Assembly (NCBI GenBank): GCA_000092065.1
Contig: CP000584.1
Reading direction: 5' to 3' (one strand)
Length of the DNA: 64,000 bases
Source of the DNA: Ostreococcus lucimarinus
Taxonomy: Eukaryota
Shown here: positions 1 to 64,000 of the stretch, piece by piece
Numbering within the stretch: position 1 is the first letter of the stretch
Layout of the letters: every line of letters starts with the position of its first letter
Notes under the pieces: model-generated
Seen by the model: the letters and a program-made list of their open reading frames with translations, nothing else
Databases searched by the model: none
What the model was told of the DNA's origin: nothing
Translations under genes and position numbers: made by a program

Positions 1-160
1 CCGCCATCACCGCCACCATCACCACCGCCACCGTCACCACCGCCATCACCACCACCACCGCCGCCGCCGCCGTCCCCGCCGCCGCCGCCGCCTTCACCGC
101 CGCCGCCGCCGCCGTCGCCACCGCCGTCGCCGCCGTCGCCGCCGCCGCCGCCCCCTGCGA
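1..160 (+). repeat. CCN-rich coding microsatellite tract (CCG/CCA/TCA)n encoding (P3-7 S)n.
   Basis: Direct reading of nt 1-160. In frame with gene 1. Confidence 0.9.
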
Positions 161-3100
161 AAGCTATCAGAGGTAACAGCGTCGATTGGACGGTGAAGAA
201 GAACGTCGATAGTACCTCATCGGGGGGAGTTTTCTTGGTCGGATGGAATTCGAAGGGTGCTGCAGTGAGCGCGCGGGCGATCCATTCGTCCTCAAATGTC
301 ACTCGAGGGATATCTGCAACTTTGGAACGTGGGCCTTATTCAATGGGTCACACTTGCGTAGGTCTGACGAGCTCTGCGGATCGCGAGACGGTTGATAGTT
401 CTAACATCGATTTCGCCATGTGTTGCGAATGGGGTTATCTTGGTGTTTTTGAAAAGGGATCGCGCAAATGGCGTGCTAGTGGAAACTTGCAGGATAGTTG
501 TTCACAAACGGACACGCTACAAATCGTCGTGAACGATGGGGATGGCGCGATCGAGTACTTCAAGAATCGGCGTCGCGTGTATACCAGTCAACGGACACCT
601 CAGTATCCGCTTCACGCAGACGCTGAAGTCTATTTCGGAAGACTGGGTGAAGTTGTTTGGATTGAACGAATTCCATCACCGCCTCCTTCTCCTCCTCCAC
701 CGCCTTCACCGCCGCCGCCACCATCACCGCCCCCGCCGCCCCCGCCTTCACCGCCGCCATTGCATCAGTTTACATCCGCGGATGTAGATCCACGCATCAA
801 CACGGCCGCGGCTATTCCGCACATCACACGCGAGGAGTTCGAGGATTTCATCGAAAATATAACAGGCTTCCCTAATTTGGGACACGCCATCGTGATGGAT
901 GAAATCTGGCAGTATATCGACGACGACGGGGACGGTGTTTTGAGTGAGATTGAGTTCCAGCACGCGTCTTACAAAATGCACACTCACGAGCTGTACGTTG
1001 ATCCCATCATCGTCTACCCCAGCCGCTCGATAAAACATCGCTACGGCTTCAAGGTTTCCAAATCAGTCAGGAGTGATTCTAGTGCCTGCGTGGGTGACGC
1101 CGTATCTTACGACGGTCCCTCTGCGTCGCTTGGTTCGTGCGAATTGACTTCGGAGAAGGAGCCTGTAGAGATTACATTATGGGGAAATGGTTTTGCTGGC
1201 ACACCGTCGACGACCACTATTTACAGCTTGGGAGCTTCCAAGAATGGAGACACTACGTACATCGCGAGCGCGCGCGTTTCTGTCGGCACCTGGTTCACGT
1301 ACAACGTGTGTGCGGTGATAAAGTTTCGCGTGATAAAGAAAGATGGTCAGTGCTCGATCGTCGTTGACCAAGTTCATAAGATGTGGCCAAGCCTGGTGTC
1401 TTCGAAATGTGGCATCACGCCACCCATCTATGACAGATGGAGCCGCTACATGGTTGCATCCGTTGCGACGTCGGCGACGAACGGCTTTGCTGGCATGAAA
1501 TCTTCTATGTTCAAGAGCTGCGCTGCGAGTTGTGAGAATGCGATTCTACTTCGACACAATAAAACTGTGCCGTACAATACATCTGAGTGGCGAAATTATT
1601 ACGAGTCTCTAGTAAAACGAGACATGGAGCCGACTACTCACGTCGACTGCTCTCACCGAGAAGACATGGTTGTGCTCGGCAGAGAAGAGGACACGCTCGC
1701 CATGCCCATGGTGCTCTCATCCATGGCTAGGAAGCAATGGCTTCTTGACCTCGATTCGGCGCGGCGAAAGCAGAGTACCAGTGAGAATGTCACCAAATTG
1801 CTCGGCACCATGCACTCCAATTTTGCCATCAGTTCAGATTTATGGCTGCCGGATATTGTACACGTGTTTGACAAAATTCCAAAGCCTGAAAATGCTTCTT
1901 CGGGTCCATCCAAGGAGGATGAAATTCACGTGGTGGATAACGATCTCGGGAATTCTTTCTCAAACTTTGCGCGTATAGAAGTAAACCGACTCCAACTTGA
2001 ACACAAGCGCATTGGAGAAAAAACATTTACAGATGACACCGCCGCTGTGGTCAAAGGCGCTATTCTTTTCCCACAGCATCTCACGGGCGGCAGTCCAAAC
2101 TGTGGATTGTTTGAAGCCATGATTCGTGTTTACGACGTGGAAGAAGACGGCGAGCCAGATGTATACTTGACTGAAGAAGATGGCTCGTTCGAGATGGCTT
2201 TAACGCGTGGAAAGACCTTCAGAATTGAAGCCTTTTATGAAGGACACACCATTTGCTACGCCGGAAGTCAGCCTCAAGACGCGACGTCACCCAATGGCTA
2301 TGATTTCGAAGGAGGACAGCAGGCGTGTGTCAAGACGACCCACACGCTCGCTCGTGTCGGCGATGGCAACTTTTTATACTTTACAGATATTACGCGCGGA
2401 AATATTGACCTTGGTTTGTATGCGGGAGAATGCGAAGAAAGGTACACGGGCGAAGATGTCAAGTTTAGGGTAACGCCCGTCAACGGCTGTCATAAACCCG
2501 TCATCGTTTCCGAAACCGACATCAACGAGCGATGGCATACGATTGAGGATATCCTACCGGAAGGCCAGCAGGTTGGCGACAACGCCCGCGTGTGGAAATT
2601 CGCGGCGATGGATTACTCCATCACGCTAGCGAGTGGTTCCGACATCAGTAGAGTTACCGAAAAAGCGTGTCCAGACGAGGCATGCCCAGATTACTGGGAT
2701 GGATGTCAAGTCGAGCCAGACGACATGCGTCAATTTTTCCGCAATCGAAACTCACTCGAAAGACTTGCGCTGATGAGAGATGAATTTGCGTGGAATTCCA
2801 TCAGGTACAAGTATCACGGATATATCTGCGCACAAATAATGGACATTCCTCGAATCACTGATAACGAGCTCAGACTCGAGACTTGCGTAGGCAACTTAAC
2901 TTCCGGAATGTTGACAGAGAAGCATTTACTGGGTTCGTCTGATCACGACACAATCAGCGTCGCCGCTGACAAATCGTTGAGGGTGAAGGTGTTTGAACTT
3001 CACGATCTCACACCGAATGCCGCAGATGCCCCATTTAAATGCACAAAGTTTCCAAATACGCAAAGTCGCACGGGAAACACGAAATTTTCCGTTCGACAGA

Positions 3101-6100
3101 CTGTCACAAATGAAGAAGATAACGTGTGTCATCCAAATCGCGGGGGTGGGCCCCTGTGCGATTTTGAAGTTAATATATCAACGGCTGACGTCGGCAAACT
3201 CATCTTTCCGACGGAAGAAGATACGGATCAGGAAACTACCCAAATGGTCATTGCCGCGGGGTATCCAAACCTTGCAAACCCGTATCGACGAGAAGTCACG
3301 ATCACTGTGACACGCGACGATACACCCTTGGACGGTGGTCTTGGGCGATCGCTGCAAGCAACGATGACGCGAGTACTTATCCCATTGGGCTCCAAGCCAC
3401 GAGGAGGATTTGACACGGGAGATGACACCTTGTGGGCGACAGTGCCTATTGATGGATTGGTATACACAGTGGTGCACGATCCGCCAGGTGGTAATTCTGT
3501 AGCCGAGCTGCAATCTGGATCTGAGATTACGATTCAGTGGGAAATCGCTTCAGCTCGCTCTGTGAAAGTTGGCAGATCGATCGAGCTCAACCTCGGTTTC
3601 GCAGGTAAAACTACGTTTGATCTAGGCTTTAACGCCGGTTACACCGCAGAGGCTGCTACAAAATCGAGCGTTCTCACGTTGGAGACGGAGAAAGATTTCG
3701 GACACAAAGAATCTGGTCCACACTTCACCGCGAAGGCGACGTCCGAAGAAGTGTGGGAGACGACGGTTACGATGGATCGACACATCCGGAGCAGCGACGA
3801 TGAAGGCACACCTGGACGTCCGGGCGACGTCATTTTAGGAGGTGGTATCGAACTCGTGTACAAGGTATCAGATACGCTCGACGTAGGTACTGTTGACGAC
3901 TGCTTAACTACGGGTGTTGGTATAACCTGGTTACCGCGTCGACCAACCTCTTACGTGTTCAACGTCTTTTCCATCGAGTCTCAAGTGCTGCCGAATCTCT
4001 ACTTTCTGTATACTGTCGCCAAGTCTGGCGAAAATACGGCGAAGACACCGTCAGATAGAATCGTCAAGGATGGATCGGGTATGCGATATGAGTGCGCGTC
4101 ATCGCCGTGCTCTAACTCAGAAATGAATCAACATTGGGCAAGCTACATACTGAGACGAATCCATACGTGGAAGCGAACGTTGCTTTGGTCCTCGCCCGAA
4201 GTTTACTGGATGCCAAAGGGTGCGAGTTATGAAAAGAACTACAAAGCATACGATCGCATCAATGAACCGTACATCGATTCACGTTCCCTCTTTGAACGGC
4301 GCATGTCATCCGCGTTGGCACAGCGTGATTCCAAGCGTGATCCATCGATTCTGAGGGTTGCATTCGAGCTGAGTAAAATGTGGTACGAGCAATCCCTCCT
4401 CAGTGTGGGTGACAGAGGCATGCTTCGTTCGAAACCTCACATCCCTGCTTTATTTCTCACTGCAGGACTGGAAATTCCGAGACTAGCACCATTTCTCGAA
4501 AATTCACGAGCAGCGTCTTTTGCTTCGATCGCGTACCCACGTTCGTCAAAGGGTGCGTGGTCATTCGATGAAGTGGTAAATGACCAAACAAACATCGGAA
4601 TGTACTCTTTTGGGATGAACGAAGTCGCCGCTCGTGACCTCGATGCGCAGGTCAAGAAGTGCGACGGTGTACTGTGCGAGACCAGTGGAGAATTCGACGC
4701 CGCACCACATGACGTGTTGTACGGAGGATCACTGAACGCCATGGGTGAGACCGGCGACCTTCGCGCCACGGACCCTTCGCGCTTAATGGCGTCTCTTACT
4801 GGGACTCCTGGTCCAACCGGAATGCTTCAAAAGGATGCCGTCGCGAGCGGCGGAGAAGAGGAGACGATATACTTAACTTTTGGTGGTGGTGGACATGCGT
4901 TGGAATTCTCTTTCAGCGCAAAGGAGTCCATCAACCGCGATGCATTCGCGTACTCGCTTGACTTTGATGCAAGCGCCGAAAACACAAACAACATGAAGTT
5001 CTCGGGCTCACCAATACCCACCATCGAGTTTAATCGAGCGACAGACATCGCCAGAACGCTGTCCACGGATCGTATCTTTGCGTGGAACAAGTACGGAACG
5101 ATGACGACGGTGTATTCTCTCGCGGATCCAGATTATGGCGATAAATTTGTTCTGAAAGTCGGAAGCGATGCGCGATTCGGCACACCGCTCTTCATGACAA
5201 TGGGCGGTAGATCCATGTGTCCCGGCGAATTGACGACGATGTGGCGCGAATCGGGAAATATCATTGAAAGACCTCGTTCGTTATCCTTTGGTACGCTCCC
5301 GCTGAACCCAGGAGAGCGCGCTGTTCACGAAATAACTATTCAGAATGAATCTCCATACAGAGAAGCCCGACCGCTGTATTTACGTATCGTTGATGGACAC
5401 TCAGAGTCGTTACGATCGCTGGTGCGCGCAGCGCTGAACATCATCAAGGATGATGAATCAGCTTCGGCACAACATGTAGCCACAGTTGTCACGAACACTG
5501 CTGCAAACTCAGTAGCTTCGGCATCCCTGTCCATGGCCACTGTCATAGAGAAAGTTGAAGAGGCAGCTGGCAGCGGCGACGCGACTGCCCTGAGTGTTAT
5601 GCAAGTCGTCGTCGCCGAAGTCGAGAGCGTCAGTAAATCGGCTATGACGCCGTTACAGGATGTAGAGATTACCGTGAACGGCAAGAAGGTGGTACCTGTC
5701 GCTGAGTGGCTTCCTTTGAAGCATGTCATCGGCGATGCTCTTGAATCACAACGGACCGTTCACAAGACTGTGTTCAACTTGGGTTTCAAGCCAACGGAAA
5801 CCTCGCATCCTATCATTGAACACATTCAAGTTGAAATTGGATCTCTGTGCGAAATGCAAATCTCATATGATGGAGCTGGTCTGTATCGCGATCCAATCGC
5901 CGTCAAGGCTCAACTTGAAAAGATGCGATGGGAATCCAAGTGTCCGAGCGTGACGTTTTCCAAGTCCACCGTCATTGACAGTGAAATCACGCGCGCAAAC
6001 GCGACTGCGCCGCCGCTTCGTTTGGTGGTGGTCAATCCCGATTCTGGAAACTTGTGGGATCCTAGCAGCGCCAGTAGACTCGAAAAGGTTGTCGTACAGT

Positions 6101-7371
6101 ACAGACCGCTTTCGGGTGGCGAATGGATTACTGCGAAGGAGGATCATGTGAAGTACAAAGACGACTCGTACAAGAAAAATCTCATCTGCGAACATTCTCG
6201 AACGAGCGGATGCACGTGGGACTGGGATTTGAACAACAAATACGACAAGTTACTCAGCGGATACAAGGACGGTGCGTACGAGGTTCGCGTTAAAAACTTT
6301 TGCTCGGGCGGTGACGCTTTCGCCGCGACCGAGGTGCACGAGTACGTCGGCGATAAGACGCTATTACTCTTCACGGATACGAAAAACCCGCTCGTCGAGC
6401 AGCACGTGTCGTCACCCGCGGCGCGCACCGTCACCATCGTGTACGCGGAGGAAATCGATTGCGCAGATCCACCGACCTTCGAAGTGGCGCAAACTCACGA
6501 CGAATCCTGCGTCGCCGTCGCGGGCGATGGCACAGTCAGCGCGGCTATCATTCGTGAGTCTTACGAGCAAACGTGCCTCAACACCGGCGTTCAAGGAAAG
6601 TGGATGATGCAATATCCCAACAATGAGGATGCTCCGAATCCTGGATTGTACAGAGTCACCGTCAGAGACATACGTGACAAAGCCGGTAACCCTTTCGTCG
6701 GCGATTTGACGATAAACTACGTCGTGGGTGACGTCGTCGATGACTGTGACATTTTGAAAGCATCCAAAGATGACCTCACCCCGCTCATCGGTTTGGGAAA
6801 TTTCGCCGATGTTCAAGGCAATACCATCTGGGGGGTGTACTCTAAAAATATCGACTGTCGCTCGCAGCGAGTCACCATCACGAAGAGTTTTGATCAATCG
6901 TGCCGATCCACGAGCACAGAAATTGGCACAACCAACTTCACGCTTGCGTGCGTGAACGTCGGCGGAACGGGACAATGGATCATGAAATATCCTGAAGATC
7001 TGGAATCTGGAGTTTACACCGTGCGAGTTCAAGGCGTGAAAGATCGCACTGGTCACGAAGCGTCTTCTTTCATTCGCAAGTTTACAACGCTTCATAACTC
7101 GGATGGAACGTTGAACGAATGCGACGACGCGTCCGCCTCTTTTGCCATCGGACTTGGGCGGATGCGTCGTCGACGTCTCGCTCCGAGCGCGTCCGCGACA
7201 AAGACGTCCACAAACTTGATTCTGTCCGATCTCGCCATCGTCGTGTTCGCTATCTGCGCGCTCGTGATGATCATCAAGAAAAGAATCGCGCTGCCCGCGG
7301 ATGAGAGTGAGCTGCGCGAACGCGAAGCCTTCGACAAGGTGGACATTCCGCGCTATGGTTCATCTTTGTGA
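1..7371 (+). CDS. Giant secreted or type-I membrane protein, 5'-partial (reading frame 1 is open from nt 1; at least 2456 codons). Extensin-like (S)P3-7 tracts, one canonical EF-hand loop, two tandem ~95-aa Cys-containing Ig-like repeats near the C-terminus, a single C-terminal TM helix and a short basic tail.
   Basis: ORF track 193..7371 (2392 aa); the same frame has no stop back to nt 1 and encodes PPSPPPSPPPP repeats from nt 1. Second Pro tract PSPPPSPPPPPSPPPPPSPPPPPPPSPPP at ~664-765. EF-hand loop DDDGDGVLSEIEF. C-terminal hydrophobic segment LILSDLAIVVFAICALVMII followed by KKRIALP. Repeated G-Y-V-(V/R)-V-D-AGN-like motifs. No antisense competitor of comparable quality. Confidence 0.8.
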   Translation, partial: PPSPPPSPPPPSPPPSPPPPPPPPSPPPPPPSPPPPPPSPPPSPPSPPPPPPAKAIRGNSVDWTVKKNVDSTSSGGVFLVGWNSKGAAVSARAIHSSSNVTRGISATLERGPYSMGHTCVGLTSSADRETVDSSNIDFAMCCEWGYLGVFEKGSRKWRASGNLQDSCSQTDTLQIVVNDGDGAIEYFKNRRRVYTSQRTPQYPLHADAEVYFGRLGEVVWIERIPSPPPSPPPPPSPPPPPSPPPPPPPSPPPLHQFTSADVDPRINTAAAIPHITREEFEDFIENITGFPNLGHAIVMDEIWQYIDDDGDGVLSEIEFQHASYKMHTHELYVDPIIVYPSRSIKHRYGFKVSKSVRSDSSACVGDAVSYDGPSASLGSCELTSEKEPVEITLWGNGFAGTPSTTTIYSLGASKNGDTTYIASARVSVGTWFTYNVCAVIKFRVIKKDGQCSIVVDQVHKMWPSLVSSKCGITPPIYDRWSRYMVASVATSATNGFAGMKSSMFKSCAASCENAILLRHNKTVPYNTSEWRNYYESLVKRDMEPTTHVDCSHREDMVVLGREEDTLAMPMVLSSMARKQWLLDLDSARRKQSTSENVTKLLGTMHSNFAISSDLWLPDIVHVFDKIPKPENASSGPSKEDEIHVVDNDLGNSFSNFARIEVNRLQLEHKRIGEKTFTDDTAAVVKGAILFPQHLTGGSPNCGLFEAMIRVYDVEEDGEPDVYLTEEDGSFEMALTRGKTFRIEAFYEGHTICYAGSQPQDATSPNGYDFEGGQQACVKTTHTLARVGDGNFLYFTDITRGNIDLGLYAGECEERYTGEDVKFRVTPVNGCHKPVIVSETDINERWHTIEDILPEGQQVGDNARVWKFAAMDYSITLASGSDISRVTEKACPDEACPDYWDGCQVEPDDMRQFFRNRNSLERLALMRDEFAWNSIRYKYHGYICAQIMDIPRITDNELRLETCVGNLTSGMLTEKHLLGSSDHDTISVAADKSLRVKVFELHDLTPNAADAPFKCTKFPNTQSRTGNTKFSVRQTVTNEEDNVCHPNRGGGPLCDFEVNISTADVGKLIFPTEEDTDQETTQMVIAAGYPNLANPYRREVTITVTRDDTPLDGGLGRSLQATMTRVLIPLGSKPRGGFDTGDDTLWATVPIDGLVYTVVHDPPGGNSVAELQSGSEITIQWEIASARSVKVGRSIELNLGFAGKTTFDLGFNAGYTAEAATKSSVLTLETEKDFGHKESGPHFTAKATSEEVWETTVTMDRHIRSSDDEGTPGRPGDVILGGGIELVYKVSDTLDVGTVDDCLTTGVGITWLPRRPTSYVFNVFSIESQVLPNLYFLYTVAKSGENTAKTPSDRIVKDGSGMRYECASSPCSNSEMNQHWASYILRRIHTWKRTLLWSSPEVYWMPKGASYEKNYKAYDRINEPYIDSRSLFERRMSSALAQRDSKRDPSILRVAFELSKMWYEQSLLSVGDRGMLRSKPHIPALFLTAGLEIPRLAPFLENSRAASFASIAYPRSSKGAWSFDEVVNDQTNIGMYSFGMNEVAARDLDAQVKKCDGVLCETSGEFDAAPHDVLYGGSLNAMGETGDLRATDPSRLMASLTGTPGPTGMLQKDAVASGGEEETIYLTFGGGGHALEFSFSAKESINRDAFAYSLDFDASAENTNNMKFSGSPIPTIEFNRATDIARTLSTDRIFAWNKYGTMTTVYSLADPDYGDKFVLKVGSDARFGTPLFMTMGGRSMCPGELTTMWRESGNIIERPRSLSFGTLPLNPGERAVHEITIQNESPYREARPLYLRIVDGHSESLRSLVRAALNIIKDDESASAQHVATVVTNTAANSVASASLSMATVIEKVEEAAGSGDATALSVMQVVVAEVESVSKSAMTPLQDVEITVNGKKVVPVAEWLPLKHVIGDALESQRTVHKTVFNLGFKPTETSHPIIEHIQVEIGSLCEMQISYDGAGLYRDPIAVKAQLEKMRWESKCPSVTFSKSTVIDSEITRANATAPPLRLVVVNPDSGNLWDPSSASRLEKVVVQYRPLSGGEWITAKEDHVKYKDDSYKKNLICEHSRTSGCTWDWDLNNKYDKLLSGYKDGAYEVRVKNFCSGGDAFAATEVHEYVGDKTLLLFTDTKNPLVEQHVSSPAARTVTIVYAEEIDCADPPTFEVAQTHDESCVAVAGDGTVSAAIIRESYEQTCLNTGVQGKWMMQYPNNEDAPNPGLYRVTVRDIRDKAGNPFVGDLTINYVVGDVVDDCDILKASKDDLTPLIGLGNFADVQGNTIWGVYSKNIDCRSQRVTITKSFDQSCRSTSTEIGTTNFTLACVNVGGTGQWIMKYPEDLESGVYTVRVQGVKDRTGHEASSFIRKFTTLHNSDGTLNECDDASASFAIGLGRMRRRRLAPSASATKTSTNLILSDLAIVVFAICALVMIIKKRIALPADESELREREAFDKVDIPRYGSSL

Positions 7372-7653
7372 TTCCACCGCGCGAATTGACCGTCGGCGAC
7401 AAAGTCGAGAAACCGACGAACCTACGTCGCCGTCACTTTTTGACAATTTTGATTTACTCCTTTTCTCTATGTTCGAGTCGCCGCCGTTCGACCTCGCGTC
7501 TCGCCTCCTTCGCGCGCCGTCGCCCCGGGAGTCACCGCCGTCGTTTGGCGAAATCTCGCGCCGTCGAGCGTTTTGAGCGTTTTTCGCCGCGCGCGACCGC
7601 CTCGACCGCCGCGCCCTCGGCCGCGCGAGCGCGCGACGCGCGGCGAGGGCGAC

Positions 7654-9631
7654 ATGGCGGCGACGCGCGAGGACGACGGCGACGTTGAGGCGCGGCTGCG
7701 CGCGCGCTGGGCGGCGGACGGACGCAAAAACCCCGACGTCGAGGACGCGCTGCGGCGCGTGGGGATCGCGAAGGCGCGCGAGCGACGGTGCGTCCGCGCC
7801 GCGCGGGCGACGACGACGACGGCGACGAGCGATGCGCGAACGACACTAACGCTCGTTTATGCGACGCAGGGCGATGATGGCGCGAGCAAAGAATGTGGAG
7901 TTGCGCTCGAGCGAGGACGTCGGCGCGGCGAAGACGTACGAGGAGGCGGCGCCGCGCGCGGACACGCCGCCCAAGCGCGAACGGAGCGTGGAGGCGGCGA
8001 GTGAGTCGGCGGCGGACGAAGAGGCAACGCGTAAAGAAGCGATGCTCATCGAAACGTTCGATTCATCGCGGGCACCGAGGGGCCGAGGCGAAGGCGTCGC
8101 GGGGTCTCGTCGAGCGACGCCGAACGCGTCGATTGACGAACGCGCGCCAGGCGCGGGATTGCGGCTGAAAGGGAACGAAGCGATGAAGTGCGGCGATTTT
8201 GCACTCGCACAGGCGTTATACGGCGAAGCGCTGGATGCCGCGCGAGAAGAGGATGCGCATCTTCGAGCGGTGGTGTTTTGTAATCGCGCGTTGGCGTTTC
8301 ACAAGATGAACGAATACGATGCCGCGTTGTGCGACGCCAAGTGCGCGGAAGAGCTCGCGCCGACTTGGAGTAAACCCAAGCATAGACTCGCTGAGGCGTG
8401 TTTACGCCTGGGGTCGTACACTCTCGCCGTCACATACGCGCGTCTGGGCGAAAAACTCCAGTTCGAGGAGGGCGATTTCAGCAAATCGTTTCGCGACGTG
8501 CTGGACGAAATCGCGATTTGCGCCGCGGAGGACGGGTCCGTCGCCGGGTTTGACGGCAAATTAATTTACGTCCGAAGCGCGGGCGAAGACGCATGGCTCG
8601 GACGAGAGGCTCCTTTGAACGCGGCTTTCGATGAGCTAGAAGGCGAAGTCGCGGATCCTATGTTTGGTGGCGGCTCGGCGAAGGACGCGAATTCGATGAA
8701 ACCCGTGCACGCGAGGTCACTTCCGGAGGCAATTTCTAAAGCAAACGACGGTGACCGCATACTCTTACTGCGTGGCGTTCACAACGGGCTCGGAACCGTG
8801 GTTGAGATTGACAAGCGCGTGCTCATACGAGGCGAAGGCGCGCTTCGAGACACGACGTGCGATTGCCGAAACAACGCGGCGTTATTTCGCATCAAGCGTC
8901 CGTGCGTGATTCAAAATCTCGACATCGATTTCACAGGGTTTAGCGAGGCGATTCGCATCAAGGGAGATTCGCGCGTGAACGCGTTGATCGAGAATTGCGT
9001 GATCAGATCGAGCGGCGGCGACTGCGTTGCGGTCGGTGGCAAATCTGCGCCGACATTTCGCAACTGCTCAATCACGGGAAAATTGAGCGGCGTTCGCTCG
9101 TACGCCCAAGCAACGCCGACGTTTATCGATTGCAACATCACGCGCTCGGGATTACAGGGCGTGCTCGCCATGAAGGAATCACGAGTCATCATGCACGGCT
9201 GCGCGGTGCAAAACAACGAAGAAGACGGCGTCGTCGTCATGGAACAGTCCAACGTGGTGATGAGCAAATGCGTCGTACAAGACAACAAAGGCCCGGGCGT
9301 GGACGTTTCGAATACGGCAAAGGTTGTCGTGAACGATTGCGACATCGACGCCAATGTCGGCGGACTGTGGCTGTGGGACCATTCGTGCGCGCACGTCGCC
9401 GCGTCCAGCGTGAACGGGGGCAAATCTCACGCCGTGCTCGTCGACGTCAACGCTCGCGCGAATTGTCGCAGAACCAAAATCATCGGCGTCGTGCACGCGT
9501 CGGAGACGGGCGCGCGGGGCGTTCGGGGCGAAGGCACCGTCGTCGAGACGTTGGAAACGCCCACGTCGCTTCCCCAAGAAGCCAAAGGCGCGTTCAAGCA
9601 CGACCCGTGCGGCTTTTCACGAAAACAATAA
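7654..9631 (+). CDS. TPR-repeat plus right-handed parallel beta-helix (PbH1/CASH-like) protein. Proposed two-exon model join(7654..7787,7870..9631).
   Basis: ORF 7859..9631 contains a TPR-like segment (LRLKGNEAMKCGDFALAQALYGEALDAA...NRALAFHKMNEYDAAL) and about 8 beta-helix rungs (NCVIRSSGGDCVAVGG / NCSITGKLSGV / DCNITRSGLQGV / GCAVQNNEEDGVVV / KCVVQDNKGPGVDV / DCDIDANVGG). The upstream ORF 7573..8004 ends in a GTGCGT donor. A CACTAAC branch and a GACGCAG acceptor join the frames in phase (...AKARER-R-AMMARAKN...). The true ATG is probably 7654 (MAATREDDGD). Confidence 0.65.
7788..7869 (+). other. Putative 82-nt spliceosomal intron (GTGCGT...CACTAAC...GACGCAG) in the TPR/beta-helix gene.
   Basis: The donor GT sits at the third base of an Arg codon. 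The yeast-like branch point CACTAAC lies ~20 nt upstream of the CAG acceptor. Splicing is phase-consistent and links ORF 7573 (frame 1) to ORF 7859 (frame 2). There is no homology support for exon 1. Confidence 0.5.
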
Positions 9632-9676
9632 TCTCACATTCCTCCGCAATCCATCGCCCGCGTTCGCGCGCGCCGC

Positions 9677-10258
9677 CTATTCGTCCCCGAAATCGAACCC
9701 GCCGCTCTCGACGAGTCGCGCTTCGTCGTCCGTCGCCGTCGCCGTCGTCCCCGCGTCGACGTCGATCCTCGCGCGACGTCGTTCGCGCGTCGCGTCTCCC
9801 TCCTCTCGCGCGCGCGTCCGCCTCCGCGCGTCGTCCTCGCGAATCGCGCGCTTCGCCTCCGCGGTTCTCGCCCTCGCCTTCGCGTTCGCGTCGTCGCGTT
9901 CTCGCCGCGCGTCGTCTCGCGCCCTCTCGTTCGCCCTCGCGCTTTCGATCGCCCTCGCGCACGTCTCCGCGAGTCCTTCCCCTCCCGCCCGTCGCGTCCT
10001 CGCCGATTCCTCGCCCCCGTACGCGCGCGCCGCGCCGTCGCCCGCGCGTCCGCGCGACCACGCCGTGTGCGTCGGTTCGCCGTCGCGCGCGGTCGGCATC
10101 GTCGCGCCGCGAAACCCGTGTCGCGCGAGCGCCTCCATCGACACCGCCGCGCGTCGCGCCGTCGCGCCTTTCGTCGTTTTTTCTTCCCCGTCGTCGTCGT
10201 CGTCGTCGTCGTCGTCGCTCGACGTCGCGCCGAGCGCGTCCATGAATTTCGCCGGCAT
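9677..10258 (-). CDS. Low-complexity acidic/basic protein (Asp9 run, R/E/A/D-rich); hypothetical.
   Basis: Minus-strand ORF 9677..10333, trimmed to the internal ATG (MPAKFMDALGATSSDDDDDDDDDGEEK...). GC-ending codons. Convergent with the TPR gene and divergent from the ZZ gene. Could also be a spurious GC-rich ORF. Confidence 0.35.
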   Translation of the reverse strand: MPAKFMDALGATSSDDDDDDDDDGEEKTTKGATARRAAVSMEALARHGFRGATMPTARDGEPTHTAWSRGRAGDGAARAYGGEESARTRRAGGEGLAETCARAIESARANERARDDARRERDDANAKARARTAEAKRAIREDDARRRTRAREEGDATRERRRARIDVDAGTTATATDDEARLVESGGFDFGDE

Positions 10259-10502
10259 GCGCGCGGCGACCGACCGCGACCGCGCGACTGTGTTTGCAGT
10301 CCCGATACACATTTCGCGAATCGTCGCGCGCACGCGATGCGTTAAATACGGTTAAATACGGCGCGACGGCGACGCGAGCTCCGGCGCGCGCGGCGACCGA
10401 CCGCGACCGCGCGACTGTGTTTGCAGTCCCGATACACATTTCGCGAATCGTCGCGCGCACGCGATGCGTTAAATACGGCGCGACGGCGACGCGAGCTCCG
10501 GC
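10259..10502. repeat. Direct tandem duplication, period 127 bp (copy 1 = 127 bp including an extra 10-bp TTAAATACGG insertion; copy 2 = ~117 bp), in a divergent promoter.
   Basis: ORFs 10294 and 10421 begin with the identical 19-aa peptide MQSRYTFRESSRARDALNT, giving a 127-bp period. The unit GCGCGCGGCGACCGACCGCGACCGCGCGACTGTGTTTGCAGTCCCGATACACATTTCGCGAATCGTCGCGCGCACGCGATGCGTTAAATACGG...CGCGACGGCGACGCGAGCTCCGGCGC is read twice in the sequence. It contains the AT-rich TATA-like TTAAATAC. Confidence 0.85.
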
Positions 10503-10736
10503 GCGCGCGCGCTGACGTGGCGAACCGAAACGGCGCCGTCGTCGCCGCACACCTCGACGGCGCGCGCGACGCGACGGCGCGCGACGCCGGCGCGACGGAC
10601 GACGGCGCGCGCGCGGGCGGGCGAATCGACCGCGCGCGCGATTCGCGACGCGCGACCGGGCGCGCGAGGACGACGCGCGTCGCGCGAGGACGACGCGCGA
10701 GGACGACGCGGGACGTGCTGACGCGGCGTCGCGGCG

Positions 10737-11411
10737 ATGGCGACGCTCGCGCGCGTGCCGCGCGCGCGGAGCGGCACGGAACTGAGCGGGATGGAGGCGA
10801 AGAGCGCGAAAACGACGTCGACGACGACGCAGACGGGCGCGAGCGGGGCAGGGGCGACGCGAGGGAAGGGAAGGCGAAGCTGCGTGAAGGCGGCGCGCGG
10901 GCGCGGGACGGCGAAGCGACGCGGACCGCGCGTCGCGTTCGCGCGCGAGGTGTGCGAGGTGATCGGACGCGCGGATGCGGACGTCGATCGAACGCCCAGG
11001 GGTGAACCGTCGAAGTGTTCGTCGTGTGGATTGCACGTCGTCGGGTACTCGTTCGAGTGTTTGGCGTGCGCGGGGGCGGGCGCGGGGAACGACGGCGGCG
11101 CGTACGCGCTGTGCGCGATGTGCTTTACGGCGCACGCGCACTTGACGGCGGCGCCGGAGTTGGCGCGAGCGCACGGGATCACGTATTTGATTCACAAACA
11201 CGCGCCGTCTGTGTTCGTCAGAGGCGGGGACGACGATCAGATGATGCTCGATGAGATTTTGCGAGATCGTCGCGAGCTCATGGTCAACGGCGGCGCGCCG
11301 CCCGAGCGCGAAGCCTCGACCGGGGACCTCGAGCGGTGTTTTGAACGCGAGCGTCAGCCGAGCGCGGGGAGCGACGAATCGGAGGATGTTTTGCAGTATT
11401 GTCCCGTGTGA
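10737..11411 (+). CDS. ZZ-type zinc-finger protein.
   Basis: Cys/His pattern CSSCGLHVVGYSFECLAC...YALCAMCFTAHAH...H matches the ZZ finger (CxxC-x-CxxC ... CxxC ... HxH). The start is uncertain (ORF-track start 10737; alternative Met at 10791). Confidence 0.6.
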   Translation: MATLARVPRARSGTELSGMEAKSAKTTSTTTQTGASGAGATRGKGRRSCVKAARGRGTAKRRGPRVAFAREVCEVIGRADADVDRTPRGEPSKCSSCGLHVVGYSFECLACAGAGAGNDGGAYALCAMCFTAHAHLTAAPELARAHGITYLIHKHAPSVFVRGGDDDQMMLDEILRDRRELMVNGGAPPEREASTGDLERCFERERQPSAGSDESEDVLQYCPV

Positions 11412-11482
11412 TCATCTCGCGCGAGGCTGATGTTTTGTTGTACTTTTAGACCTCATTCTTTTCTCAATATCACAGACTAGTG

Positions 11483-12889
11483 TCACTTCTTCTTCGCCGC
11501 CTCGCGACCTCGAGCGATGGCGAGATCAAACATCCGTTTCAAGTCTGCGTTATCACCGTCGACTTGCAAACCCTCAAAAAACGCTAACGCGGCGTCTTCG
11601 TACTCCTCTAACTCTAGCGCGGCCTCGCCCTCGCGGTACCACGCCTTGATGAACATCGGATCGAGCGTCCTCGACGCGCGCGCGTCGTCCCTCGCGCCTT
11701 CGTATTTCTTGAGCTTTAGACGCGCCGCCGCGCGATTCGCCCACGTCTTCGCGCACGAACCATCCTGTTCGAGGGATGACGAGTACTCCGTTTCTGCCTC
11801 TTCGAATTTCCCCGCCACGAACGCTTCGTTACCCGCACGTTTCGTCTTCGCCGCCGCCTCGGCGTCTCGCGTGACGAATCGTTCCGAGGTCGACGCTGGC
11901 GCCTCGCCGGCGTCGACGCCACTGTCTCTTTGCATCGCGCTCAGTTTCGCGGCGACGCGCGCGATGATGGCATCCGTCGTCCACTCGCCCTCGTCATCGG
12001 GCGTCGTCACGGGTAGCAACACGTCGACGACGACGCGCCTCTTCGTCGCCGCGGCGGCGTGAATCGCCTTCATGCCTCCCGAATCCGCCTTGTCGGCGTC
12101 GGCGCCGCCCTTCAACAGCGCCTTCACCATCGCCTCCGAGCACGTCTCCGTCGCGGGATGCGCGGCGGCGATGTGCAACGCCGTCATACTCCCCTCCGGT
12201 CCCGCGTTCACGTTCGCGCCGGCGTCAATCAACACCTCCACGCTCTTCAAATCTCCCGAAGCGCACGCGAGCGCCGTCGCCGCGACGCCGCCCTCGAGCG
12301 CGACGTCACACCTCGCCCCGTGCTTCAACAGCGTCTCCAGCATCCCCGAGCACCCTCTCATCGCCGCCACCAGCAACGGCGTCCCCACGTTCGCGCACCG
12401 CTGTTCGATCGCCTCCGATATCGTCAGCCCGTACGTCCCGCTCGCGAGCGTCCGCAGCGCCTCCTCGCAGCGCGTCGCGTCCGCGCCGATCCCTTTCGCG
12501 TGCGCCCCCATGACGATCTGATGCATCGCTCCCGCCCCAGATTTCGTTAATTTCCTCGCGTCCGCTCCCAGGCTCACCAGCGTCTTCACGCACTCGACGT
12601 GTCCGAGCGCCGCCGCCGTCGTGAGCGCGGTGAAGCCCTCGGCGTCGGGCGCGTCGGCGTCGCACCCGAGCTCGCACACCAGCGCCTTGAGCACGCCGAC
12701 GTCCCCTCGCGCCGCCGCGACGTGCGCGCAAGACCGTCCATCGCCGTCGACGATCGTCGCGACCGCGGACGCGCCGTGCGCGAACGCCGTGGACGCCGCG
12801 CGGACGTCGTCGGCGCCGCCGAGCTGAATGGCGCGCATGAGCGTCTGCAGCGCCTCGACGTCGTTCGTCGCGGGCGCGCGACGCGACAT
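11483..12889 (-). CDS. Ankyrin-repeat plus C-terminal TPR-repeat protein.
   Basis: ORF 11483..13132, trimmed to the ATG at 12889 ([15 protein letters not shown]). Ankyrin repeats (G.TALH.AA..GH...V..LL..GAD...). C-terminal TPR helices ([28 protein letters not shown]... [62 protein letters not shown]). Confidence 0.7.
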
Positions 12890-13294
12890 GGCGCGCGACG
12901 CGACGAACGACGATTGACGACTCCGCGCGCGCGCGCGCGAGGGCGGGACGCGCGGGCGAGCGACGCAATGGCGACGCGATGGCGTCGGCGACCGAACGGC
13001 ATTCGCCGCGCGGCATTCGCCGACGCCGCGCGTCGAACGATCGCGCGCGCGAGGCGCGGACGCGACGCGCGGACGCGTCCGCGACGCGCGCGCGCGCGTC
13101 GAGCGCGCGCGAGAGACGCGGCGAGGAGGCATCGACGGGACGACGCGCGAGGCGTTGAATCATTCCGACGCATTCGCGGTGATATCTCTCGCGCGCGCGC
13201 GTGCGAGCGACGGCGGACGGCGCGAGGGGGCGACGAGCGTCGAGCGTCGACGCGAGGCGCGATCGAGGGGCGCGGGCGCGCGGGCGCGAGTGCG

Positions 13295-14212
13295 ATGAGT
13301 CACGAGCTCGACGGGTGGATCGCGGCGCTGCGCAAATGCGAGCCATTGGAGGAAGACGACGTCAAGCGATTGTGTCAGATGGCGATCGAGATCTTGGTGG
13401 AAGAGTCGAACGTGCAGACGATCGATTCGCCGGTGACGATATGCGGGGACATTCACGGGCAGTTTTACGATTTGTTGGAACTGTTTAAAGTCGGCGGCGA
13501 CTGCCCGGATACAAACTATTTGTTCATGGGGGACTTCGTCGATCGCGGGTTTTACAGCGTGGAGACGTTTTTGTTGCTCCTGGCGCTGAAGGTGAGGTAC
13601 CCGGATCGAATGTATCTCATTCGGGGGAATCACGAGTGTCGACAGATCACGCAGGTGTACGGGTTTTACGACGAGTGTTTGCGCAAATACGGGAGCGTCA
13701 ACGTGTGGCGATATTGCACGGATGTGTTCGATTACCTTTCGTTGTCTGCGCTCATAGATAACAAGATATTTTGCGTGCACGGGGGGTTGTCCCCGAGCAT
13801 CACGACGATCGATCAGATTCGAACGATCGATCGTAAACAAGAGGTGCCGCACGAAGGCGCGATGTGCGATTTGCTTTGGAGCGACCCCGAGGACGTCTCC
13901 GGCTGGGGGCTTTCCCCTCGAGGGGCGGGGTATTTGTTCGGCGACGACGTGTGCACGTCGTTCACACAGACGAATAGCGTAGACATGATCGCGCGAGCGC
14001 ATCAGCTCGTGATGGAGGGGTACAAGTGGATGTTTAACAAACGGCTCGTCACTGTGTGGTCGGCGCCGAATTACTGCTACCGCTGCGGCAACGTCGCGGC
14101 CATCTTAGAACTGGACGAAAACCTGGCGCACGACTTCAAGGTTTTCGAGGCGGCACCGCAAGAGGCGCGCGGGGTGCCGGCGAAGAGGGCGACGCCCGAT
14201 TACTTCCTGTAA
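13295..14212 (+). CDS. Ser/Thr protein phosphatase 2A catalytic subunit (PPP family).
   Basis: 305 aa, near-identical in motifs to eukaryotic PP2Ac: [34 protein letters not shown], and the C-terminal TPDYFL. The ORF-track 5' extension (12599-13294) is a GC-rich run-on. Confidence 0.95.
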
Positions 14213-14238
14213 TGGTATTTAGAAATTTCACGCCGACG

Positions 14239-15096
14239 CTACCGTTTTCGGCAAAAGCTCAAGCCGTCGCCGACGGGAATCATACTATAACTCACGCGTT
14301 CGTCCCCGGCGACGAACTCGTTGAACGCGCGAATGGCCTCGGTCTGTTTATCGTTCACCTCGGCGTCGGCGACTTTACCGTACCACAGCACGTTGTCCAC
14401 GATTATCAAACCGCCCGGCCGCACGAGCTCGAGCAGCGCCTCGTAATACTCCCTATACGCGCGTTTATCGGCATCTATGAACCCTAAATCGAACGACCCC
14501 GCCCCGTGCGCGTCCAACAACTCCCTCACGCTCTCCTTCGCGTCGCCAAACTTCTCCTTTACGATCCCCTCGACCCCCGCGCGCGCCCAATACCGTCTCG
14601 CCGTCGCCAGCGCTTCCTCGCTCTTATCGCACGCGTACAGCGCTCCCTCGCCTCGCATCGCGAGCGCCATCGCGATCGAGCTGTACCCGGTGTACGTGCC
14701 GATCTCGACGACGCGCCGCGCGCCGATCATCTCCACCGCGAGCGCCAGCAGCGCGCCCTGCTCCGGCGCCACCTGCATGCGCGCGCCGCGCAGCGCGCTC
14801 GTCTCCTCTCGCAGCGCGCGCAGCACCGCGGGCTCGCGCGTGTGACGCAGCACGTACGCGTACAGGTCATCGCTCATCACCAGCGGCGCCGTGTTCCACG
14901 GCCCCGTCGACGACGACGACGCGCTCGACGACGACGCGCGCGCGAGGACGGGACGTCGACCGGCGGCGGCGGCGACGACGCGCGCGCGCGACGCGCGCGA
15001 CGGCGACGCGCGCGACGACGCGGGCGGCGACGCGAACGAGCGCCGCGTCGCCGCGCGCGCCGCGCGGTGCATCGCGCGCGTCGCGCGCGTCGTCAT
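14239..15096 (-). CDS. Class I SAM-dependent O-methyltransferase, caffeoyl-CoA O-methyltransferase-like, with a putative S/R/A-rich N-terminal transit peptide.
   Basis: The C-terminal 212 aa (from MSDDLYAYVLRHTREP) align with CCoAOMT-family motifs (VEIGTYTGYS, GDA, FIDADK, GGLIIVDNVLWYGKV, PVGDGLSFCR). Start set at Met MTTRATRAMH (15096); alternative start at 14877. Confidence 0.8.
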   Translation of the reverse strand: MTTRATRAMHRAARAATRRSFASPPASSRASPSRASRARVVAAAAGRRPVLARASSSSASSSSTGPWNTAPLVMSDDLYAYVLRHTREPAVLRALREETSALRGARMQVAPEQGALLALAVEMIGARRVVEIGTYTGYSSIAMALAMRGEGALYACDKSEEALATARRYWARAGVEGIVKEKFGDAKESVRELLDAHGAGSFDLGFIDADKRAYREYYEALLELVRPGGLIIVDNVLWYGKVADAEVNDKQTEAIRAFNEFVAGDERVSYSMIPVGDGLSFCRKR

Positions 15097-15406
15097 TCGC
15101 GCGCGCGAGTGCGCCGACGCCGACGCGACGCGCGCCGAAACGCCTCGGCGAAAACGCACGGACGCGACCGCACAGCGCGACCGATGGCGACGGACGGCGC
15201 GCGCGGCGGCGGCGCGACGGCGACGGACGCGAAAAAAAACGATGGACGCACGATTTGGTCGTACAGGGACGAGTGCCAGACGTGGCGCAACTACGACGCG
15301 TCGAAGGGGTTGCGATACACGCGAGAATCGATCGATGCGGTGCGTTCGAAGACGTCGCGCGCGCGATGGTCGGAACGACGCGACTGACGGCGCGCGAACG
15401 ACGCAG

Positions 15407-15808
15407 ATGACGCGCGCGCACGAGTCGTTCGGGGAGCTGACGAAAGACTTGGACATGGACATCGATGATCCGGGGGAGCGGGCGTTGAATATTTTGAGAA
15501 GGGAACGCGCGGATCCGACGAGGCCGCCGGACGAGCCGACGCCGTTGCGGTTGAAACCGTTCGACGCCTCGCCGGGAGACGAGACGTGCGTGGTGAAGTA
15601 TACGTTTAGAAATGAACTCACGACGATCGGGGAGGTCGTCGAGGAGTTGGCGGAGATGCTGGGATTGATGCCGTGCGCGGTGTCGCTCGTGCACGCGGGG
15701 CGCGAGCTCGGGCCGCTCGAGCACACGTTGACCGATTGCGGTGTTTGCGCGAATTACGTGGTGTACTGGCGCGTGAAAAATGGCATCGCGGTGGTGACCA
15801 CCGCGTGA
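15407..15808 (+). CDS. Small hypothetical protein (133 aa), possibly a ubiquitin-like beta-grasp fold.
   Basis: ATG at 15407 within ORF 14891..15808. Non-low-complexity C-terminal half (CVVKYTFRNELTTIGEVVEELAEMLGL...VSLVHAGRELGPLEHTLTDCGV). No confident family assignment. Confidence 0.35.
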   Translation: MTRAHESFGELTKDLDMDIDDPGERALNILRRERADPTRPPDEPTPLRLKPFDASPGDETCVVKYTFRNELTTIGEVVEELAEMLGLMPCAVSLVHAGRELGPLEHTLTDCGVCANYVVYWRVKNGIAVVTTA

Positions 15809-15860
15809 TGTAATTTATCGTACTGAGCTAGCGTGCTACGTCTACGTTCCTAATGCGTTG

Positions 15861-17090
15861 CTAATCGCGCTTCTTCCCGGCGCGGCGAAACCGCGCGACG
15901 CTTCGCGCCACTTGCGTCGACAAGAGCGTCTGCGTGCACGCGTACACCAGAGTGATGGCGTAGTAGAAATTTGCGTTCGCAACCCGAGTGTGTATCCACA
16001 TGTACCACGTCAAAGGGCTCAACAGAGCGACGTACAAGAAACCTCCCGCGATGACGGCGCCGTACTTGACGTACACCAACGGATTTCCACGATCGTCCAT
16101 GGCGACGACGGAGAGCAGGGAAACGTACGTCACGAAATCGTTCGCGGTCGGATACGGCGCGCACGTCGAGATGGCTATCAAACACAACGTCATGGCGACG
16201 AGAGGATCGTCTGCGAACCCAAGCGTCAGCGGCGCGGACAGGGCCAGCGGAATCGCGTTCAGAGCGACGACGTAAAACAGACGAAACTGATCAAACATCG
16301 TCGTGAATAGATACCAATGCAACCCAAGATTCGGCGTTTGATCTTCGCTCATCACCGCGAACGTCACCGCGGCGCGCCACCACTTCGGAAAATCGTCCCC
16401 CATCGCGACGAAGGACGCCGCGGCGGCGACCGCAAACGCGCCCGCGAACCGCCCCGCGCTCACCACCGCTCGACCTCCTCGACTTTTCACCGCGCGCGCG
16501 CTCGTCCACATCAGCGCCGGTGCGAGCGCGACGTAATGCGGGTTCAGTTGCGCCGCCAACGCGAACGCGACGCCCGCGACGACGTCGTTCCCGAGCGTCG
16601 CCGCCAACGCGCTCGCGTACGCGCACGCCCGCGTCGCCGTCGCCGTCGTCCGCGCCAAGCGCGCCATCGCGTGCAGCGGATTCATCGCATACATCGCGTA
16701 CACTCGTCTCACTTTCCCCTCGTCGCGCGTCACGCCGCACGCGAGCGCGCACAGCGCCGCCGCCGCCAACGCGTCCGCCGCCGTCGTCGCCAAGTCCAAT
16801 CCGAATCCACCCCCGAGCGCGCCCGCCGCCGCCACCGTCCACGGGTGCCCGTGAAACGCGCTCCCGTCGTACGCCGACGCGCCCAGCGCGCGCGCCGCGT
16901 GCGCGCCCTCGAGCGTCTTTCGCACCGCGTCCGTCGCCGCGCTCAGCTCGATGCGTTTGCTCAGCGCGTCGCGCGCGAACGGCGCCACCGCGCTCGCGAC
17001 GCCGACGCACGCGCCGTAAATCGCGACGTGCGCGACGAAGGCGCACCGCGCCGCCCTCCAGCGCGCGCGCGCGGCGTCGCGCGACGCCAT
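15861..17090 (-). CDS. PIGU: GPI transamidase subunit PIG-U (Cdc91/Gab1 family).
   Basis: ORF 15861..17441 trimmed to MASRDAARARW (17090). Matches the PIG-U N-terminus (YDGSAFHGHPW vs SPYSGAVFHETP), the signature TPNLGLHWYLFTTMFDQFRLFYVV, and the C-terminal WYMWIHTRVANANFYYAITL. Confidence 0.8.
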   Translation of the reverse strand: MASRDAARARWRAARCAFVAHVAIYGACVGVASAVAPFARDALSKRIELSAATDAVRKTLEGAHAARALGASAYDGSAFHGHPWTVAAAGALGGGFGLDLATTAADALAAAALCALACGVTRDEGKVRRVYAMYAMNPLHAMARLARTTATATRACAYASALAATLGNDVVAGVAFALAAQLNPHYVALAPALMWTSARAVKSRGGRAVVSAGRFAGAFAVAAAASFVAMGDDFPKWWRAAVTFAVMSEDQTPNLGLHWYLFTTMFDQFRLFYVVALNAIPLALSAPLTLGFADDPLVAMTLCLIAISTCAPYPTANDFVTYVSLLSVVAMDDRGNPLVYVKYGAVIAGGFLYVALLSPLTWYMWIHTRVANANFYYAITLVYACTQTLLSTQVARSVARFRRAGKKRD

Positions 17091-17172
17091 CGCGCGACGA
17101 CGCCGTGGTTTGACGCCGTGACGTCGACGCCGCGCGACAACGCGACGCGACGCGACGACGACGACGCGACGG

Positions 17173-19812
17173 ATGATGACGATCGCGCGCGGCGCGCGCG
17201 CGAGCGGATGCGCGACCGCGCGGCGCGCGCTGCGGCAGCGGGATCGCGCGCGCGGCGCGGTCGGCGCGCGCGCGCGCGGCGATGATTTCATCGCGACGCT
17301 GCGGCGGCGACGCGCGCGGGCGACGACGACGACGACGACGCGCGCGACGCCGACGGCGCGGCTCGCGGGCGTGATCGACGTGAAACGCGTGACGGAAGTC
17401 GCGGGCACGGCGGCGCTGGAGGTGTCGAAGAGCGTGCGCATGCGAGGCGTGGAGGCGCCGGATGTGGATAAATCGTACGTCGCGCGGTCGAGCGCGTTGG
17501 AGATGGACGAGGACGGATTGCCGCTGGTGTACGATAAAGCACAGATTCAAAAGTACTGGGATAAGCAAGGCGGGGCGTTGCAACGACGATGGGGGGAGTT
17601 TTTAAGCCTGAGCGTGCCGTTTTTGACGAAAGTGGCGACGCTCGCCATCACGGGCGGAAGCGCCGAGTTGAGCAAAAACGACAGAGCGTTGGCGAAGGAT
17701 GCGAGGATAATCATCGAAAAGCTTGGACCGACGTACATCAAGGCGGGGCAGATGATGAGCGTGAGACCGGACGTGTTGCCGCAGGCGGCGCTGGACGAGT
17801 TGGCGGTGTTGCAAGATTCGGTCAAGGCGTTCGAGACGTCGGTCGCCATCGATACCATAGAGAGTGAGCTCGGCGGGCCTTTGGCTGAATTCTTCGATGA
17901 AATTAGCGAAACACCCGTCGCGGCGGCGTCGCTGGCGCAAGTGTATCGCGCGAAACTGAAGGGCAAGGATGAGTACGTCGCTGTCAAAGTGCAACGGCCT
18001 AAGATTTTGGACACCGTGTCGAAGGACTTGTACGTGTTGCGTCGCGCGGCGGAGGTGTATCAAGGCTTGATTGAGCGTTTCGCGCCGCAACAGCGCACGG
18101 ATTACGTCGGTTTATTGAACGAATGGGCGGTCGGCTTTTACACCGAGCTTGATTTCTTGAACGAAGCTGCGAATCAGCAAAAGCTGCGCGACCTGTTGAT
18201 GCAAGAGGAAGTCAAGGACATTTACGTGCCAGAGGTGAAACACGAGCTTTGCACGCGTCGTATCCTCGTAACTGAATGGATGGACGGCGTCAAACTGAGC
18301 GATTGCCCGCCAGAAGAGATTCGCGAGTTGGTCGGCATCGGTCAAGAGTGTTTCCTCGTGCAGCTTTTGCAAGTTGGCTTCTTTCACAGCGATCCGCACC
18401 CTGGAAATTTGATGAAGCTCAACGATCCGTCCAAGGGCAAGCTGGCGCTTTTGGATTTTGGACTCGTGGCTTCTATTCAACAAGAAGACATGGACACCAT
18501 GGTGAGCTCGATCATTCACTTGGCGAACAAGGATTACCCAAGTCTGGTCGACGACTTCATCAATCTTAAAATTTTACCGACGGACTGCGACCGGGCCAAG
18601 GTCGTGCCGTTGATGGATAAAGCGCTGTCACCGTACGTCAAGGGTGGTGGTGCGAAAAAGTACGAAGCTGAACTGAAGCGCATGTACAACATGGATGGAT
18701 CGTTGAGTTCCACCGCCGGGGGATTTCAAGCGATGACGCAGGATTTGTTGACGGTGTTGAACGACATCCCGTTCTCGATTCCGCCGTATTTCGCACTCCT
18801 CGGACGCGCTGTCGTGACGCTCGAGGGCATCGCGCTTCTGGGCAACCCGGATTATAGGCTCGTGATGGAGGCGTACCCATTCGTCGCTCGAAAGTTGCTT
18901 CGCGAAGACCGTCCGGAGGCGCAGCGGGCGTTGCAGGAGGTGTTGTATGCCTCGACGCAAGGCGGTGGGAGCATTTTGCAAGGACGTCGACTCGCAGTGA
19001 TGTTGAACAGCGCAATGGGCATCGTGGCGAAGAGCGAAGACGTGTTTGTCGATTTAGAAACCATTCCGGAAGACGCCGCGACGCTGGACCAATCGTTGAA
19101 GTATTTACTTCAGCCGCAAGCGGCGAGCTTACGGAACTTGCTCGAGCGTGAGGCGGAGACTGCGGCTGATTTGCTCTTGCGCCAGTCGCTGCGAAAGGGC
19201 GCGACGCGCCTCTTCGCGCAATTGCCGAAGCCGCCATCCTGGTTGCCGTTCGCGAGCTCGCTGCCGAATCCGCTCGATATCAGTGGGCCAGTATTGTTAC
19301 CGGTCCGCGGAAGCTCCACGCCAGCGCCGGCTTTCGCGTCGCCGGGGCAGTTATTGGACCTCGCCGCGCCACAGCTCGATCTCGAAGAGGAGGTGTTTGC
19401 GATCTCCCTCGGGGATTTGGCCGCCGGTCTGATTGGTAAAGATGCGGCGACGGTATTGACCGGTGATGCGTTCCTCGAGCCGGAGGCCATCGCGGCGCTG
19501 TTCTTGAGCATCATCGCCACGGGCGAGTTACCCATCGGTAGCAGTCAAGAGGTGCGACAGTTGGCGGCAAACGCTCGCGATTCGCTTCGCCGCGTCACTC
19601 CAGAAGGCGAAGAGAGCGAAGAGCAAAGCTTCGAAGACTTGATCGCCGCCGTGCAGAGGCTCGATGAGAACGAGCGCGAGGTCTTGCAGGCCACTACCTC
19701 GCGAGTCATCTCTCGTGTGTACGATAAGTTCTGCGATCGCCTCGTGCCACTGACGGGCGGCGCTCCCGTGGCCGTCGACGAAGTGTCGTCGGTGGCTTTG
19801 AACGCGCGATGA
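17173..19812 (+). CDS. ABC1/ADCK/UbiB-family atypical protein kinase (plastid or mitochondrial ABC1K-like).
   Basis: Conserved ABC1 domain (KLGPTYIKAGQMMSVRPDVLP, AAASLAQVYRAKL, AVKVQRP, GFFHSDPHPGNLM, LALLDFGL). The start is uncertain (17173 vs internal Met at 17440); the N-terminus is R/A/T-rich and presequence-like. Confidence 0.85.
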   Translation: MMTIARGARASGCATARRALRQRDRARGAVGARARGDDFIATLRRRRARATTTTTTRATPTARLAGVIDVKRVTEVAGTAALEVSKSVRMRGVEAPDVDKSYVARSSALEMDEDGLPLVYDKAQIQKYWDKQGGALQRRWGEFLSLSVPFLTKVATLAITGGSAELSKNDRALAKDARIIIEKLGPTYIKAGQMMSVRPDVLPQAALDELAVLQDSVKAFETSVAIDTIESELGGPLAEFFDEISETPVAAASLAQVYRAKLKGKDEYVAVKVQRPKILDTVSKDLYVLRRAAEVYQGLIERFAPQQRTDYVGLLNEWAVGFYTELDFLNEAANQQKLRDLLMQEEVKDIYVPEVKHELCTRRILVTEWMDGVKLSDCPPEEIRELVGIGQECFLVQLLQVGFFHSDPHPGNLMKLNDPSKGKLALLDFGLVASIQQEDMDTMVSSIIHLANKDYPSLVDDFINLKILPTDCDRAKVVPLMDKALSPYVKGGGAKKYEAELKRMYNMDGSLSSTAGGFQAMTQDLLTVLNDIPFSIPPYFALLGRAVVTLEGIALLGNPDYRLVMEAYPFVARKLLREDRPEAQRALQEVLYASTQGGGSILQGRRLAVMLNSAMGIVAKSEDVFVDLETIPEDAATLDQSLKYLLQPQAASLRNLLEREAETAADLLLRQSLRKGATRLFAQLPKPPSWLPFASSLPNPLDISGPVLLPVRGSSTPAPAFASPGQLLDLAAPQLDLEEEVFAISLGDLAAGLIGKDAATVLTGDAFLEPEAIAALFLSIIATGELPIGSSQEVRQLAANARDSLRRVTPEGEESEEQSFEDLIAAVQRLDENEREVLQATTSRVISRVYDKFCDRLVPLTGGAPVAVDEVSSVALNAR

Positions 19813-19899
19813 ACACGCACATTGCTTTTTAGGACACCTGTGTAAGATATATATAAGCGAAAGTCGATTCTTTAATTAAATCCTACCGAGCTACTGATA

Positions 19900-21351
19900 T
19901 CAGCTTTGGTGCAATTGCGCGAAGTAATCCTTGTACAGACCTTCGCGAATGGACATGAAGCCGGCGATGTATCGCTTGTACTGCTGCAAGCGCGCGAGCT
20001 CCTTCTTCGTGAGCAACGTATGCAATCGCCACACGACGTGCTTGATGTATTGGATCACGAAATAAGTTATCAAACTCGCACTCAAGGAGTACGCACCGCC
20101 GTGCTTGATACCAGACCAACGAATTTGCCCTTCTCGCGGGAGCAAGCCCTCGAGTTGCGGGACGCGCGGAAGAAGCGTTCTCAAGCCGTGGGCGATGACG
20201 GGCGTCGCACAAATCTCCAAAGCCGCGACGTAAATAGACAAGAACAAGAACACCCACCCGAGGAGCATCAGCGCGATCCCACGGAGCGATCGTTTCAAGT
20301 TATCCTTCTTGTTCAATTCGTTCGTTTTAATAACTTGATCGATGCGATCTTCGATGCGCGTGCAATCCTCCTTCATCGTCGTCAGGTTTTTCTGCACCGT
20401 CAAACGAATCGCTCTATCGATGTCTTCACACACCTCCTCGATAGCGTTCGGAATTGGGACGGTCAAATCGTCTCGTGGCAGATAAATCGTCGGTAATTTG
20501 AACGCGTGCGAATTCTTAATTCGCGAGCTCAAGTTTTGCGTAATCTGAATCAAAACCCGCTGTCGATCGTGCTCCTTCTCTACCTGGTCCGCCTTCGACA
20601 TGTAATACGCCAGCTTGTCCGCGTGGTTCTCATTCAACGCCTCGATGACCTTCATCGTGCGCTTACACAGCGCCTGACCGATCGGGTCAAAGAACACCAA
20701 AATTAAGTCAACGTGGTCGGCGAGCGACTCGATGACTTTCGCCACGTCAAACGGGTAGCACATATCGCCATCCACCAACCCCGGCGAGTCCACGATGTCG
20801 ACGCAACTAAAGTTTTTCTCCTTACTCGTCGAAATCTCGGTAAAAATGTTCGCATTCAAACCCTCGACGTTCTGCACGCCTTCCAAATAATCGTAAAACG
20901 CGAACGTCGCGTCTCCCTTCAGCGTCTCCCGCTTCCTTCCGCTCGTCACGAACGTGAACCCACGCGTCTCGATCGCAACCCCCGTGGTTTGCACGCTCTC
21001 TCCGATGTACCAATTTATGAACGAGCTCTTCCCCGCGGAGTGATTCCCGATGATCATCGCGCTCACCTTCTTCCTCGGCTTGAAGCACTTCACCCTGAGC
21101 AGCGCGTCGTTCGCGATGTCGAGCAACCCGATCGACGTTCGCGACGTCGACGACCCAGCCCCCGGGCTCGGTCCTCGTTCGTACAATTCGTGTATGCTCT
21201 TCAGGATGCGCTCCTGCGCGTCGTCGCGGCGTCGCATCGTCGCCGTCGTCGTCGTCAGTCGTCTCGGTCGCGTCGCTCGCGCGTCGTCGCGTCGCTTTTC
21301 GCGTCGTTTTCGCCCCACGCACGTTCGGCGACATCGCCAGCGCGCCGGCAT
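19900..21351 (-). CDS. Dynamin-superfamily GTPase of the EHD/sarcalumenin type with a C-terminal TM segment.
   Basis: P-loop IIGNHSAGKSSFINWYIG and a downstream DSPG motif. The fold resembles the EHD/sarcalumenin G domain. Hydrophobic segment ALMLLGWVFLFLSIYVAALEI. Alternative start at 21237 (MRRRDDAQ). Confidence 0.65.
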   Translation of the reverse strand: MPARWRCRRTCVGRKRREKRRDDARATRPRRLTTTTATMRRRDDAQERILKSIHELYERGPSPGAGSSTSRTSIGLLDIANDALLRVKCFKPRKKVSAMIIGNHSAGKSSFINWYIGESVQTTGVAIETRGFTFVTSGRKRETLKGDATFAFYDYLEGVQNVEGLNANIFTEISTSKEKNFSCVDIVDSPGLVDGDMCYPFDVAKVIESLADHVDLILVFFDPIGQALCKRTMKVIEALNENHADKLAYYMSKADQVEKEHDRQRVLIQITQNLSSRIKNSHAFKLPTIYLPRDDLTVPIPNAIEEVCEDIDRAIRLTVQKNLTTMKEDCTRIEDRIDQVIKTNELNKKDNLKRSLRGIALMLLGWVFLFLSIYVAALEICATPVIAHGLRTLLPRVPQLEGLLPREGQIRWSGIKHGGAYSLSASLITYFVIQYIKHVVWRLHTLLTKKELARLQQYKRYIAGFMSIREGLYKDYFAQLHQS

Positions 21352-21582
21352 CGTTCGAGGTGTTCACTCGCTTCGCTTTGCCCGCGCTCATGCTCGCCGC
21401 GCGCGCGTCCGCGCGTCGTCGTCTGCGGTCGCGCGCGTCGCGTCGTCCCAGCCGTTGGTCGGCGGGACAAGATGATGCGCGACGCGCGCGTCCGCACAGC
21501 GCATCGCGCGAGCTCGCGAGCGCGACGCGGGCGAGAGAAACGCGCGCGGAGGACGTCGCGGCGCGCGCGCGCGCGAGCCGCG

Positions 21583-21589
21583 ATGTCGA

Positions 21590-21625
<36 letters not shown>

Positions 21626-22239
21626 ACGACGTGTTGGACGCGCGCGAAACGCTGGCGGACGGAGGTAAACGCCTCGCGCGCGCGCTCAGGGGACCGTTCG
21701 CGCGCGCGCAGCCGCACTGGAAGTCGTTCGCGCAGTTGACGTTCGCGTGTCCGACCGCGTCGGAGGTGCCGGGGCGGATGAAGAAGAATTTGCAACAGTT
21801 TGGATACTGCTACGTCAGCCTGGCGGCGGCGCTGGCGGCGTATAACGCGCTCTCGCGCGCGCTCCTCGCGGTGATGCTCGCGGGAGCGTTCATCGGACAT
21901 CATTACGTCACGCGCGTTCGACGGGCGCCGATCGAGATCGGTGGGCGAGTCTTCGGCGCGAAGACGCAGGGCGTCGCGTGCGCGGCGGCGACGGCGATTT
22001 TCTTTTGGAAGTTTATCACCGACGTGTTTTTCAGCGCCGCGTCCGTGGCGCTCGCGTTCGCGGCCGCGCACGCGGTGATGCGCGTGCCGGAACCGAAGAC
22101 GGACGAGGACGAGGGCGAGATTCCGTTGTTGCGCGATTTCGCCGCCGCGTACAGGGAGAGCGGCGCCGACGACTACGTCCCGCCGCAAGTCTCATCCACG
22201 GTTCGCGGTCTGTTCGCCTCCGTCTTCGCGCGCAAGTGA
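21583..22239 (+). CDS. PRA1 (prenylated Rab acceptor / Yip3) family protein.
   Basis: RPFARAQPHWKSFAQLTF...RMKKNLQQFGYCYVSLAAALAAY...LLAVMLAGAFIGHHYVTR...GAKTQGVACAAATAIFFWKF matches PRA1-family topology and motifs. The N-terminal (AG)n is encoded by a (GCGGGC)5 microsatellite. Confidence 0.7.
21591..21626 (+). repeat. (GCGGGC)5-6 hexanucleotide microsatellite encoding (AG)n at the PRA1 N-terminus.
   Basis: gcgggcgcgggcgcgggcgcgggcgcgggcgcggac is read directly. Confidence 0.85.
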
Positions 22240-22360
22240 GGCGAGCGATGTCGCACCAATATAAACGACGCGCGCGTCGGCGCACCGCGCCGCGTCCCGC
22301 GCGTCTCGTGTAACTAATAAAAATCCCAGCGGCTCGACGCTTCGTCCGCACTCGTCGCCG

Positions 22361-22966
22361 ATGCGCGCGAACGCCGACACTCGACTGGCGTACGCGCGCG
22401 TCGAGCTCGTGCCGTATCGCGCCGAACACGTCGAGCGTTACCACGCGTGGATGTCCGACGAGCACCTCCTGGAAGCCACGGCGAGCGAGCGCCTGAGCGC
22501 GGACGAAGAGCTCGCCATGCAGCGCGAGTGGGCGCGCGACGAGCGAAAGTGCACCTTCATCGTCCGCGACGCCGCGACGCACGCGATGATCGGCGACTGC
22601 AACCTCTTCTTCAACGACCACGACGACGACAGGGCGTGCGAGATCGAGATAATGATCGCCGAGCGCGCGTTCAGGCGGCGCGGGCTCGCGCGCGAGACGC
22701 TCGAGGCGTTCACCGCGTACGGCGCGTGTTCGCTCGGCGTCACCACCTTCGTCGCGAAGATCGGGTTCGGCAACGACGCGTCGAACGCGTTGTTTAAATC
22801 GTTCGGTTTCGTCGAGCGGAGTCGAAGCGAGGTGTTCGAGGAGACGACGTACGCGCTGCGCGCTCGCGACGCCGCCGACGCGCCGACGCCGCGGTTCGCC
22901 GACGCGTGGGCGCGAACGACGCGCGATTCCTACGACGCCTTCGAGGCGGCGCGCGCCGTAAAATAA
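22361..22966 (+). CDS. NAT9: N-acetyltransferase 9-like GNAT acetyltransferase.
   Basis: Collinear with NAT9 from memory (VELVPYRAEHVERYHAWMSDEHLLEATASERLSADEELAMQREW...KCTFIV...IGDCNLFFND...EIEIMIAERAFRRRGLARE...TFVAKIGFGNDASNALFKSFGF). Confidence 0.85.
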   Translation: MRANADTRLAYARVELVPYRAEHVERYHAWMSDEHLLEATASERLSADEELAMQREWARDERKCTFIVRDAATHAMIGDCNLFFNDHDDDRACEIEIMIAERAFRRRGLARETLEAFTAYGACSLGVTTFVAKIGFGNDASNALFKSFGFVERSRSEVFEETTYALRARDAADAPTPRFADAWARTTRDSYDAFEAARAVK

Positions 22967-23088
22967 CATGACCGCGAGCCGTTTCGCGCGCGCGCGATAG
23001 ACGTAGCGATAGATGTAGCGATCAGCGATAGACGTAGCCGAGCGCCGCGTCGCCGTCTCGGTCGGTCGGTCGTCACTCGCGCGCGCGC

Positions 23089-23571
23089 ATGGACAGACTC
23101 GCGCCGCCCGCGCGGCGCGCGCACGTCCTCGCGTGCGGACGCGTCGCGTACGAGTGGGAGCAAACGCTGGACGCGGTGTCGGTGTACGTGCGCGCGCCGC
23201 CGGGCGCGCGCGGGCGCGACTTGGACGTCGCGCTCGAGCCGACGCGCGCGCGCGTCGGCGTCAAGGGAAACGCGCCGTACATGGAGCACGAGCTCTGGGC
23301 GCGCGTCAAGGCGAGCGAATCCACGTGGACGCTCGCGGACGGCGAGCTCGCGTTGACGCTGGTGAAGGCGACGCGAGGCGAGGCGTGGCGGTCGCCGTTC
23401 GCGGCGCACGGCGACGCGAGCGACGCGAAGGAAGACGAGCGAGATAAGCAGCGGTTGATGCTGGAGCGGTTTCAGGCGGAGAATCCTGGATTCGATTTCA
23501 GCGACGCGAGCTTTAACGGGCAGACGGTGCCGGACGCGTCGACGTTCATGGGAGGGTGCGGCGGCGGGTGA
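23089..23571 (+). CDS. NUDCD2: NudC domain-containing protein 2-like (CS/p23 domain).
   Basis: YEWEQTLDAVSVYV...STWTLADGELALTLVKATRGEAW... and the tail KQRLMLERFQAENPGFDFSDASFNG align along the whole length of NUDCD2. Confidence 0.8.
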   Translation: MDRLAPPARRAHVLACGRVAYEWEQTLDAVSVYVRAPPGARGRDLDVALEPTRARVGVKGNAPYMEHELWARVKASESTWTLADGELALTLVKATRGEAWRSPFAAHGDASDAKEDERDKQRLMLERFQAENPGFDFSDASFNGQTVPDASTFMGGCGGG

Positions 23572-23596
23572 GCGACGCGCGGCACAACGAGACGCG

Positions 23597-24508
23597 ATGG
23601 CGCCCGCGGTGGATGATTACGACGAATCCTACGACGCGCTCGATGACGCGCTGAATGAAGAGTTATCCGCCATCGAGAGCGATTTGATACGTCTGAACTC
23701 GCGGTCGTGGCCGAAACCAGAGGATGGGGAAGACGCGCGCGGGGCGCGTCGGTTTCGCGACGGCGCCGAAGCCGAGCGCGCGGAAGTCGTCGTGCTCGAC
23801 GACGAAGACGGGACCGTGGAGGCGGCCGCGTGGATGACGCGCGCCGAGGATGCCATGGTGCGTGGCGCGCGCGAAGACGGCGCGGTGTCGACGAGGACGG
23901 CGTCGGGGTCGTTCGCGCGCGCCGAGACGAGACGCGACGCCGACGCCGATGAACGAGACTTTCAAACGGACCCGCGTCGCGCGAGATGGACTTTGGCGTT
24001 CTTGCTCGTCTGTCTCTCGCTGTCGTTCGTCGCGTTTGCGTTTAAGCGCGGCGAAGACGGACTGTTGAGCCCGATGCGCGTCGTGGAAAAGTTGGCGTAT
24101 CGCGGCGCGACGAATCGAATCGTCGCGTACTACGATCCGGCGCGCGTCGTCGAGATGCAGCGAAAATGGATCGAGACCCTCATGGATGAAAAGGTGCTCC
24201 TTATCGAGAGATTACGTCGCGCGCGACGCATCGCTGACGAAAACCGCGAATCAGCGCTCGCGTGGCGGCGCGCGTACGTCGACTGTCGCGCCAACAAAAA
24301 CGCCTTCGCCGAGCCGAAGCCAATCGTCGCGAAGCCGCACGACGCCACCTCGTGGTCTCCCGCGTGGTCGTGGTACGCCCATCCTCGATCAAAGTCGACC
24401 GTAAAAACCGTGAACGTGATCCGTCGGTTTTGTCCGATCGTCGCGGAACTCCGACTCCGACGAATCGTCGAGTGGATGGCTCGCCGACTCGTCTCGACGA
24501 AACGATAG
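23597..24508 (+). CDS. Hypothetical protein with one predicted TM helix (WTLAFLLVCLSLSFVAFAF).
   Basis: ORF-track ORF starting only 25 bp after the NUDCD2 stop. No family recognised. The start codon is doubtful. Confidence 0.35.
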   Translation: MAPAVDDYDESYDALDDALNEELSAIESDLIRLNSRSWPKPEDGEDARGARRFRDGAEAERAEVVVLDDEDGTVEAAAWMTRAEDAMVRGAREDGAVSTRTASGSFARAETRRDADADERDFQTDPRRARWTLAFLLVCLSLSFVAFAFKRGEDGLLSPMRVVEKLAYRGATNRIVAYYDPARVVEMQRKWIETLMDEKVLLIERLRRARRIADENRESALAWRRAYVDCRANKNAFAEPKPIVAKPHDATSWSPAWSWYAHPRSKSTVKTVNVIRRFCPIVAELRLRRIVEWMARRLVSTKR

Positions 24509-24651
24509 ATGGCGCGTCTTGCCCGCGCGCACGAACGAGCAACGCAAGAACCCATCGCAGACAATGTAACGCAACGCAACGCAGTCACGCACGCATTCAC
24601 CGTTCGTCTACCGATCTACTCAACTACTCTTATTACACATCGACGTTCGCG

Positions 24652-25104
24652 TCAGTTCGTCACCGCCGTCGCCACGATTTTCCCTTGCGTCTCCAAAATC
24701 CCCTCCACGTCCGCCTCCCTGACCCGTCCCTCGGCGACTAGCGCGTGTAACCTCGCCGAGAGCCTTCGCACGCACGCGTCGCGCGCCCCTCGCACCGTGC
24801 CTCCGCAGTGCGTCACCGCGAACGCCGCTCGCCGTCCTCGAAACCCCTCCATCGTCGTCACCGCCCCTCGCACCGCGCGCGCCCGCTCGCGATCGCATCG
24901 CACGACGCACACCCCCGTCATCGCGTCCGCGTATCGCACGCTCAGCGCCGCCACCGCGCGCCCCGCGCCGACGTCGCCAAAGTTTTCCTTGACGGCGTCC
25001 CGAATGGCGTCCAGTAAATCCCTCTCCTTGCGCGCGTCCTCCATCGCGCGCCCGTCGTTGTGCGCGATCTCGACGACCAAGTAGCGGTTCTTGAACCTCA
25101 CCAT
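24652..25104 (-). CDS. POP5: RNase P/MRP protein subunit POP5.
   Basis: 150 aa beginning MVRFKNRYLVVEI, collinear with Pop5/Rpp14-family proteins (MVRFKxRYLL...VRYxNxxTGxxxLRCxR...HxGGTIR). The rest of ORF 24652..26004 upstream of this Met is low-complexity run-on. Confidence 0.8.
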   Translation of the reverse strand: MVRFKNRYLVVEIAHNDGRAMEDARKERDLLDAIRDAVKENFGDVGAGRAVAALSVRYADAMTGVCVVRCDRERARAVRGAVTTMEGFRGRRAAFAVTHCGGTVRGARDACVRRLSARLHALVAEGRVREADVEGILETQGKIVATAVTN

Positions 25105-25206
25105 GGCGCGGCGTCGCGCGAGGCGCGCGCGACGCGGTGTGGCGACGATCGTCTCGTCGATTGTCGTCGCCCGCGGCGGCATTGACGCGCGCGCGAGGGC
25201 GTCGCG

Positions 25207-27675
25207 ATGTACGCCACCGCGAGCGCCAACTCGGACGTCGTGCGGAACAGATCGTTCGCGTCGCACTCGCGCTCGCACAGCGCGGAGCCGCTGGACGTCG
25301 AGGGCGGACGCGGCGCGCGCGAAAAGACGCAACGAAATGAATTCAGCGCGCATCCGAACGGCATTCATAATCGCGTGCAGCGCGCGATCCAGCGCGACGC
25401 GAAGGCGCTGACGAACGCGGCGATCGTCGCGGCGGTCGTGTGCTTCTTGCTGGCGTGGCGCGCGTCGTGGACGGCGGCGAGCGTGTTCGTCGCGTGCGCG
25501 GGGTCGTTGGCGTTCGCGGGACACCTGGCGCGGTGGACGCTGGCGGTGGACGAGGGAAGCGAGGACATGCGCGCGGTGAGCGATGCGATTCGAGACGGTG
25601 CGGATGGATTCTTCGCGACGCAATACGGATTGATCAGTCGATTGGCGGGCGTGGTGGCGGGGTCGATCTTTTTCGTGTACTTGTTCCGAGCGACGACGCC
25701 CGAACAGCAAGAGGCGGGCGTCGGCGCGTTTACGATGGCGACGCTCACGACTGTGAGTTTTGTGAGCGGTGCGGTGTGTAGTGGAGTGAGTGGATACGTT
25801 GGAATGTGGGTGAGCGTGCGGGCGAACGTGCGCGTCGCGAGCAGCGCGAGACACGGGGCGCGAGAGGCGCTCACGGTGGCGCTGCGCGCGGGCGGATTCG
25901 CGGCGTTGATCGTCGTCGGCATGACGGTGCTGGGGGTGACGATCTTGTTTTCGGTATTTTCGTTCATCTTCAGCGTCGGTCGCGACGGTGGCATGGATGT
26001 GCATGAAATTCCTCTCATGCTCGTCGGATACGGCTTCGGCGCGTCCTTCGTCGCGCTCTTCGCGCAGTTGGGCGGCGGTATCTACACCAAAGCCGCCGAC
26101 GTCGGCGCCGATTTGGTCGGCAAAGTTGAGCAGGGCATTCCCGAAGACGACCCAAGAAATCCTGCGGTGATCGCGGATTTGGTCGGCGATAACGTCGGCG
26201 ACTGTTCAGCGCGCGGGGCGGACCTGTTCGAGTCCATCGCCGCCGAAGTCATCTCGGCGATGATTTTGGGCGCCACCATGGCCAAGAGCGCGGGCATCGA
26301 AGACTCCACCGGTTTCATCATGTTTCCACTCGTCATTCACGCGATGGACTGCATCGTGAGCGCGTGCGGTATCATGTCGATAAGCGAAACGTCTACTCGT
26401 CGTGAGGATCCTTACAAAGTTCTCAAGGGTGGGTACAACGTCGCCATTTCGCTCGCCGTCGTCGGATTTGGCGTGGCGTGTCGCGTCATGCTCGTCTCGG
26501 ACAAACATCCAGGAGCGTGGTTTTCCTTTTACATGTGTGGGCTGATCGGTATCGCGTGCGCGTATGCTTTCGTGTTCATCGCGCAGTACTACACCGATTA
26601 CAAGTTCCCGCCCGTACGTCACATCGCCGAAGCGTCGACAACCGGTCACGGCACGAACATCATCGCCGGCATTGGCGTCGGCATGGAATCCACGGCGGTG
26701 CCCGTAATCGTGATCTCGATCGCCATCATCTCCGCGTACTGGTGCGGCAACGCGAGTGGTATCACGGACGCTAATGGTAAAGCGATCGGTGGGCTGTTTG
26801 GCACCGCTGTGGCGACCATGGGTATGTTATCGACGGCGGCGTACGTGCTCACTATGGACGTCTTCGGGCCGATTGCCGACAACGCCGGTGGCATCGTCGA
26901 AATGTCGGATCAACCCGAAAGCGTTCGCGATATTTGCGACGAACTTGATGCCGTCGGAAATACGACTAAGGCTACGACGAAAGGTTACGCCATCGGTTCC
27001 GCTGCCCTGGCGTCCTTCTTGTTATTTTCGGCCTTTATGGATGAAGTCACCGCGTTCACGGGGAAGCCTTTCAATCAAGTTGACATTGCGATTCCAGAAG
27101 TCTTCGTCGCCGGCCTGCTCGGTGCCGCACTCGTCTATCTATTCTCCGCGTGGTCCATCACCGCAGTTGGACGATCTGCGCAAGAAGTCGTGCGAGAAGT
27201 GAGACGGCAGTTTGCCGAACGTCCGGGTATCATGACGGGCGAAGAGAAGCCAGATTACGCTCGATGCGTCGCCATAGTCGCCCAGAGCGCGTTGCGCGAG
27301 ATGGTTCGACCTGGCGCGCTCGCAGTTTTGAGCCCAGTTGTGGTTGGCATCGTATTCAAAAACCTTGGCGCGGCGACAGCGCAAGAGCTGCTCGGCGTCA
27401 AAGCGGTCGCCGCGTTCTTGATGTTCGCCACCGTCGCCGGTATTTTGATGGCGCTCTTCTTGAACACAGCGGGAGGGGCTTGGGATAACGCCAAAAAATA
27501 CATCGAGACCGGGGCGCACGGTGGCAAAGGAAGCGAAGCACACAAAGCGGCGGTCTCAGGAGATACGGTTGGCGATCCGTTCAAAGACACCGCCGGACCA
27601 AGCATACACGTGTTGATAAAGATGCTCGCGACGATTACTCTAGTCATGGCTCCGATGTTCCTCGACGCCGTTTAA
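25207..27675 (+). CDS. H+-translocating inorganic pyrophosphatase (V-PPase/AVP1 type).
   Basis: Hallmark motifs GGIYTKAADVGADLVGKVE, DPRNPAVIADLVGDNVGDCSARGADLFES, DNAGGIVEMS and the DTVGDPFKDTAGPS-like C-terminal region. About 16 TM segments, 822 aa. Confidence 0.95.
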   Translation: MYATASANSDVVRNRSFASHSRSHSAEPLDVEGGRGAREKTQRNEFSAHPNGIHNRVQRAIQRDAKALTNAAIVAAVVCFLLAWRASWTAASVFVACAGSLAFAGHLARWTLAVDEGSEDMRAVSDAIRDGADGFFATQYGLISRLAGVVAGSIFFVYLFRATTPEQQEAGVGAFTMATLTTVSFVSGAVCSGVSGYVGMWVSVRANVRVASSARHGAREALTVALRAGGFAALIVVGMTVLGVTILFSVFSFIFSVGRDGGMDVHEIPLMLVGYGFGASFVALFAQLGGGIYTKAADVGADLVGKVEQGIPEDDPRNPAVIADLVGDNVGDCSARGADLFESIAAEVISAMILGATMAKSAGIEDSTGFIMFPLVIHAMDCIVSACGIMSISETSTRREDPYKVLKGGYNVAISLAVVGFGVACRVMLVSDKHPGAWFSFYMCGLIGIACAYAFVFIAQYYTDYKFPPVRHIAEASTTGHGTNIIAGIGVGMESTAVPVIVISIAIISAYWCGNASGITDANGKAIGGLFGTAVATMGMLSTAAYVLTMDVFGPIADNAGGIVEMSDQPESVRDICDELDAVGNTTKATTKGYAIGSAALASFLLFSAFMDEVTAFTGKPFNQVDIAIPEVFVAGLLGAALVYLFSAWSITAVGRSAQEVVREVRRQFAERPGIMTGEEKPDYARCVAIVAQSALREMVRPGALAVLSPVVVGIVFKNLGAATAQELLGVKAVAAFLMFATVAGILMALFLNTAGGAWDNAKKYIETGAHGGKGSEAHKAAVSGDTVGDPFKDTAGPSIHVLIKMLATITLVMAPMFLDAV

Positions 27676-27769
27676 AAGTGTAATTTAATAAGTGCTGCTG
27701 AAATTAAAGGGGAGTGCTGTACGTTGCTCGTCGAGAAAATTTGAATGATCAGTTATTGGTTGCGAGCGC

Positions 27770-28663
27770 TTACGCGCCGCGACCGATTTGCGCGGCTTGA
27801 CCTTGCATCAAGCCCATGCGAATATCGCGGGACGCCTCCGCGACGGCGCCCGGACCGGAAGGCACAAAAATGGTCGAGTTGCCGCCTTGCGTGCCGACTT
27901 CCTTCATGGTGTCAAAGTACTGCGTCATCATCATCATCTCCAAAACGTCTTTGCTTGAGATACCATCCACAGATTCTTGGAAGTCAACCACGGATTCGCG
28001 CAAACCGGCGATGATGGCTTGACGTTGACGCGCCATCCCCGTACCCGCGAGATACTTGGACTCCGCATCGGCTTCGGCAGCCTTGACGACCATGATCTTA
28101 TCCGCCTCGGCGCGATCTTGCGCCGCGACTCTCGCGCGCTGCGCGGCGTTGATCTCGTTCATCGCCTGTTTGACTCGCGCGTCCGGCGCGATGTCCGTCA
28201 CGAGCGTGTTCATGATTTGATACCCGAATCCCTCCATCGACTTGCTCAGCAACTCCTTCACGCTCTGCGCGATCTCTTCCTTGCTCTCGAACACGTCGTC
28301 CAACTTGATCCTCGGCACCGTCGATCGCACGACGTCGAACACGTACGACCGAATCTGCGCCTTGGAATCCGTCAGTTTGTAAAACGCGTCGTACAATCGC
28401 GTCTCGTCCATCGACAGCACCTGATACTGCGTGCTCACGACGATCGTCACGAACACGTTATCCTTCGTCTTCGTCTCCACGCTCACGTCCAGCGACTGCA
28501 CGCGCGTCGACACCGTCCCCGCGACCGCCTGCCCGATGAACGGGTTCACGAAGTGGCACCCCTCGCGCGCGAAGAACGCAAACTTCCCGCACTGCTGGAT
28601 CACCTGCACCGTGCCCGTGGGCACGCACGTGAAGCAGCAGCACCCCGTGGGGCCGGCCGTCAT
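27770..28663 (-). CDS. SPFH/band-7 protein of the hypersensitive-induced-response (HIR) type.
   Basis: Near-collinear with plant HIR proteins (RVQSLDVSVETKTKDNVFV, DAFYKL, YVFDVVRSTVP, VKQAMNEINAAQRARVAA, ESKYLAGTGMARQRQAII, TQYFDTMKEVG, FVPSGPGAV). The N-terminus MTAGPTGCCC is compatible with acylation. Confidence 0.9.
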   Translation of the reverse strand: MTAGPTGCCCFTCVPTGTVQVIQQCGKFAFFAREGCHFVNPFIGQAVAGTVSTRVQSLDVSVETKTKDNVFVTIVVSTQYQVLSMDETRLYDAFYKLTDSKAQIRSYVFDVVRSTVPRIKLDDVFESKEEIAQSVKELLSKSMEGFGYQIMNTLVTDIAPDARVKQAMNEINAAQRARVAAQDRAEADKIMVVKAAEADAESKYLAGTGMARQRQAIIAGLRESVVDFQESVDGISSKDVLEMMMMTQYFDTMKEVGTQGGNSTIFVPSGPGAVAEASRDIRMGLMQGQAAQIGRGA

Positions 28664-28754
28664 GTCGGTCGTCGTCGTCGTCGCGCGGCGATGTGCGTCG
28701 TCGTCGCGATGCGATGGCGCGCGAGATCGCCACGTGGCTTTTTTAAAAAATAAA

Positions 28755-28815
28755 ACTGTTTGCGCATATAAAAAGTATAAAAAGCCTTTTTATACTTTTT
28801 ATATGCGCAAACAGT
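28755..28815. promoter_or_regulatory. 61-bp perfect AT-rich palindrome (30-nt arm + C + 30-nt arm) carrying back-to-back TATAAAAAG boxes; candidate symmetric bidirectional core promoter.
   Basis: The sequence ACTGTTTGCGCATATAAAAAGTATAAAAAG C CTTTTTATACTTTTTATATGCGCAAACAGT is read directly. It lies between the divergent ATGs of the HIR gene (28663, minus) and the 28868 (+) gene, and is preceded by the palindromic TTTTTTAAAAAA at 28739-28750. Confidence 0.6.
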
Positions 28816-28867
28816 CCGACGCTCTTTTCGACACCGCGCCGCTGGGCACGCCGGACAGCGACACACG

Positions 28868-29938
28868 ATGGCGACGGCGCGCGCGACCGCGGGCGCGCCG
28901 GCGCGCGCGACGACGGCGCGCTGGATCGCGACGCGATCGCGCGCGACGCGCGCGACGCGCGGGACCCGCGGCCGCGCGCGCGCGACGCCGAACGACGGCG
29001 AAGCGCACGCGGCGTACCTGCGAGACGTCGCGGCGACGCGCGCGCCGGCGGAGCTCGAGGCGCTCGCGCGCGTGCTCGACGCGCTGGGGTGCGAAACGAT
29101 CGCGCCGAACGCGCGGCGAGGGATCCACCCGCTGGTGATGCCGCTGGCGAGGACGCGCGAGGGAGGGGTGATCGGACTCATGGTGACCGAGGACGACGGC
29201 GAGGCGACGCCGGTGGTCGAGGTGCGGGACGGCGCGCACGCGACGATGCTGGCGAAGAGCGCGAGGGATTACGTGCACAGAGCGATCGTCGAGGAGGAAG
29301 CGATGAGCGATGAGCAGACGACGACGGTGGCGGCGGCGGCGGGCGCGGTGGGGGTGAGCCTGCACGCGCACGGGGCGTTTAAGACGTCGGGGAAGGAGTT
29401 CGACGTGTACGTGACGACGCAAATCGGGAAGTTTCCGTCGTCCATGGAGGGGCTGGTTCGGAGACACTTGAAACGAAACGACGAACAGTCGGCGTTGATC
29501 ACGTGTGATCTGTACAAGGCGACGTTCGGCGATTGGGGGGCGCCGCACGTGTTCATCTCTGATTTATATTCCAAATTAGGACGCGACGAGGAGGCGCGAG
29601 ACGCCGCGCGACAGGCGTTGCAAACGCCGTGGTCCACCATCGGCGGCAGAGACGCCATCACGCGAATGATTGACGTCGCCGGGTGGTCTGGTAAGACCGT
29701 GGCAGAGATCAAAGAAGTCCTAGAGAGCCGACGCGGTCCATCCGCGGCGGCGTTCGACGGCCCGAAGAGCGAAAAGCAACTCGCGCGCGAAGAGGGCGAG
29801 CTCTTGCTCGACCAAATCGCCGCGGGTGAGATCGAATCCTCGACCGTCAATCAGCGTTTGGCGGAGTGTTACATGAACGCCGGCAAGCCCGCGCTCGCGA
29901 AGTTCATCATGTGCGGCGCGGGGATGCCGGCGCTGTGA
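28868..29938 (+). CDS. Hypothetical protein with an R/A/T-rich transit-peptide-like N-terminus.
   Basis: 356-aa ORF with mixed composition and a green-lineage organellar presequence look (MATARATAGAPARATTARWIATRSRATRATRG). No confident family. Confidence 0.5.
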   Translation: MATARATAGAPARATTARWIATRSRATRATRGTRGRARATPNDGEAHAAYLRDVAATRAPAELEALARVLDALGCETIAPNARRGIHPLVMPLARTREGGVIGLMVTEDDGEATPVVEVRDGAHATMLAKSARDYVHRAIVEEEAMSDEQTTTVAAAAGAVGVSLHAHGAFKTSGKEFDVYVTTQIGKFPSSMEGLVRRHLKRNDEQSALITCDLYKATFGDWGAPHVFISDLYSKLGRDEEARDAARQALQTPWSTIGGRDAITRMIDVAGWSGKTVAEIKEVLESRRGPSAAAFDGPKSEKQLAREEGELLLDQIAAGEIESSTVNQRLAECYMNAGKPALAKFIMCGAGMPAL

Positions 29939-29991
29939 GCGCCGATAGCGAGCATTGGAATTTAATATCGAACCCCACAACGCGACTCAAC

Positions 29992-30582
29992 ATGATGCTC
30001 CGATCGCACGACGACGACGACGACCACGTCCGAAAGACGCTCGACGAGGCCGAAGACGACGCAGTCGAAGAATTTTTCACGCGTTGCCCGCGACTGACGC
30101 CACCGCGCGGACGAGGACGGACTCGCGCGCGCGACCGCGACGGTTGGCCTTCTGGCGCCGCCGCGCGCGCAAAGGGCGCGCGGTGTGCGACACCACACCC
30201 GACGGCGACGGCGTCGAGATTTTCGCACGGTACCGGCGATGAGATCGATTACGACGTCGTGCGCGTGAAGGCGTTCGCGGTGACACCGCCGGGCTGTTCT
30301 CCGCCAACGTCTCGTCGTCGATATCGCTCGGCGTCGTCCGACGACGACAACGACGAGAACCAGAGTCCGAAGGACGAACTTCGACGACTCAAGCGTCGAG
30401 GCGCTGAACGCGCCGAGAGACTGTTACACAGTGTGTCTCCCGTGAGGTTATCGCGAAAGCGACAGGCGCTCGAACAGGTTGAAGAAATTCGACGCCGCCA
30501 AGATAAAGTCATCGACGATATGGGTGTGTTGCTCGCGAAGATGCACTCGCTAAAGGTCGCGTCAAGTCGATCGAGCCCGTGA
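29992..30582 (+). CDS. Hypothetical acidic protein with a coiled-coil C-terminus.
   Basis: Internal ATG of ORF 29866..30582 chosen because the upstream part overlaps the previous gene. Low complexity; weak support. Confidence 0.3.
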   Translation: MMLRSHDDDDDHVRKTLDEAEDDAVEEFFTRCPRLTPPRGRGRTRARDRDGWPSGAAARAKGARCATPHPTATASRFSHGTGDEIDYDVVRVKAFAVTPPGCSPPTSRRRYRSASSDDDNDENQSPKDELRRLKRRGAERAERLLHSVSPVRLSRKRQALEQVEEIRRRQDKVIDDMGVLLAKMHSLKVASSRSSP

Positions 30583-30651
30583 TGCGAGACGATCGACGCG
30601 ATATGATACGAACTGAACTACGTGATTCGATTATATGTACACTTTTGAACT

Positions 30652-31833
30652 CTACCCCGCGAGCGCCTCGTCGTCGGCGACGGTCATGGTCGCGTCCTCG
30701 GGCTCTTGCTTTAAAGTTTTCTTCGCCGTTGCGAGGGTTTTCTTCGCCACCGTGGACAATTGAGACGCCGACGGTTTCCCCGGTCGTTTCTTTGTGCTTT
30801 TCGCTTTCGTTTTCTGCGCCAACGGTGCCTCCGGCTCCATGGGAACGTCGATGACGACTTCAATCTTTGGTTCGATCGGCGCCGCCGCCGCCGCGTCGGG
30901 CTCCTCGGGCGCGGGCTTCGGTTTCGGCGGCAAGGGCGGATACCGCGCGCGCACCTTCTTAAACGCTTCGATCGTCGCGTACGGCATTCCAGTCACGGGA
31001 TCCTTATACTTTGCCGGCAAACCGGTGATGACGCACTTGTCCTTGTGCGCCGGAGTCGGCTTGTTTTGCCGCAACGGTTCGGGCGTCTCGGCGCCGCGCG
31101 CGAGCTCAATCATCGTCGCCCCCTCGTCGACTTTCGCCGAGCTGCGATACACCAACGATGGTCCTTCATACGCGTTCGAGACCGTCGGCGCCTTTTTCTT
31201 CATCTCCGCCTCCAGCGTGAGTAAACGTTCCAAATCAATCAAATTCCAATACTCCGTCTCCTTCGCCTCCTCGAGCAACTCCTCCTGCGTCCACGTCCTG
31301 TGTTCAACCTTTTGCCGCTCTTGCGCCGGTTTCGACGCGCGCTCCGCGCGCATTCGTTCGCTCCGCTCCAAAATCGCTTGCGCCGTCGACCGTTTCGATT
31401 TCCGCATCTCAAAATCCCCTCCCGCCGCCGCCGCCGCCGTCGTCGCCCTCGCCCCCCGCGCGTTCGCGTCGCCGCGCCCGTCCCCCACCGCCGCCGCCTC
31501 CCCCCCCTCGCCCGTCCCTCCTCCCCCCGCCCCTCGCGCATCCTTCCCTCGCCTTTCCGGCGCCTTCAGCGTCCTCTTCGCGCGTTCTCTCGCCACTCGC
31601 ACCTCTCCCTCGCTCTCGCTCGACTCGCTCTCGTCGAAGTCGTCCTCGAACACGTCCTCCGGCTCCTCCTCGCTCTCGTACGCGTCGTCCCCGCTCTCCT
31701 CCGCCAGCGCGTCTTGGTTCCAGAACGCCTCATCCGCGCTGTCCTCGTCCTCGAGCAGCGTCGCGAGCCGTCGTCCGCGCGTCGATCGCGACGGCAGCGC
31801 CGAGACGTACCGCGGCGCGTCCGCCGCGCCCAT
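30652..31833 (-). CDS. VPS72: VPS72/YL1 homologue (SWR1/SRCAP chromatin-remodelling complex subunit).
   Basis: N-terminus with GRRLATLLEDEDSADEAFWNQDALAEESGDDAYESEEEPEDVFEDDFDESESS (YL1 N-domain), the TWTQEELLEEAKETEYWN stretch, and the YL1_C motif CVITGLPAKYKDPVTGMPYATIEAFKKVR. Confidence 0.75.
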   Translation of the reverse strand: MGAADAPRYVSALPSRSTRGRRLATLLEDEDSADEAFWNQDALAEESGDDAYESEEEPEDVFEDDFDESESSESEGEVRVARERAKRTLKAPERRGKDARGAGGGGTGEGGEAAAVGDGRGDANARGARATTAAAAAGGDFEMRKSKRSTAQAILERSERMRAERASKPAQERQKVEHRTWTQEELLEEAKETEYWNLIDLERLLTLEAEMKKKAPTVSNAYEGPSLVYRSSAKVDEGATMIELARGAETPEPLRQNKPTPAHKDKCVITGLPAKYKDPVTGMPYATIEAFKKVRARYPPLPPKPKPAPEEPDAAAAAPIEPKIEVVIDVPMEPEAPLAQKTKAKSTKKRPGKPSASQLSTVAKKTLATAKKTLKQEPEDATMTVADDEALAG

Positions 31834-32063
31834 CGTCGCGCGCGCGTCGCGCGTCGCGCGTCGCGGCGTCGCGTCGCTCGAATCGCCGCGCACGGCGCCG
31901 ATCCGCGCGCACGCGCGCGCGTCGCGAATCCGCGCGTCGCGACGTCGCGTCGCGAATCCGCGTCGTCCAATGCCGCCGACGACGCGCGCGCGACACGACG
32001 GCGCGCGCGCGCGCGCGGACGGGACGCGCGACGGCCGACCGTCGACCGCGTCGACCGCGCGCG

Positions 32064-34577
32064 ATGGCGGACCTCGACGGCGCGCGCGCGGCGCTGCGTC
32101 GCGCGGTCGAGCGGCTCGAGGGCGGCGGCGCGCGCGACGACGGCGGCGCGGACGACGACGGCGGCGCGCGACGACGGCGCGCGGCGTCGCGGCGCGCGCG
32201 CGCGGACGTCGATCTGCACCACGCGTTGGGCGCGCGCGCGGAGCGGGCGATCGAGCGCGAGACGGGGGCGTACGCGAGCGCGGCGAGCGCGGCGAGCGCG
32301 GCGAAGGACGCGAGCGAGGACGCGTACGAGAGCCTGGCGCACGTCGCGCGAGGATGCAGCGCGAGAGCGTTCGTGCGAGGGTTGGGGACGTGGACGACGA
32401 CGCTGAGCGAGCGGGTGAGGGCGAGCGAGCGAGGAGGGGCGAGCGGGGCGACGCGGGCGGCGAGCGAGGCGCTGCGGGAGACGCTGACGCGGGCGGGCGG
32501 ACTGGCGGACGTGCCGGGGGTGAGGAAGGAGTGCTCGAACGCGATCGCGACGGCGTCGAGCGGGATGGTGCGGATGATGACGCAGGGAACGCGCGAGGGG
32601 TTCGAGTTGGCGACGACGTGCGCGAGGTGGCATCCGGGGGCGCTGCGGCCGCACGCGGCGGCGCTGGAGAAGGCGTGCGCGGCGATCGTGAGTTCGAGCG
32701 AGGATGAAGACGCGCGCGGGCGCGCGGTGGTGTGTTTGGCGGCGCTGCCGAGAATCGCGGGCGATGCTGGGGCTTGGAGCGCGCACGCGAGGCGCGTGAT
32801 GTACGCCGCGCACTCGGCGATGCACGACGCGTTCGAAGGCGCCGAGGACGGCGAGCTCAAGCGTCAACTCGACGTTACGCTCGCACCTCCGACCGAAACG
32901 TTGCCGAAACCGTTCACCGAGGGAGGGTGGCCGCTCGGTTCGATCGAGGCTTTGGTTTCAATGTTGGAGTGTCTCGAGGAAATGTGTCGCGCTCGATTTC
33001 CGTGCGCCGTGCCGATGCCCACCGCCGCCGCGGTGACGCTCGTCGCTCGAGCGCTCGCGTGCGATGGCACGCCGGTGGCGTCCATACCGGGGCTTCCACC
33101 GTCTCCGGTGGCGCCAGAGCTCGTCGTCGCGTTGCCGCGCGTGCACATCGCGGCTTTGGGGGTATTAGAGGCGCTACTAGAGACGGCGCGAACCACGGCG
33201 CTGCCGCAGGGAGGTAGAATAGCTAGAGCTCTCGAGGGCGTGCTGCGGGCTAGCGCGCCTTCGCCGAGCGACGTCGAGAATGGGGAACCAATTCGGCATC
33301 GCATGCACGCTCGCGCGTGCGCGCACGACGCCATCGCCATTGCTTCGTACGCGCTCGGCGGGGCGTACGTGAGCGGCGAGCTCGCATCCGCGGTCGCTTC
33401 GTTCGTCATTCAAGATGCGAAACCGTGTGGAACGGGGAAGAGCGCGCTCGCCAGCGGTGGTCAACAAAGCAAAGCGAGTGCGAAGAAACGCAAAAAAGGT
33501 GGCGCGTGGGGTAACGCCACGGCAGAAGGTTTGGACGATCTCACTACGGCTGCGGCTTTGGACGATATGAGCGGCCCCTCGGCGGGGTCGGCGGCTTTGG
33601 AAGCCATCAAGTTGCAAACATCCGCGCTGCGAGCGCTGACTGCGATGCTCACGATCGCCGGCGCCATGCTCGCTCCGGGCATTCGATCGAGAATGGACGT
33701 CACGATCTCACAAGCAATCGCGCAAGTGTGCGATTTGTCCGCGCCGATGGCTGAGGTGGACGACGCGAGCGCCGAACGCCGCGATGCGGCGTTCGACGCT
33801 CTCCTCGCGTCCGTGCTGGCACCTCGACCTTTCCGATCGCCGAATCTACCCTTAGCCGTGGCTGTGTTCGCCAAGGGTTCGTGCGATCCGCAGACGTCGA
33901 AGAAGTGCGCGCAGGCGGCGCTCGCGATTAACGCGTTGTTGCACCCGTCGGCGCCGCCGTTGGCTTCGCAAGCCATTGCGCCGCCTGTCGAGCGCATGGG
34001 TGCCGAAAGTAACGCGATGGCACCACAGTGGGCGTCATTTACATTTGACGCGCACACTGCGGCGAACGTCGGCGCCGCTGACGCGCTGCGAGCGAGCGTT
34101 GGTGATTATTACAAGACGGCGGATGCGCCGACGGCGATAAACGCCGCGGTCAAACAGAATGCCGTGGCGCCTGCACCCGTCGATGATGAGCCCGACGGCG
34201 AGAATGTCGATATGGAAAACAGCGAATTGCCGGCGAATGCAAACGCAACCGTGCAGCCGGCCGAGGTCGAGGCGTTCAAAAACGTCCCCGTCTCCGGATT
34301 CGGAGCGGCCGCCGGCGCGCCGGCGTTCGCCGCGCCAAAGGCAAATGTCGAACCACCGACGGACTTCATCTCCTTCTCCGCACCCGCGAATAAAAAGGCC
34401 AAATCGGACATGTGGGACACCAATCCCGAACCCGTCGGTCTCGGCAGTGGGAAGTCTAAAGTCGTCATGGAGCTCTCCGACGACTCGGACGGAGAACTAC
34501 CCGAAATTCACAGCGGCGACGACGAAGACGAAGAAGACGAAGAAGACGAAGAAGACGAAGGCGAAGAAGACGAATAA
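32064..34577 (+). CDS. Large alanine-rich hypothetical protein with a strongly acidic C-terminal tail ((D/E)n encoded by a (GAAGAC)n repeat), possibly ARM/HEAT-like and Rix1/PELP1-like in architecture.
   Basis: 837-aa ORF. The antisense ORFs are R-rich junk. The C-terminus reads ELSDDSDGELPEIHSGDDEDEEDEEDEEDEGEEDE. Family assignment is speculative. Confidence 0.5.
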   Translation: MADLDGARAALRRAVERLEGGGARDDGGADDDGGARRRRAASRRARADVDLHHALGARAERAIERETGAYASAASAASAAKDASEDAYESLAHVARGCSARAFVRGLGTWTTTLSERVRASERGGASGATRAASEALRETLTRAGGLADVPGVRKECSNAIATASSGMVRMMTQGTREGFELATTCARWHPGALRPHAAALEKACAAIVSSSEDEDARGRAVVCLAALPRIAGDAGAWSAHARRVMYAAHSAMHDAFEGAEDGELKRQLDVTLAPPTETLPKPFTEGGWPLGSIEALVSMLECLEEMCRARFPCAVPMPTAAAVTLVARALACDGTPVASIPGLPPSPVAPELVVALPRVHIAALGVLEALLETARTTALPQGGRIARALEGVLRASAPSPSDVENGEPIRHRMHARACAHDAIAIASYALGGAYVSGELASAVASFVIQDAKPCGTGKSALASGGQQSKASAKKRKKGGAWGNATAEGLDDLTTAAALDDMSGPSAGSAALEAIKLQTSALRALTAMLTIAGAMLAPGIRSRMDVTISQAIAQVCDLSAPMAEVDDASAERRDAAFDALLASVLAPRPFRSPNLPLAVAVFAKGSCDPQTSKKCAQAALAINALLHPSAPPLASQAIAPPVERMGAESNAMAPQWASFTFDAHTAANVGAADALRASVGDYYKTADAPTAINAAVKQNAVAPAPVDDEPDGENVDMENSELPANANATVQPAEVEAFKNVPVSGFGAAAGAPAFAAPKANVEPPTDFISFSAPANKKAKSDMWDTNPEPVGLGSGKSKVVMELSDDSDGELPEIHSGDDEDEEDEEDEEDEGEEDE
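34517..34572 (+). repeat. (GAAGAC/GAAGAA)n coding repeat giving a (D/E)n acidic tail.
   Basis: gacgaagacgaagaagacgaagaagacgaagaagacgaaggcgaagaagacgaa at the 3' end of the 32064..34577 gene. Confidence 0.85.
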
Positions 34578-34723
34578 TATCCCGAACGTCGCACTTGTAA
34601 CCATATCGATTCCTTCCACAACGAAACTCTACAGAAACATTTCACGAAACTCGAAAAGTCAACGCGCCCGAGTTCGCGCGCGCGCGACCGACGAGTCGCG
34701 TCACTCTCCCGCGCGCGTCCACG

Positions 34724-35168
34724 ATGAGTGCCGAGGACGCCGTGAAGGCGATACGCATCAAAACCGGCTCCTTGCGGCGTCTGTTTAAAGAGCGCGCGAT
34801 GTACGCCGAGGAAGTTACGAGCGGCGAGGCGAAAGTCGCCGCGATGAAGCGCGAAAACGTCGACGACGGTGACATCAAGCAGCAGGTGCGCGCCCGAGCG
34901 CGAACGACGCGAGCAACGCGACCTCGATGCGTTTTCGTCGCTCACGGTGACTGACGCGCGATGCGGTCGACGCGCGGGGACGCAGGAGAACGTGCTCGAG
35001 GAGAGTGCCATGATGGTGCAAGACAACGCGACGCGCTTGCACGACGCGCTCGGGTCGTTGCAAGTCACCGTGGAGCATTTCGAGTCAGATGCGATGGTAG
35101 AGGCGAGTGAGGAATATGCGGCGGCGGTGGTGTTGTTGAAGGAGGTCGAGGACGCGCTGAGGAAATGA
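34724..35168 (+). CDS. TBCA: Tubulin-specific chaperone A (tubulin folding cofactor A), two exons: join(34724..34885,34986..35168).
   Basis: Exon 1 (MSAEDAVKAIRIKTGSLRRLFKERAMYAEEV...DIKQQ) and exon 2 (ENVLEESAMMVQDNATRLHDALGSLQ...EEYAAAVVLLKEVEDAL) together reproduce the 108-aa TBCA family. Exon 1 is from ORF 34724 and exon 2 from ORF 34869, in different frames. Confidence 0.8.
34886..34985 (+). other. 100-nt phase-0 spliceosomal intron of TBCA (GTGCGCGC...GTGACTGACG...GACGCAG).
   Basis: Coordinates fixed by residue counting from the ORF-track anchors (DIKQQ ends at 34885; E40 of ORF 34869 starts at 34986). The GT/AG ends and a CTGAC branch ~30 nt upstream of the acceptor are visible in the sequence. 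Confidence 0.75.
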
Positions 35169-35265
35169 AGGGGGCGCGGACGTCGAGCGTCGAGCGCTGA
35201 CGCGGTAGTGCTAACAGTTTGTGATTCTAATGCAACTCTATTGATTCTATGTCTACTGGCGCGCG

Positions 35266-36606
35266 CTACGCAATCGTGAAATCGTCCAATCGCCGACGCG
35301 GACTCGTAGATGAAATCGAGGTGATTTCCACGAGCGGCACGGCGTCGGAATCGTCGCCGCGGCGTTGCGACGTCAACGCTTTCAATTTCAGCTGTTCCCA
35401 CTTGTACTTGTTGTATCCGACCACGCCCACCATGCAAAGTCCGAGGCCGACGACGTTCGCGGATCCGAACTTGTCGCCAAAGAGCAACATCCCACACACG
35501 ATGTTTATGATGTCTTTCAACACTCCTATGAACATCATGGACATCGCGCTCGTCTCGTTGAGCAGCTCGAATTCGGCTAAAGTCAAACAAAACGCCATCG
35601 ACGCCCCGCAGGCGAACACGACCAAGTCGACGAATACGTCGATAGGGCTCGCGAGCCACTTTGAGTGTGGAATCGCGAACCACCACCGCTCTTTCAACGA
35701 AGAGAACGTGAAAACGATGACGAACATTATCGGATAAATCAAGGACACGAACACCACCGGATGACTCACGTGATGCGAATCCTTGATCCCCTTCGCGTGG
35801 TCTCCGGGCTCATCGCGGTCGCGATGCATCACGCGCTGCGAAAAGATCCACCGAAGCGCGCTCATGAGCGCCGCGATGAGACACATGATGAAACCAAACA
35901 CATCAAACTGGGCGTCGCCCTCCACCGACATCACCTGCCCGACGACGACCAGCGTCACCACGCCGCCCAAGAACCACGTCGGCCTTTCAAACCTAAATAA
36001 AAACGCCAACCCAAGCGTGAACACGATCGTGCTCGTCTTCGCCACCGTGTACACCGACACCGTGATGAACGCCAACGACAAATTACTCAGCGCGATGTCC
36101 AACGCCATCGCCGCCCCCACCGGCGCCAAATTTCGCCAGTACACCTCCGACGGCACCTCTTCTCGCTTCCCGCGCGCCTTTTCCGCGTCTTCGAGCACGC
36201 CCGCTCCCAGACACGCCCTCGCCATCGCGTACTGCATCGCAAACTGCATCGAAGTCAGGAATATCGGGCACGGAAACCCTCCTCGCTCGACGCCCAGAAT
36301 CTGTTTGTTGAACAGCGCCAACCCGGTCCCCGTGCTGAACCACACGAGCACCAACAGCGAGCACTTCAGCCCGCGCGCGCGCACGTCGCGCATCGCGCGC
36401 GTCGCGGCGTCTTCCCCGTCGCGTCCATCGCGTCCGCGTCCGCGCTTCGCGCGCATGTACCGACGCACGGCGTTTTGAATCTTCACCACCGCGCGGTGCG
36501 TCGCCCTCGCGCGCTCGCTCGGTCGCGCGTCCTCGCCGTCGCTCGCGCGCGCGCGGCTCGCGGCGTCGCGCGCGCCGCGCGATGCGCTCGGCGAGAGCGT
36601 CTGCAT
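35266..36606 (-). CDS. TPT-domain solute carrier (triose-phosphate / nucleotide-sugar transporter, SLC35-like) with an N-terminal IQ-like calmodulin-binding motif.
   Basis: ORF 35266..37008 trimmed to MQTLSPSAS (36606). About 10 TM helices typical of the TPT/NST family (LLVLVWFSTGTGLALFNK...; ...MSMMFIGVLKDIINIVCGMLLFGDK). IQ-like AVVKIQNAVRRYMRAKRGR upstream of TM1. Confidence 0.7.
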   Translation of the reverse strand: MQTLSPSASRGARDAASRARASDGEDARPSERARATHRAVVKIQNAVRRYMRAKRGRGRDGRDGEDAATRAMRDVRARGLKCSLLVLVWFSTGTGLALFNKQILGVERGGFPCPIFLTSMQFAMQYAMARACLGAGVLEDAEKARGKREEVPSEVYWRNLAPVGAAMALDIALSNLSLAFITVSVYTVAKTSTIVFTLGLAFLFRFERPTWFLGGVVTLVVVGQVMSVEGDAQFDVFGFIMCLIAALMSALRWIFSQRVMHRDRDEPGDHAKGIKDSHHVSHPVVFVSLIYPIMFVIVFTFSSLKERWWFAIPHSKWLASPIDVFVDLVVFACGASMAFCLTLAEFELLNETSAMSMMFIGVLKDIINIVCGMLLFGDKFGSANVVGLGLCMVGVVGYNKYKWEQLKLKALTSQRRGDDSDAVPLVEITSISSTSPRRRLDDFTIA

Positions 36607-36960
36607 CGCGCGCGGCGCGACGCACCGACGCGCGCGCGATGTGACGCGCGCGAGCGACGCGCGGGACTTCGCGACGCGATGCACCGACGGCGCGCGAGCA
36701 ACTGTCGCATCGTCGTCCCGGGCGCGGACGACGACGCGCGCGAACGCGACGCCGATGACGCCGGCGACGTCGGCGGCGGCGGCGGCGGCGCGCGCGGTGA
36801 GGGAGGCGAACACATGTGCGTGCGCGGGAGACGATGACTTTTCGAGACGACGACGACGACGACGACGGAAGAACGGCGGAAGCGCGCGCGAGAGACGAAC
36901 GACTGACCCAACGCGCGCGCGCGCGCGTCGTCGCGCAGCACGGGGTCGGGGACGCTCACG

Positions 36961-38004
36961 ATGGATGAGTTTCGGTTGAACAAGCTCGGACTCGGGGTGT
37001 CGGCGCAAAACTTGCGAGCGCTCGGCGACGACGGCGGACCGAGCGCGTCGGCGTCGACGAGCGAGGTGAGGGAAGCGAACGAACAGGATGAGTTTATATT
37101 AGGCGTGGCGGATCTGGACATCGTGGGGGTGATCGGGACGGGGTCGGGAGGGGTGGTGCGGTTGGCGAAGCATAAGCGAACGGACGAGGCGCTGGCGGTG
37201 AAGAATATCGCGATTTCACTCGCGAGGGACGACGATGGGCGAAAACGCATCATCACCGAGCTTCGTACGTTGCACAAGAGCTCGTGCGAGTACATCGTTC
37301 GTAGTCTAGGGGCATTTTTCGATCAGGGGAGCGTCAACTTGGTGATGGAGTACATGGAGGCGGGCACGATGAGCGACGCAACCAAGTATCTCGGACCGTG
37401 GGGAGAGGACGATTTAGCCGCGGCGACGGCGATGTTAGCGGATGGATTACATTATTTACACACGAAATTGAGTGTCGTCCATCGAGACATCAAACCGTGT
37501 AACGTCCTGCTCAATTTACGCGGCGAGGCGAAACTGAGCGATTTCGGCGTGAGCGGACATCTCGTCGACGCGAGTAAATGTCACTCGTGGGTGGGAACGG
37601 TTACGTACATGTCACCCGAGCGTATTCAGGGTGAGTCATACGAGTTCACCGCGGACGTGTGGAGTTTCGCTCTCACTGTCATGGAGTGCGCGCTCGGTCG
37701 GTTTCCGTACAATTCGCCCGACGTCGCGAGGCGGTATAGCTTTTGGGATCTACTCGATGTCGTCGTCAAAGAGCCCGTGCCTTGTCTTCGACCCGAGCTC
37801 AACGTTTCGGAGGAATTCGACAATTTCGTCGCCTTGGGCTTGAACAAAGACCCTAGCGGTCGCATGTTGGCGAGAAACATGATCGCGCACCCGTGGATTT
37901 TCGGCCGCGACAGGCGCGAAGACAAGCGTAAAATCGCCGCGCTCTCTCGCAGCGCGCTCGAAGCGCGCACGACCGCGAACGCCGCGCGTGATTCGTCCAG
38001 TTAG
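36961..38004 (+). CDS. MAP kinase kinase (MEK/MKK-type dual-specificity kinase).
   Basis: Kinase subdomains GVIGTGSGGVV, AVKNI, HRDIKPCNVLLN, the activation loop LSDFGVSGHLVDASKCHSWVGTVTYMSPER (S/T-x5-S/T-like), and DVWSFAL. Confidence 0.85.
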   Translation: MDEFRLNKLGLGVSAQNLRALGDDGGPSASASTSEVREANEQDEFILGVADLDIVGVIGTGSGGVVRLAKHKRTDEALAVKNIAISLARDDDGRKRIITELRTLHKSSCEYIVRSLGAFFDQGSVNLVMEYMEAGTMSDATKYLGPWGEDDLAAATAMLADGLHYLHTKLSVVHRDIKPCNVLLNLRGEAKLSDFGVSGHLVDASKCHSWVGTVTYMSPERIQGESYEFTADVWSFALTVMECALGRFPYNSPDVARRYSFWDLLDVVVKEPVPCLRPELNVSEEFDNFVALGLNKDPSGRMLARNMIAHPWIFGRDRREDKRKIAALSRSALEARTTANAARDSSS

Positions 38005-38120
38005 CCGTCGAACGCGGCGTCATCTTTTGTAACTCACCGCTCGCGCATCGCTCGTTTCACTCATTCGCGCGTCGCTCGCGTGGCGTCGCCTGAAATACCG
38101 GTACTCTGCGGCGCGCAGCG

Positions 38121-40265
38121 ATGCACCTCGAGCGCCTCGTAGCGCCGCCGGCGCCCGCCGCCGGCGCGCCGCTCGACGCGGTCGAAGTCCTCGCGCGCTT
38201 CGTCGCGATGCGAGACGTTCGCGGCGCGACGACGGCGTGCGGCGCCGTCGCGAAGGCGCGTTTCGACGACCGCGTCGTGGAATCCGCGCGCGCGTTCGAG
38301 GTCGCGCTCGACGCGCTCGCGCTCGCGACGGCGCGCGAGGGCGGTGACGCGCTGGGCGCGCGCGCGGCGCGCGTGATCGCCGCGTGCGCGCGCGGACGAC
38401 GGTTCAGAGAGGATGCGTTCGGGTCGCGCGCGGCGACGCGGTGCGCCGCGGCGTTCGCAGAGCGAAGGCGCGGCGAAGGCGCGGCGACGGCGAGCGCGTT
38501 GGCGCTCGCGGCGATCGGAAGCGAAGAGTCGTTCGAGGCGTTGGTGGTGCTGGTGCGATCGGGTATCGGTGCGGTGGCGTTTGAAACGCCGTCGTCGGCG
38601 TTGGAATACGCGTACGCGTACGCGTACGGCGTCGCGGCGGAGCGCGCGAGCGGGACGGCGGCGGCGAGCGCTTTACTCGAAGCTTGGGAACGCGTGGACG
38701 TCGGTGACGAGTATGCGGTGTTACGAAAGTGCCTATTTGGAGGGCGGTCGCTGCGGCGCGTTTTGGAGAGCGTGGTGACGGGTGGGGCGGTGCCGAAGGC
38801 GAACGCGGACGTCGTCGTCGCGGCGTGCGCGAAGGACGGTCGCTGCGGCGCCGTGTACGTCTTATCGGCGATGTATAGATCGAGCGTGGCTTTGAACGAC
38901 GAAGCCATGCGTGCCTCGTGTGGGGTGGCGTTGATGCGTTCGGTCGGCGTCCTCGAGCGCTGGATCGCGTGCACGGCGCGTGACCCGTCGCTGGAAGCGC
39001 GTGCGTTTGCGAGCGTGTCGACGATTTCGGCGTGCTTGGATATGGATGGGCAAAACGGACCGTTACAGTCCGTGCGCGCCGTCGTGGCGCGAGCGACTTG
39101 CAAGATATTCGCTCTCATGAATGTTTCCTTGTTGCAATCGCTAGCGCGCGGGCGGGATCCGCGAGAAGCCTCGAGAATATTAGAGGATCTCACGACGTCG
39201 CCCATTTACATGAATGCGCACTTCATTGCCGAAGCGGTTTCACGAGACGACGGTCTGGATCCGCGGCAATCGCTGCCGATGCTGATGGAATTTTCAAGAA
39301 ACGTATACGACACGGCGCAGGAGCTGGCTGCTTCAGAGTGCGCGGGTTGGACTGACACTTTGGATAATTCAGTTGTGCGCGCGGCGCGTGCGAACATTTA
39401 TGACTTCGCGCTCATTACACTCAAGAACGCTCTACGAGGACGTCTTGAGGCGCATGTCGGTGATGCGATGTTTGTTTTGTCGCACCTTGAATTCGCTAGA
39501 TCAACAAGTCTTGAGTACGCTCAAGTCCTTGGCGCGCTCGCGACGTTGCTGAATAGTTTGCCGTCGAGTAGCGACGCGCCCGCCGCGATGGCGTTTCTCG
39601 CGTCGTTACCCGAGCTCGCGGGCGACGCGTGGCGCGGCGACAAGATTCTCGGCGCTCGAATGCACCTAATCCTCAGGCTACTGCCGTTTGCGTTGTCGAA
39701 GTTTACGACGCCACGCATCATCGTTGATGTGTGTCCTTACGTGCGTCGATGTTGCGACCACGAGGCGAAGCACGTCGTGAAAGCGGCGCACGTGGCGTAC
39801 GTGGGCATTTTCCACGCGCGTCCAGAACTCAACGGACAGTTGTTCCCAGACTATCTTCGAATGTCGCTCGAACGATACCCTGCATCCACGCCCCTAGAGC
39901 CGCTCGTCGCTGCTGTTGGATTGGTGACCAAGTTCGGCGAAGCTGGAAGTGAGTTGGCGCTCTTCGTCGCGCGCGAGCTCTCTGAAAAGGTGAAGAACAT
40001 GGACGCGGCGCCGCCAACGATGAGTTCAGAAGACCCGCCGGTCGAGCCTCTGAGACGATTACTCTTTCAGCTCGTCACTTTGGTCGACTTTCCACTCATA
40101 CCTGTCATACAGGACATCTTAGAGGATGCCGTTTTAGATAGCTCGGACCCGTTCACGAGAGCGAGGCGGCACGAGACGCTCGCATACACGGTGATGCGAT
40201 GCCCGGATTACGCGCGAAAGCCGATGATGGTTGATTGGGTGATGCAAATGAATAGCAAGTTGTGA
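38121..40265 (+). CDS. Hypothetical alpha-helical (ARM/HEAT-like) protein, 714 aa.
   Basis: Long ORF with globular-looking composition (C, W, Y, F, M, I present). The antisense ORF 38057..39205 is S/A/R-rich low complexity and is rejected. No family recognised. Confidence 0.55.
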   Translation: MHLERLVAPPAPAAGAPLDAVEVLARFVAMRDVRGATTACGAVAKARFDDRVVESARAFEVALDALALATAREGGDALGARAARVIAACARGRRFREDAFGSRAATRCAAAFAERRRGEGAATASALALAAIGSEESFEALVVLVRSGIGAVAFETPSSALEYAYAYAYGVAAERASGTAAASALLEAWERVDVGDEYAVLRKCLFGGRSLRRVLESVVTGGAVPKANADVVVAACAKDGRCGAVYVLSAMYRSSVALNDEAMRASCGVALMRSVGVLERWIACTARDPSLEARAFASVSTISACLDMDGQNGPLQSVRAVVARATCKIFALMNVSLLQSLARGRDPREASRILEDLTTSPIYMNAHFIAEAVSRDDGLDPRQSLPMLMEFSRNVYDTAQELAASECAGWTDTLDNSVVRAARANIYDFALITLKNALRGRLEAHVGDAMFVLSHLEFARSTSLEYAQVLGALATLLNSLPSSSDAPAAMAFLASLPELAGDAWRGDKILGARMHLILRLLPFALSKFTTPRIIVDVCPYVRRCCDHEAKHVVKAAHVAYVGIFHARPELNGQLFPDYLRMSLERYPASTPLEPLVAAVGLVTKFGEAGSELALFVARELSEKVKNMDAAPPTMSSEDPPVEPLRRLLFQLVTLVDFPLIPVIQDILEDAVLDSSDPFTRARRHETLAYTVMRCPDYARKPMMVDWVMQMNSKL

Positions 40266-40320
40266 ATAGTAAGCTGTAGAACAAGCTTTAGAAATTCAGT
40301 AAGACTGGTGTAACAACTGC

Positions 40321-41802
40321 TTAGCGCGCGAAAGGAATGGATTTGCGAATGTCTTCTAAAAATCCCACTGGATCTTTTTGAAACGTCTCTATTCCGTCTT
40401 GAATCCACTTCGACCCGAGCTTGAGACGATGTTCGTTTGTGGGCATACGATAGAGGTACGCCAGCCGCCGCAGCGCCGCCGCAGCAGGTCCCTCTAACGT
40501 GATGTCGCCGACGGGAAACGCGACGGCGGCGTCAAGACTACCGAGAACCATCATATCGCCGAGGTGTTGGTAGCGAAACGGAAGCTCCGTTCGTCCGTTC
40601 ATCGAAGCCCAGATGTTCCAGGCCGCGTAGTCGGCCTGTTGGAACGCCACTTGCGCCGTGGACGGTAAGTGGTCCCAGTCCGCGTTCATCACCTCGGCCG
40701 AGCTCGAAGAAGCGTCACCCACGGCATAAATGCGCGAGTGTCCATTCACTCGAAGCGTCGCGTCCGTTTTGATTTTGCGCGCCGGCGTCGTCGCCACGGG
40801 CCAATCACTCGGTGTTTCTGCGCGCTGCCCGACGGTCCAGCAAACGAGGTCGTATGTCTCAACTCCTTCTGCCCCATCGTCGTCGGCGAGAGTGATTTTT
40901 GACGCGGTACTCACAGTCTCTTCGTCGTTTGCGACTTTGTCCAGACGCATGACTCGACCGCCGACGACGTTGACCCGCGCCTTTTCGAGCACTCGCAGCG
41001 CCGCTTCGCGTTGCCCTGGCGGCGCCGTCGCCATCACGCGCTTATTTGGCGTGATCACATCCACCACACCGTTCGTTGATTTCCCATTCAAGCGCTCGGC
41101 GATCACCGAAGCCAACTCTACGCCCGACAGCCCGCCGCCGATGACGGCGACGCGCGCGTCTCGCCCCGCGCGTTCAAGCTCCCCGAGCACTCCCGCGATC
41201 CGCACCGCATCTTCCGCCGTGTTCAGCGCCACCGCACACTCTCTCGCTCCCGCCACACCTCCATCGCTCGTCGACGTCCCGAGCGCGAGCACCAAGTAAT
41301 CGTACGCCAGCGTCGTCCCGTCCCCGAGCGTAATCGACCCTCCCGTCGCGCTGTACGGCGTCCCATCCCGCATCGTACCCCTGTCCTCCGGCTCGAACGA
41401 CACGACTTCACCCTTCACGTGCGTCACCTTCGTCGGCTTCAGCAGCTCTTCGAACGTCGGCGCCACCTCCCACGGCTCCAGCGTCTCGTTGACGAGTTCG
41501 TACAGCAGCGGCTTGAACACGAACGCCTCCGCGCGATCGACCACGGTGATCTCCGGCCTCGTCTCGCCCGCCCACTCGAGCGAGTCCAGCCGCAGGGCGG
41601 TGTAGAGCCCGCCGAATCCACCGCCGAGGACGACGACGCGCCGCGGCGAGGACGAGGACGAAGGTTCGGCGGTCGCTCGAGGCGACGTCACGCATCTTTT
41701 ATCGGGACGCGCGCGAAGCGAACGCGCGCGGGACGGCGCGCGACGCGTCGAACGCGTCGAGCACGATGCGTCGAACGCGGTGCGCGCGATCGAAGGAGGC
41801 AT
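40321..41802 (-). CDS. Type II NADH dehydrogenase (NDH-2, alternative rotenone-insensitive NAD(P)H dehydrogenase) with an N-terminal presequence.
   Basis: Two dinucleotide-binding motifs (VVVLGGGFGGLYTA; RVAVIGGGLSGVELA) and a conserved NDH-2 core. The ORF's first codon is GTG; the real ATG is 3 nt downstream (41802). Confidence 0.9.
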   Translation of the reverse strand: MPPSIARTAFDASCSTRSTRRAPSRARSLRARPDKRCVTSPRATAEPSSSSSPRRVVVLGGGFGGLYTALRLDSLEWAGETRPEITVVDRAEAFVFKPLLYELVNETLEPWEVAPTFEELLKPTKVTHVKGEVVSFEPEDRGTMRDGTPYSATGGSITLGDGTTLAYDYLVLALGTSTSDGGVAGARECAVALNTAEDAVRIAGVLGELERAGRDARVAVIGGGLSGVELASVIAERLNGKSTNGVVDVITPNKRVMATAPPGQREAALRVLEKARVNVVGGRVMRLDKVANDEETVSTASKITLADDDGAEGVETYDLVCWTVGQRAETPSDWPVATTPARKIKTDATLRVNGHSRIYAVGDASSSSAEVMNADWDHLPSTAQVAFQQADYAAWNIWASMNGRTELPFRYQHLGDMMVLGSLDAAVAFPVGDITLEGPAAAALRRLAYLYRMPTNEHRLKLGSKWIQDGIETFQKDPVGFLEDIRKSIPFAR

Positions 41803-41979
41803 CACGGCGCGGGCGCGCGCGTCGGTGTGACGAACGACTCGGCGGACGACGCGAACGACGCGAACGCGCGGCGGACAACGCGAAGGCGAAAGACGCCGCG
41901 CGCGATGGGCTACGCACGTCGTGGACTACACATTACATCGAAAATTATTTCTACGATCGCGAGACGGTCGGCGGCGCGC

Positions 41980-42648
41980 TCACCCCATCGTCTCGCGCGG
42001 CGCGCCGTCGGCGGCGCGCGCGTACAACTTTTGCGTTTCGTCGAGGGCGACGTGCGCGAAGCAATAACTCACGCACGGCATCGACCGCGCCTCGCACGAA
42101 GGTTCCTGACACACCGACGTCGTCCCTTCGAGCGCGCGCGCGGCCTCGGCCTCCTCCGCGGCGTCGCGCGATCCCCCGTGTCCGCGTCGTAACTCAAACC
42201 TTCGATGCTTCTTGCGCAACTCCTCGAGCAGGCGCCAATACTGATCCCTATACATCGACCGAAGCTCGCGCATGCGCTTCAACCGTCGCTCGACGAGCGC
42301 TCGCTGCGTCGTGTTCCCGTCGTCGTCGTCGTCGGCATCGTCGCCGTCCGCACCGACCGACTCGCGTCTCGCGTCGTCGTCGTCGTCGTCGTCGTCGAGC
42401 GCGTCGTCGAGCGCGTCGTCGTCGAAGCCGAGCGCCGCGCGAAACTTGGCGCGAAGCGCGACGTCGCGATCGACGACGTTCGCGCGCGTTCCGTTCGTCG
42501 TCGTCGTCTCGTCCGCGCGCGTCGTCGTCGCCGCGTCCGCGCCGCCGTCGCGCGTCGCGCCTTCGCCGCCCAATCCTCGTCCTTTCCCGTCCTCGTTCGC
42601 GTCGCTCGCCGCGCGCGCGCCTCCCCGCGCCCCTCCCGCGTCGCGCAT
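41980..42648 (-). CDS. Small acidic/basic nuclear-type protein with a C-terminal Cys/His cluster (C-x4-C-x6-C-x3-C-x-A-H), possibly a KANSL2/INO80D-like zf-C3Hc3H finger.
   Basis: Minus-strand ORF with an Asp-rich run, a basic helix (RMRELRSMYRDQYWRLLEELRKKHRRFELRR) and CQEPSCEARSMPCVSYCFAHV. The plus-strand reading of the same DNA is poly-Arg junk. Family assignment is tentative. Confidence 0.5.
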   Translation of the reverse strand: MRDAGGARGGARAASDANEDGKGRGLGGEGATRDGGADAATTTRADETTTTNGTRANVVDRDVALRAKFRAALGFDDDALDDALDDDDDDDDARRESVGADGDDADDDDDGNTTQRALVERRLKRMRELRSMYRDQYWRLLEELRKKHRRFELRRGHGGSRDAAEEAEAARALEGTTSVCQEPSCEARSMPCVSYCFAHVALDETQKLYARAADGAPRETMG

Positions 42649-42734
42649 GTTCACCCGCGGTCCGATCGCGCGCGGTTTCGTCGCGCGCGGTCGCGCGCGC
42701 CGCGCAGTGCGTCGTCACACGTCGACGCGCCGCG

Positions 42735-44420
42735 ATGCGATGCCGACGCGCCGTCGCGCCGTCCGAGCCGCTCGCGGCGCGCGCGCGGCCTCGCGACGCG
42801 CGGCGCGCGGCCCGGCGACGCGCGACGCGCGCGCGCGCGTCGTCGACCGCGGTCGATCTCGATCGCGCGCTCGAGCGCGCGCGAGACGCGGTGAACGCGA
42901 ATGAGAATTTGGCGTACGGTTTGTGGGGACACGGGAAGCACCTCGGATTGCCCGCGAAATGGTACCTGCGCGTGGACGACGACGGGTTCGTGGAGGAGAC
43001 GATGAACGCGGAGCTGTGCTACGTGAGCGGACGAGCGAAAGGGCGCGCGGGTGGGTGCTGGGAGGTTGATTTCAGTGGGTACGCGCAGGCGCTGGAGCTG
43101 GACGACGCGGAGGCGTCGACGATGAGCGCGTGGACGCGAAGCGGATACTGGGCCACGCAGGAGTGCGTGAACGAACACTTAGAGCTGACGCTTCGTGACC
43201 GCACGGAAGAGGACGCGCGCGATGGGGTGGTGAGGATGGGGATGAAACTTCGCGGCGGGCGAGTGACGAGCGAGTTGACGCTCGACGCGACGGCGTGGAC
43301 GCCGAAGAAGCTCGCGGTGGCGGTGTGCGGTGACGAGGACTTGTGGACGTTCGATGATTGGACGACGAGTGCGTGCGGGGTGACGTACGCGCGAACGACG
43401 AAGCTGTACGGGGCGAACGGTGGGGTGCAGGAATTCATCGCCGACGGCGTCGCGTGGGGGCGCGGGAAGGAGGGGCGTAAGATTTTTGAGAAACCGACGA
43501 TCGCGACGCCGACGGTGACGGTCGATCCCGATTCGAGTTCGGAGGTGCCGGTCATTCGAGCGTCGTCGTCGCACGTGTTGGTTGAGCCGTTAATCGATGG
43601 TAAGAGCGCGGGACCGTTTATATTAGACACGGGCGCGAGCGGTTTAGTCATCACGCCAAAAGCCGCGAAAACGCTCGGTCTTCGCGCGTTCGGCGAAGTG
43701 CACGTCTCCGGGGTCTCCGGGCGCGTACCTTGTCAGTTTCGTCGGGGGAACAAACTCAAGCTCGGGCCACTGACGCTGCAGAAGCCGCTGTTCATGGAGA
43801 TGGGATTGGACGGCATCGTGAGCGGGGCGTCGAAACCCATCGCCGGAATAATCGGATTCGATGCCTTCAAAAGTGCAATTTTGAGTGTCTCGGAAGGAGG
43901 CGAGCGTGTTAATATTTACGACTCGAGGCAACTGAGTGCGATCGATGAGGACTGGGCGTGGCAGGAACTTCGACTCGTGTCCAACGTGCCGCACGTGGCC
44001 GCGACGTTCTCTGGCGTCAACGATGCGCACAAAACCGAACCAAACATTTTCATGATTGATAGTGGTGCAGGCGGCGCGGACGTGATTTTTCATTCCAAAG
44101 CGGTTGATGAGCTCGGTTTGAGCGATCTTCTCGACTCCGAAGGCAGAAGAGTTTCCAGTCGCGTGCGAGGCGTGAGCGGCGCTAACGGCGAGAGTGGCGG
44201 CGCCACGCTGACGTACCGTACGACGATGGAATGGCTGCAACTCGTCAGCGCCGATGCCAAGGGTGAGTGCGTGCGTTTTGAAAACATCGACACTTTATTA
44301 GCTTCGGGAGAGGGTTTCAGTCTCTCCGAGCACAGTTGTGGGATGATTTGCGCGAGATTATTAGGTAAGAAAACGATCGTCTACGACGTGCCTCGCCGGC
44401 GCATCGCCTTCATTGAATGA
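42735..44420 (+). CDS. Aspartic peptidase-like protein with two D(T/S)GA catalytic-type motifs (bilobed pepsin-like or duplicated retropepsin-like) and a presequence-like N-terminus.
   Basis: FILDTGASGLVI and FMIDSGAGGADVI, each followed by a hydrophobic-G-hydrophobic segment, sit about 140 aa apart. 561 aa, starting at the MRCRR Met (position from residue counting). The part of ORF 41766..44420 upstream of this Met is antisense junk of the neighbouring gene. Confidence 0.6.
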   Translation: MRCRRAVAPSEPLAARARPRDARRAARRRATRARASSTAVDLDRALERARDAVNANENLAYGLWGHGKHLGLPAKWYLRVDDDGFVEETMNAELCYVSGRAKGRAGGCWEVDFSGYAQALELDDAEASTMSAWTRSGYWATQECVNEHLELTLRDRTEEDARDGVVRMGMKLRGGRVTSELTLDATAWTPKKLAVAVCGDEDLWTFDDWTTSACGVTYARTTKLYGANGGVQEFIADGVAWGRGKEGRKIFEKPTIATPTVTVDPDSSSEVPVIRASSSHVLVEPLIDGKSAGPFILDTGASGLVITPKAAKTLGLRAFGEVHVSGVSGRVPCQFRRGNKLKLGPLTLQKPLFMEMGLDGIVSGASKPIAGIIGFDAFKSAILSVSEGGERVNIYDSRQLSAIDEDWAWQELRLVSNVPHVAATFSGVNDAHKTEPNIFMIDSGAGGADVIFHSKAVDELGLSDLLDSEGRRVSSRVRGVSGANGESGGATLTYRTTMEWLQLVSADAKGECVRFENIDTLLASGEGFSLSEHSCGMICARLLGKKTIVYDVPRRRIAFIE

Positions 44421-44457
44421 AAAAATATAGCGTTTGTATTAATGAATCTCGACTATT

Positions 44458-45828
44458 TTAGACTTCAGGCACTTGCGGAAGATGCATTATCTTATCAACC
44501 GCCGTTTTCGCGTCCATGTGCCCGTCCAAGATGCTCGCCACCGCGGTGAGCACGGGCAAGTGCACTCGGTATCTCTTCGCTAATTGTACGACGGCAGCCG
44601 CCGTCGCGACACCCTCAGCCACTTGGTTCATGGACCCTAACACTTCTTCCAAGGTCTCGCCAGAGCCTAATCTCACACCAACTGTGCGGTTTCGGCTCAA
44701 GTTGACGAAACACGTGAGCATGATATCGCCGGTACCGCTCACGCCCGCGAGCGTCTCCGGTCGGGCGCCCATCTTCCCGGCGAGCCAGCGAATCTCAGCC
44801 ACGCCCTGCGCCACGAGCGCAGCCATGGCGTTGTTGCCGAGCTCCAACCCTTCGACAATACCCGCCGCGATCGCCAAGACATTCTTCATCGCGCCCGAAA
44901 GCTCGACACCGGTCACATCGGTGCTCGTGTTCACTCGAAGACACGACGACCCGAAGAGCTGTTGCACGCTTATCGCCAAACTTTCATCCTCGCTCGCGGC
45001 GACTATGGTCGTGGGCAACCCTTGCATCAGCTCCACCGCGAACGTCGGTCCAGAAAGCACCGCGAGCGGCTGATCGCGTCCCAATCCAGAGGGAATGATT
45101 TCGCTCATCATATCGCACGTCCCCGTCTCCAATCCTTTACTCAAGCACAGCATCGGCGTCTTGGGATCGATGTAATCCTTCACCCCCGCCAAAAACTTCC
45201 GCGATTGTTGCACCGGAACGGCGTGAATGATAAAGTCGCACCCCGCCAGCGCCTCCTTCGCGTCCGTGGACGCCCGTATGTTCACCGGCAGCGAGTACTT
45301 TGGCAAATACTTTACGTTTCTATGCTCCTCGTTCAACGCCCTCGCGTCGTCTTCGTTCCGCATCAATATCACGACGTCCAAATCCGCCTTATTCCTCGCC
45401 AACAGCGTCGCCATCGCCGTTCCAAAGCTCCCACCGCCCATGATCGCCACCTTCTTCGAGCTCTGCAGCACGCTCTCGTCGTTCGCGTGCGCGCTCTCCA
45501 CGAACGCCGCCCAGCGCATGATTTTATCCCACTCCGAGCCGATCGCCGCGCGATCCGCCTCGCTCACGCCCGCGCGGAACGCGTCGTACGCGCTCGCCGC
45601 CGTCGTCGTCCCGCGTCGCCGCGCCGCGCGCGCGTTCGCGCGCTCGCGCGTCGTCGTCGCCGTCGCCGTCGCGGATAGCGCGCGTCCCGCGCTCGTCGCC
45701 GTCGTCGTCGCGCGCGTCCTCGCGCGTCGCCGCGCCGGCGCGTCGCGTCGTCGCGCGCGTCCTCGCGCGTCCTCGCGCGTCGCCGCGCGCGCGCCGGCGC
45801 TCGAGCGCGTCGCCGTCGCCGTCGCCAT
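44458..45828 (-). CDS. NAD+-dependent glycerol-3-phosphate dehydrogenase (GpsA/plastid-type) with a transit-peptide-like N-terminus.
   Basis: KVAIMGGGSFGTAMA, the core ...GTCDMMSEII..., and the C-terminal GVSGTGDIMLTCF...NRTVG.LGSG. The ORF's first codon is GTG; the real ATG is at 45828. Confidence 0.9.
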   Translation of the reverse strand: MATATATRSSAGARAATREDARGRARRRDAPARRRARTRATTTATSAGRALSATATATTTRERANARAARRRGTTTAASAYDAFRAGVSEADRAAIGSEWDKIMRWAAFVESAHANDESVLQSSKKVAIMGGGSFGTAMATLLARNKADLDVVILMRNEDDARALNEEHRNVKYLPKYSLPVNIRASTDAKEALAGCDFIIHAVPVQQSRKFLAGVKDYIDPKTPMLCLSKGLETGTCDMMSEIIPSGLGRDQPLAVLSGPTFAVELMQGLPTTIVAASEDESLAISVQQLFGSSCLRVNTSTDVTGVELSGAMKNVLAIAAGIVEGLELGNNAMAALVAQGVAEIRWLAGKMGARPETLAGVSGTGDIMLTCFVNLSRNRTVGVRLGSGETLEEVLGSMNQVAEGVATAAAVVQLAKRYRVHLPVLTAVASILDGHMDAKTAVDKIMHLPQVPEV

Positions 45829-45917
45829 GGTCGTCACGCGGTCGGTCGTCGCGCAGTGCCGCGACCGCGGTTCAAATTCGCGCGCGTCGTCGCCCGCACG
45901 GCGCGACGCACGCGCCC

Positions 45918-48284
45918 ATGCGCGCCGCGAACGCCGCCGCGCGGTCCCACGGATCGTGGACGACGCGCGCGCGACGCGACGCGCGCTCCAGCGCCGGAGG
46001 CGCGACGACGCGACGCGCGCGAGTCGCGATGCCGCGACCGCCAGCGCTGGCGACGACGACGACGACGCGCGAGGGACGCGCGACGCGCGACGCGACGCGG
46101 ACGAACGCGGTCGACAGCGCGAAGAGCGTCGACGTCGACGCGACGACGACGCGGGACGGCGCGGAGGCGATCGCGCGGGACGAGGGACTGCGAGGACACG
46201 AGGAACACTTGAAGTATCGGTACGCGACGTATCGAGCGCGGCGAGAGGCGATCGAAAGCGCGGAGGGATCGCTGGATGCGTTTTCGAAATCGTACGAAAA
46301 GTACGGGTTTAACGCGGATGAAAAGAGCGGGGAGATCACGTACCGGGAGTGGGCGCCGGCGGCGGCGCACTGCGCGTTGATCGGGGACTTTAACGGGTGG
46401 AACGGCGAGGCGACGGCGATGACGCGGGACGAGTACGGAACGTGGGAGGTGAAGCTGCCGAAGGGAGCGATCGAGCACGGATCTCGGGTGAAGGTGAGGA
46501 TTTTTACCGGGGATGGCGCGCAGATCGATCGCGTGCCGGCGTGGGTGCGCCGGGCGACGGTCGAGGAGGGAGTGATGGGCGCCGGATACGACGGCGTCTA
46601 CTGGGCGCCCGAGGAAAAGTACGAGTTCAAACACGCGGCGCCGAAAAAGCCGCAGGCGTCGCGAATTTACGAAGCGCACGTTGGGATGAGCTCGAACGAT
46701 GCCAAGGTGAACTCTTACCGCGAGTTCGCCGATGATGTTTTGCCGAGAATCGCCGCCGGTGGGTACAACACCGTGCAACTCATGGCGGTGATGGAGCACG
46801 CGTACTACGGATCCTTCGGCTACCACGTCACGAGTCCGTTCGCGGTGTCGTCGCGAAGCGGGACGCCTGAAGACTTGAAGTACTTGGTCGACAAGGCGCA
46901 CGGCTTGGGCGTGCGCGTGTTGCTCGATATCGTGCACTCGCACGCGTCGAGCAACGTCAATGACGGCATCGCCGGATTTGATTTCGGACAACGCGCCGAG
47001 GATTCGTACTTCGGTCAAGGCGAGGCTGGCTATCACTGGTTGTGGGACTCTCGCCTGTACAAGTACGACAACTGGGAAGTGTTGCGGTATTTGCTCTCGA
47101 ACTTACGCTACTGGGTCGACGAGTACAAATTGGACGGCTTCCGATTCGACGGCGTCACGTCGATGCTGTACCATCACCACGGATTACAAATGGAATTTTC
47201 CGGTGATTACGAACAATACTTTTCTACCGCCACGAACGTCGACGGTGTTGTGTACTTGATGCTCGCGAACGAGATGCTTCACTCGTTGTACCCTGAAATT
47301 GAAGTCATCGCGGAGGACGTGAGCGGCATGCCCACGTTGTGCTTGCCCGTCAACGAAGGCGGCGTCGGTTTCGACGCTCGTTTGGCCATGTCCATCCCCG
47401 ACTTTTGGGTGAAGTATCTGAAAGAACGCCCCGATGAGCAATGGAGCATGTTCGAAATGGTGAGCACGCTGTGCAACCGCCGTTACACCGAGAAGGCCAT
47501 CGCGTACGTCGAGTCGCACGATCAATCCATCGTCGGCGACAAGACGACGGCGTTTTGGTTGATGGATGCGGAAATGTACTCTGGTATGTCCACTTTGAAC
47601 GAACCATCCATCGTGATCCAACGCGGCATCGCGCTTCACAAGATGATGCGTCTCGTCACCGCTTCTCTCGGCGGTGAGGGCTACCTTACCTTCATGGGCA
47701 ACGAGTTCGGGCATCCCGAGTGGGTGGATTTCCCGCGCGAAGGCAACAACTGGAGCCACGACTACTGCCGCCGACGCTGGGACTTGGCCGACGCCGACCA
47801 CTTGCGTTACCAACACCTTCTCAAGTTCGACAAAGCCATGCTCGCGCTGGACAACGATTACCCGTACATGGGTGCCGCCCACCAACACGTGAGCACCGCC
47901 GACGACGGTCGCCAGATCCTCGTCTTCGAGCGCGGCGACCTCCTCTTCGTCTTCAACTTCCATCCCACGAACACGTACGAAGGGCTCGAGATCGGCGTCC
48001 CCGAGCAAGGCAAATACCGTCTCGCTCTCGATACCGACGCCGGTGAATTCGGCGGCGCCTCCCGATGCGGTTTCGGCGTCGATCACTTCACCTCGCCCGA
48101 GCCCGTCGAGAGCTGGGTCGGCCCGTACGAGCAAACGCCTCGCGCGGCGAAGATGTTCGTCTTATCGCCCAGTCGCAGCGCTCAGGTGTACTACCGCGTG
48201 CACGAGCACACGCCCGTATCTTCCGAGCCATCGACCGAGGATATCGTGCGCGAGAACGACGCCTCCGCCTCCAACGCGCGTTAG
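45918..48284 (+). CDS. SBE: 1,4-alpha-glucan (starch) branching enzyme, GH13.
   Basis: YEAHVGMSS, GYNTVQLMAVMEH, YHVTSPFAVSSRSGTPEDLKYLVDKAHGLGVRVLLDIVHSHAS, FRFDGVTSMLYHHHG, GNEFGHPEW - the canonical SBE catalytic regions. Alternative start Met at ~46029. Confidence 0.95.
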   Translation: MRAANAAARSHGSWTTRARRDARSSAGGATTRRARVAMPRPPALATTTTTREGRATRDATRTNAVDSAKSVDVDATTTRDGAEAIARDEGLRGHEEHLKYRYATYRARREAIESAEGSLDAFSKSYEKYGFNADEKSGEITYREWAPAAAHCALIGDFNGWNGEATAMTRDEYGTWEVKLPKGAIEHGSRVKVRIFTGDGAQIDRVPAWVRRATVEEGVMGAGYDGVYWAPEEKYEFKHAAPKKPQASRIYEAHVGMSSNDAKVNSYREFADDVLPRIAAGGYNTVQLMAVMEHAYYGSFGYHVTSPFAVSSRSGTPEDLKYLVDKAHGLGVRVLLDIVHSHASSNVNDGIAGFDFGQRAEDSYFGQGEAGYHWLWDSRLYKYDNWEVLRYLLSNLRYWVDEYKLDGFRFDGVTSMLYHHHGLQMEFSGDYEQYFSTATNVDGVVYLMLANEMLHSLYPEIEVIAEDVSGMPTLCLPVNEGGVGFDARLAMSIPDFWVKYLKERPDEQWSMFEMVSTLCNRRYTEKAIAYVESHDQSIVGDKTTAFWLMDAEMYSGMSTLNEPSIVIQRGIALHKMMRLVTASLGGEGYLTFMGNEFGHPEWVDFPREGNNWSHDYCRRRWDLADADHLRYQHLLKFDKAMLALDNDYPYMGAAHQHVSTADDGRQILVFERGDLLFVFNFHPTNTYEGLEIGVPEQGKYRLALDTDAGEFGGASRCGFGVDHFTSPEPVESWVGPYEQTPRAAKMFVLSPSRSAQVYYRVHEHTPVSSEPSTEDIVRENDASASNAR

Positions 48285-48408
48285 CTTTAGAGACGTTGCG
48301 ACGTTGCGACCCTAAACCGCCGCCCGCGCCCCGCGAATCCCTCCACCATTCGTCGCGCGCTCGCGTCACACGCCCGCGCGCGCTCGCGGCGCGAGCCACC
48401 ACGCGCCG

Positions 48409-50307
48409 ATGCGCGCGCCCCTCGCGCTCTCCCTCGCGCTCCTCGCGCTCGTCGCCGCGCGCGTCGACGCCGCGTCGTCGGATCGCGCCGCGCCGACCGC
48501 GCTCCCGACGGCGACGCTCGATGATTTACTCCGCGCCCGCGCCGACGACGTCGTTCGATCGGCGTTCATCGGCGCGAACGCCCCGGGAGCGATGGTCGTG
48601 CGCGAGATCGGCGCGACGTACGCCGAGGCGCGACGACGAGGGCTGGACGCGTTCGCGGCGTGCGCGAGACGAAGCGGCGGACGAGGGAAGACGCTCGGAC
48701 GAAGCGAGGGATGGGAAAAGGCGCACGATGGCGCCGTGCGAACGACGATCGCGAGCTTGGCGAAGGAAAGGCTGAAAATGGACGTCGATGACGATTGCGG
48801 GGGGTCGGCGGTGATGCGGGGAGACTTGGAGATTGTTCGAGACGGGGCGGACGCGGCGGCGCGCGCGGCGCTGGGGCGGTTGGACGCGGCGTTTCATAAC
48901 GCCACGCGCGGGTTCTTCGAGCGGAGCGCGCGATCAGATATGAGTTTGGATAACTTTCACGCGTACGGGGCGCCGAACGTCGGGCGCGCGGAGGGTGAGA
49001 TTGAGGAGGAATTGGATGTCGAAGGGAAGCACGCGCACACGGACGTCGGCGTCGCAATCGTGATGACGCCCGCGTTGCTTCGCGGGGAGAAACCCGGGAC
49101 GGGCGGATCTAGAGGCTTATTTATCGGTGATATCGAACCGGACGTGCCGGACGACGGGATGATCGTCATGTTAGGCGAGGCTGCGCGGGCGTGGGTGCCG
49201 GGATTGAGCGCGGAGTTGCGAAGTTTGATTAAAGTGCCCACGCACACGATGCGCCTCACGGGCGAGCGTGCGTGGTTCGGTAGAATGGTTCTTCCGGAAT
49301 CCTCGCTCGCGCATCCTGAGGGTGAAATGACTTTTGGCGCCTGGCACGCCGGCGCGATCGAAGCGGCGATGGAATCGAATGACAGAGCGGAGAACGAGCG
49401 TTGGGCCGCCGTCGCGTGCCCGTCGCCGGCGGTGGACGAGTCCGGTTTGGCCACGTCGCGCAGACGTATTCTATCCGATGACAACACGTGCCCGGCGGGC
49501 AAAATTTATTGTTGGCTCACGTGCGTCGACGCCCCCGCGGCGTGCGCAGATACGAGTAGCGCCAGCCATGCGGTGTGCATCGACACCGCGACTGGGAACC
49601 CGTGGGTGAACGCGGCGGGCAATCACTGTGGCACGTGCGCGGCGCAGTGCCCTGGGTCAAATATCACCGCACCGACGGGAATGTGTAACACGCGCATTGC
49701 GCCGACGACGATGTACATGGATGGCTTCAAGCTCAACGGCGGCGGCGCTTCGCAGCCCTGCGTGGCGCTTTTGTTCAAAAGCTGGTCATTGCACACCCCC
49801 GCGTTGCTCGCGCTCGGCTTCTTCGCCACCGTCGCGATGGGGATGTCCATCGAGGCCTTAGCGTCACTTCGACGCAACTTACAAAATCCCGGCTTCTGCA
49901 ACTGCCACAACATCCCCACCTCCAAATCGCGCGCGTACGCCGTCGCGCTGTACGCCGTACAAATCACCCTCGGTTATCTCTTAATGCTCGTCTCCATGAC
50001 GTACCATTTCGTCCTCTTCTCCGCCGTCATCGTCGGTCTCCTCATCGGCCACATCGTCTTCGGCGCCAAAGCCCCAGTCGCCGCCAACACCACCGCGTGC
50101 TGTTCTTTCGCCTCTCCCAGCGACAAGCAAGACTGTCCCGGCTGCGCGCCGACGCCCGGCGTCGACGCCGACCCGCTCCCTTCGTGTTGCGCCGCGCGCG
50201 CCGCCGAGTCGCGCGGCTCGCCCGCGAGTTCCGACAGCGGCGACGCCCTTCGCGCGCCCTTGACTCGTCTCCGCCGCGTCCTCACGGGCGTCGCCAGCAA
50301 CGTGTAA
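48409..50307 (+). CDS. CTR/COPT-family copper transporter with a signal peptide and a ~430-aa Cys-rich N-terminal ectodomain.
   Basis: Signal peptide MRAPLALSLALLALVAARVDAAS. C-terminal CTR core (MYMDGFKLNGG...; LGYLLMLVSMTYHFVLFSAVIVGLLIGHIVFG with the MxxxM-like and GxxxG hallmarks). The ectodomain contains CxxC/Cys clusters (CWLTCVDAPAACADTSSASHAVCIDTATGNPWVNAAGNHCGTCAAQCPG). Confidence 0.75.
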   Translation: MRAPLALSLALLALVAARVDAASSDRAAPTALPTATLDDLLRARADDVVRSAFIGANAPGAMVVREIGATYAEARRRGLDAFAACARRSGGRGKTLGRSEGWEKAHDGAVRTTIASLAKERLKMDVDDDCGGSAVMRGDLEIVRDGADAAARAALGRLDAAFHNATRGFFERSARSDMSLDNFHAYGAPNVGRAEGEIEEELDVEGKHAHTDVGVAIVMTPALLRGEKPGTGGSRGLFIGDIEPDVPDDGMIVMLGEAARAWVPGLSAELRSLIKVPTHTMRLTGERAWFGRMVLPESSLAHPEGEMTFGAWHAGAIEAAMESNDRAENERWAAVACPSPAVDESGLATSRRRILSDDNTCPAGKIYCWLTCVDAPAACADTSSASHAVCIDTATGNPWVNAAGNHCGTCAAQCPGSNITAPTGMCNTRIAPTTMYMDGFKLNGGGASQPCVALLFKSWSLHTPALLALGFFATVAMGMSIEALASLRRNLQNPGFCNCHNIPTSKSRAYAVALYAVQITLGYLLMLVSMTYHFVLFSAVIVGLLIGHIVFGAKAPVAANTTACCSFASPSDKQDCPGCAPTPGVDADPLPSCCAARAAESRGSPASSDSGDALRAPLTRLRRVLTGVASNV

Positions 50308-50773
50308 TTCGACCCTCTCTCGAGCGCGCGCGCCGAAAAAAACGCACCACCCTCAACGCGCTAGGTCAGCGCCGGTCGCCAATCGTCACTCCTCGGCGCG
50401 CGCTCGCGGGCCTCTCGGCCGTCGACGCGCTCGTCGCGCGCGCGGGCGGCGCGTGGGCGGCGGCGACGTCATGACCGACGTGTTCCCGCGCGCGCACGAC
50501 GCGCGCGGGAGCGAAAACGACGAGGTGCGACGCGGCGAGAGACGCGCGACGCGTGCGCGATGGCGATGGGAAAACGCGTCACGACGACGTTCGCGAGCGG
50601 TGAAGGGCGCGAAATGCGCGCGAACGCGCGGAAAACGCGCGAAAACGAAGAAGGGGGGACTCTCGCGCGATGCGCGCGCGACGGGGAGGCGGCGAGGCCG
50701 GCGCGCGGGCGCGACGTGGATTTTGAGTGAATGCGCGGACTGACGAACGCGCGCGAGCGAACAGGCGCCGGCG

Positions 50774-52417
50774 ATGCCGATGCCGAAGAGACGGATTCAA
50801 GCGCGCTACCGACGATCTGGCGCGTCTTTTTCGGTGCAAGATCGTGATTTAGTCGCGGCGCTGGAGAATATTAAGAATACGCGCGCGACCGCGTCGTACG
50901 GGAACGCGAACGCGTACTCGAGCGCGACGGCGAGCGGCGTGCACGCGGACGTGCCGACGGCGCTCGGGGTGTACGTCAAGGGCTTGGCGCATACCGTCGG
51001 GTTTAAGGATTCGCTGCAGAATGAACCGGATGCTGAAGAAGTGCCGGTGCCGGAGCAGCCGAAGACGCTGACGCTCGAGCACGTGTACGACGCGTTCACG
51101 GTGGAGACCATCCCGTCGCGAAGGCTGGTCGACGTGCACGCGCGCGCCGCGGAGCTCGTCGAAAAGCATTCTCTCGAGGAAAACTTTTGCATCGTCGACT
51201 TGGCCACGGTGAAGGCGCTTTACGATTACCACAAAGCGAAGCTTCCGCGTGTGCGGCCGCATTTCGCCGTCAAGTGCTTGCCCGACCGCGGCATCATCTC
51301 CACCCTCGCCGCGTTGGGCGCCGGTTTCGACTGCGCGTCTCAAGGCGAAGTTGAGTTGGTTACTGGTCTCGGTGTGCCTTCTGAACGCATTATCCTCGCA
51401 CACCCCGTGAAGCGGCCGTGCGATTTGCGCTGCATCGCCGAGTACGAGGTGCCGTACACCACCTTTGACTCTGTGTCCGAGTTGCACAAGATTCTCGCGT
51501 CCAAGGTCAAGGTGAAGCTCATCTTGCGAATTCGCGCTGATGATCCCATGGCGCGTCTTCCGCTCGGAGCCAAGTACGGCGCGCCACTTGACAAGGTCTC
51601 AGAGCTTCTTTCTGTCGCCGCGTTGCTCAACTTGGACGTCGCCGGCGTTTCGTTTCACGTCGGTTCTTCCTCGCGCAATCCGGACGCCTACCGCAACGCC
51701 ATTCAGTTTGCGAGGAAAATCTTCGACGAAGCGAAAGAGATAGGTTTCAACATGCACCTCTTGGATATCGGCGGTGGTTTCACCGGTTCGTTCGACGCCA
51801 ACGGCAACGTCACCGAAGCGCCATCCAACTTTGATCGCGTTCGAGACGCTCTCGATGAAATTTTTCCCGACGACGGAACGTTTGAAGGTTTGCAAATCAT
51901 CGACGAGCCCGGTCGCTACTTCGCGCAAGCTCCGGTCACGATGGCGTGCCTCGTATACGGTACGCGCGAAGGGACGAACGATGCAGGTGAGCGTCACATG
52001 GATTACTACATCACCGACGGCTTGTACGGCTCGTTCAACGGCATCATCTATGACGGTCTCGACTTGCCGACGTACTTCTTGCAACCGAACAAGGTTGCCC
52101 CGCTCGCTGGAATCGATAACGATTTCGACAAGATTAAGATTTCGTCCACCGTGTACGGGCCGACCTGCGATTCGCTCGATTGCGTCATGCGAAACATTCC
52201 TCTGCCGGAGCTGTCCAACGGTGACTGGCTCATGTTCCCAGATGCCGGAGCTTACACCATGGCTGGTGCGTGCGATTTCAACGGTATCCTGTGCTCGAAA
52301 TATCTTTGCTTCTACGTGAGTAGCGAAAAGATGACGAGCACGGCGACGGAGAAAGAGCTCTCAGATTTGGTTTACGCAAACGATCGACCGGCGTGCACGC
52401 TCGTTCAAAACCGCTGA
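50774..52417 (+). CDS. ODC: Ornithine decarboxylase (PLP-dependent fold-III decarboxylase) with an ~110-aa N-terminal extension.
   Basis: FAVKCLPD (the PLP-lysine region), GFDCASQGEVELV, GGGF, and the C-terminal substrate-binding region collinear with eukaryotic ODC. Confidence 0.9.
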   Translation: MPMPKRRIQARYRRSGASFSVQDRDLVAALENIKNTRATASYGNANAYSSATASGVHADVPTALGVYVKGLAHTVGFKDSLQNEPDAEEVPVPEQPKTLTLEHVYDAFTVETIPSRRLVDVHARAAELVEKHSLEENFCIVDLATVKALYDYHKAKLPRVRPHFAVKCLPDRGIISTLAALGAGFDCASQGEVELVTGLGVPSERIILAHPVKRPCDLRCIAEYEVPYTTFDSVSELHKILASKVKVKLILRIRADDPMARLPLGAKYGAPLDKVSELLSVAALLNLDVAGVSFHVGSSSRNPDAYRNAIQFARKIFDEAKEIGFNMHLLDIGGGFTGSFDANGNVTEAPSNFDRVRDALDEIFPDDGTFEGLQIIDEPGRYFAQAPVTMACLVYGTREGTNDAGERHMDYYITDGLYGSFNGIIYDGLDLPTYFLQPNKVAPLAGIDNDFDKIKISSTVYGPTCDSLDCVMRNIPLPELSNGDWLMFPDAGAYTMAGACDFNGILCSKYLCFYVSSEKMTSTATEKELSDLVYANDRPACTLVQNR

Positions 52418-52940
52418 GCGCGGGGACTGAGCCGACCATTCAATTTCCTATGTCCAAACGACAAATTCAACACAATCAATTTTGTTCGAACAAACATAAT
52501 CCAACCTTTGCTTCTTCAGAAGCGAGTCGAGAATGACCGTGGTAGCAGTTCGTCAAGAAGACGAATGCGGACGACATCGATTCCAAGTCGAGCTTCATGG
52601 TCGAGACACATTGTCTCGGGATGCGTCCTGTACAATATTAACAACATGCGATAGATCACACACATAGATGGTGCCACACTGTAAGCTGATCCTCAATATA
52701 TCATCAACCTGACATCGTCGAAAGCGCGCCGCGTCCCGATTTGTCCCGATTCTTCTTTGCTCCAGGCGCGCGCGTGCTCGCGGCAGTCCTCGTCGTGCGA
52801 GCCGTGTCGTCGCGCGCGGACGCCGCGTTCACGAGTTCACGTCATCGCACGCGCGCGCGCGCGTTCGTTCGTCCTTCGACGTCGCGCACCGCCGCGTGTA
52901 ACGTTTCTTTAGCGCCGATTCAATCCAACAATCCTTCGCC

Positions 52941-53165
52941 ATGGCGCTGGATAATCGGTGCTTAAACCGCGTCACCACGGGCGCCGCGCTCGGCGCCGCC
53001 GTGGGCGGCGCCGTGGGGGCGTGTTACGGCACGTACGAGGCGTTCGCGTACAAGGTGCCGGGAATGCTCAAGGTGCGACACATCGGAAGGGCGACGGTGG
53101 GGTCGAGCGCGCTCTTCGGGCTCTTCCTGAGCGCCGGGTCGTTGCTGCAGTGCGGCCGACGATGA
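52941..53165 (+). CDS. ROMO1/Mgr2-family small mitochondrial inner-membrane protein (74 aa).
   Basis: Gly-zipper TM pattern CLNRVTTGAALGAAVGGAVGACYGTYEAF...GRATVGSSALFGLFLSAGSLLQC resembles ROMO1 ([26 protein letters not shown]...GTFGTFMAIGMGIRC). Confidence 0.65.
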   Translation: MALDNRCLNRVTTGAALGAAVGGAVGACYGTYEAFAYKVPGMLKVRHIGRATVGSSALFGLFLSAGSLLQCGRR

Positions 53166-53279
53166 CGCGCGCGAACGCCGAACGAGAGAACGCGTAGGGA
53201 ATTAATTAGGCACGCGCCCGAGCGAGCGGCGCGGTATGAATACAAAACTCAGAGCTTTAGCGACGCGACGTCGCCGAGG

Positions 53280-53915
53280 TCACCTCGCCGCGTCTCGAGC
53301 GGCGACTTGTCGCGCGATGAAATCGGCGTTGATCTCCCGGCACAGCGCCTCCTCGCACCCCACCGCGACTTCGATTCCGGCGTCCAGCAGCGTCTGAATC
53401 CCTCCGCCAGAGACGCGCGGATCCGGATCGATGAATCCCACGACGACGCGCGCCACGCCCGCGTCCACGAGCGCGCGCGCGCACGGCGGCGTCCGTCCGT
53501 AGTGATTACACGGTTCGAGCGTCACGTACGCCGTCGCCCCTCTCGCGAGTTCTCCCGCCGCGCGCAGCGCGAACACCTCGGCGTGCGGTTCGCCCGCTTT
53601 CGGGTGATATCCCTCGCCGACGACGACGTCCTCGCGCGCGTCCACCACGACGCACCCGACGCGCGGATTCGGAAACGTCTCCGCCGTCGTCGCCGTCGCC
53701 GCGACTTCCAGCGCGCGCCGCATGTGCGCCTCGTCTTTCGCGTCCGTCGCGGACGTCGTCGTCGGCGCGACGTCCCCGCTCGAGCTCCCGCGCCGCGCGC
53801 GTCTCGGTCGCCGCGTCGTCGCGTCGCGGCGTTTCGTCGACGCCGCGCGCCGCGCGTCGCGCGCCCCGCACGCGCGCGCGCCGACGCGCGCGCGCGCGAC
53901 CGTCGCGGTCGCCAT
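53280..53915 (-). CDS. Riboflavin-biosynthesis pyrimidine deaminase (RibD N-terminal CDA-fold deaminase domain only) with a presequence.
   Basis: HAEVFALRAAGELARGATAYVTLEPCNHYGRTPPCARAL is the zinc-binding H-x-E ... PC-x-x-C signature of RibD/PyrD deaminases. No reductase domain follows before the stop. Confidence 0.8.
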   Translation of the reverse strand: MATATVARARVGARACGARDARRAASTKRRDATTRRPRRARRGSSSGDVAPTTTSATDAKDEAHMRRALEVAATATTAETFPNPRVGCVVVDAREDVVVGEGYHPKAGEPHAEVFALRAAGELARGATAYVTLEPCNHYGRTPPCARALVDAGVARVVVGFIDPDPRVSGGGIQTLLDAGIEVAVGCEEALCREINADFIARQVAARDAAR

Positions 53916-54001
53916 CGCCGCCGTCTCGCGCCGCGCCGCGTCCTCGCGCGCGCGTCTGCGGCGGCGGCACTTCGCGACGCGACGGCGACCGCGCGACCGC
54001 G

Positions 54002-54170
54002 ATGTCCGCCGACACCGCGTCGCTCGTCGCGAACGCGCGGCAGCAGATCGCGCGCTTGCTGACGCAGCTCGCGGACCTGGAGGACGCGCGGGAGGTGCGC
54101 GCGACGGCGCGCGACGGCCGACGCGGCGACGACGGATGAATGCGTGGAACGACGATTGCGAATGGCTGAC

Positions 54171-54206
<36 letters not shown>

Positions 54207-54613
54207 AGGAGTTCGACGACGATGAGTACGCGGAGACGAAGGCGGCGACGCTGACGCAGCTGGACGCGTTCAAGACGTCGCTGCAGCGCATGACGACCGG
54301 GGACGTGACGCTCGAGGACGAGCTCGCGACGGTGAAGGCGGCGACGAAGGCGGCGATCGCGAGCGCGTTCAGGACGCCGGAGGTTTTGAAGATGTTCGCG
54401 CTGCGACAGCCGGACGAACTGCGAGAGCGGATGCAGCGAGCGGCGAGGGACGTGATGCTTGGGAAGATGAGCGCGGAGCGGGGTGAAGTGATACGGGTGG
54501 AGGCGCTGACGGCGCTGAAGAAACTGGGAAGCGAGTTGGAGGCGGAGGAATTGGAGTTTTTACGCGCGCACATGACGCGCGGGTTGACGGATTTCGTGGA
54601 CGCGGTGGAGTGA
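54002..54613 (+). CDS. LZIC: LZIC (leucine-zipper and ICAT-homologous domain) protein, two exons: join(54002..54094,54209..54613).
   Basis: Exon 1 (MSADTASLVANARQQIARLLTQLADLEDARE) plus exon 2 (EFDDDEYAETKAATLTQLDAFKTSLQRMTTGDVTLEDELATVKAATKAAIASAFRTPEVLKMFALRQPDELRERMQRAARDVMLGKM...) align collinearly with LZIC from memory ([63 protein letters not shown]...[27 protein letters not shown]...DRDLMVGKL). Confidence 0.75.
54095..54208 (+). other. 114-nt phase-0 intron of LZIC, containing a (GAC)11 microsatellite and an in-frame TGA.
   Basis: Donor GTGCGCGC immediately after the exon-1 Glu codon. A CTGACTGAC branch motif sits upstream of the (GAC)n run. Acceptor GACGCAG|GAG. Coordinates were derived from the ORF-track anchors; the exon-1 frame's TGA lies at 54137, one nt after the ATG for M139 of ORF 53722. 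Confidence 0.7.
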
Positions 54614-54676
54614 GCGGACGTAGCGCTGCGGGCGGTTGTAGTATTATATATATGTGTGGTAGCTTGCCTGGCGTGG

Positions 54677-57600
54677 TTAGGGCTGCGGGCGCGCTTGGAC
54701 GATGCAAATTTCCCCAGAGGGAAGGATGCAGCCTTCGACGTCTTGCGGGAGCGTCTCGCCGCGCGGACTCAACTCGCGCTCGAGCTCAGAGCCGATGGCG
54801 AGAAGTTTGGTGGCGATTTCGTCGCGCTTCGCGACGTCGTTGTGAAGCCAGTGGGATGCGTAATCCGCGGCGACAGATTTCATTCCGGTTGCCGAGTCGT
54901 CATCGCGGACGAGGGCGGTTCCGAACGAGGCGAACGCATTCACCGTCGCTTTGCCGGATCGCTTGTCGACGCTCACGCGGCAGGGCGATCCTCGAACCGC
55001 GCCCGACGCCAAAGTCTCGCCCAAACCGAGCGCAAACTCGACGTACGCTTCGTTATTATCATTTGTGAGCGGGTGCTTCGTGTGTAGAACGAAACTGACC
55101 TCGGGCGAGAGCATCTCTTGGACGAGGACGCACATGTGCGCCTCGAGTTGATCGACGCCGGCGGCGGCGCGAGAAGCCACGGCGCGAGTGGTGTACAGGG
55201 ACGCCCATACCTCGCCAACAGCGCGACTGAATGCGTCTTCCGAGTTCGGGTCGACATTTGGGATGGAATCGTACAAACCAGCCGCGGACATCCCCTCGAG
55301 ATCTTCAACGTTGGCGCTACTTCGAACCATGACGCGCGCATTCGGGCCAAACTTTTCAGCGACGGATTGCAGCGCGCTCGCGGACGGCTTGAGCGAACGA
55401 ACGAGGTTCTGGATGGCTTCGCACGTGTGTCGCATCCTCACTGGGTCGTCCGCGTACTGGTTGAGTTCGAGGAGCAAACTGTCGAGATGTTCGAGCTTGC
55501 TGATGCTCGCGCACGCGAATTCCATTGCGCCGAATGGAATGACGACACCGGCGGGCGCGGCGAACGCCGCCGATCCAGAAGAGTTTTCGGCGATAGTGCT
55601 CAATCGTGCGCACATAGCGGACTTCGTACCGGCGATGCGAATCGACTTTTCGAGTCCACGCTTGTCCAGCGCGACGAGATCGAACACGGTTCCCGCTCTT
55701 GAGAGATCAGTGTCGAGGCGGATCACGGGTTTCGTCGCCTGTGGCCCCGCTTCGCTTGAAGCAGCCGCAACAGACGCCGGAGCCGTCGTTGGCTCGAGCT
55801 TAATTCCAGTGGTTTCCGCACTGAGCTTCACGGCAGGTTCATTCGCCAAAGAACGCGCGTAGTCGACAAGCTTGTCGTCTTCGACGGCGATGAGGGGCAC
55901 TTTGGCTTGACGCGCGCGAAGCGCCAAATGACTGAGATGCGGCAACGCGTGACACAGCACCACGCCGCGCACGTTCGGGCCGCACGTCGACACTTCTTCA
56001 TCACCATCAGCACTAGCAACGAGCACGATTACTGGCTCGGTGAACTGCGCGCACTCTTCGGGCGTGAGCCTTTCGACGCACTTGAGCGCGCCGATAGCCT
56101 CGCCTTGCACGACGCAATCCCATCCAGCGGCGCCGGTGATTTGCCGGCTGACTCGCAGCAACAAGGAAGCGATCTTGGCGGATTGGAACACTACGCTCGC
56201 GCGAATCTGACCTTCTGTGAACACACTGATTGAGCCGTGGTCAATACCGAGCGCATTGCCGAGACTCGACGCCCGTCCATCGAATAAAGATTCCAACAGC
56301 GAACAAAAGTCGACGGCGCCGCGTCGAGCGCGTTCGGCGACGGCTTGGACGCGCAAACCGCCTTCCTCGCCCGCGGGCAAACCATTACGAGCCAGTGCTT
56401 CGGCTTCGGACGCGATTGCCTCTAGCTCGTTATCGCCTCCTGCACTCAGCGCCATGGTGCGAGAAGTCAAAGCCAGCGCCTCAAGAGTGAGTTTTACTTC
56501 GCTCGCGCTGATGTCGTTTCGCGGCGGCTCAGACTCTGCGCCGAGCGCGTTGAGCAATCGGCTCAACAACACGAACGCGTAATCTTCCATGCTCACCTCG
56601 GCCAAGCGCCACTGTTGACGCGTCGATGATTCAGCTTGACCCAAATCCCCGCCCGATTCCAAGGCGGCGGTGATGTCCGTTCGCGCGTCGTGAATAGCAC
56701 GCAAGCACGCGACGAGCGCGCTCATAGTCGTTTGATCGCCCACGCGGTCGCTCGCAGGAAGCGCATCCACGGTCGCCTTCGCAGAGAGAAACTTCTTTGA
56801 GCTATCGGCCGCACGGCCAGGGGCGCCATTTTCGTTCGCGATACGATCGATGCGATCGGCCACAGAGGAGGCGTTGAAGAATTCCTTGAGCTCGCGATAG
56901 AAAATCTTAAACTCGTTGACAAACTCTTCGGGGTAGTCGGTTCCCGGAGCGGTGAGTTTGGCGAGCATAGATTCCGTCGCAACTAGATCCTCGGGACCAG
57001 CGCAGCGATGGAGTTTGTTCTGAATCGTGTGCTTGATTTCTTGTCGAACTTCGCGACATTTCCCATGTTGATCACCCTTGCCGTGCGCGATGTCGCGAAT
57101 GCGCGTCAGCGGCACGCTTTGCGTGAACTCGGCGGTGAACGCGGGGAGTCGTGGATGCAGACGGCGAATCAACGCACGAAGCTCACGCGCGCGGTAAATA
57201 TCACCACCACTCGCAACATCGTTCGCGAAACGTTCCGCAGCCTCGATTGCGCCGTACATACGTTCAGCCGAACCGGCGTGGTGGTTTGGACGGTAGTGCG
57301 TACCGTCCTCGACGCACGCGATGGCGCCGACAGATATCCAAAATAAATACACAGTAGCGTACGCCAAAGAGTCAACGTCGGCGCCGTCATCGCAAATTAG
57401 CTTCTCAACCATTTGCAGTTTCTGTCTCCATGAAGAAGAGTCGCGATCGCCCTCGACGATACGGCGCGCGGCGTCGGCGAGATTATCCGTGTTCCACTGA
57501 AGGTTACGTTCGCCGCCGCCGCCTTTGTGCGTTTGTAATTTCACTTCTTGACCGCGCCACTGGTTCAGCGCCGCGAAACTCGTGTCTTCGGTGACTTTGA

Positions 57601-58522
57601 TCGGTTCGACTTGCGGTGGCGGTGGCGGTGGCGGCGGCGGCGGCGGCGACGGCGCTTCCGCGCTCGGCACCTCCCGACGCCGCTCGGGCGTTTCTCTGCG
57701 CTCTTGACGCGACGGCGAATCGACCGCACCGATCGCGCCCGAAAGATCAAACACCAAATCTCTCCCATCGTGCTTGTACCACACCTTGCAATCTTGCGTG
57801 CGAATCAAGCACACGACCGACGCCACGTCACCGTCGCGCGGTTCGACGGCCAGCTCGACGATTTGCTCGCCGCTCCCGTCGTCCCGAAACCCCGACTCGC
57901 ACGACTTCCCATCCGGCGCGCGCGAATTCATCGGCACCGCTCGCAGCGCATCATACGGCGACCACCATTCGCCGCCGGCGCGCGACTGCACCCCCCAGTG
58001 TAGCAACAAGTTCCTCGAATCGCTTCCGCGAGCGTCCACCTCGCTCGTCCGCAGCGTCAGCGTCGCCCCCCCGCCCGCGCGCGCCTTCACCGCGTACGCC
58101 AACCTCGCCGTCGCGCCTTCGCTCGACCGCAGCTCCATCGTTTCCCACGCCTTTCCGTCTCGTCCCTCGCCCGCCCGTCGCGTCGAATCACCGACCGACC
58201 GTTCGCGCGTCGTCGACGCGCCGCCGTCTCGCGCCGCGTTCAAACCGTTCAAACCGTCCGCTCGCCGCACCTCCGCCGCGAGCGCCTCCAGCGTCGCGCG
58301 CGCGTCGTCCGCGCGGAACGGGTCCTTGACGCCGCGCGCGACGCACCCCGCGCGTCCGCGCGCGCCCGTCGTCGCGCCCGTCGTCGTCGTCGCGCGTCGT
58401 CGTCGTCGCGCCAGCGCTGGCGTCGTCGTCGCGTCGCTCGCGCGCGCGCCTCGCGCGTCGCGATGCGCGCGCGCGCCGCCGAGTCGCGCGCGCGCGGGCG
58501 CGGCGCGCGTCGTCGCGCGCAT
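54677..58522 (-). CDS. GWD: Alpha-glucan (or phosphoglucan) water dikinase, GWD/PWD family, with a plastid-transit-peptide-like N-terminus.
   Basis: C-terminal PEP-utilising nucleotide-binding domain ([27 protein letters not shown] ... ICIVQARPQ). Starch-binding-module-like LHWGV...EWW region. ~1281 aa from Met277 of ORF 54677..59350; the alternative Met222 (58687) would overlap the UTP4 ATG. Confidence 0.88.
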   Translation of the reverse strand: [1281 protein letters not shown]

Positions 58523-58685
58523 CGCGCTCGACGCGCGCGCTCGCGCCCGTCGCGCGTCGCGATGTCGCGCCGGCGCGGCCGACGCCACATCGCGACGCGT
58601 CGAGCGCCGACCGACGCGCGCGACGCCGACGCGCGACGGCGCGAACGCGGCGACGCGCGACGCGCGACGCGCTCCTGTCGTCGCC

Positions 58686-61109
58686 ATGCTCGAGCTCCAC
58701 CGCGGGCGCTTCGTGGAGTGGACGCCGAGCGCGGTGACGGCGCTCGCGGTCGCGCCCGGCGGCGCCCTCGTCGCGTGCGCGCGCGAGAGCGGCGCGATCG
58801 AGGCGTACGACGGCGAGTGGCGGTGCGTCGCGCGCGTCCCGGGAAGCGCGGACGCGGCGACGAGCGCGCTGGCGTGGTGCGAGGCGTTCGCGGACGACGA
58901 CGGGGCGACGACGCGGGACGAGGAGGCGGCGGCGGCGGCGACGAAAAAAGAGGAACGACGACGCGAACGACGACGACGAGGAGGCGCGGACGCGCGAAGA
59001 GCGACGCTGCTGAGCGCCTCGCTCGATGGACGCGTTCGGGCGTGGGATCTGGCGACGGGACGGACGACGAGCGAGACGGACAGCCGAGGAGGGGCGATTT
59101 GGGCGATGGAGGCGCAGCCGAGGACGCGGACGAGAAGAGGCGACGCGCAGCTCGTGGCGATCGCGTGCGACGATGGGTGCGCGAGAGTGCTGACGATGGT
59201 GGCGGGGAAAGACGTGGGAAGCGGGTTGGCGCATAAACGGGCGTTTCTGCGAGTGCAGGGTCGATTGCTGAGCCTGGCGTGGCACCCGAGCGAACCGCTG
59301 TTGGCGTGCGGGTCGTCGAGAGGCGCGGCGCACGTCATGGATTGCGTCAATTACAACGAGCTGATGCGCGTGTCGGTGTGTAATATTCCTCACGGGGCGC
59401 ATGGGATACTGAACGCCGGAGATGAGCACTGCGTGTGGGCGCTCAAGTATCTTCCGGACGGGACGCTCGTGACTGGGGATTCGGATGGCGCGGTGACGTT
59501 TTGGGACGGGAAGTTTTCCACCGAGTTGGTGCGATACCAGCAGCACAAGGCTGACGTGCTCGCGCTTGCGACGACTCCGAGTGGGAACAAAGTGTTCGCC
59601 TCGGGTGTGGATTCGCAAGTGGCGGAGTTTGAAAAGCTCGACGAGCACTTGGACAAGGAGGAGGGATACAATCAGTGGACGTACACGACGAGTAAACGAC
59701 CGCACACGCACGACGTGCGCGCGCTCGCCATGCTGACGACGGGCGCGGACGACGAGGACGGTATATTAATTTCGGGTGGTAACGACGCGCAACTCTTAGC
59801 GTACAATGCGGGGTCGTTTAGGAAGCAGCATCCGGTGCGCGTCGTGAGCGTGCCGCAGCGAACGCCGATTTCCATCACGAGCGTTGGGGGACCGAATCCG
59901 CCGCTTCTTCTCGCAGAGCACGCAAAATGGTTAGACATTTGGCGCATTGGTGAAAGTCGCAAGCGCGCGGATAAAAAAGAAGGCACGATGAAGCTCGCTT
60001 CGGCACCGGCGCACGTGTTGCGTGCCGAGCTTGCGGGGACGCGGCACATTTTATGCTCGGCTATTTCACCAAATGGTAAAATGATCGCGGTAAGCGACGT
60101 TCACAGCCTGAGACTGTTCGATATCCAATCACCAAAAGAAGGCGACGACGACTTGACGTGGTCGATTCGTCGTCAAGAACCCCCAGCGGGCGTGACTTCG
60201 GCTCAACTTCTCGCGTTTGCGCCCGATGGAAAGCACCTCACCGCCGTGTCGAATTCGGGCGCCGTGTACGTCATAGACCTCGAGGACTGGGTGGTTTCGA
60301 ACGTCCTCAAGTCGCACTTGCCAAAGCAAAGCGCCGCGGCCGAGGCTCTCGCGGAGGCGGTGCGTCAATCGAGTCAAGGCGTGGAAACGGTTACCGCAAA
60401 CGACATCGCGGTTCCCGTGGTGAGTCACCTGAGAGTGAGTAGCGACAACCAATGGCTCGTTGTCGTCACCGCGCGCGGCGGTGATGAAGCCGAGCGCGCC
60501 GTGGATGGTTTGGCGCCATCCTTCGGTGGCGGTGTTCACGTATACAACTTCGATACGATGAAGCTTCACGTATCTTTACCTCCCCCAAAGACGCACGCGT
60601 TGTGGCCGCCGATTTCGTCCGTCGCGGTGAGCGCCGACGGTGTCTTGGCGCTCGCCGGCCCTTCCAACGCGCTCTTTACGTACGACATCGACAGCGTGAA
60701 ACCGACAAAGTGGAGCGCCGCGCTCGCCGACGCCGGCGTCGACGCTCCAACAGCACTTCGCGAGATGCCCGGCCAGATTTGCGGTTTGAGCTTTGATCCA
60801 AAGTCAAAAAAGTCAGTGTTGCTCGCGCACACGCCCACCGCCATCGCGCGGGTGGATTTGAACGCCAAAATCACCGACGACGCGACTACAACGTCCAAGA
60901 AAAAACGCAGACGCGAGCGCGAGCGTGGGGCTCCCGAAAATTACGCCACAAGCGACGCCCCCGGAGGCGTTCGCGTCGTTAAACTCGACAACCCGTGCTT
61001 GTATTTGGGTTACGCCGGCGTGAACAAGGCACTTTTGATCGAGCGTCCGTGGGCCGACGTACTCAAGTCCTTGGCGCAGCCGTTGTACAGGCATAGATTC
61101 GGCACCTAA
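58686..61109 (+). CDS. UTP4: U3 snoRNP protein UTP4/Cirhin (WD40).
   Basis: N-terminus MLELHRGRFVEWTPSAVTALAVAP...AIEAYDGEW parallels Cirhin MGEFKVHRVRFFNYVPSGIRCVAY...TVEIYNLS. Internal SKRPHTHDVRALAM...ISGGNDAQLLAY parallels TKPFQHHTHDVRTVAH...ISGGTDTHLVF. The C-terminus ends in ...FGT, as in Cirhin. The ORF-track ORF 57774..61109 has a 304-aa junk extension upstream of this Met. Confidence 0.8.
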   Translation: MLELHRGRFVEWTPSAVTALAVAPGGALVACARESGAIEAYDGEWRCVARVPGSADAATSALAWCEAFADDDGATTRDEEAAAAATKKEERRRERRRRGGADARRATLLSASLDGRVRAWDLATGRTTSETDSRGGAIWAMEAQPRTRTRRGDAQLVAIACDDGCARVLTMVAGKDVGSGLAHKRAFLRVQGRLLSLAWHPSEPLLACGSSRGAAHVMDCVNYNELMRVSVCNIPHGAHGILNAGDEHCVWALKYLPDGTLVTGDSDGAVTFWDGKFSTELVRYQQHKADVLALATTPSGNKVFASGVDSQVAEFEKLDEHLDKEEGYNQWTYTTSKRPHTHDVRALAMLTTGADDEDGILISGGNDAQLLAYNAGSFRKQHPVRVVSVPQRTPISITSVGGPNPPLLLAEHAKWLDIWRIGESRKRADKKEGTMKLASAPAHVLRAELAGTRHILCSAISPNGKMIAVSDVHSLRLFDIQSPKEGDDDLTWSIRRQEPPAGVTSAQLLAFAPDGKHLTAVSNSGAVYVIDLEDWVVSNVLKSHLPKQSAAAEALAEAVRQSSQGVETVTANDIAVPVVSHLRVSSDNQWLVVVTARGGDEAERAVDGLAPSFGGGVHVYNFDTMKLHVSLPPPKTHALWPPISSVAVSADGVLALAGPSNALFTYDIDSVKPTKWSAALADAGVDAPTALREMPGQICGLSFDPKSKKSVLLAHTPTAIARVDLNAKITDDATTTSKKKRRRERERGAPENYATSDAPGGVRVVKLDNPCLYLGYAGVNKALLIERPWADVLKSLAQPLYRHRFGT

Positions 61110-61170
61110 TCGGCCCGAAATTGTTCAATACGATGAAGTAGTCTAAAATGATGTCGGTCGATTAAAATTC

Positions 61171-62099
61171 CTATTGTTGCAAACCGAGCAACATGTTCGC
61201 GCCACCGCCCGGCAAGTACATGACGTTGCGGCTTCGCGCGAGCGTCTGCGCAATCTCCTTGCTCGCTTCGATTCGGCGCAGCTCGACGAGCGCTGGGCCG
61301 GCAGCCTTGGTCGCTTGCGAGATCAAACGCGCGGATTCGGATTCACCCTCGGCGCGAATAATCGCAGCCTCTCGCTCTTGCTCGGACCGCTTCACGACGT
61401 AGGCCGCGCGTTCCGCTTCCTGTTGACTCACTTGCTTTGCTTCGATCGCCTTGGTGTACTCGGAGGAGAAGCTCAAGTGCGTCAGCGCGACGTCGTCTAA
61501 GATGATGCCGAAATCAGCCGCTCGCAGTCGCAAAGCCTCGCTGACTCGCTGACTCACCAATTGACGCTGCGTCAGCAACTGATCCGCGTTGAACTGCGCC
61601 ACGGTCGCCTTCAAAACTTCGTTCCCGATCGACGGCAACACCCGATCATCGTAGTCTTGCCCGAGCTCTTGATGAATCTTCGGCAGCTTGTCCACGTCCG
61701 GTCTGCACAGCACCCGCAGCGTCAAGTTCACCTGCTGCAAATCCTTCGTCCCCGTCACCGACGTCAGCGACTTCGCTCGCGTGCGCACGTCGTAAATCGT
61801 CGGGTTCTGAATGAACGGCACCACGAAGTGCGTGCCCTCGCCCGACGTCACCGGAAGCACCCCTCTGAAGCGGTCGAACATGACCGCGCGTTCGCCCCCG
61901 TCCACTGCGTACGATTACGCCCCGCGCGCGCGTCTCGTCAGTCTTCGCGCGCCTTCGCGCCGCGCGGGCGGTCGTATCATTTACGCGCCGCGCGTCAATC
62001 GCCTTCGCGTCGCGTCGCGTCGCGTCGACGACGCGCGCTCGTCGACGATTCGCGTCACCAACCCTCGATCGAGGCGTCGTCGCGTGCGTTCGCCGTCGT

Positions 62100-62132
<33 letters not shown>

Positions 62133-62236
62133 CGTCGCGCACCGTCGTAGATGGCCTGCGACGCCACGGAGGCGCCGACGCCGATCGTCACCGCCGCGCG
62201 GGCGAGATTCGTGAGCGCGTTCGCGGCGGCGCTCAT
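61171..62236 (-). CDS. PHB1: Prohibitin (PHB1-type), two exons: complement(join(61171..61904,62143..62236)).
   Basis: ORF 61171..61905 matches prohibitin from (V)DGGERAVMFDRFRG to the C-terminus. The missing N-terminal membrane anchor (MSAAANALTNLARAAVTIGVGASVASQAIYD) is encoded by an upstream exon in ORF 61646..62275, which ends in a GTGCGCG donor. Splicing recreates ...QAIYD-V-DGGERAV, matching the prohibitin consensus (...ALYNVDAGHRAV). Confidence 0.8.
61905..62142 (-). other. 238-nt intron of the prohibitin gene (phase 1), containing (GCGTC)n pentanucleotide repeats.
   Basis: Donor G|GTGCGCGACGC on the minus strand. Acceptor ...CGTACGCAG|TG GAC. The boundaries come from residue counting in the two ORF-track ORFs and are consistent with the directly read sequence around 62141-62160. 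Confidence 0.7.
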
Positions 62237-62309
62237 GGATTCCGGAGCGACGCGACGCGATGTGACGACGACCACTTCGCGGCGCGTCGCGCGGCGCGCG
62301 CGCGCGCGG

Positions 62310-62486
62310 ATGGGCGAGCGCGCGAGTCAGTGGGAACACCAAGCGCAGTTCGCGGGCGAGCTGTTCGTCGGGACGAGCGCGCTGGTGGGGGGATTCTTGA
62401 CGTTCATGTATTGTCACCTGCGAGCGCAAAAGCGTCGCCGCGACCGCGAGCGGTTGCTGTCGCGACAGCAGGAGGCGTTGTTGTAA
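62310..62486 (+). CDS. Putative 58-aa single-pass membrane protein (hydrophobic core LFVGTSALVGGFLTFMYCHL followed by a basic tail).
   Basis: Internal ATG of ORF 62151..62486, chosen to avoid overlap with prohibitin exon 1. No homology recognised. Could be a spurious GC-rich ORF. Confidence 0.25.
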   Translation: MGERASQWEHQAQFAGELFVGTSALVGGFLTFMYCHLRAQKRRRDRERLLSRQQEALL

Positions 62487-62549
62487 TAGATGAAGAAATT
62501 TGTGTTTGCTTATTAACGCGGCGAATGTTCGGGGACGATCGCGCGTGGA

Positions 62550-64000
62550 TTACTTTTCGCCCTCCTTCTTTTCCTCGGAGACGGTCTCGCCTTCGTACGT
62601 GTTCCCCTCGGATGCGGCGCCCGAGGCGGCACCGCCGGCGTTAAGCGCCTCGCCGATCTTCATCACGGCTTGTTGGAGACCATTGATCGCTTCGCGGAGC
62701 TTGGCGAGGTCTTCGCCCTCGGCCGCGGAGCGCACCTCGGCTTGAGCGTTGGTGATGGCGTCCTTGACGTCTTGCGGCAACTTGTCGCCGTGCTCGCTCA
62801 AGTTCTTATCGGCGCTGTAAACCAACGTATCAGCCTCGTTTCTCACTTCAATGAGTTCCTTTCTCTGCTTGTCGGACTCAGCGTGCGACTCCGCGTCGCG
62901 AACCATTTGCTCGATGTCCGCGTCGGACAAACCGCCAGAGGACTGAATGGTGACCTTTTGTTCCTTATTCGTAGCCTTGTCCTTGGCGCTCACGTTCACG
63001 ATGCCGTTGGCGTCGATGTCGAACGTGACTTCAATTTGCGGGACGCCGCGCGGCGCGGGCGGGATGCCGACGAGGTCGAACTGGCCGAGTGTCTTGTTAT
63101 CCGCCGCCATCTCTCGCTCGCCTTGCAACACCTTGATGCCGACTTGAGTTTGGTTGTCAGCAGCGGTGGAGAACGTTTGACTCTTCTTCGTCGGAATCGT
63201 GGTGTTACGGCTGATCAAGCGCGTGAACACACCACCCAAGGTTTCGATGCCGAGAGAGAGCGGGGTGACGTCCAAGAGCAAAATGTCCTTGACGTCGCCG
63301 CGAAGGACGCCCCCTTGGATGGCGGCGCCCATGGCGACGACTTCATCCGGGTTCACCCCCTTGCTCGGGTCGCGGCCGAAGAGATCTTTGACGATACCTT
63401 GCACCTTGGGCATGCGAGACATACCACCGACGAGCAACACTTCGGAGATTTCACCCGTGCTCACACCCGCATCCTTCAAGCAGTTCTTGCACGGTTGCTT
63501 GGTGCGCTCGAGAAGACTACCCACGAGCTCTTCGAGCTTGGCGCGCGAGAGCGTCATCGCCATGTGCTTCGGGCCCGACGCATCGGCAGTGATGAACGGC
63601 AAGTTGATGTCCGTGCTTTGCGCGGAAGACAACTCAATCTTCGCCTTTTCAGCGGCTTCGCGGAGACGCTGCACGGCGAGCTTGTCTTGCTTGAGGTCGA
63701 TGCCTTGGTCCTTCTTGAAGTTATCAACGAAATGGTCCAACAATACGGTGTCGAAATCTTCCCCACCCAAGAACGTATCACCATTCGTGGCCTTGACTTC
63801 GAACACACCGCCGGAAATCTCGAGGATGGAGACGTCGAAGGTACCGCCACCCAAATCGTAGACGGCGACGAGGCCCTCCTTCTTGTCGACGCCGTACGAA
63901 AGCGCGGCAGCAGTAGGCTCGTTGATGATGCGAAGAACGTCGAGACCGGCAATCTTACCCGCATCCTTCGTCGCCTGTCTTTGAGCATCGTTGAAATACG
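62550..64000 (-). CDS. Mitochondrial-type Hsp70 (DnaK/HSP70-9/mortalin family), 5'-partial - the frame stays open to the window end.
   Basis: [14 protein letters not shown], the substrate-binding domain with [23 protein letters not shown] (organellar DnaK signature), and a C-terminal lid ending EEKKEGEK. Translating 63855-64000 on the minus strand continues as ...[39 protein letters not shown]. Confidence 0.95.

What the first reader, a model, noticed from the sequence alone, without database searches (positions are those of the whole stretch)
61171..62236. Prohibitin N-terminal membrane-anchor exon recovered across a 238-nt intron
The single-ORF model starts at VDGGERAVMFDRFRG and lacks the ~30-aa N-terminal hydrophobic anchor that all prohibitins have. 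That anchor (MSAAANALTNLARAAVTIGVGASVASQAIYD) sits 238 nt upstream in another ORF-track ORF, ending exactly at a GTGCGCG donor. A split codon G|TG gives the consensus ...YDVDGG. The intron is the longest of the four and is packed with (GCGTC)n repeats.
Basis: partly seen in the sequence, partly recalled or inferred. Interest (0 to 1): 0.5.

Follow-up and report, generated by a model that had tools for sequence, protein, structure and literature searches.

The report
Two-exon prohibitin gene, already annotated

Summary
On the minus strand, exon 1 (62236..62143) holds an ATG, 31 codons and one extra G. It ends at a GTGCGCG donor. A 238-nt intron (62142..61905) ends in CAG. Exon 2 (61904..61171) completes the split codon G|TG, giving ...IYD-VDGGER.

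The spliced 275-aa protein is letter-for-letter XP_001417571.1 (UniRef A4RWG2, prohibitin, Ostreococcus lucimarinus CCE9901). The "recovered" exon is therefore already in the reference annotation.

Three independently assembled contigs, 99.7-99.8% identical to the window, contain the exact predicted junction and lack only these 238 nt. I read them as assembled RNA. Nine long metagenome contigs keep the intron.

The intron carries the published Ostreococcus signals: 5' GTGCGTG-like, and branch GACTGACG exact, 32 nt before the 3' end. Its position and phase are the same in O. tauri-like and O. mediterraneus-like contigs, Bathycoccus, Micromonas commoda, Coccomyxa and Marchantia. It is therefore an old Viridiplantae intron, not a recent insertion.

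The (GCGTC)n tracts are real and, in this window, confined to this intron. They are species-specific microsatellites with no sign of conserved sequence, structure or an RNA family.

Verdict: correct, ordinary, already known.

The parts
62143..62236 (-). Exon 1 coding part of the PHB1 gene: ATG (62236..62234), 31 codons (MSAAANALTNLARAAVTIGVGASVASQAIYD) and the first base (G, 62143) of the split Val codon. It encodes the N-terminal hydrophobic anchor.
   Evidence: sequence and translation. (aligned with the N-termini of Mamiellales and plant prohibitins). (aligned with human PHB1 residues 2-30). (hydropathy maximum at residues 11-25).
61905..62142 (-). Spliceosomal intron, 238 nt, phase 1, GT..AG, 72.7% G+C.
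   Evidence: Exactly this stretch is absent from contigs L001-L003. It is present in 9 of 9 long metagenome contigs: 8 identical and one of 240 nt. Orthologous introns sit at the same position and phase in six other Viridiplantae sequences.
62136..62142 (-). 5' splice site GTGCGCG. The published O. lucimarinus consensus outside chromosome 2 is GTGCGTG, so it differs only at +6.
   Evidence: Consensus from PMC2483917. GTGCGC donors also occur in other candidate introns of the window.
61936..61943 (-). Branch-point motif GACTGACG, an exact match to the extended O. lucimarinus consensus. 32 nt separate the end of ACTGAC from the end of the intron.
   Evidence: Consensus from PMC2483917: 87% of confirmed introns outside chromosome 2 contain ACTGAC and 66.5% contain GACTGACG.
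61905..61907 (-). 3' splice site CAG.
62005..62139 (.). Degenerate pentanucleotide microsatellite: (GCGTC)n on the + strand, (GACGC)n in the transcript. The exact tracts are at 62007-62026 and 62101-62125.
   Evidence: TRF: period 5, 27 copies, 68% matches. (5 exact (GCGTC)3 hits, all here, 0.03 expected). Absent from the orthologous introns. Unchanged in all 9 environmental contigs; the one 240-nt variant differs only downstream of the tracts.
61171..61904 (-). Exon 2 coding part: TG of the split Val codon, the SPFH/Band 7 domain, the C-terminal coiled-coil region and the stop codon TAG (61173..61171).
   Evidence: Pfam Band_7, residues 32-218, E 1e-31. (collinear with human PHB1 to residue 270)..

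Best explanation
The region is the nuclear PHB1-type prohibitin gene of Ostreococcus lucimarinus, made of two coding exons on the minus strand. Exon 1 (62236..62143) encodes the uncleaved N-terminal hydrophobic segment. In characterised prohibitins this segment targets and anchors the protein in the mitochondrial inner membrane. Exon 2 (61904..61171) encodes the SPFH domain and the coiled-coil region that build the prohibitin ring. A 238-nt U2-type intron in phase 1 is removed using the strict Ostreococcus signals: GTGCGYG at the 5' end, a GACTGACG branch site and a CAG 32 nt further on.

Splicing is obligatory. Read-through shifts the frame, and the first ATG of exon 2 would start the protein inside the SPFH domain.

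The intron is ancestral. It sits at the same codon and phase across Mamiellales, a trebouxiophyte and a liverwort. Its interior is free to drift and in this species has accumulated (GACGC)n microsatellites.

Shown here: the gene structure, the exon junction in assembled contigs that lack the intron, conservation of the intron position, and family assignment by sequence. Inferred: that the intron-less contigs derive from RNA, mitochondrial inner-membrane anchoring, and ring formation with a PHB2 partner.
For: - The spliced 275-aa protein is an exact match to XP_001417571.1 / ABO95864.1 / UniRef A4RWG2, O. lucimarinus CCE9901.
- L001, L002 and L003 come from two JGI samples and one SRA run. They are collinear with the window at 99.7-99.8% over 3.8-5.4 kb, except that 62142..61905 is missing. 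The exact 60-nt junction is present, no intron 30-mer is present, and the CDS is identical.
- Nine long metagenome contigs (56-932 kb) carry the intron.
- In M. commoda the reference genome has a 146-nt intron at the same site. An SRA-run contig that is otherwise 100% identical lacks exactly that intron.
- The intron has the same position and phase in O. tauri-like (235 nt), O. mediterraneus-like (226 nt), Bathycoccus (201 nt), Coccomyxa and Marchantia sequences.
- An MMETSP transcript from a cluster that includes O. mediterraneus sequences (P0158, 275 aa) has the same spliced N-terminus.
- Human PHB1 matches at E 1e-93, against 3e-76 for PHB2. Pfam Band_7 matches at 1e-31.
- The splice signals match the published O. 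lucimarinus consensus.
Against: - I could not confirm from metadata that the three intron-less contigs come from RNA rather than DNA. A literature search on the sample accessions found nothing, and no other intron lies within their span to serve as an internal control.
- The donor differs from the consensus at +6 (C instead of T).
- Membrane anchoring and mitochondrial location are taken from what is known of prohibitins and were not tested.
Confidence: 0.97

Rival explanations
1. The gene is a single exon. Translation starts at the first ATG of the long ORF (MFDRFRG..., 236 aa), and the upstream MSAAAN... ORF is a chance open frame in G+C-rich DNA.
For: Prokaryote-style gene callers produce exactly this model. 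The 236-aa form is on 483 contigs, and the GTG-start 244-aa form is in GenBank as 'prohibitin family protein [bacterium]' MDA9599494.1. G+C-rich DNA gives many spurious ORFs here.
Against: - This protein would begin inside the SPFH domain and would lack about 39 residues that align with every full-length prohibitin.
- The upstream peptide is conserved in sequence in Micromonas, O. tauri, Bathycoccus and plants.
- Contigs with the exact splice junction exist.
- Canonical Ostreococcus splice signals sit exactly at the required places.
Confidence: 0.01
2. The gene model is right, but contigs L001-L003 are DNA of natural strains that have precisely lost the intron. In that case splicing has not been directly observed here.
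For: The contigs span several genes on both strands, including intergenic DNA, which looks like genomic DNA. Their sample type could not be verified.
Against: - All nine long environmental DNA contigs keep the intron. The only intron-less contigs are short (3.8-5.4 kb).
- JGI samples with neighbouring accession numbers also yield spliced, intron-less prohibitin contigs of a second Ostreococcus lineage. Those contigs all end 17-20 nt upstream of the ATG, like transcript 5' ends.
- The same pattern (multi-gene contig, 100% identity, intron precisely absent) is seen for M. commoda against its own reference genome.
- Merging of overlapping neighbouring transcripts is documented for O. lucimarinus ESTs (PMC2367439).
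- Even if this rival were true, a precise intron loss would still confirm the exon boundaries.
Confidence: 0.03
3. The repeat-rich intron is a recent insertion of a mobile 'introner'-like element, of the kind described in Micromonas pusilla, rather than an old intron.
For: It is unusually repeat-rich. It is longer than the median O. lucimarinus intron: median 111 nt, mean 168 nt in PMC2483917.
Against: - The intron site and phase are shared with Micromonas commoda, Bathycoccus, Coccomyxa and Marchantia, so the intron predates Ostreococcus.
- No other copy of its repeat signature exists in the 64-kb window.
- Orthologous introns share only the splice signals.
- The repeats are simple pentanucleotide microsatellites.
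Confidence: 0.01

Closest known systems
Prohibitin 1 (PHB1; human PHB1, yeast Phb1, plant type-I prohibitins such as 'prohibitin-3, mitochondrial')
   Same: Full-length collinear alignment with solved human PHB1 (residues 2-270, E about 1e-93). It has the N-terminal hydrophobic segment, the SPFH/Band 7 domain and the C-terminal coiled-coil region. Identity to land-plant prohibitin-3-like proteins is 65-67%.
   Different: Nothing structural. Only lineage-specific substitutions. Its partner PHB2 and its subcellular location were not examined here.
The public model XP_001417571.1 / ABO95864.1 (UniRef A4RWG2), O. lucimarinus CCE9901
   Same: Identical over all 275 residues, which implies the same two exons and the same intron.
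   Different: None found.
The canonical intron class of Ostreococcus outside chromosome 2 (Irimia and Roy 2008, PMC2483917)
   Same: GTGCG at the 5' end, the extended branch motif GACTGACG exact, a CAG 3' end, and high G+C.
   Different: +6 is C, not T. Length is 238 nt against a median of 111 nt. Two (GACGC)n microsatellite tracts are present.
Introner elements of Micromonas pusilla (from my own knowledge of the literature; not re-read here)
   Same: A repeat-containing intron in a Mamiellales alga.
   Different: It is not a dispersed family in this window, the intron site is ancient and shared with plants, and the repeats are simple microsatellites.

Membership tests
Prohibitin (PHB1 type) of the SPFH superfamily | SPFH / Band 7 domain | tested here: met
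   Pfam PF01145, residues 32-218, E 1e-31, 110.8 bits against a cut-off of 23.6.
Prohibitin (PHB1 type) of the SPFH superfamily | N-terminal hydrophobic, uncleaved membrane-anchor segment directly before the SPFH domain | tested here: met
   Residues 1-31 align with human PHB1 residues 2-30 and with algal and plant N-termini. The hydropathy maximum of the protein is at residues 11-25, and only 2 charged residues occur in the first 31. Actual membrane insertion was not tested.
Prohibitin (PHB1 type) of the SPFH superfamily | C-terminal coiled-coil / PHB region collinear with solved prohibitins | tested here: met
   The alignment with human PHB1 runs to residue 273 of 275 (chain residue 270 of 272) without large gaps.
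Prohibitin (PHB1 type) of the SPFH superfamily | Closer to PHB1 than to PHB2 | tested here: met
   PHB1 chains score E 8e-94 to 4e-93 (315-317 bits). PHB2 scores 2.9e-76 (259 bits). The best named hits are plant 'prohibitin-3, mitochondrial' and JGI 'prohibitin 1'.
Prohibitin (PHB1 type) of the SPFH superfamily | Forms alternating PHB1/PHB2 rings in the mitochondrial inner membrane | not testable with these tools
   This needs biochemistry or imaging. A PHB2 gene was not looked for.
Canonical spliceosomal intron of Ostreococcus (class outside chromosome 2) | 5' splice site GTGCGTG | tested here: met
   GTGCGCG matches 6 of 7 positions. The consensus is from PMC2483917. The GTGCGC variant recurs in other candidate introns of the window, including a homology-supported one at 34886..34985.
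Canonical spliceosomal intron of Ostreococcus (class outside chromosome 2) | Branch motif ACTGAC / GACTGACG near the 3' end | tested here: met
   GACTGACG at 61943..61936, with 32 nt from its ACTGAC core to the end of the intron.
Canonical spliceosomal intron of Ostreococcus (class outside chromosome 2) | Removed from transcripts exactly at GT..AG | tested here: met
   The exact junction is present in L001-L003. Their RNA origin is inferred, not documented.
Introner-type mobile intron | Many near-identical copies in the genome; a recent, lineage-specific insertion site | tested here: not met
   There is no second copy of the repeat signature in the window. The site is shared with Micromonas, Bathycoccus, Coccomyxa and Marchantia. 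The rest of the genome was not available.

The most novel reading that the evidence does not exclude
Ostreococcus has lost most of its introns, yet this one survives at the boundary between the membrane anchor and the SPFH domain, at the same codon and phase from Mamiellales to a liverwort. The most novel reading left open is that it is retained because it does something, for example intron-dependent enhancement of expression of a highly expressed mitochondrial gene. On that reading the (GACGC)n tracts could be a species-specific tuning element. Nothing here supports a function beyond being spliced. The interior is not conserved, folds no better than shuffled sequence (z = -0.74) and matches no RNA family.
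Probability: 0.1. Interest if true: 0.3.

Novelty: already known. Interest (0 to 1): 0.07.

Why it matters
It matters little beyond correct annotation. The case shows that an ORF-only reading of Ostreococcus DNA cuts the membrane anchor off prohibitin. Such truncated models do circulate in public databases: one carries the label 'prohibitin family protein [bacterium]', and the Bathycoccus model reads through the orthologous intron. As a by-product, the intron is shown to be an ancient one shared across green plants, a small data point on which introns survive genome compaction.

Tried and rejected
- **Introner or mobile-element origin.** Rejected, because the site is conserved and no other copies were found.
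- **Embedded non-coding RNA or special structure in the intron.** Rfam gave only sub-threshold chance hits: 25.6 and 22.4 bits against gathering scores of 50 and 79. The fold is no better than shuffles, z = -0.74.
- **Microsatellite length polymorphism in natural populations.** None seen. Eight of nine contigs are identical, and the ninth differs only by small changes outside the tracts.
- **Internal control for the RNA origin of the intron-less contigs.**
  - I searched JGI metagenome contigs for the junction of another intron, the TBCA-like gene at 34886..34985. There were no hits.
  - The control search with the PHB junction returned only one of the three known contigs. That collection is therefore too sparse for the negative result to mean anything.
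  - A literature search for the sample accessions found nothing.
- **The claim 'longest of four introns'.** A consensus scan gave about eight candidates. One longer candidate (28355..28628) proved to be inside an intact ORF. I did not verify all the others.
- **Intron position outside Viridiplantae (animals, fungi).** Not tested.

Full report
**What is in the sequence**

The gene lies on the minus strand.

- The mechanical ORF 61171..61905 begins at a GTG and reads (M/V)DGGERAVMFDRFRG. Its first ATG is eight codons further in.
- A second minus-strand ORF (61646..62275) contains MSAAANALTNLARAAVTIGVGASVASQAIYD. The ATG at 62236 is the first in-frame ATG after a stop 34 codons upstream.
- After the Asp codon (62146..62144) come G (62143) and then GTGCGCG.
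- 238 nt further on, the sequence reads ...GTAATCGTACGCAG|TGGACGGGGGC.
- Joining 62143 to 61904 makes the codon G|TG (Val) and an 828-nt CDS of 275 codons plus stop.
- Because 238 is not a multiple of three, read-through leaves the SPFH reading frame.

**What the protein is**

- The spliced product has a Pfam Band_7/SPFH domain at residues 32-218 (E 1e-31).
- It aligns collinearly with solved human prohibitin 1 from residue 3/4 to residue 273 (E about 1e-93). Prohibitin 2 scores lower, at 3e-76.
- There is no gap at the exon junction in that alignment.
- The 31 residues of exon 1 align with the N-termini of Micromonas commoda, other Mamiellales, other green-algal and land-plant prohibitins.
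- The most hydrophobic 15-residue stretch of the whole protein is residues 11-25, in exon 1.

The exon therefore supplies the N-terminal hydrophobic segment, which in characterised prohibitins serves as the membrane anchor. That function is established knowledge of the family and was not tested here.

**It is already annotated**

An exact-sequence look-up shows that the spliced 275-aa protein is identical to XP_001417571.1 / ABO95864.1 / UniRef A4RWG2, 'predicted protein / Prohibitin, Ostreococcus lucimarinus CCE9901'. This identifies the window's organism. It also shows that the two-exon model is the reference annotation.

The truncated forms also circulate. The 236-aa ATG-start form is on 483 contigs. 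The 244-aa GTG-start form is in GenBank as 'prohibitin family protein [bacterium]' MDA9599494.1.

**Evidence that the intron is removed**

- Three contigs encode the exact 275-aa protein as one uninterrupted ORF: L001 (JGI 3300016791), L002 (JGI 3300016745) and L003 (Logan SRR6824979).
- They are 99.7-99.8% identical to window positions about 58.9-64.0 kb. They are collinear except that 62142..61905 is missing.
- The predicted 60-nt junction is present exactly in all three. No 30-mer of the intron is present. The CDS has no mismatch.
- Nine long contigs (56-932 kb, several named 'METAG') from environmental assemblies all carry the intron. Eight are identical to the window and one is 240 nt.
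- M. commoda shows the same pattern. The RCC299 reference has a 146-nt intron at the same site, and an SRA-run contig that is otherwise 100% identical lacks exactly that stretch.
- Three spliced contigs of a sister Ostreococcus lineage (P0001, 93% identical) come from two JGI samples with neighbouring accession numbers and one SRA run. All three end 17-20 nt upstream of the ATG, as transcript 5' ends would.

I therefore read L001-L003 as assembled RNA. The contigs span neighbouring genes. That fits the overlapping transcription units reported for O. lucimarinus ESTs (PMC2367439).

I could not confirm the sample types from metadata. Attempts at an internal control with a second intron gave nothing usable. 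The small remaining alternative is that these are strains with a precisely deleted intron. That would still confirm the exon boundaries.

**The intron is canonical and old**

Irimia and Roy (PMC2483917) report these figures for confirmed O. lucimarinus introns outside chromosome 2:

- the 5' consensus is GTGCGTG;
- 87% contain ACTGAC;
- 66.5% contain the extended motif GACTGACG.

This intron has GTGCGCG, which differs at +6 only. It has an exact GACTGACG at 61943..61936, 32 nt before the end of the intron, and it ends in CAG.

An intron sits in the same codon and the same phase (G|TN Val after Y-D/T) in all six other sequences examined:

| Sequence | Intron length |
|---|---|
| O. tauri-like contig | 235 nt |
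| O. mediterraneus-like contig | 226 nt |
| Bathycoccus prasinos | 201 nt |
| Micromonas commoda | 146 nt |
| Coccomyxa | not measured |
| Marchantia polymorpha | not measured |

The site therefore predates the split of chlorophytes and streptophytes. A recent mobile-element origin is excluded.

**The repeats**

- TRF finds a degenerate period-5 array over 62005..62139.
- All five exact (GCGTC)3 matches in the window lie in this intron, against 0.03 expected.
- Orthologous introns share only the splice signals, with mean column identity 46%.
- The RNA folds no better than shuffled sequence, z = -0.74.
- Rfam gives only sub-threshold chance hits.
- The tracts do not vary among nine environmental contigs.

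They are best read as species-specific microsatellites in unconstrained intron interior. At 238 nt the intron is above the published median (111 nt) and mean (168 nt), but it is not exceptional.

**'Longest of the four'**

A scan with the published consensus finds about eight plausible introns in the window. One of them, at 34886..34985 in a TBCA-like gene, is supported by my recalled alignment with human TBCA. A longer candidate at 28355..28628 is a false positive inside an intact 297-aa ORF. Among the plausible candidates this intron is the longest. The count of four is probably low, and I did not verify every candidate.

**Verdict**

The gene model is already public, and the intron is an ordinary, ancient, canonical Ostreococcus intron. 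Nothing points to a new mechanism. Interest is low.

Noticed in passing
window 62310..62486 (+): A 58-aa ORF with one predicted transmembrane helix (MGERASQWEHQAQFAGELFVGTSALVGGFLTFMYCHLRAQ...). It lies head-to-head with the prohibitin gene, with 73 nt between the two ATGs. The core SQWEHQ...LVG.FL.FMYCHL is conserved in O. tauri-like and O. mediterraneus-like contigs. In the protein collection it carries only prokaryote-style labels ('hypothetical protein [bacterium]', MDA9599493.1) and no O. lucimarinus accession. It may be an unannotated small gene.
   Followed up: partly
window 61171..61905 (-); GenBank MDA9599494.1 and MDA9599493.1: The truncated GTG-start prohibitin ORF and the neighbouring small ORF are deposited as proteins of a 'bacterium' on a 3.3-kb contig. 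This looks like an Ostreococcus contig mis-binned into a bacterial metagenome-assembled genome.
   Followed up: no
L007 1501..2547 (Bathycoccus prasinos FO082271.1): The NCBI Bathycoccus prohibitin model (P0026, 348 aa) and many 378-aa ENA/JGI models read straight through the orthologous 201-nt intron. That intron is in frame and has no stop, so the models gain a spurious 67-residue insert between ...MYD and VDGG. A 298-aa JGI protein (P0012) lacks the insert.
   Followed up: partly
window 27770..28663 (-): A second SPFH-family gene in the same window: a single-exon, 297-aa protein resembling (from memory) plant HIR proteins, labelled 'HflC (stomatin/prohibitin superfamily)' by JGI and annotated as XP_001417563.1.
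   Followed up: partly
window 28767..28803: An A+T-rich perfect palindrome (TATAAAAAG..CTTTTTATA) in the otherwise G+C-rich intergenic spacer between two divergent genes, the HIR-like gene and the + strand gene starting at 28868. It could be a shared promoter or terminator element.
   Followed up: no
window 34886..34985 (+): A 100-nt intron in a tubulin-folding-cofactor-A-like gene, with donor GTGCGCG and branch GACTGACG. It is supported by collinearity with human TBCA, recalled from memory. My spliced 114-aa model is not present as an exact sequence in the protein collection. The public model may differ or be missing.
   Followed up: partly
window 1..8000: G+C content is 50-54% over the first 6 kb and 59% over 6-8 kb, against 60-70% for most of the rest of the window. 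The first ~150 bases hold CCG/CCACCA-type tandem repeats. Not examined.
   Followed up: no
L004, L007, L009 compared with window 57774..64000: The gene order HSP70 - (small ORF) - PHB1 - WD40-repeat gene is conserved between Ostreococcus species and Bathycoccus. In Micromonas commoda the upstream neighbour is a DNA_pol_phi gene instead of HSP70.
   Followed up: no
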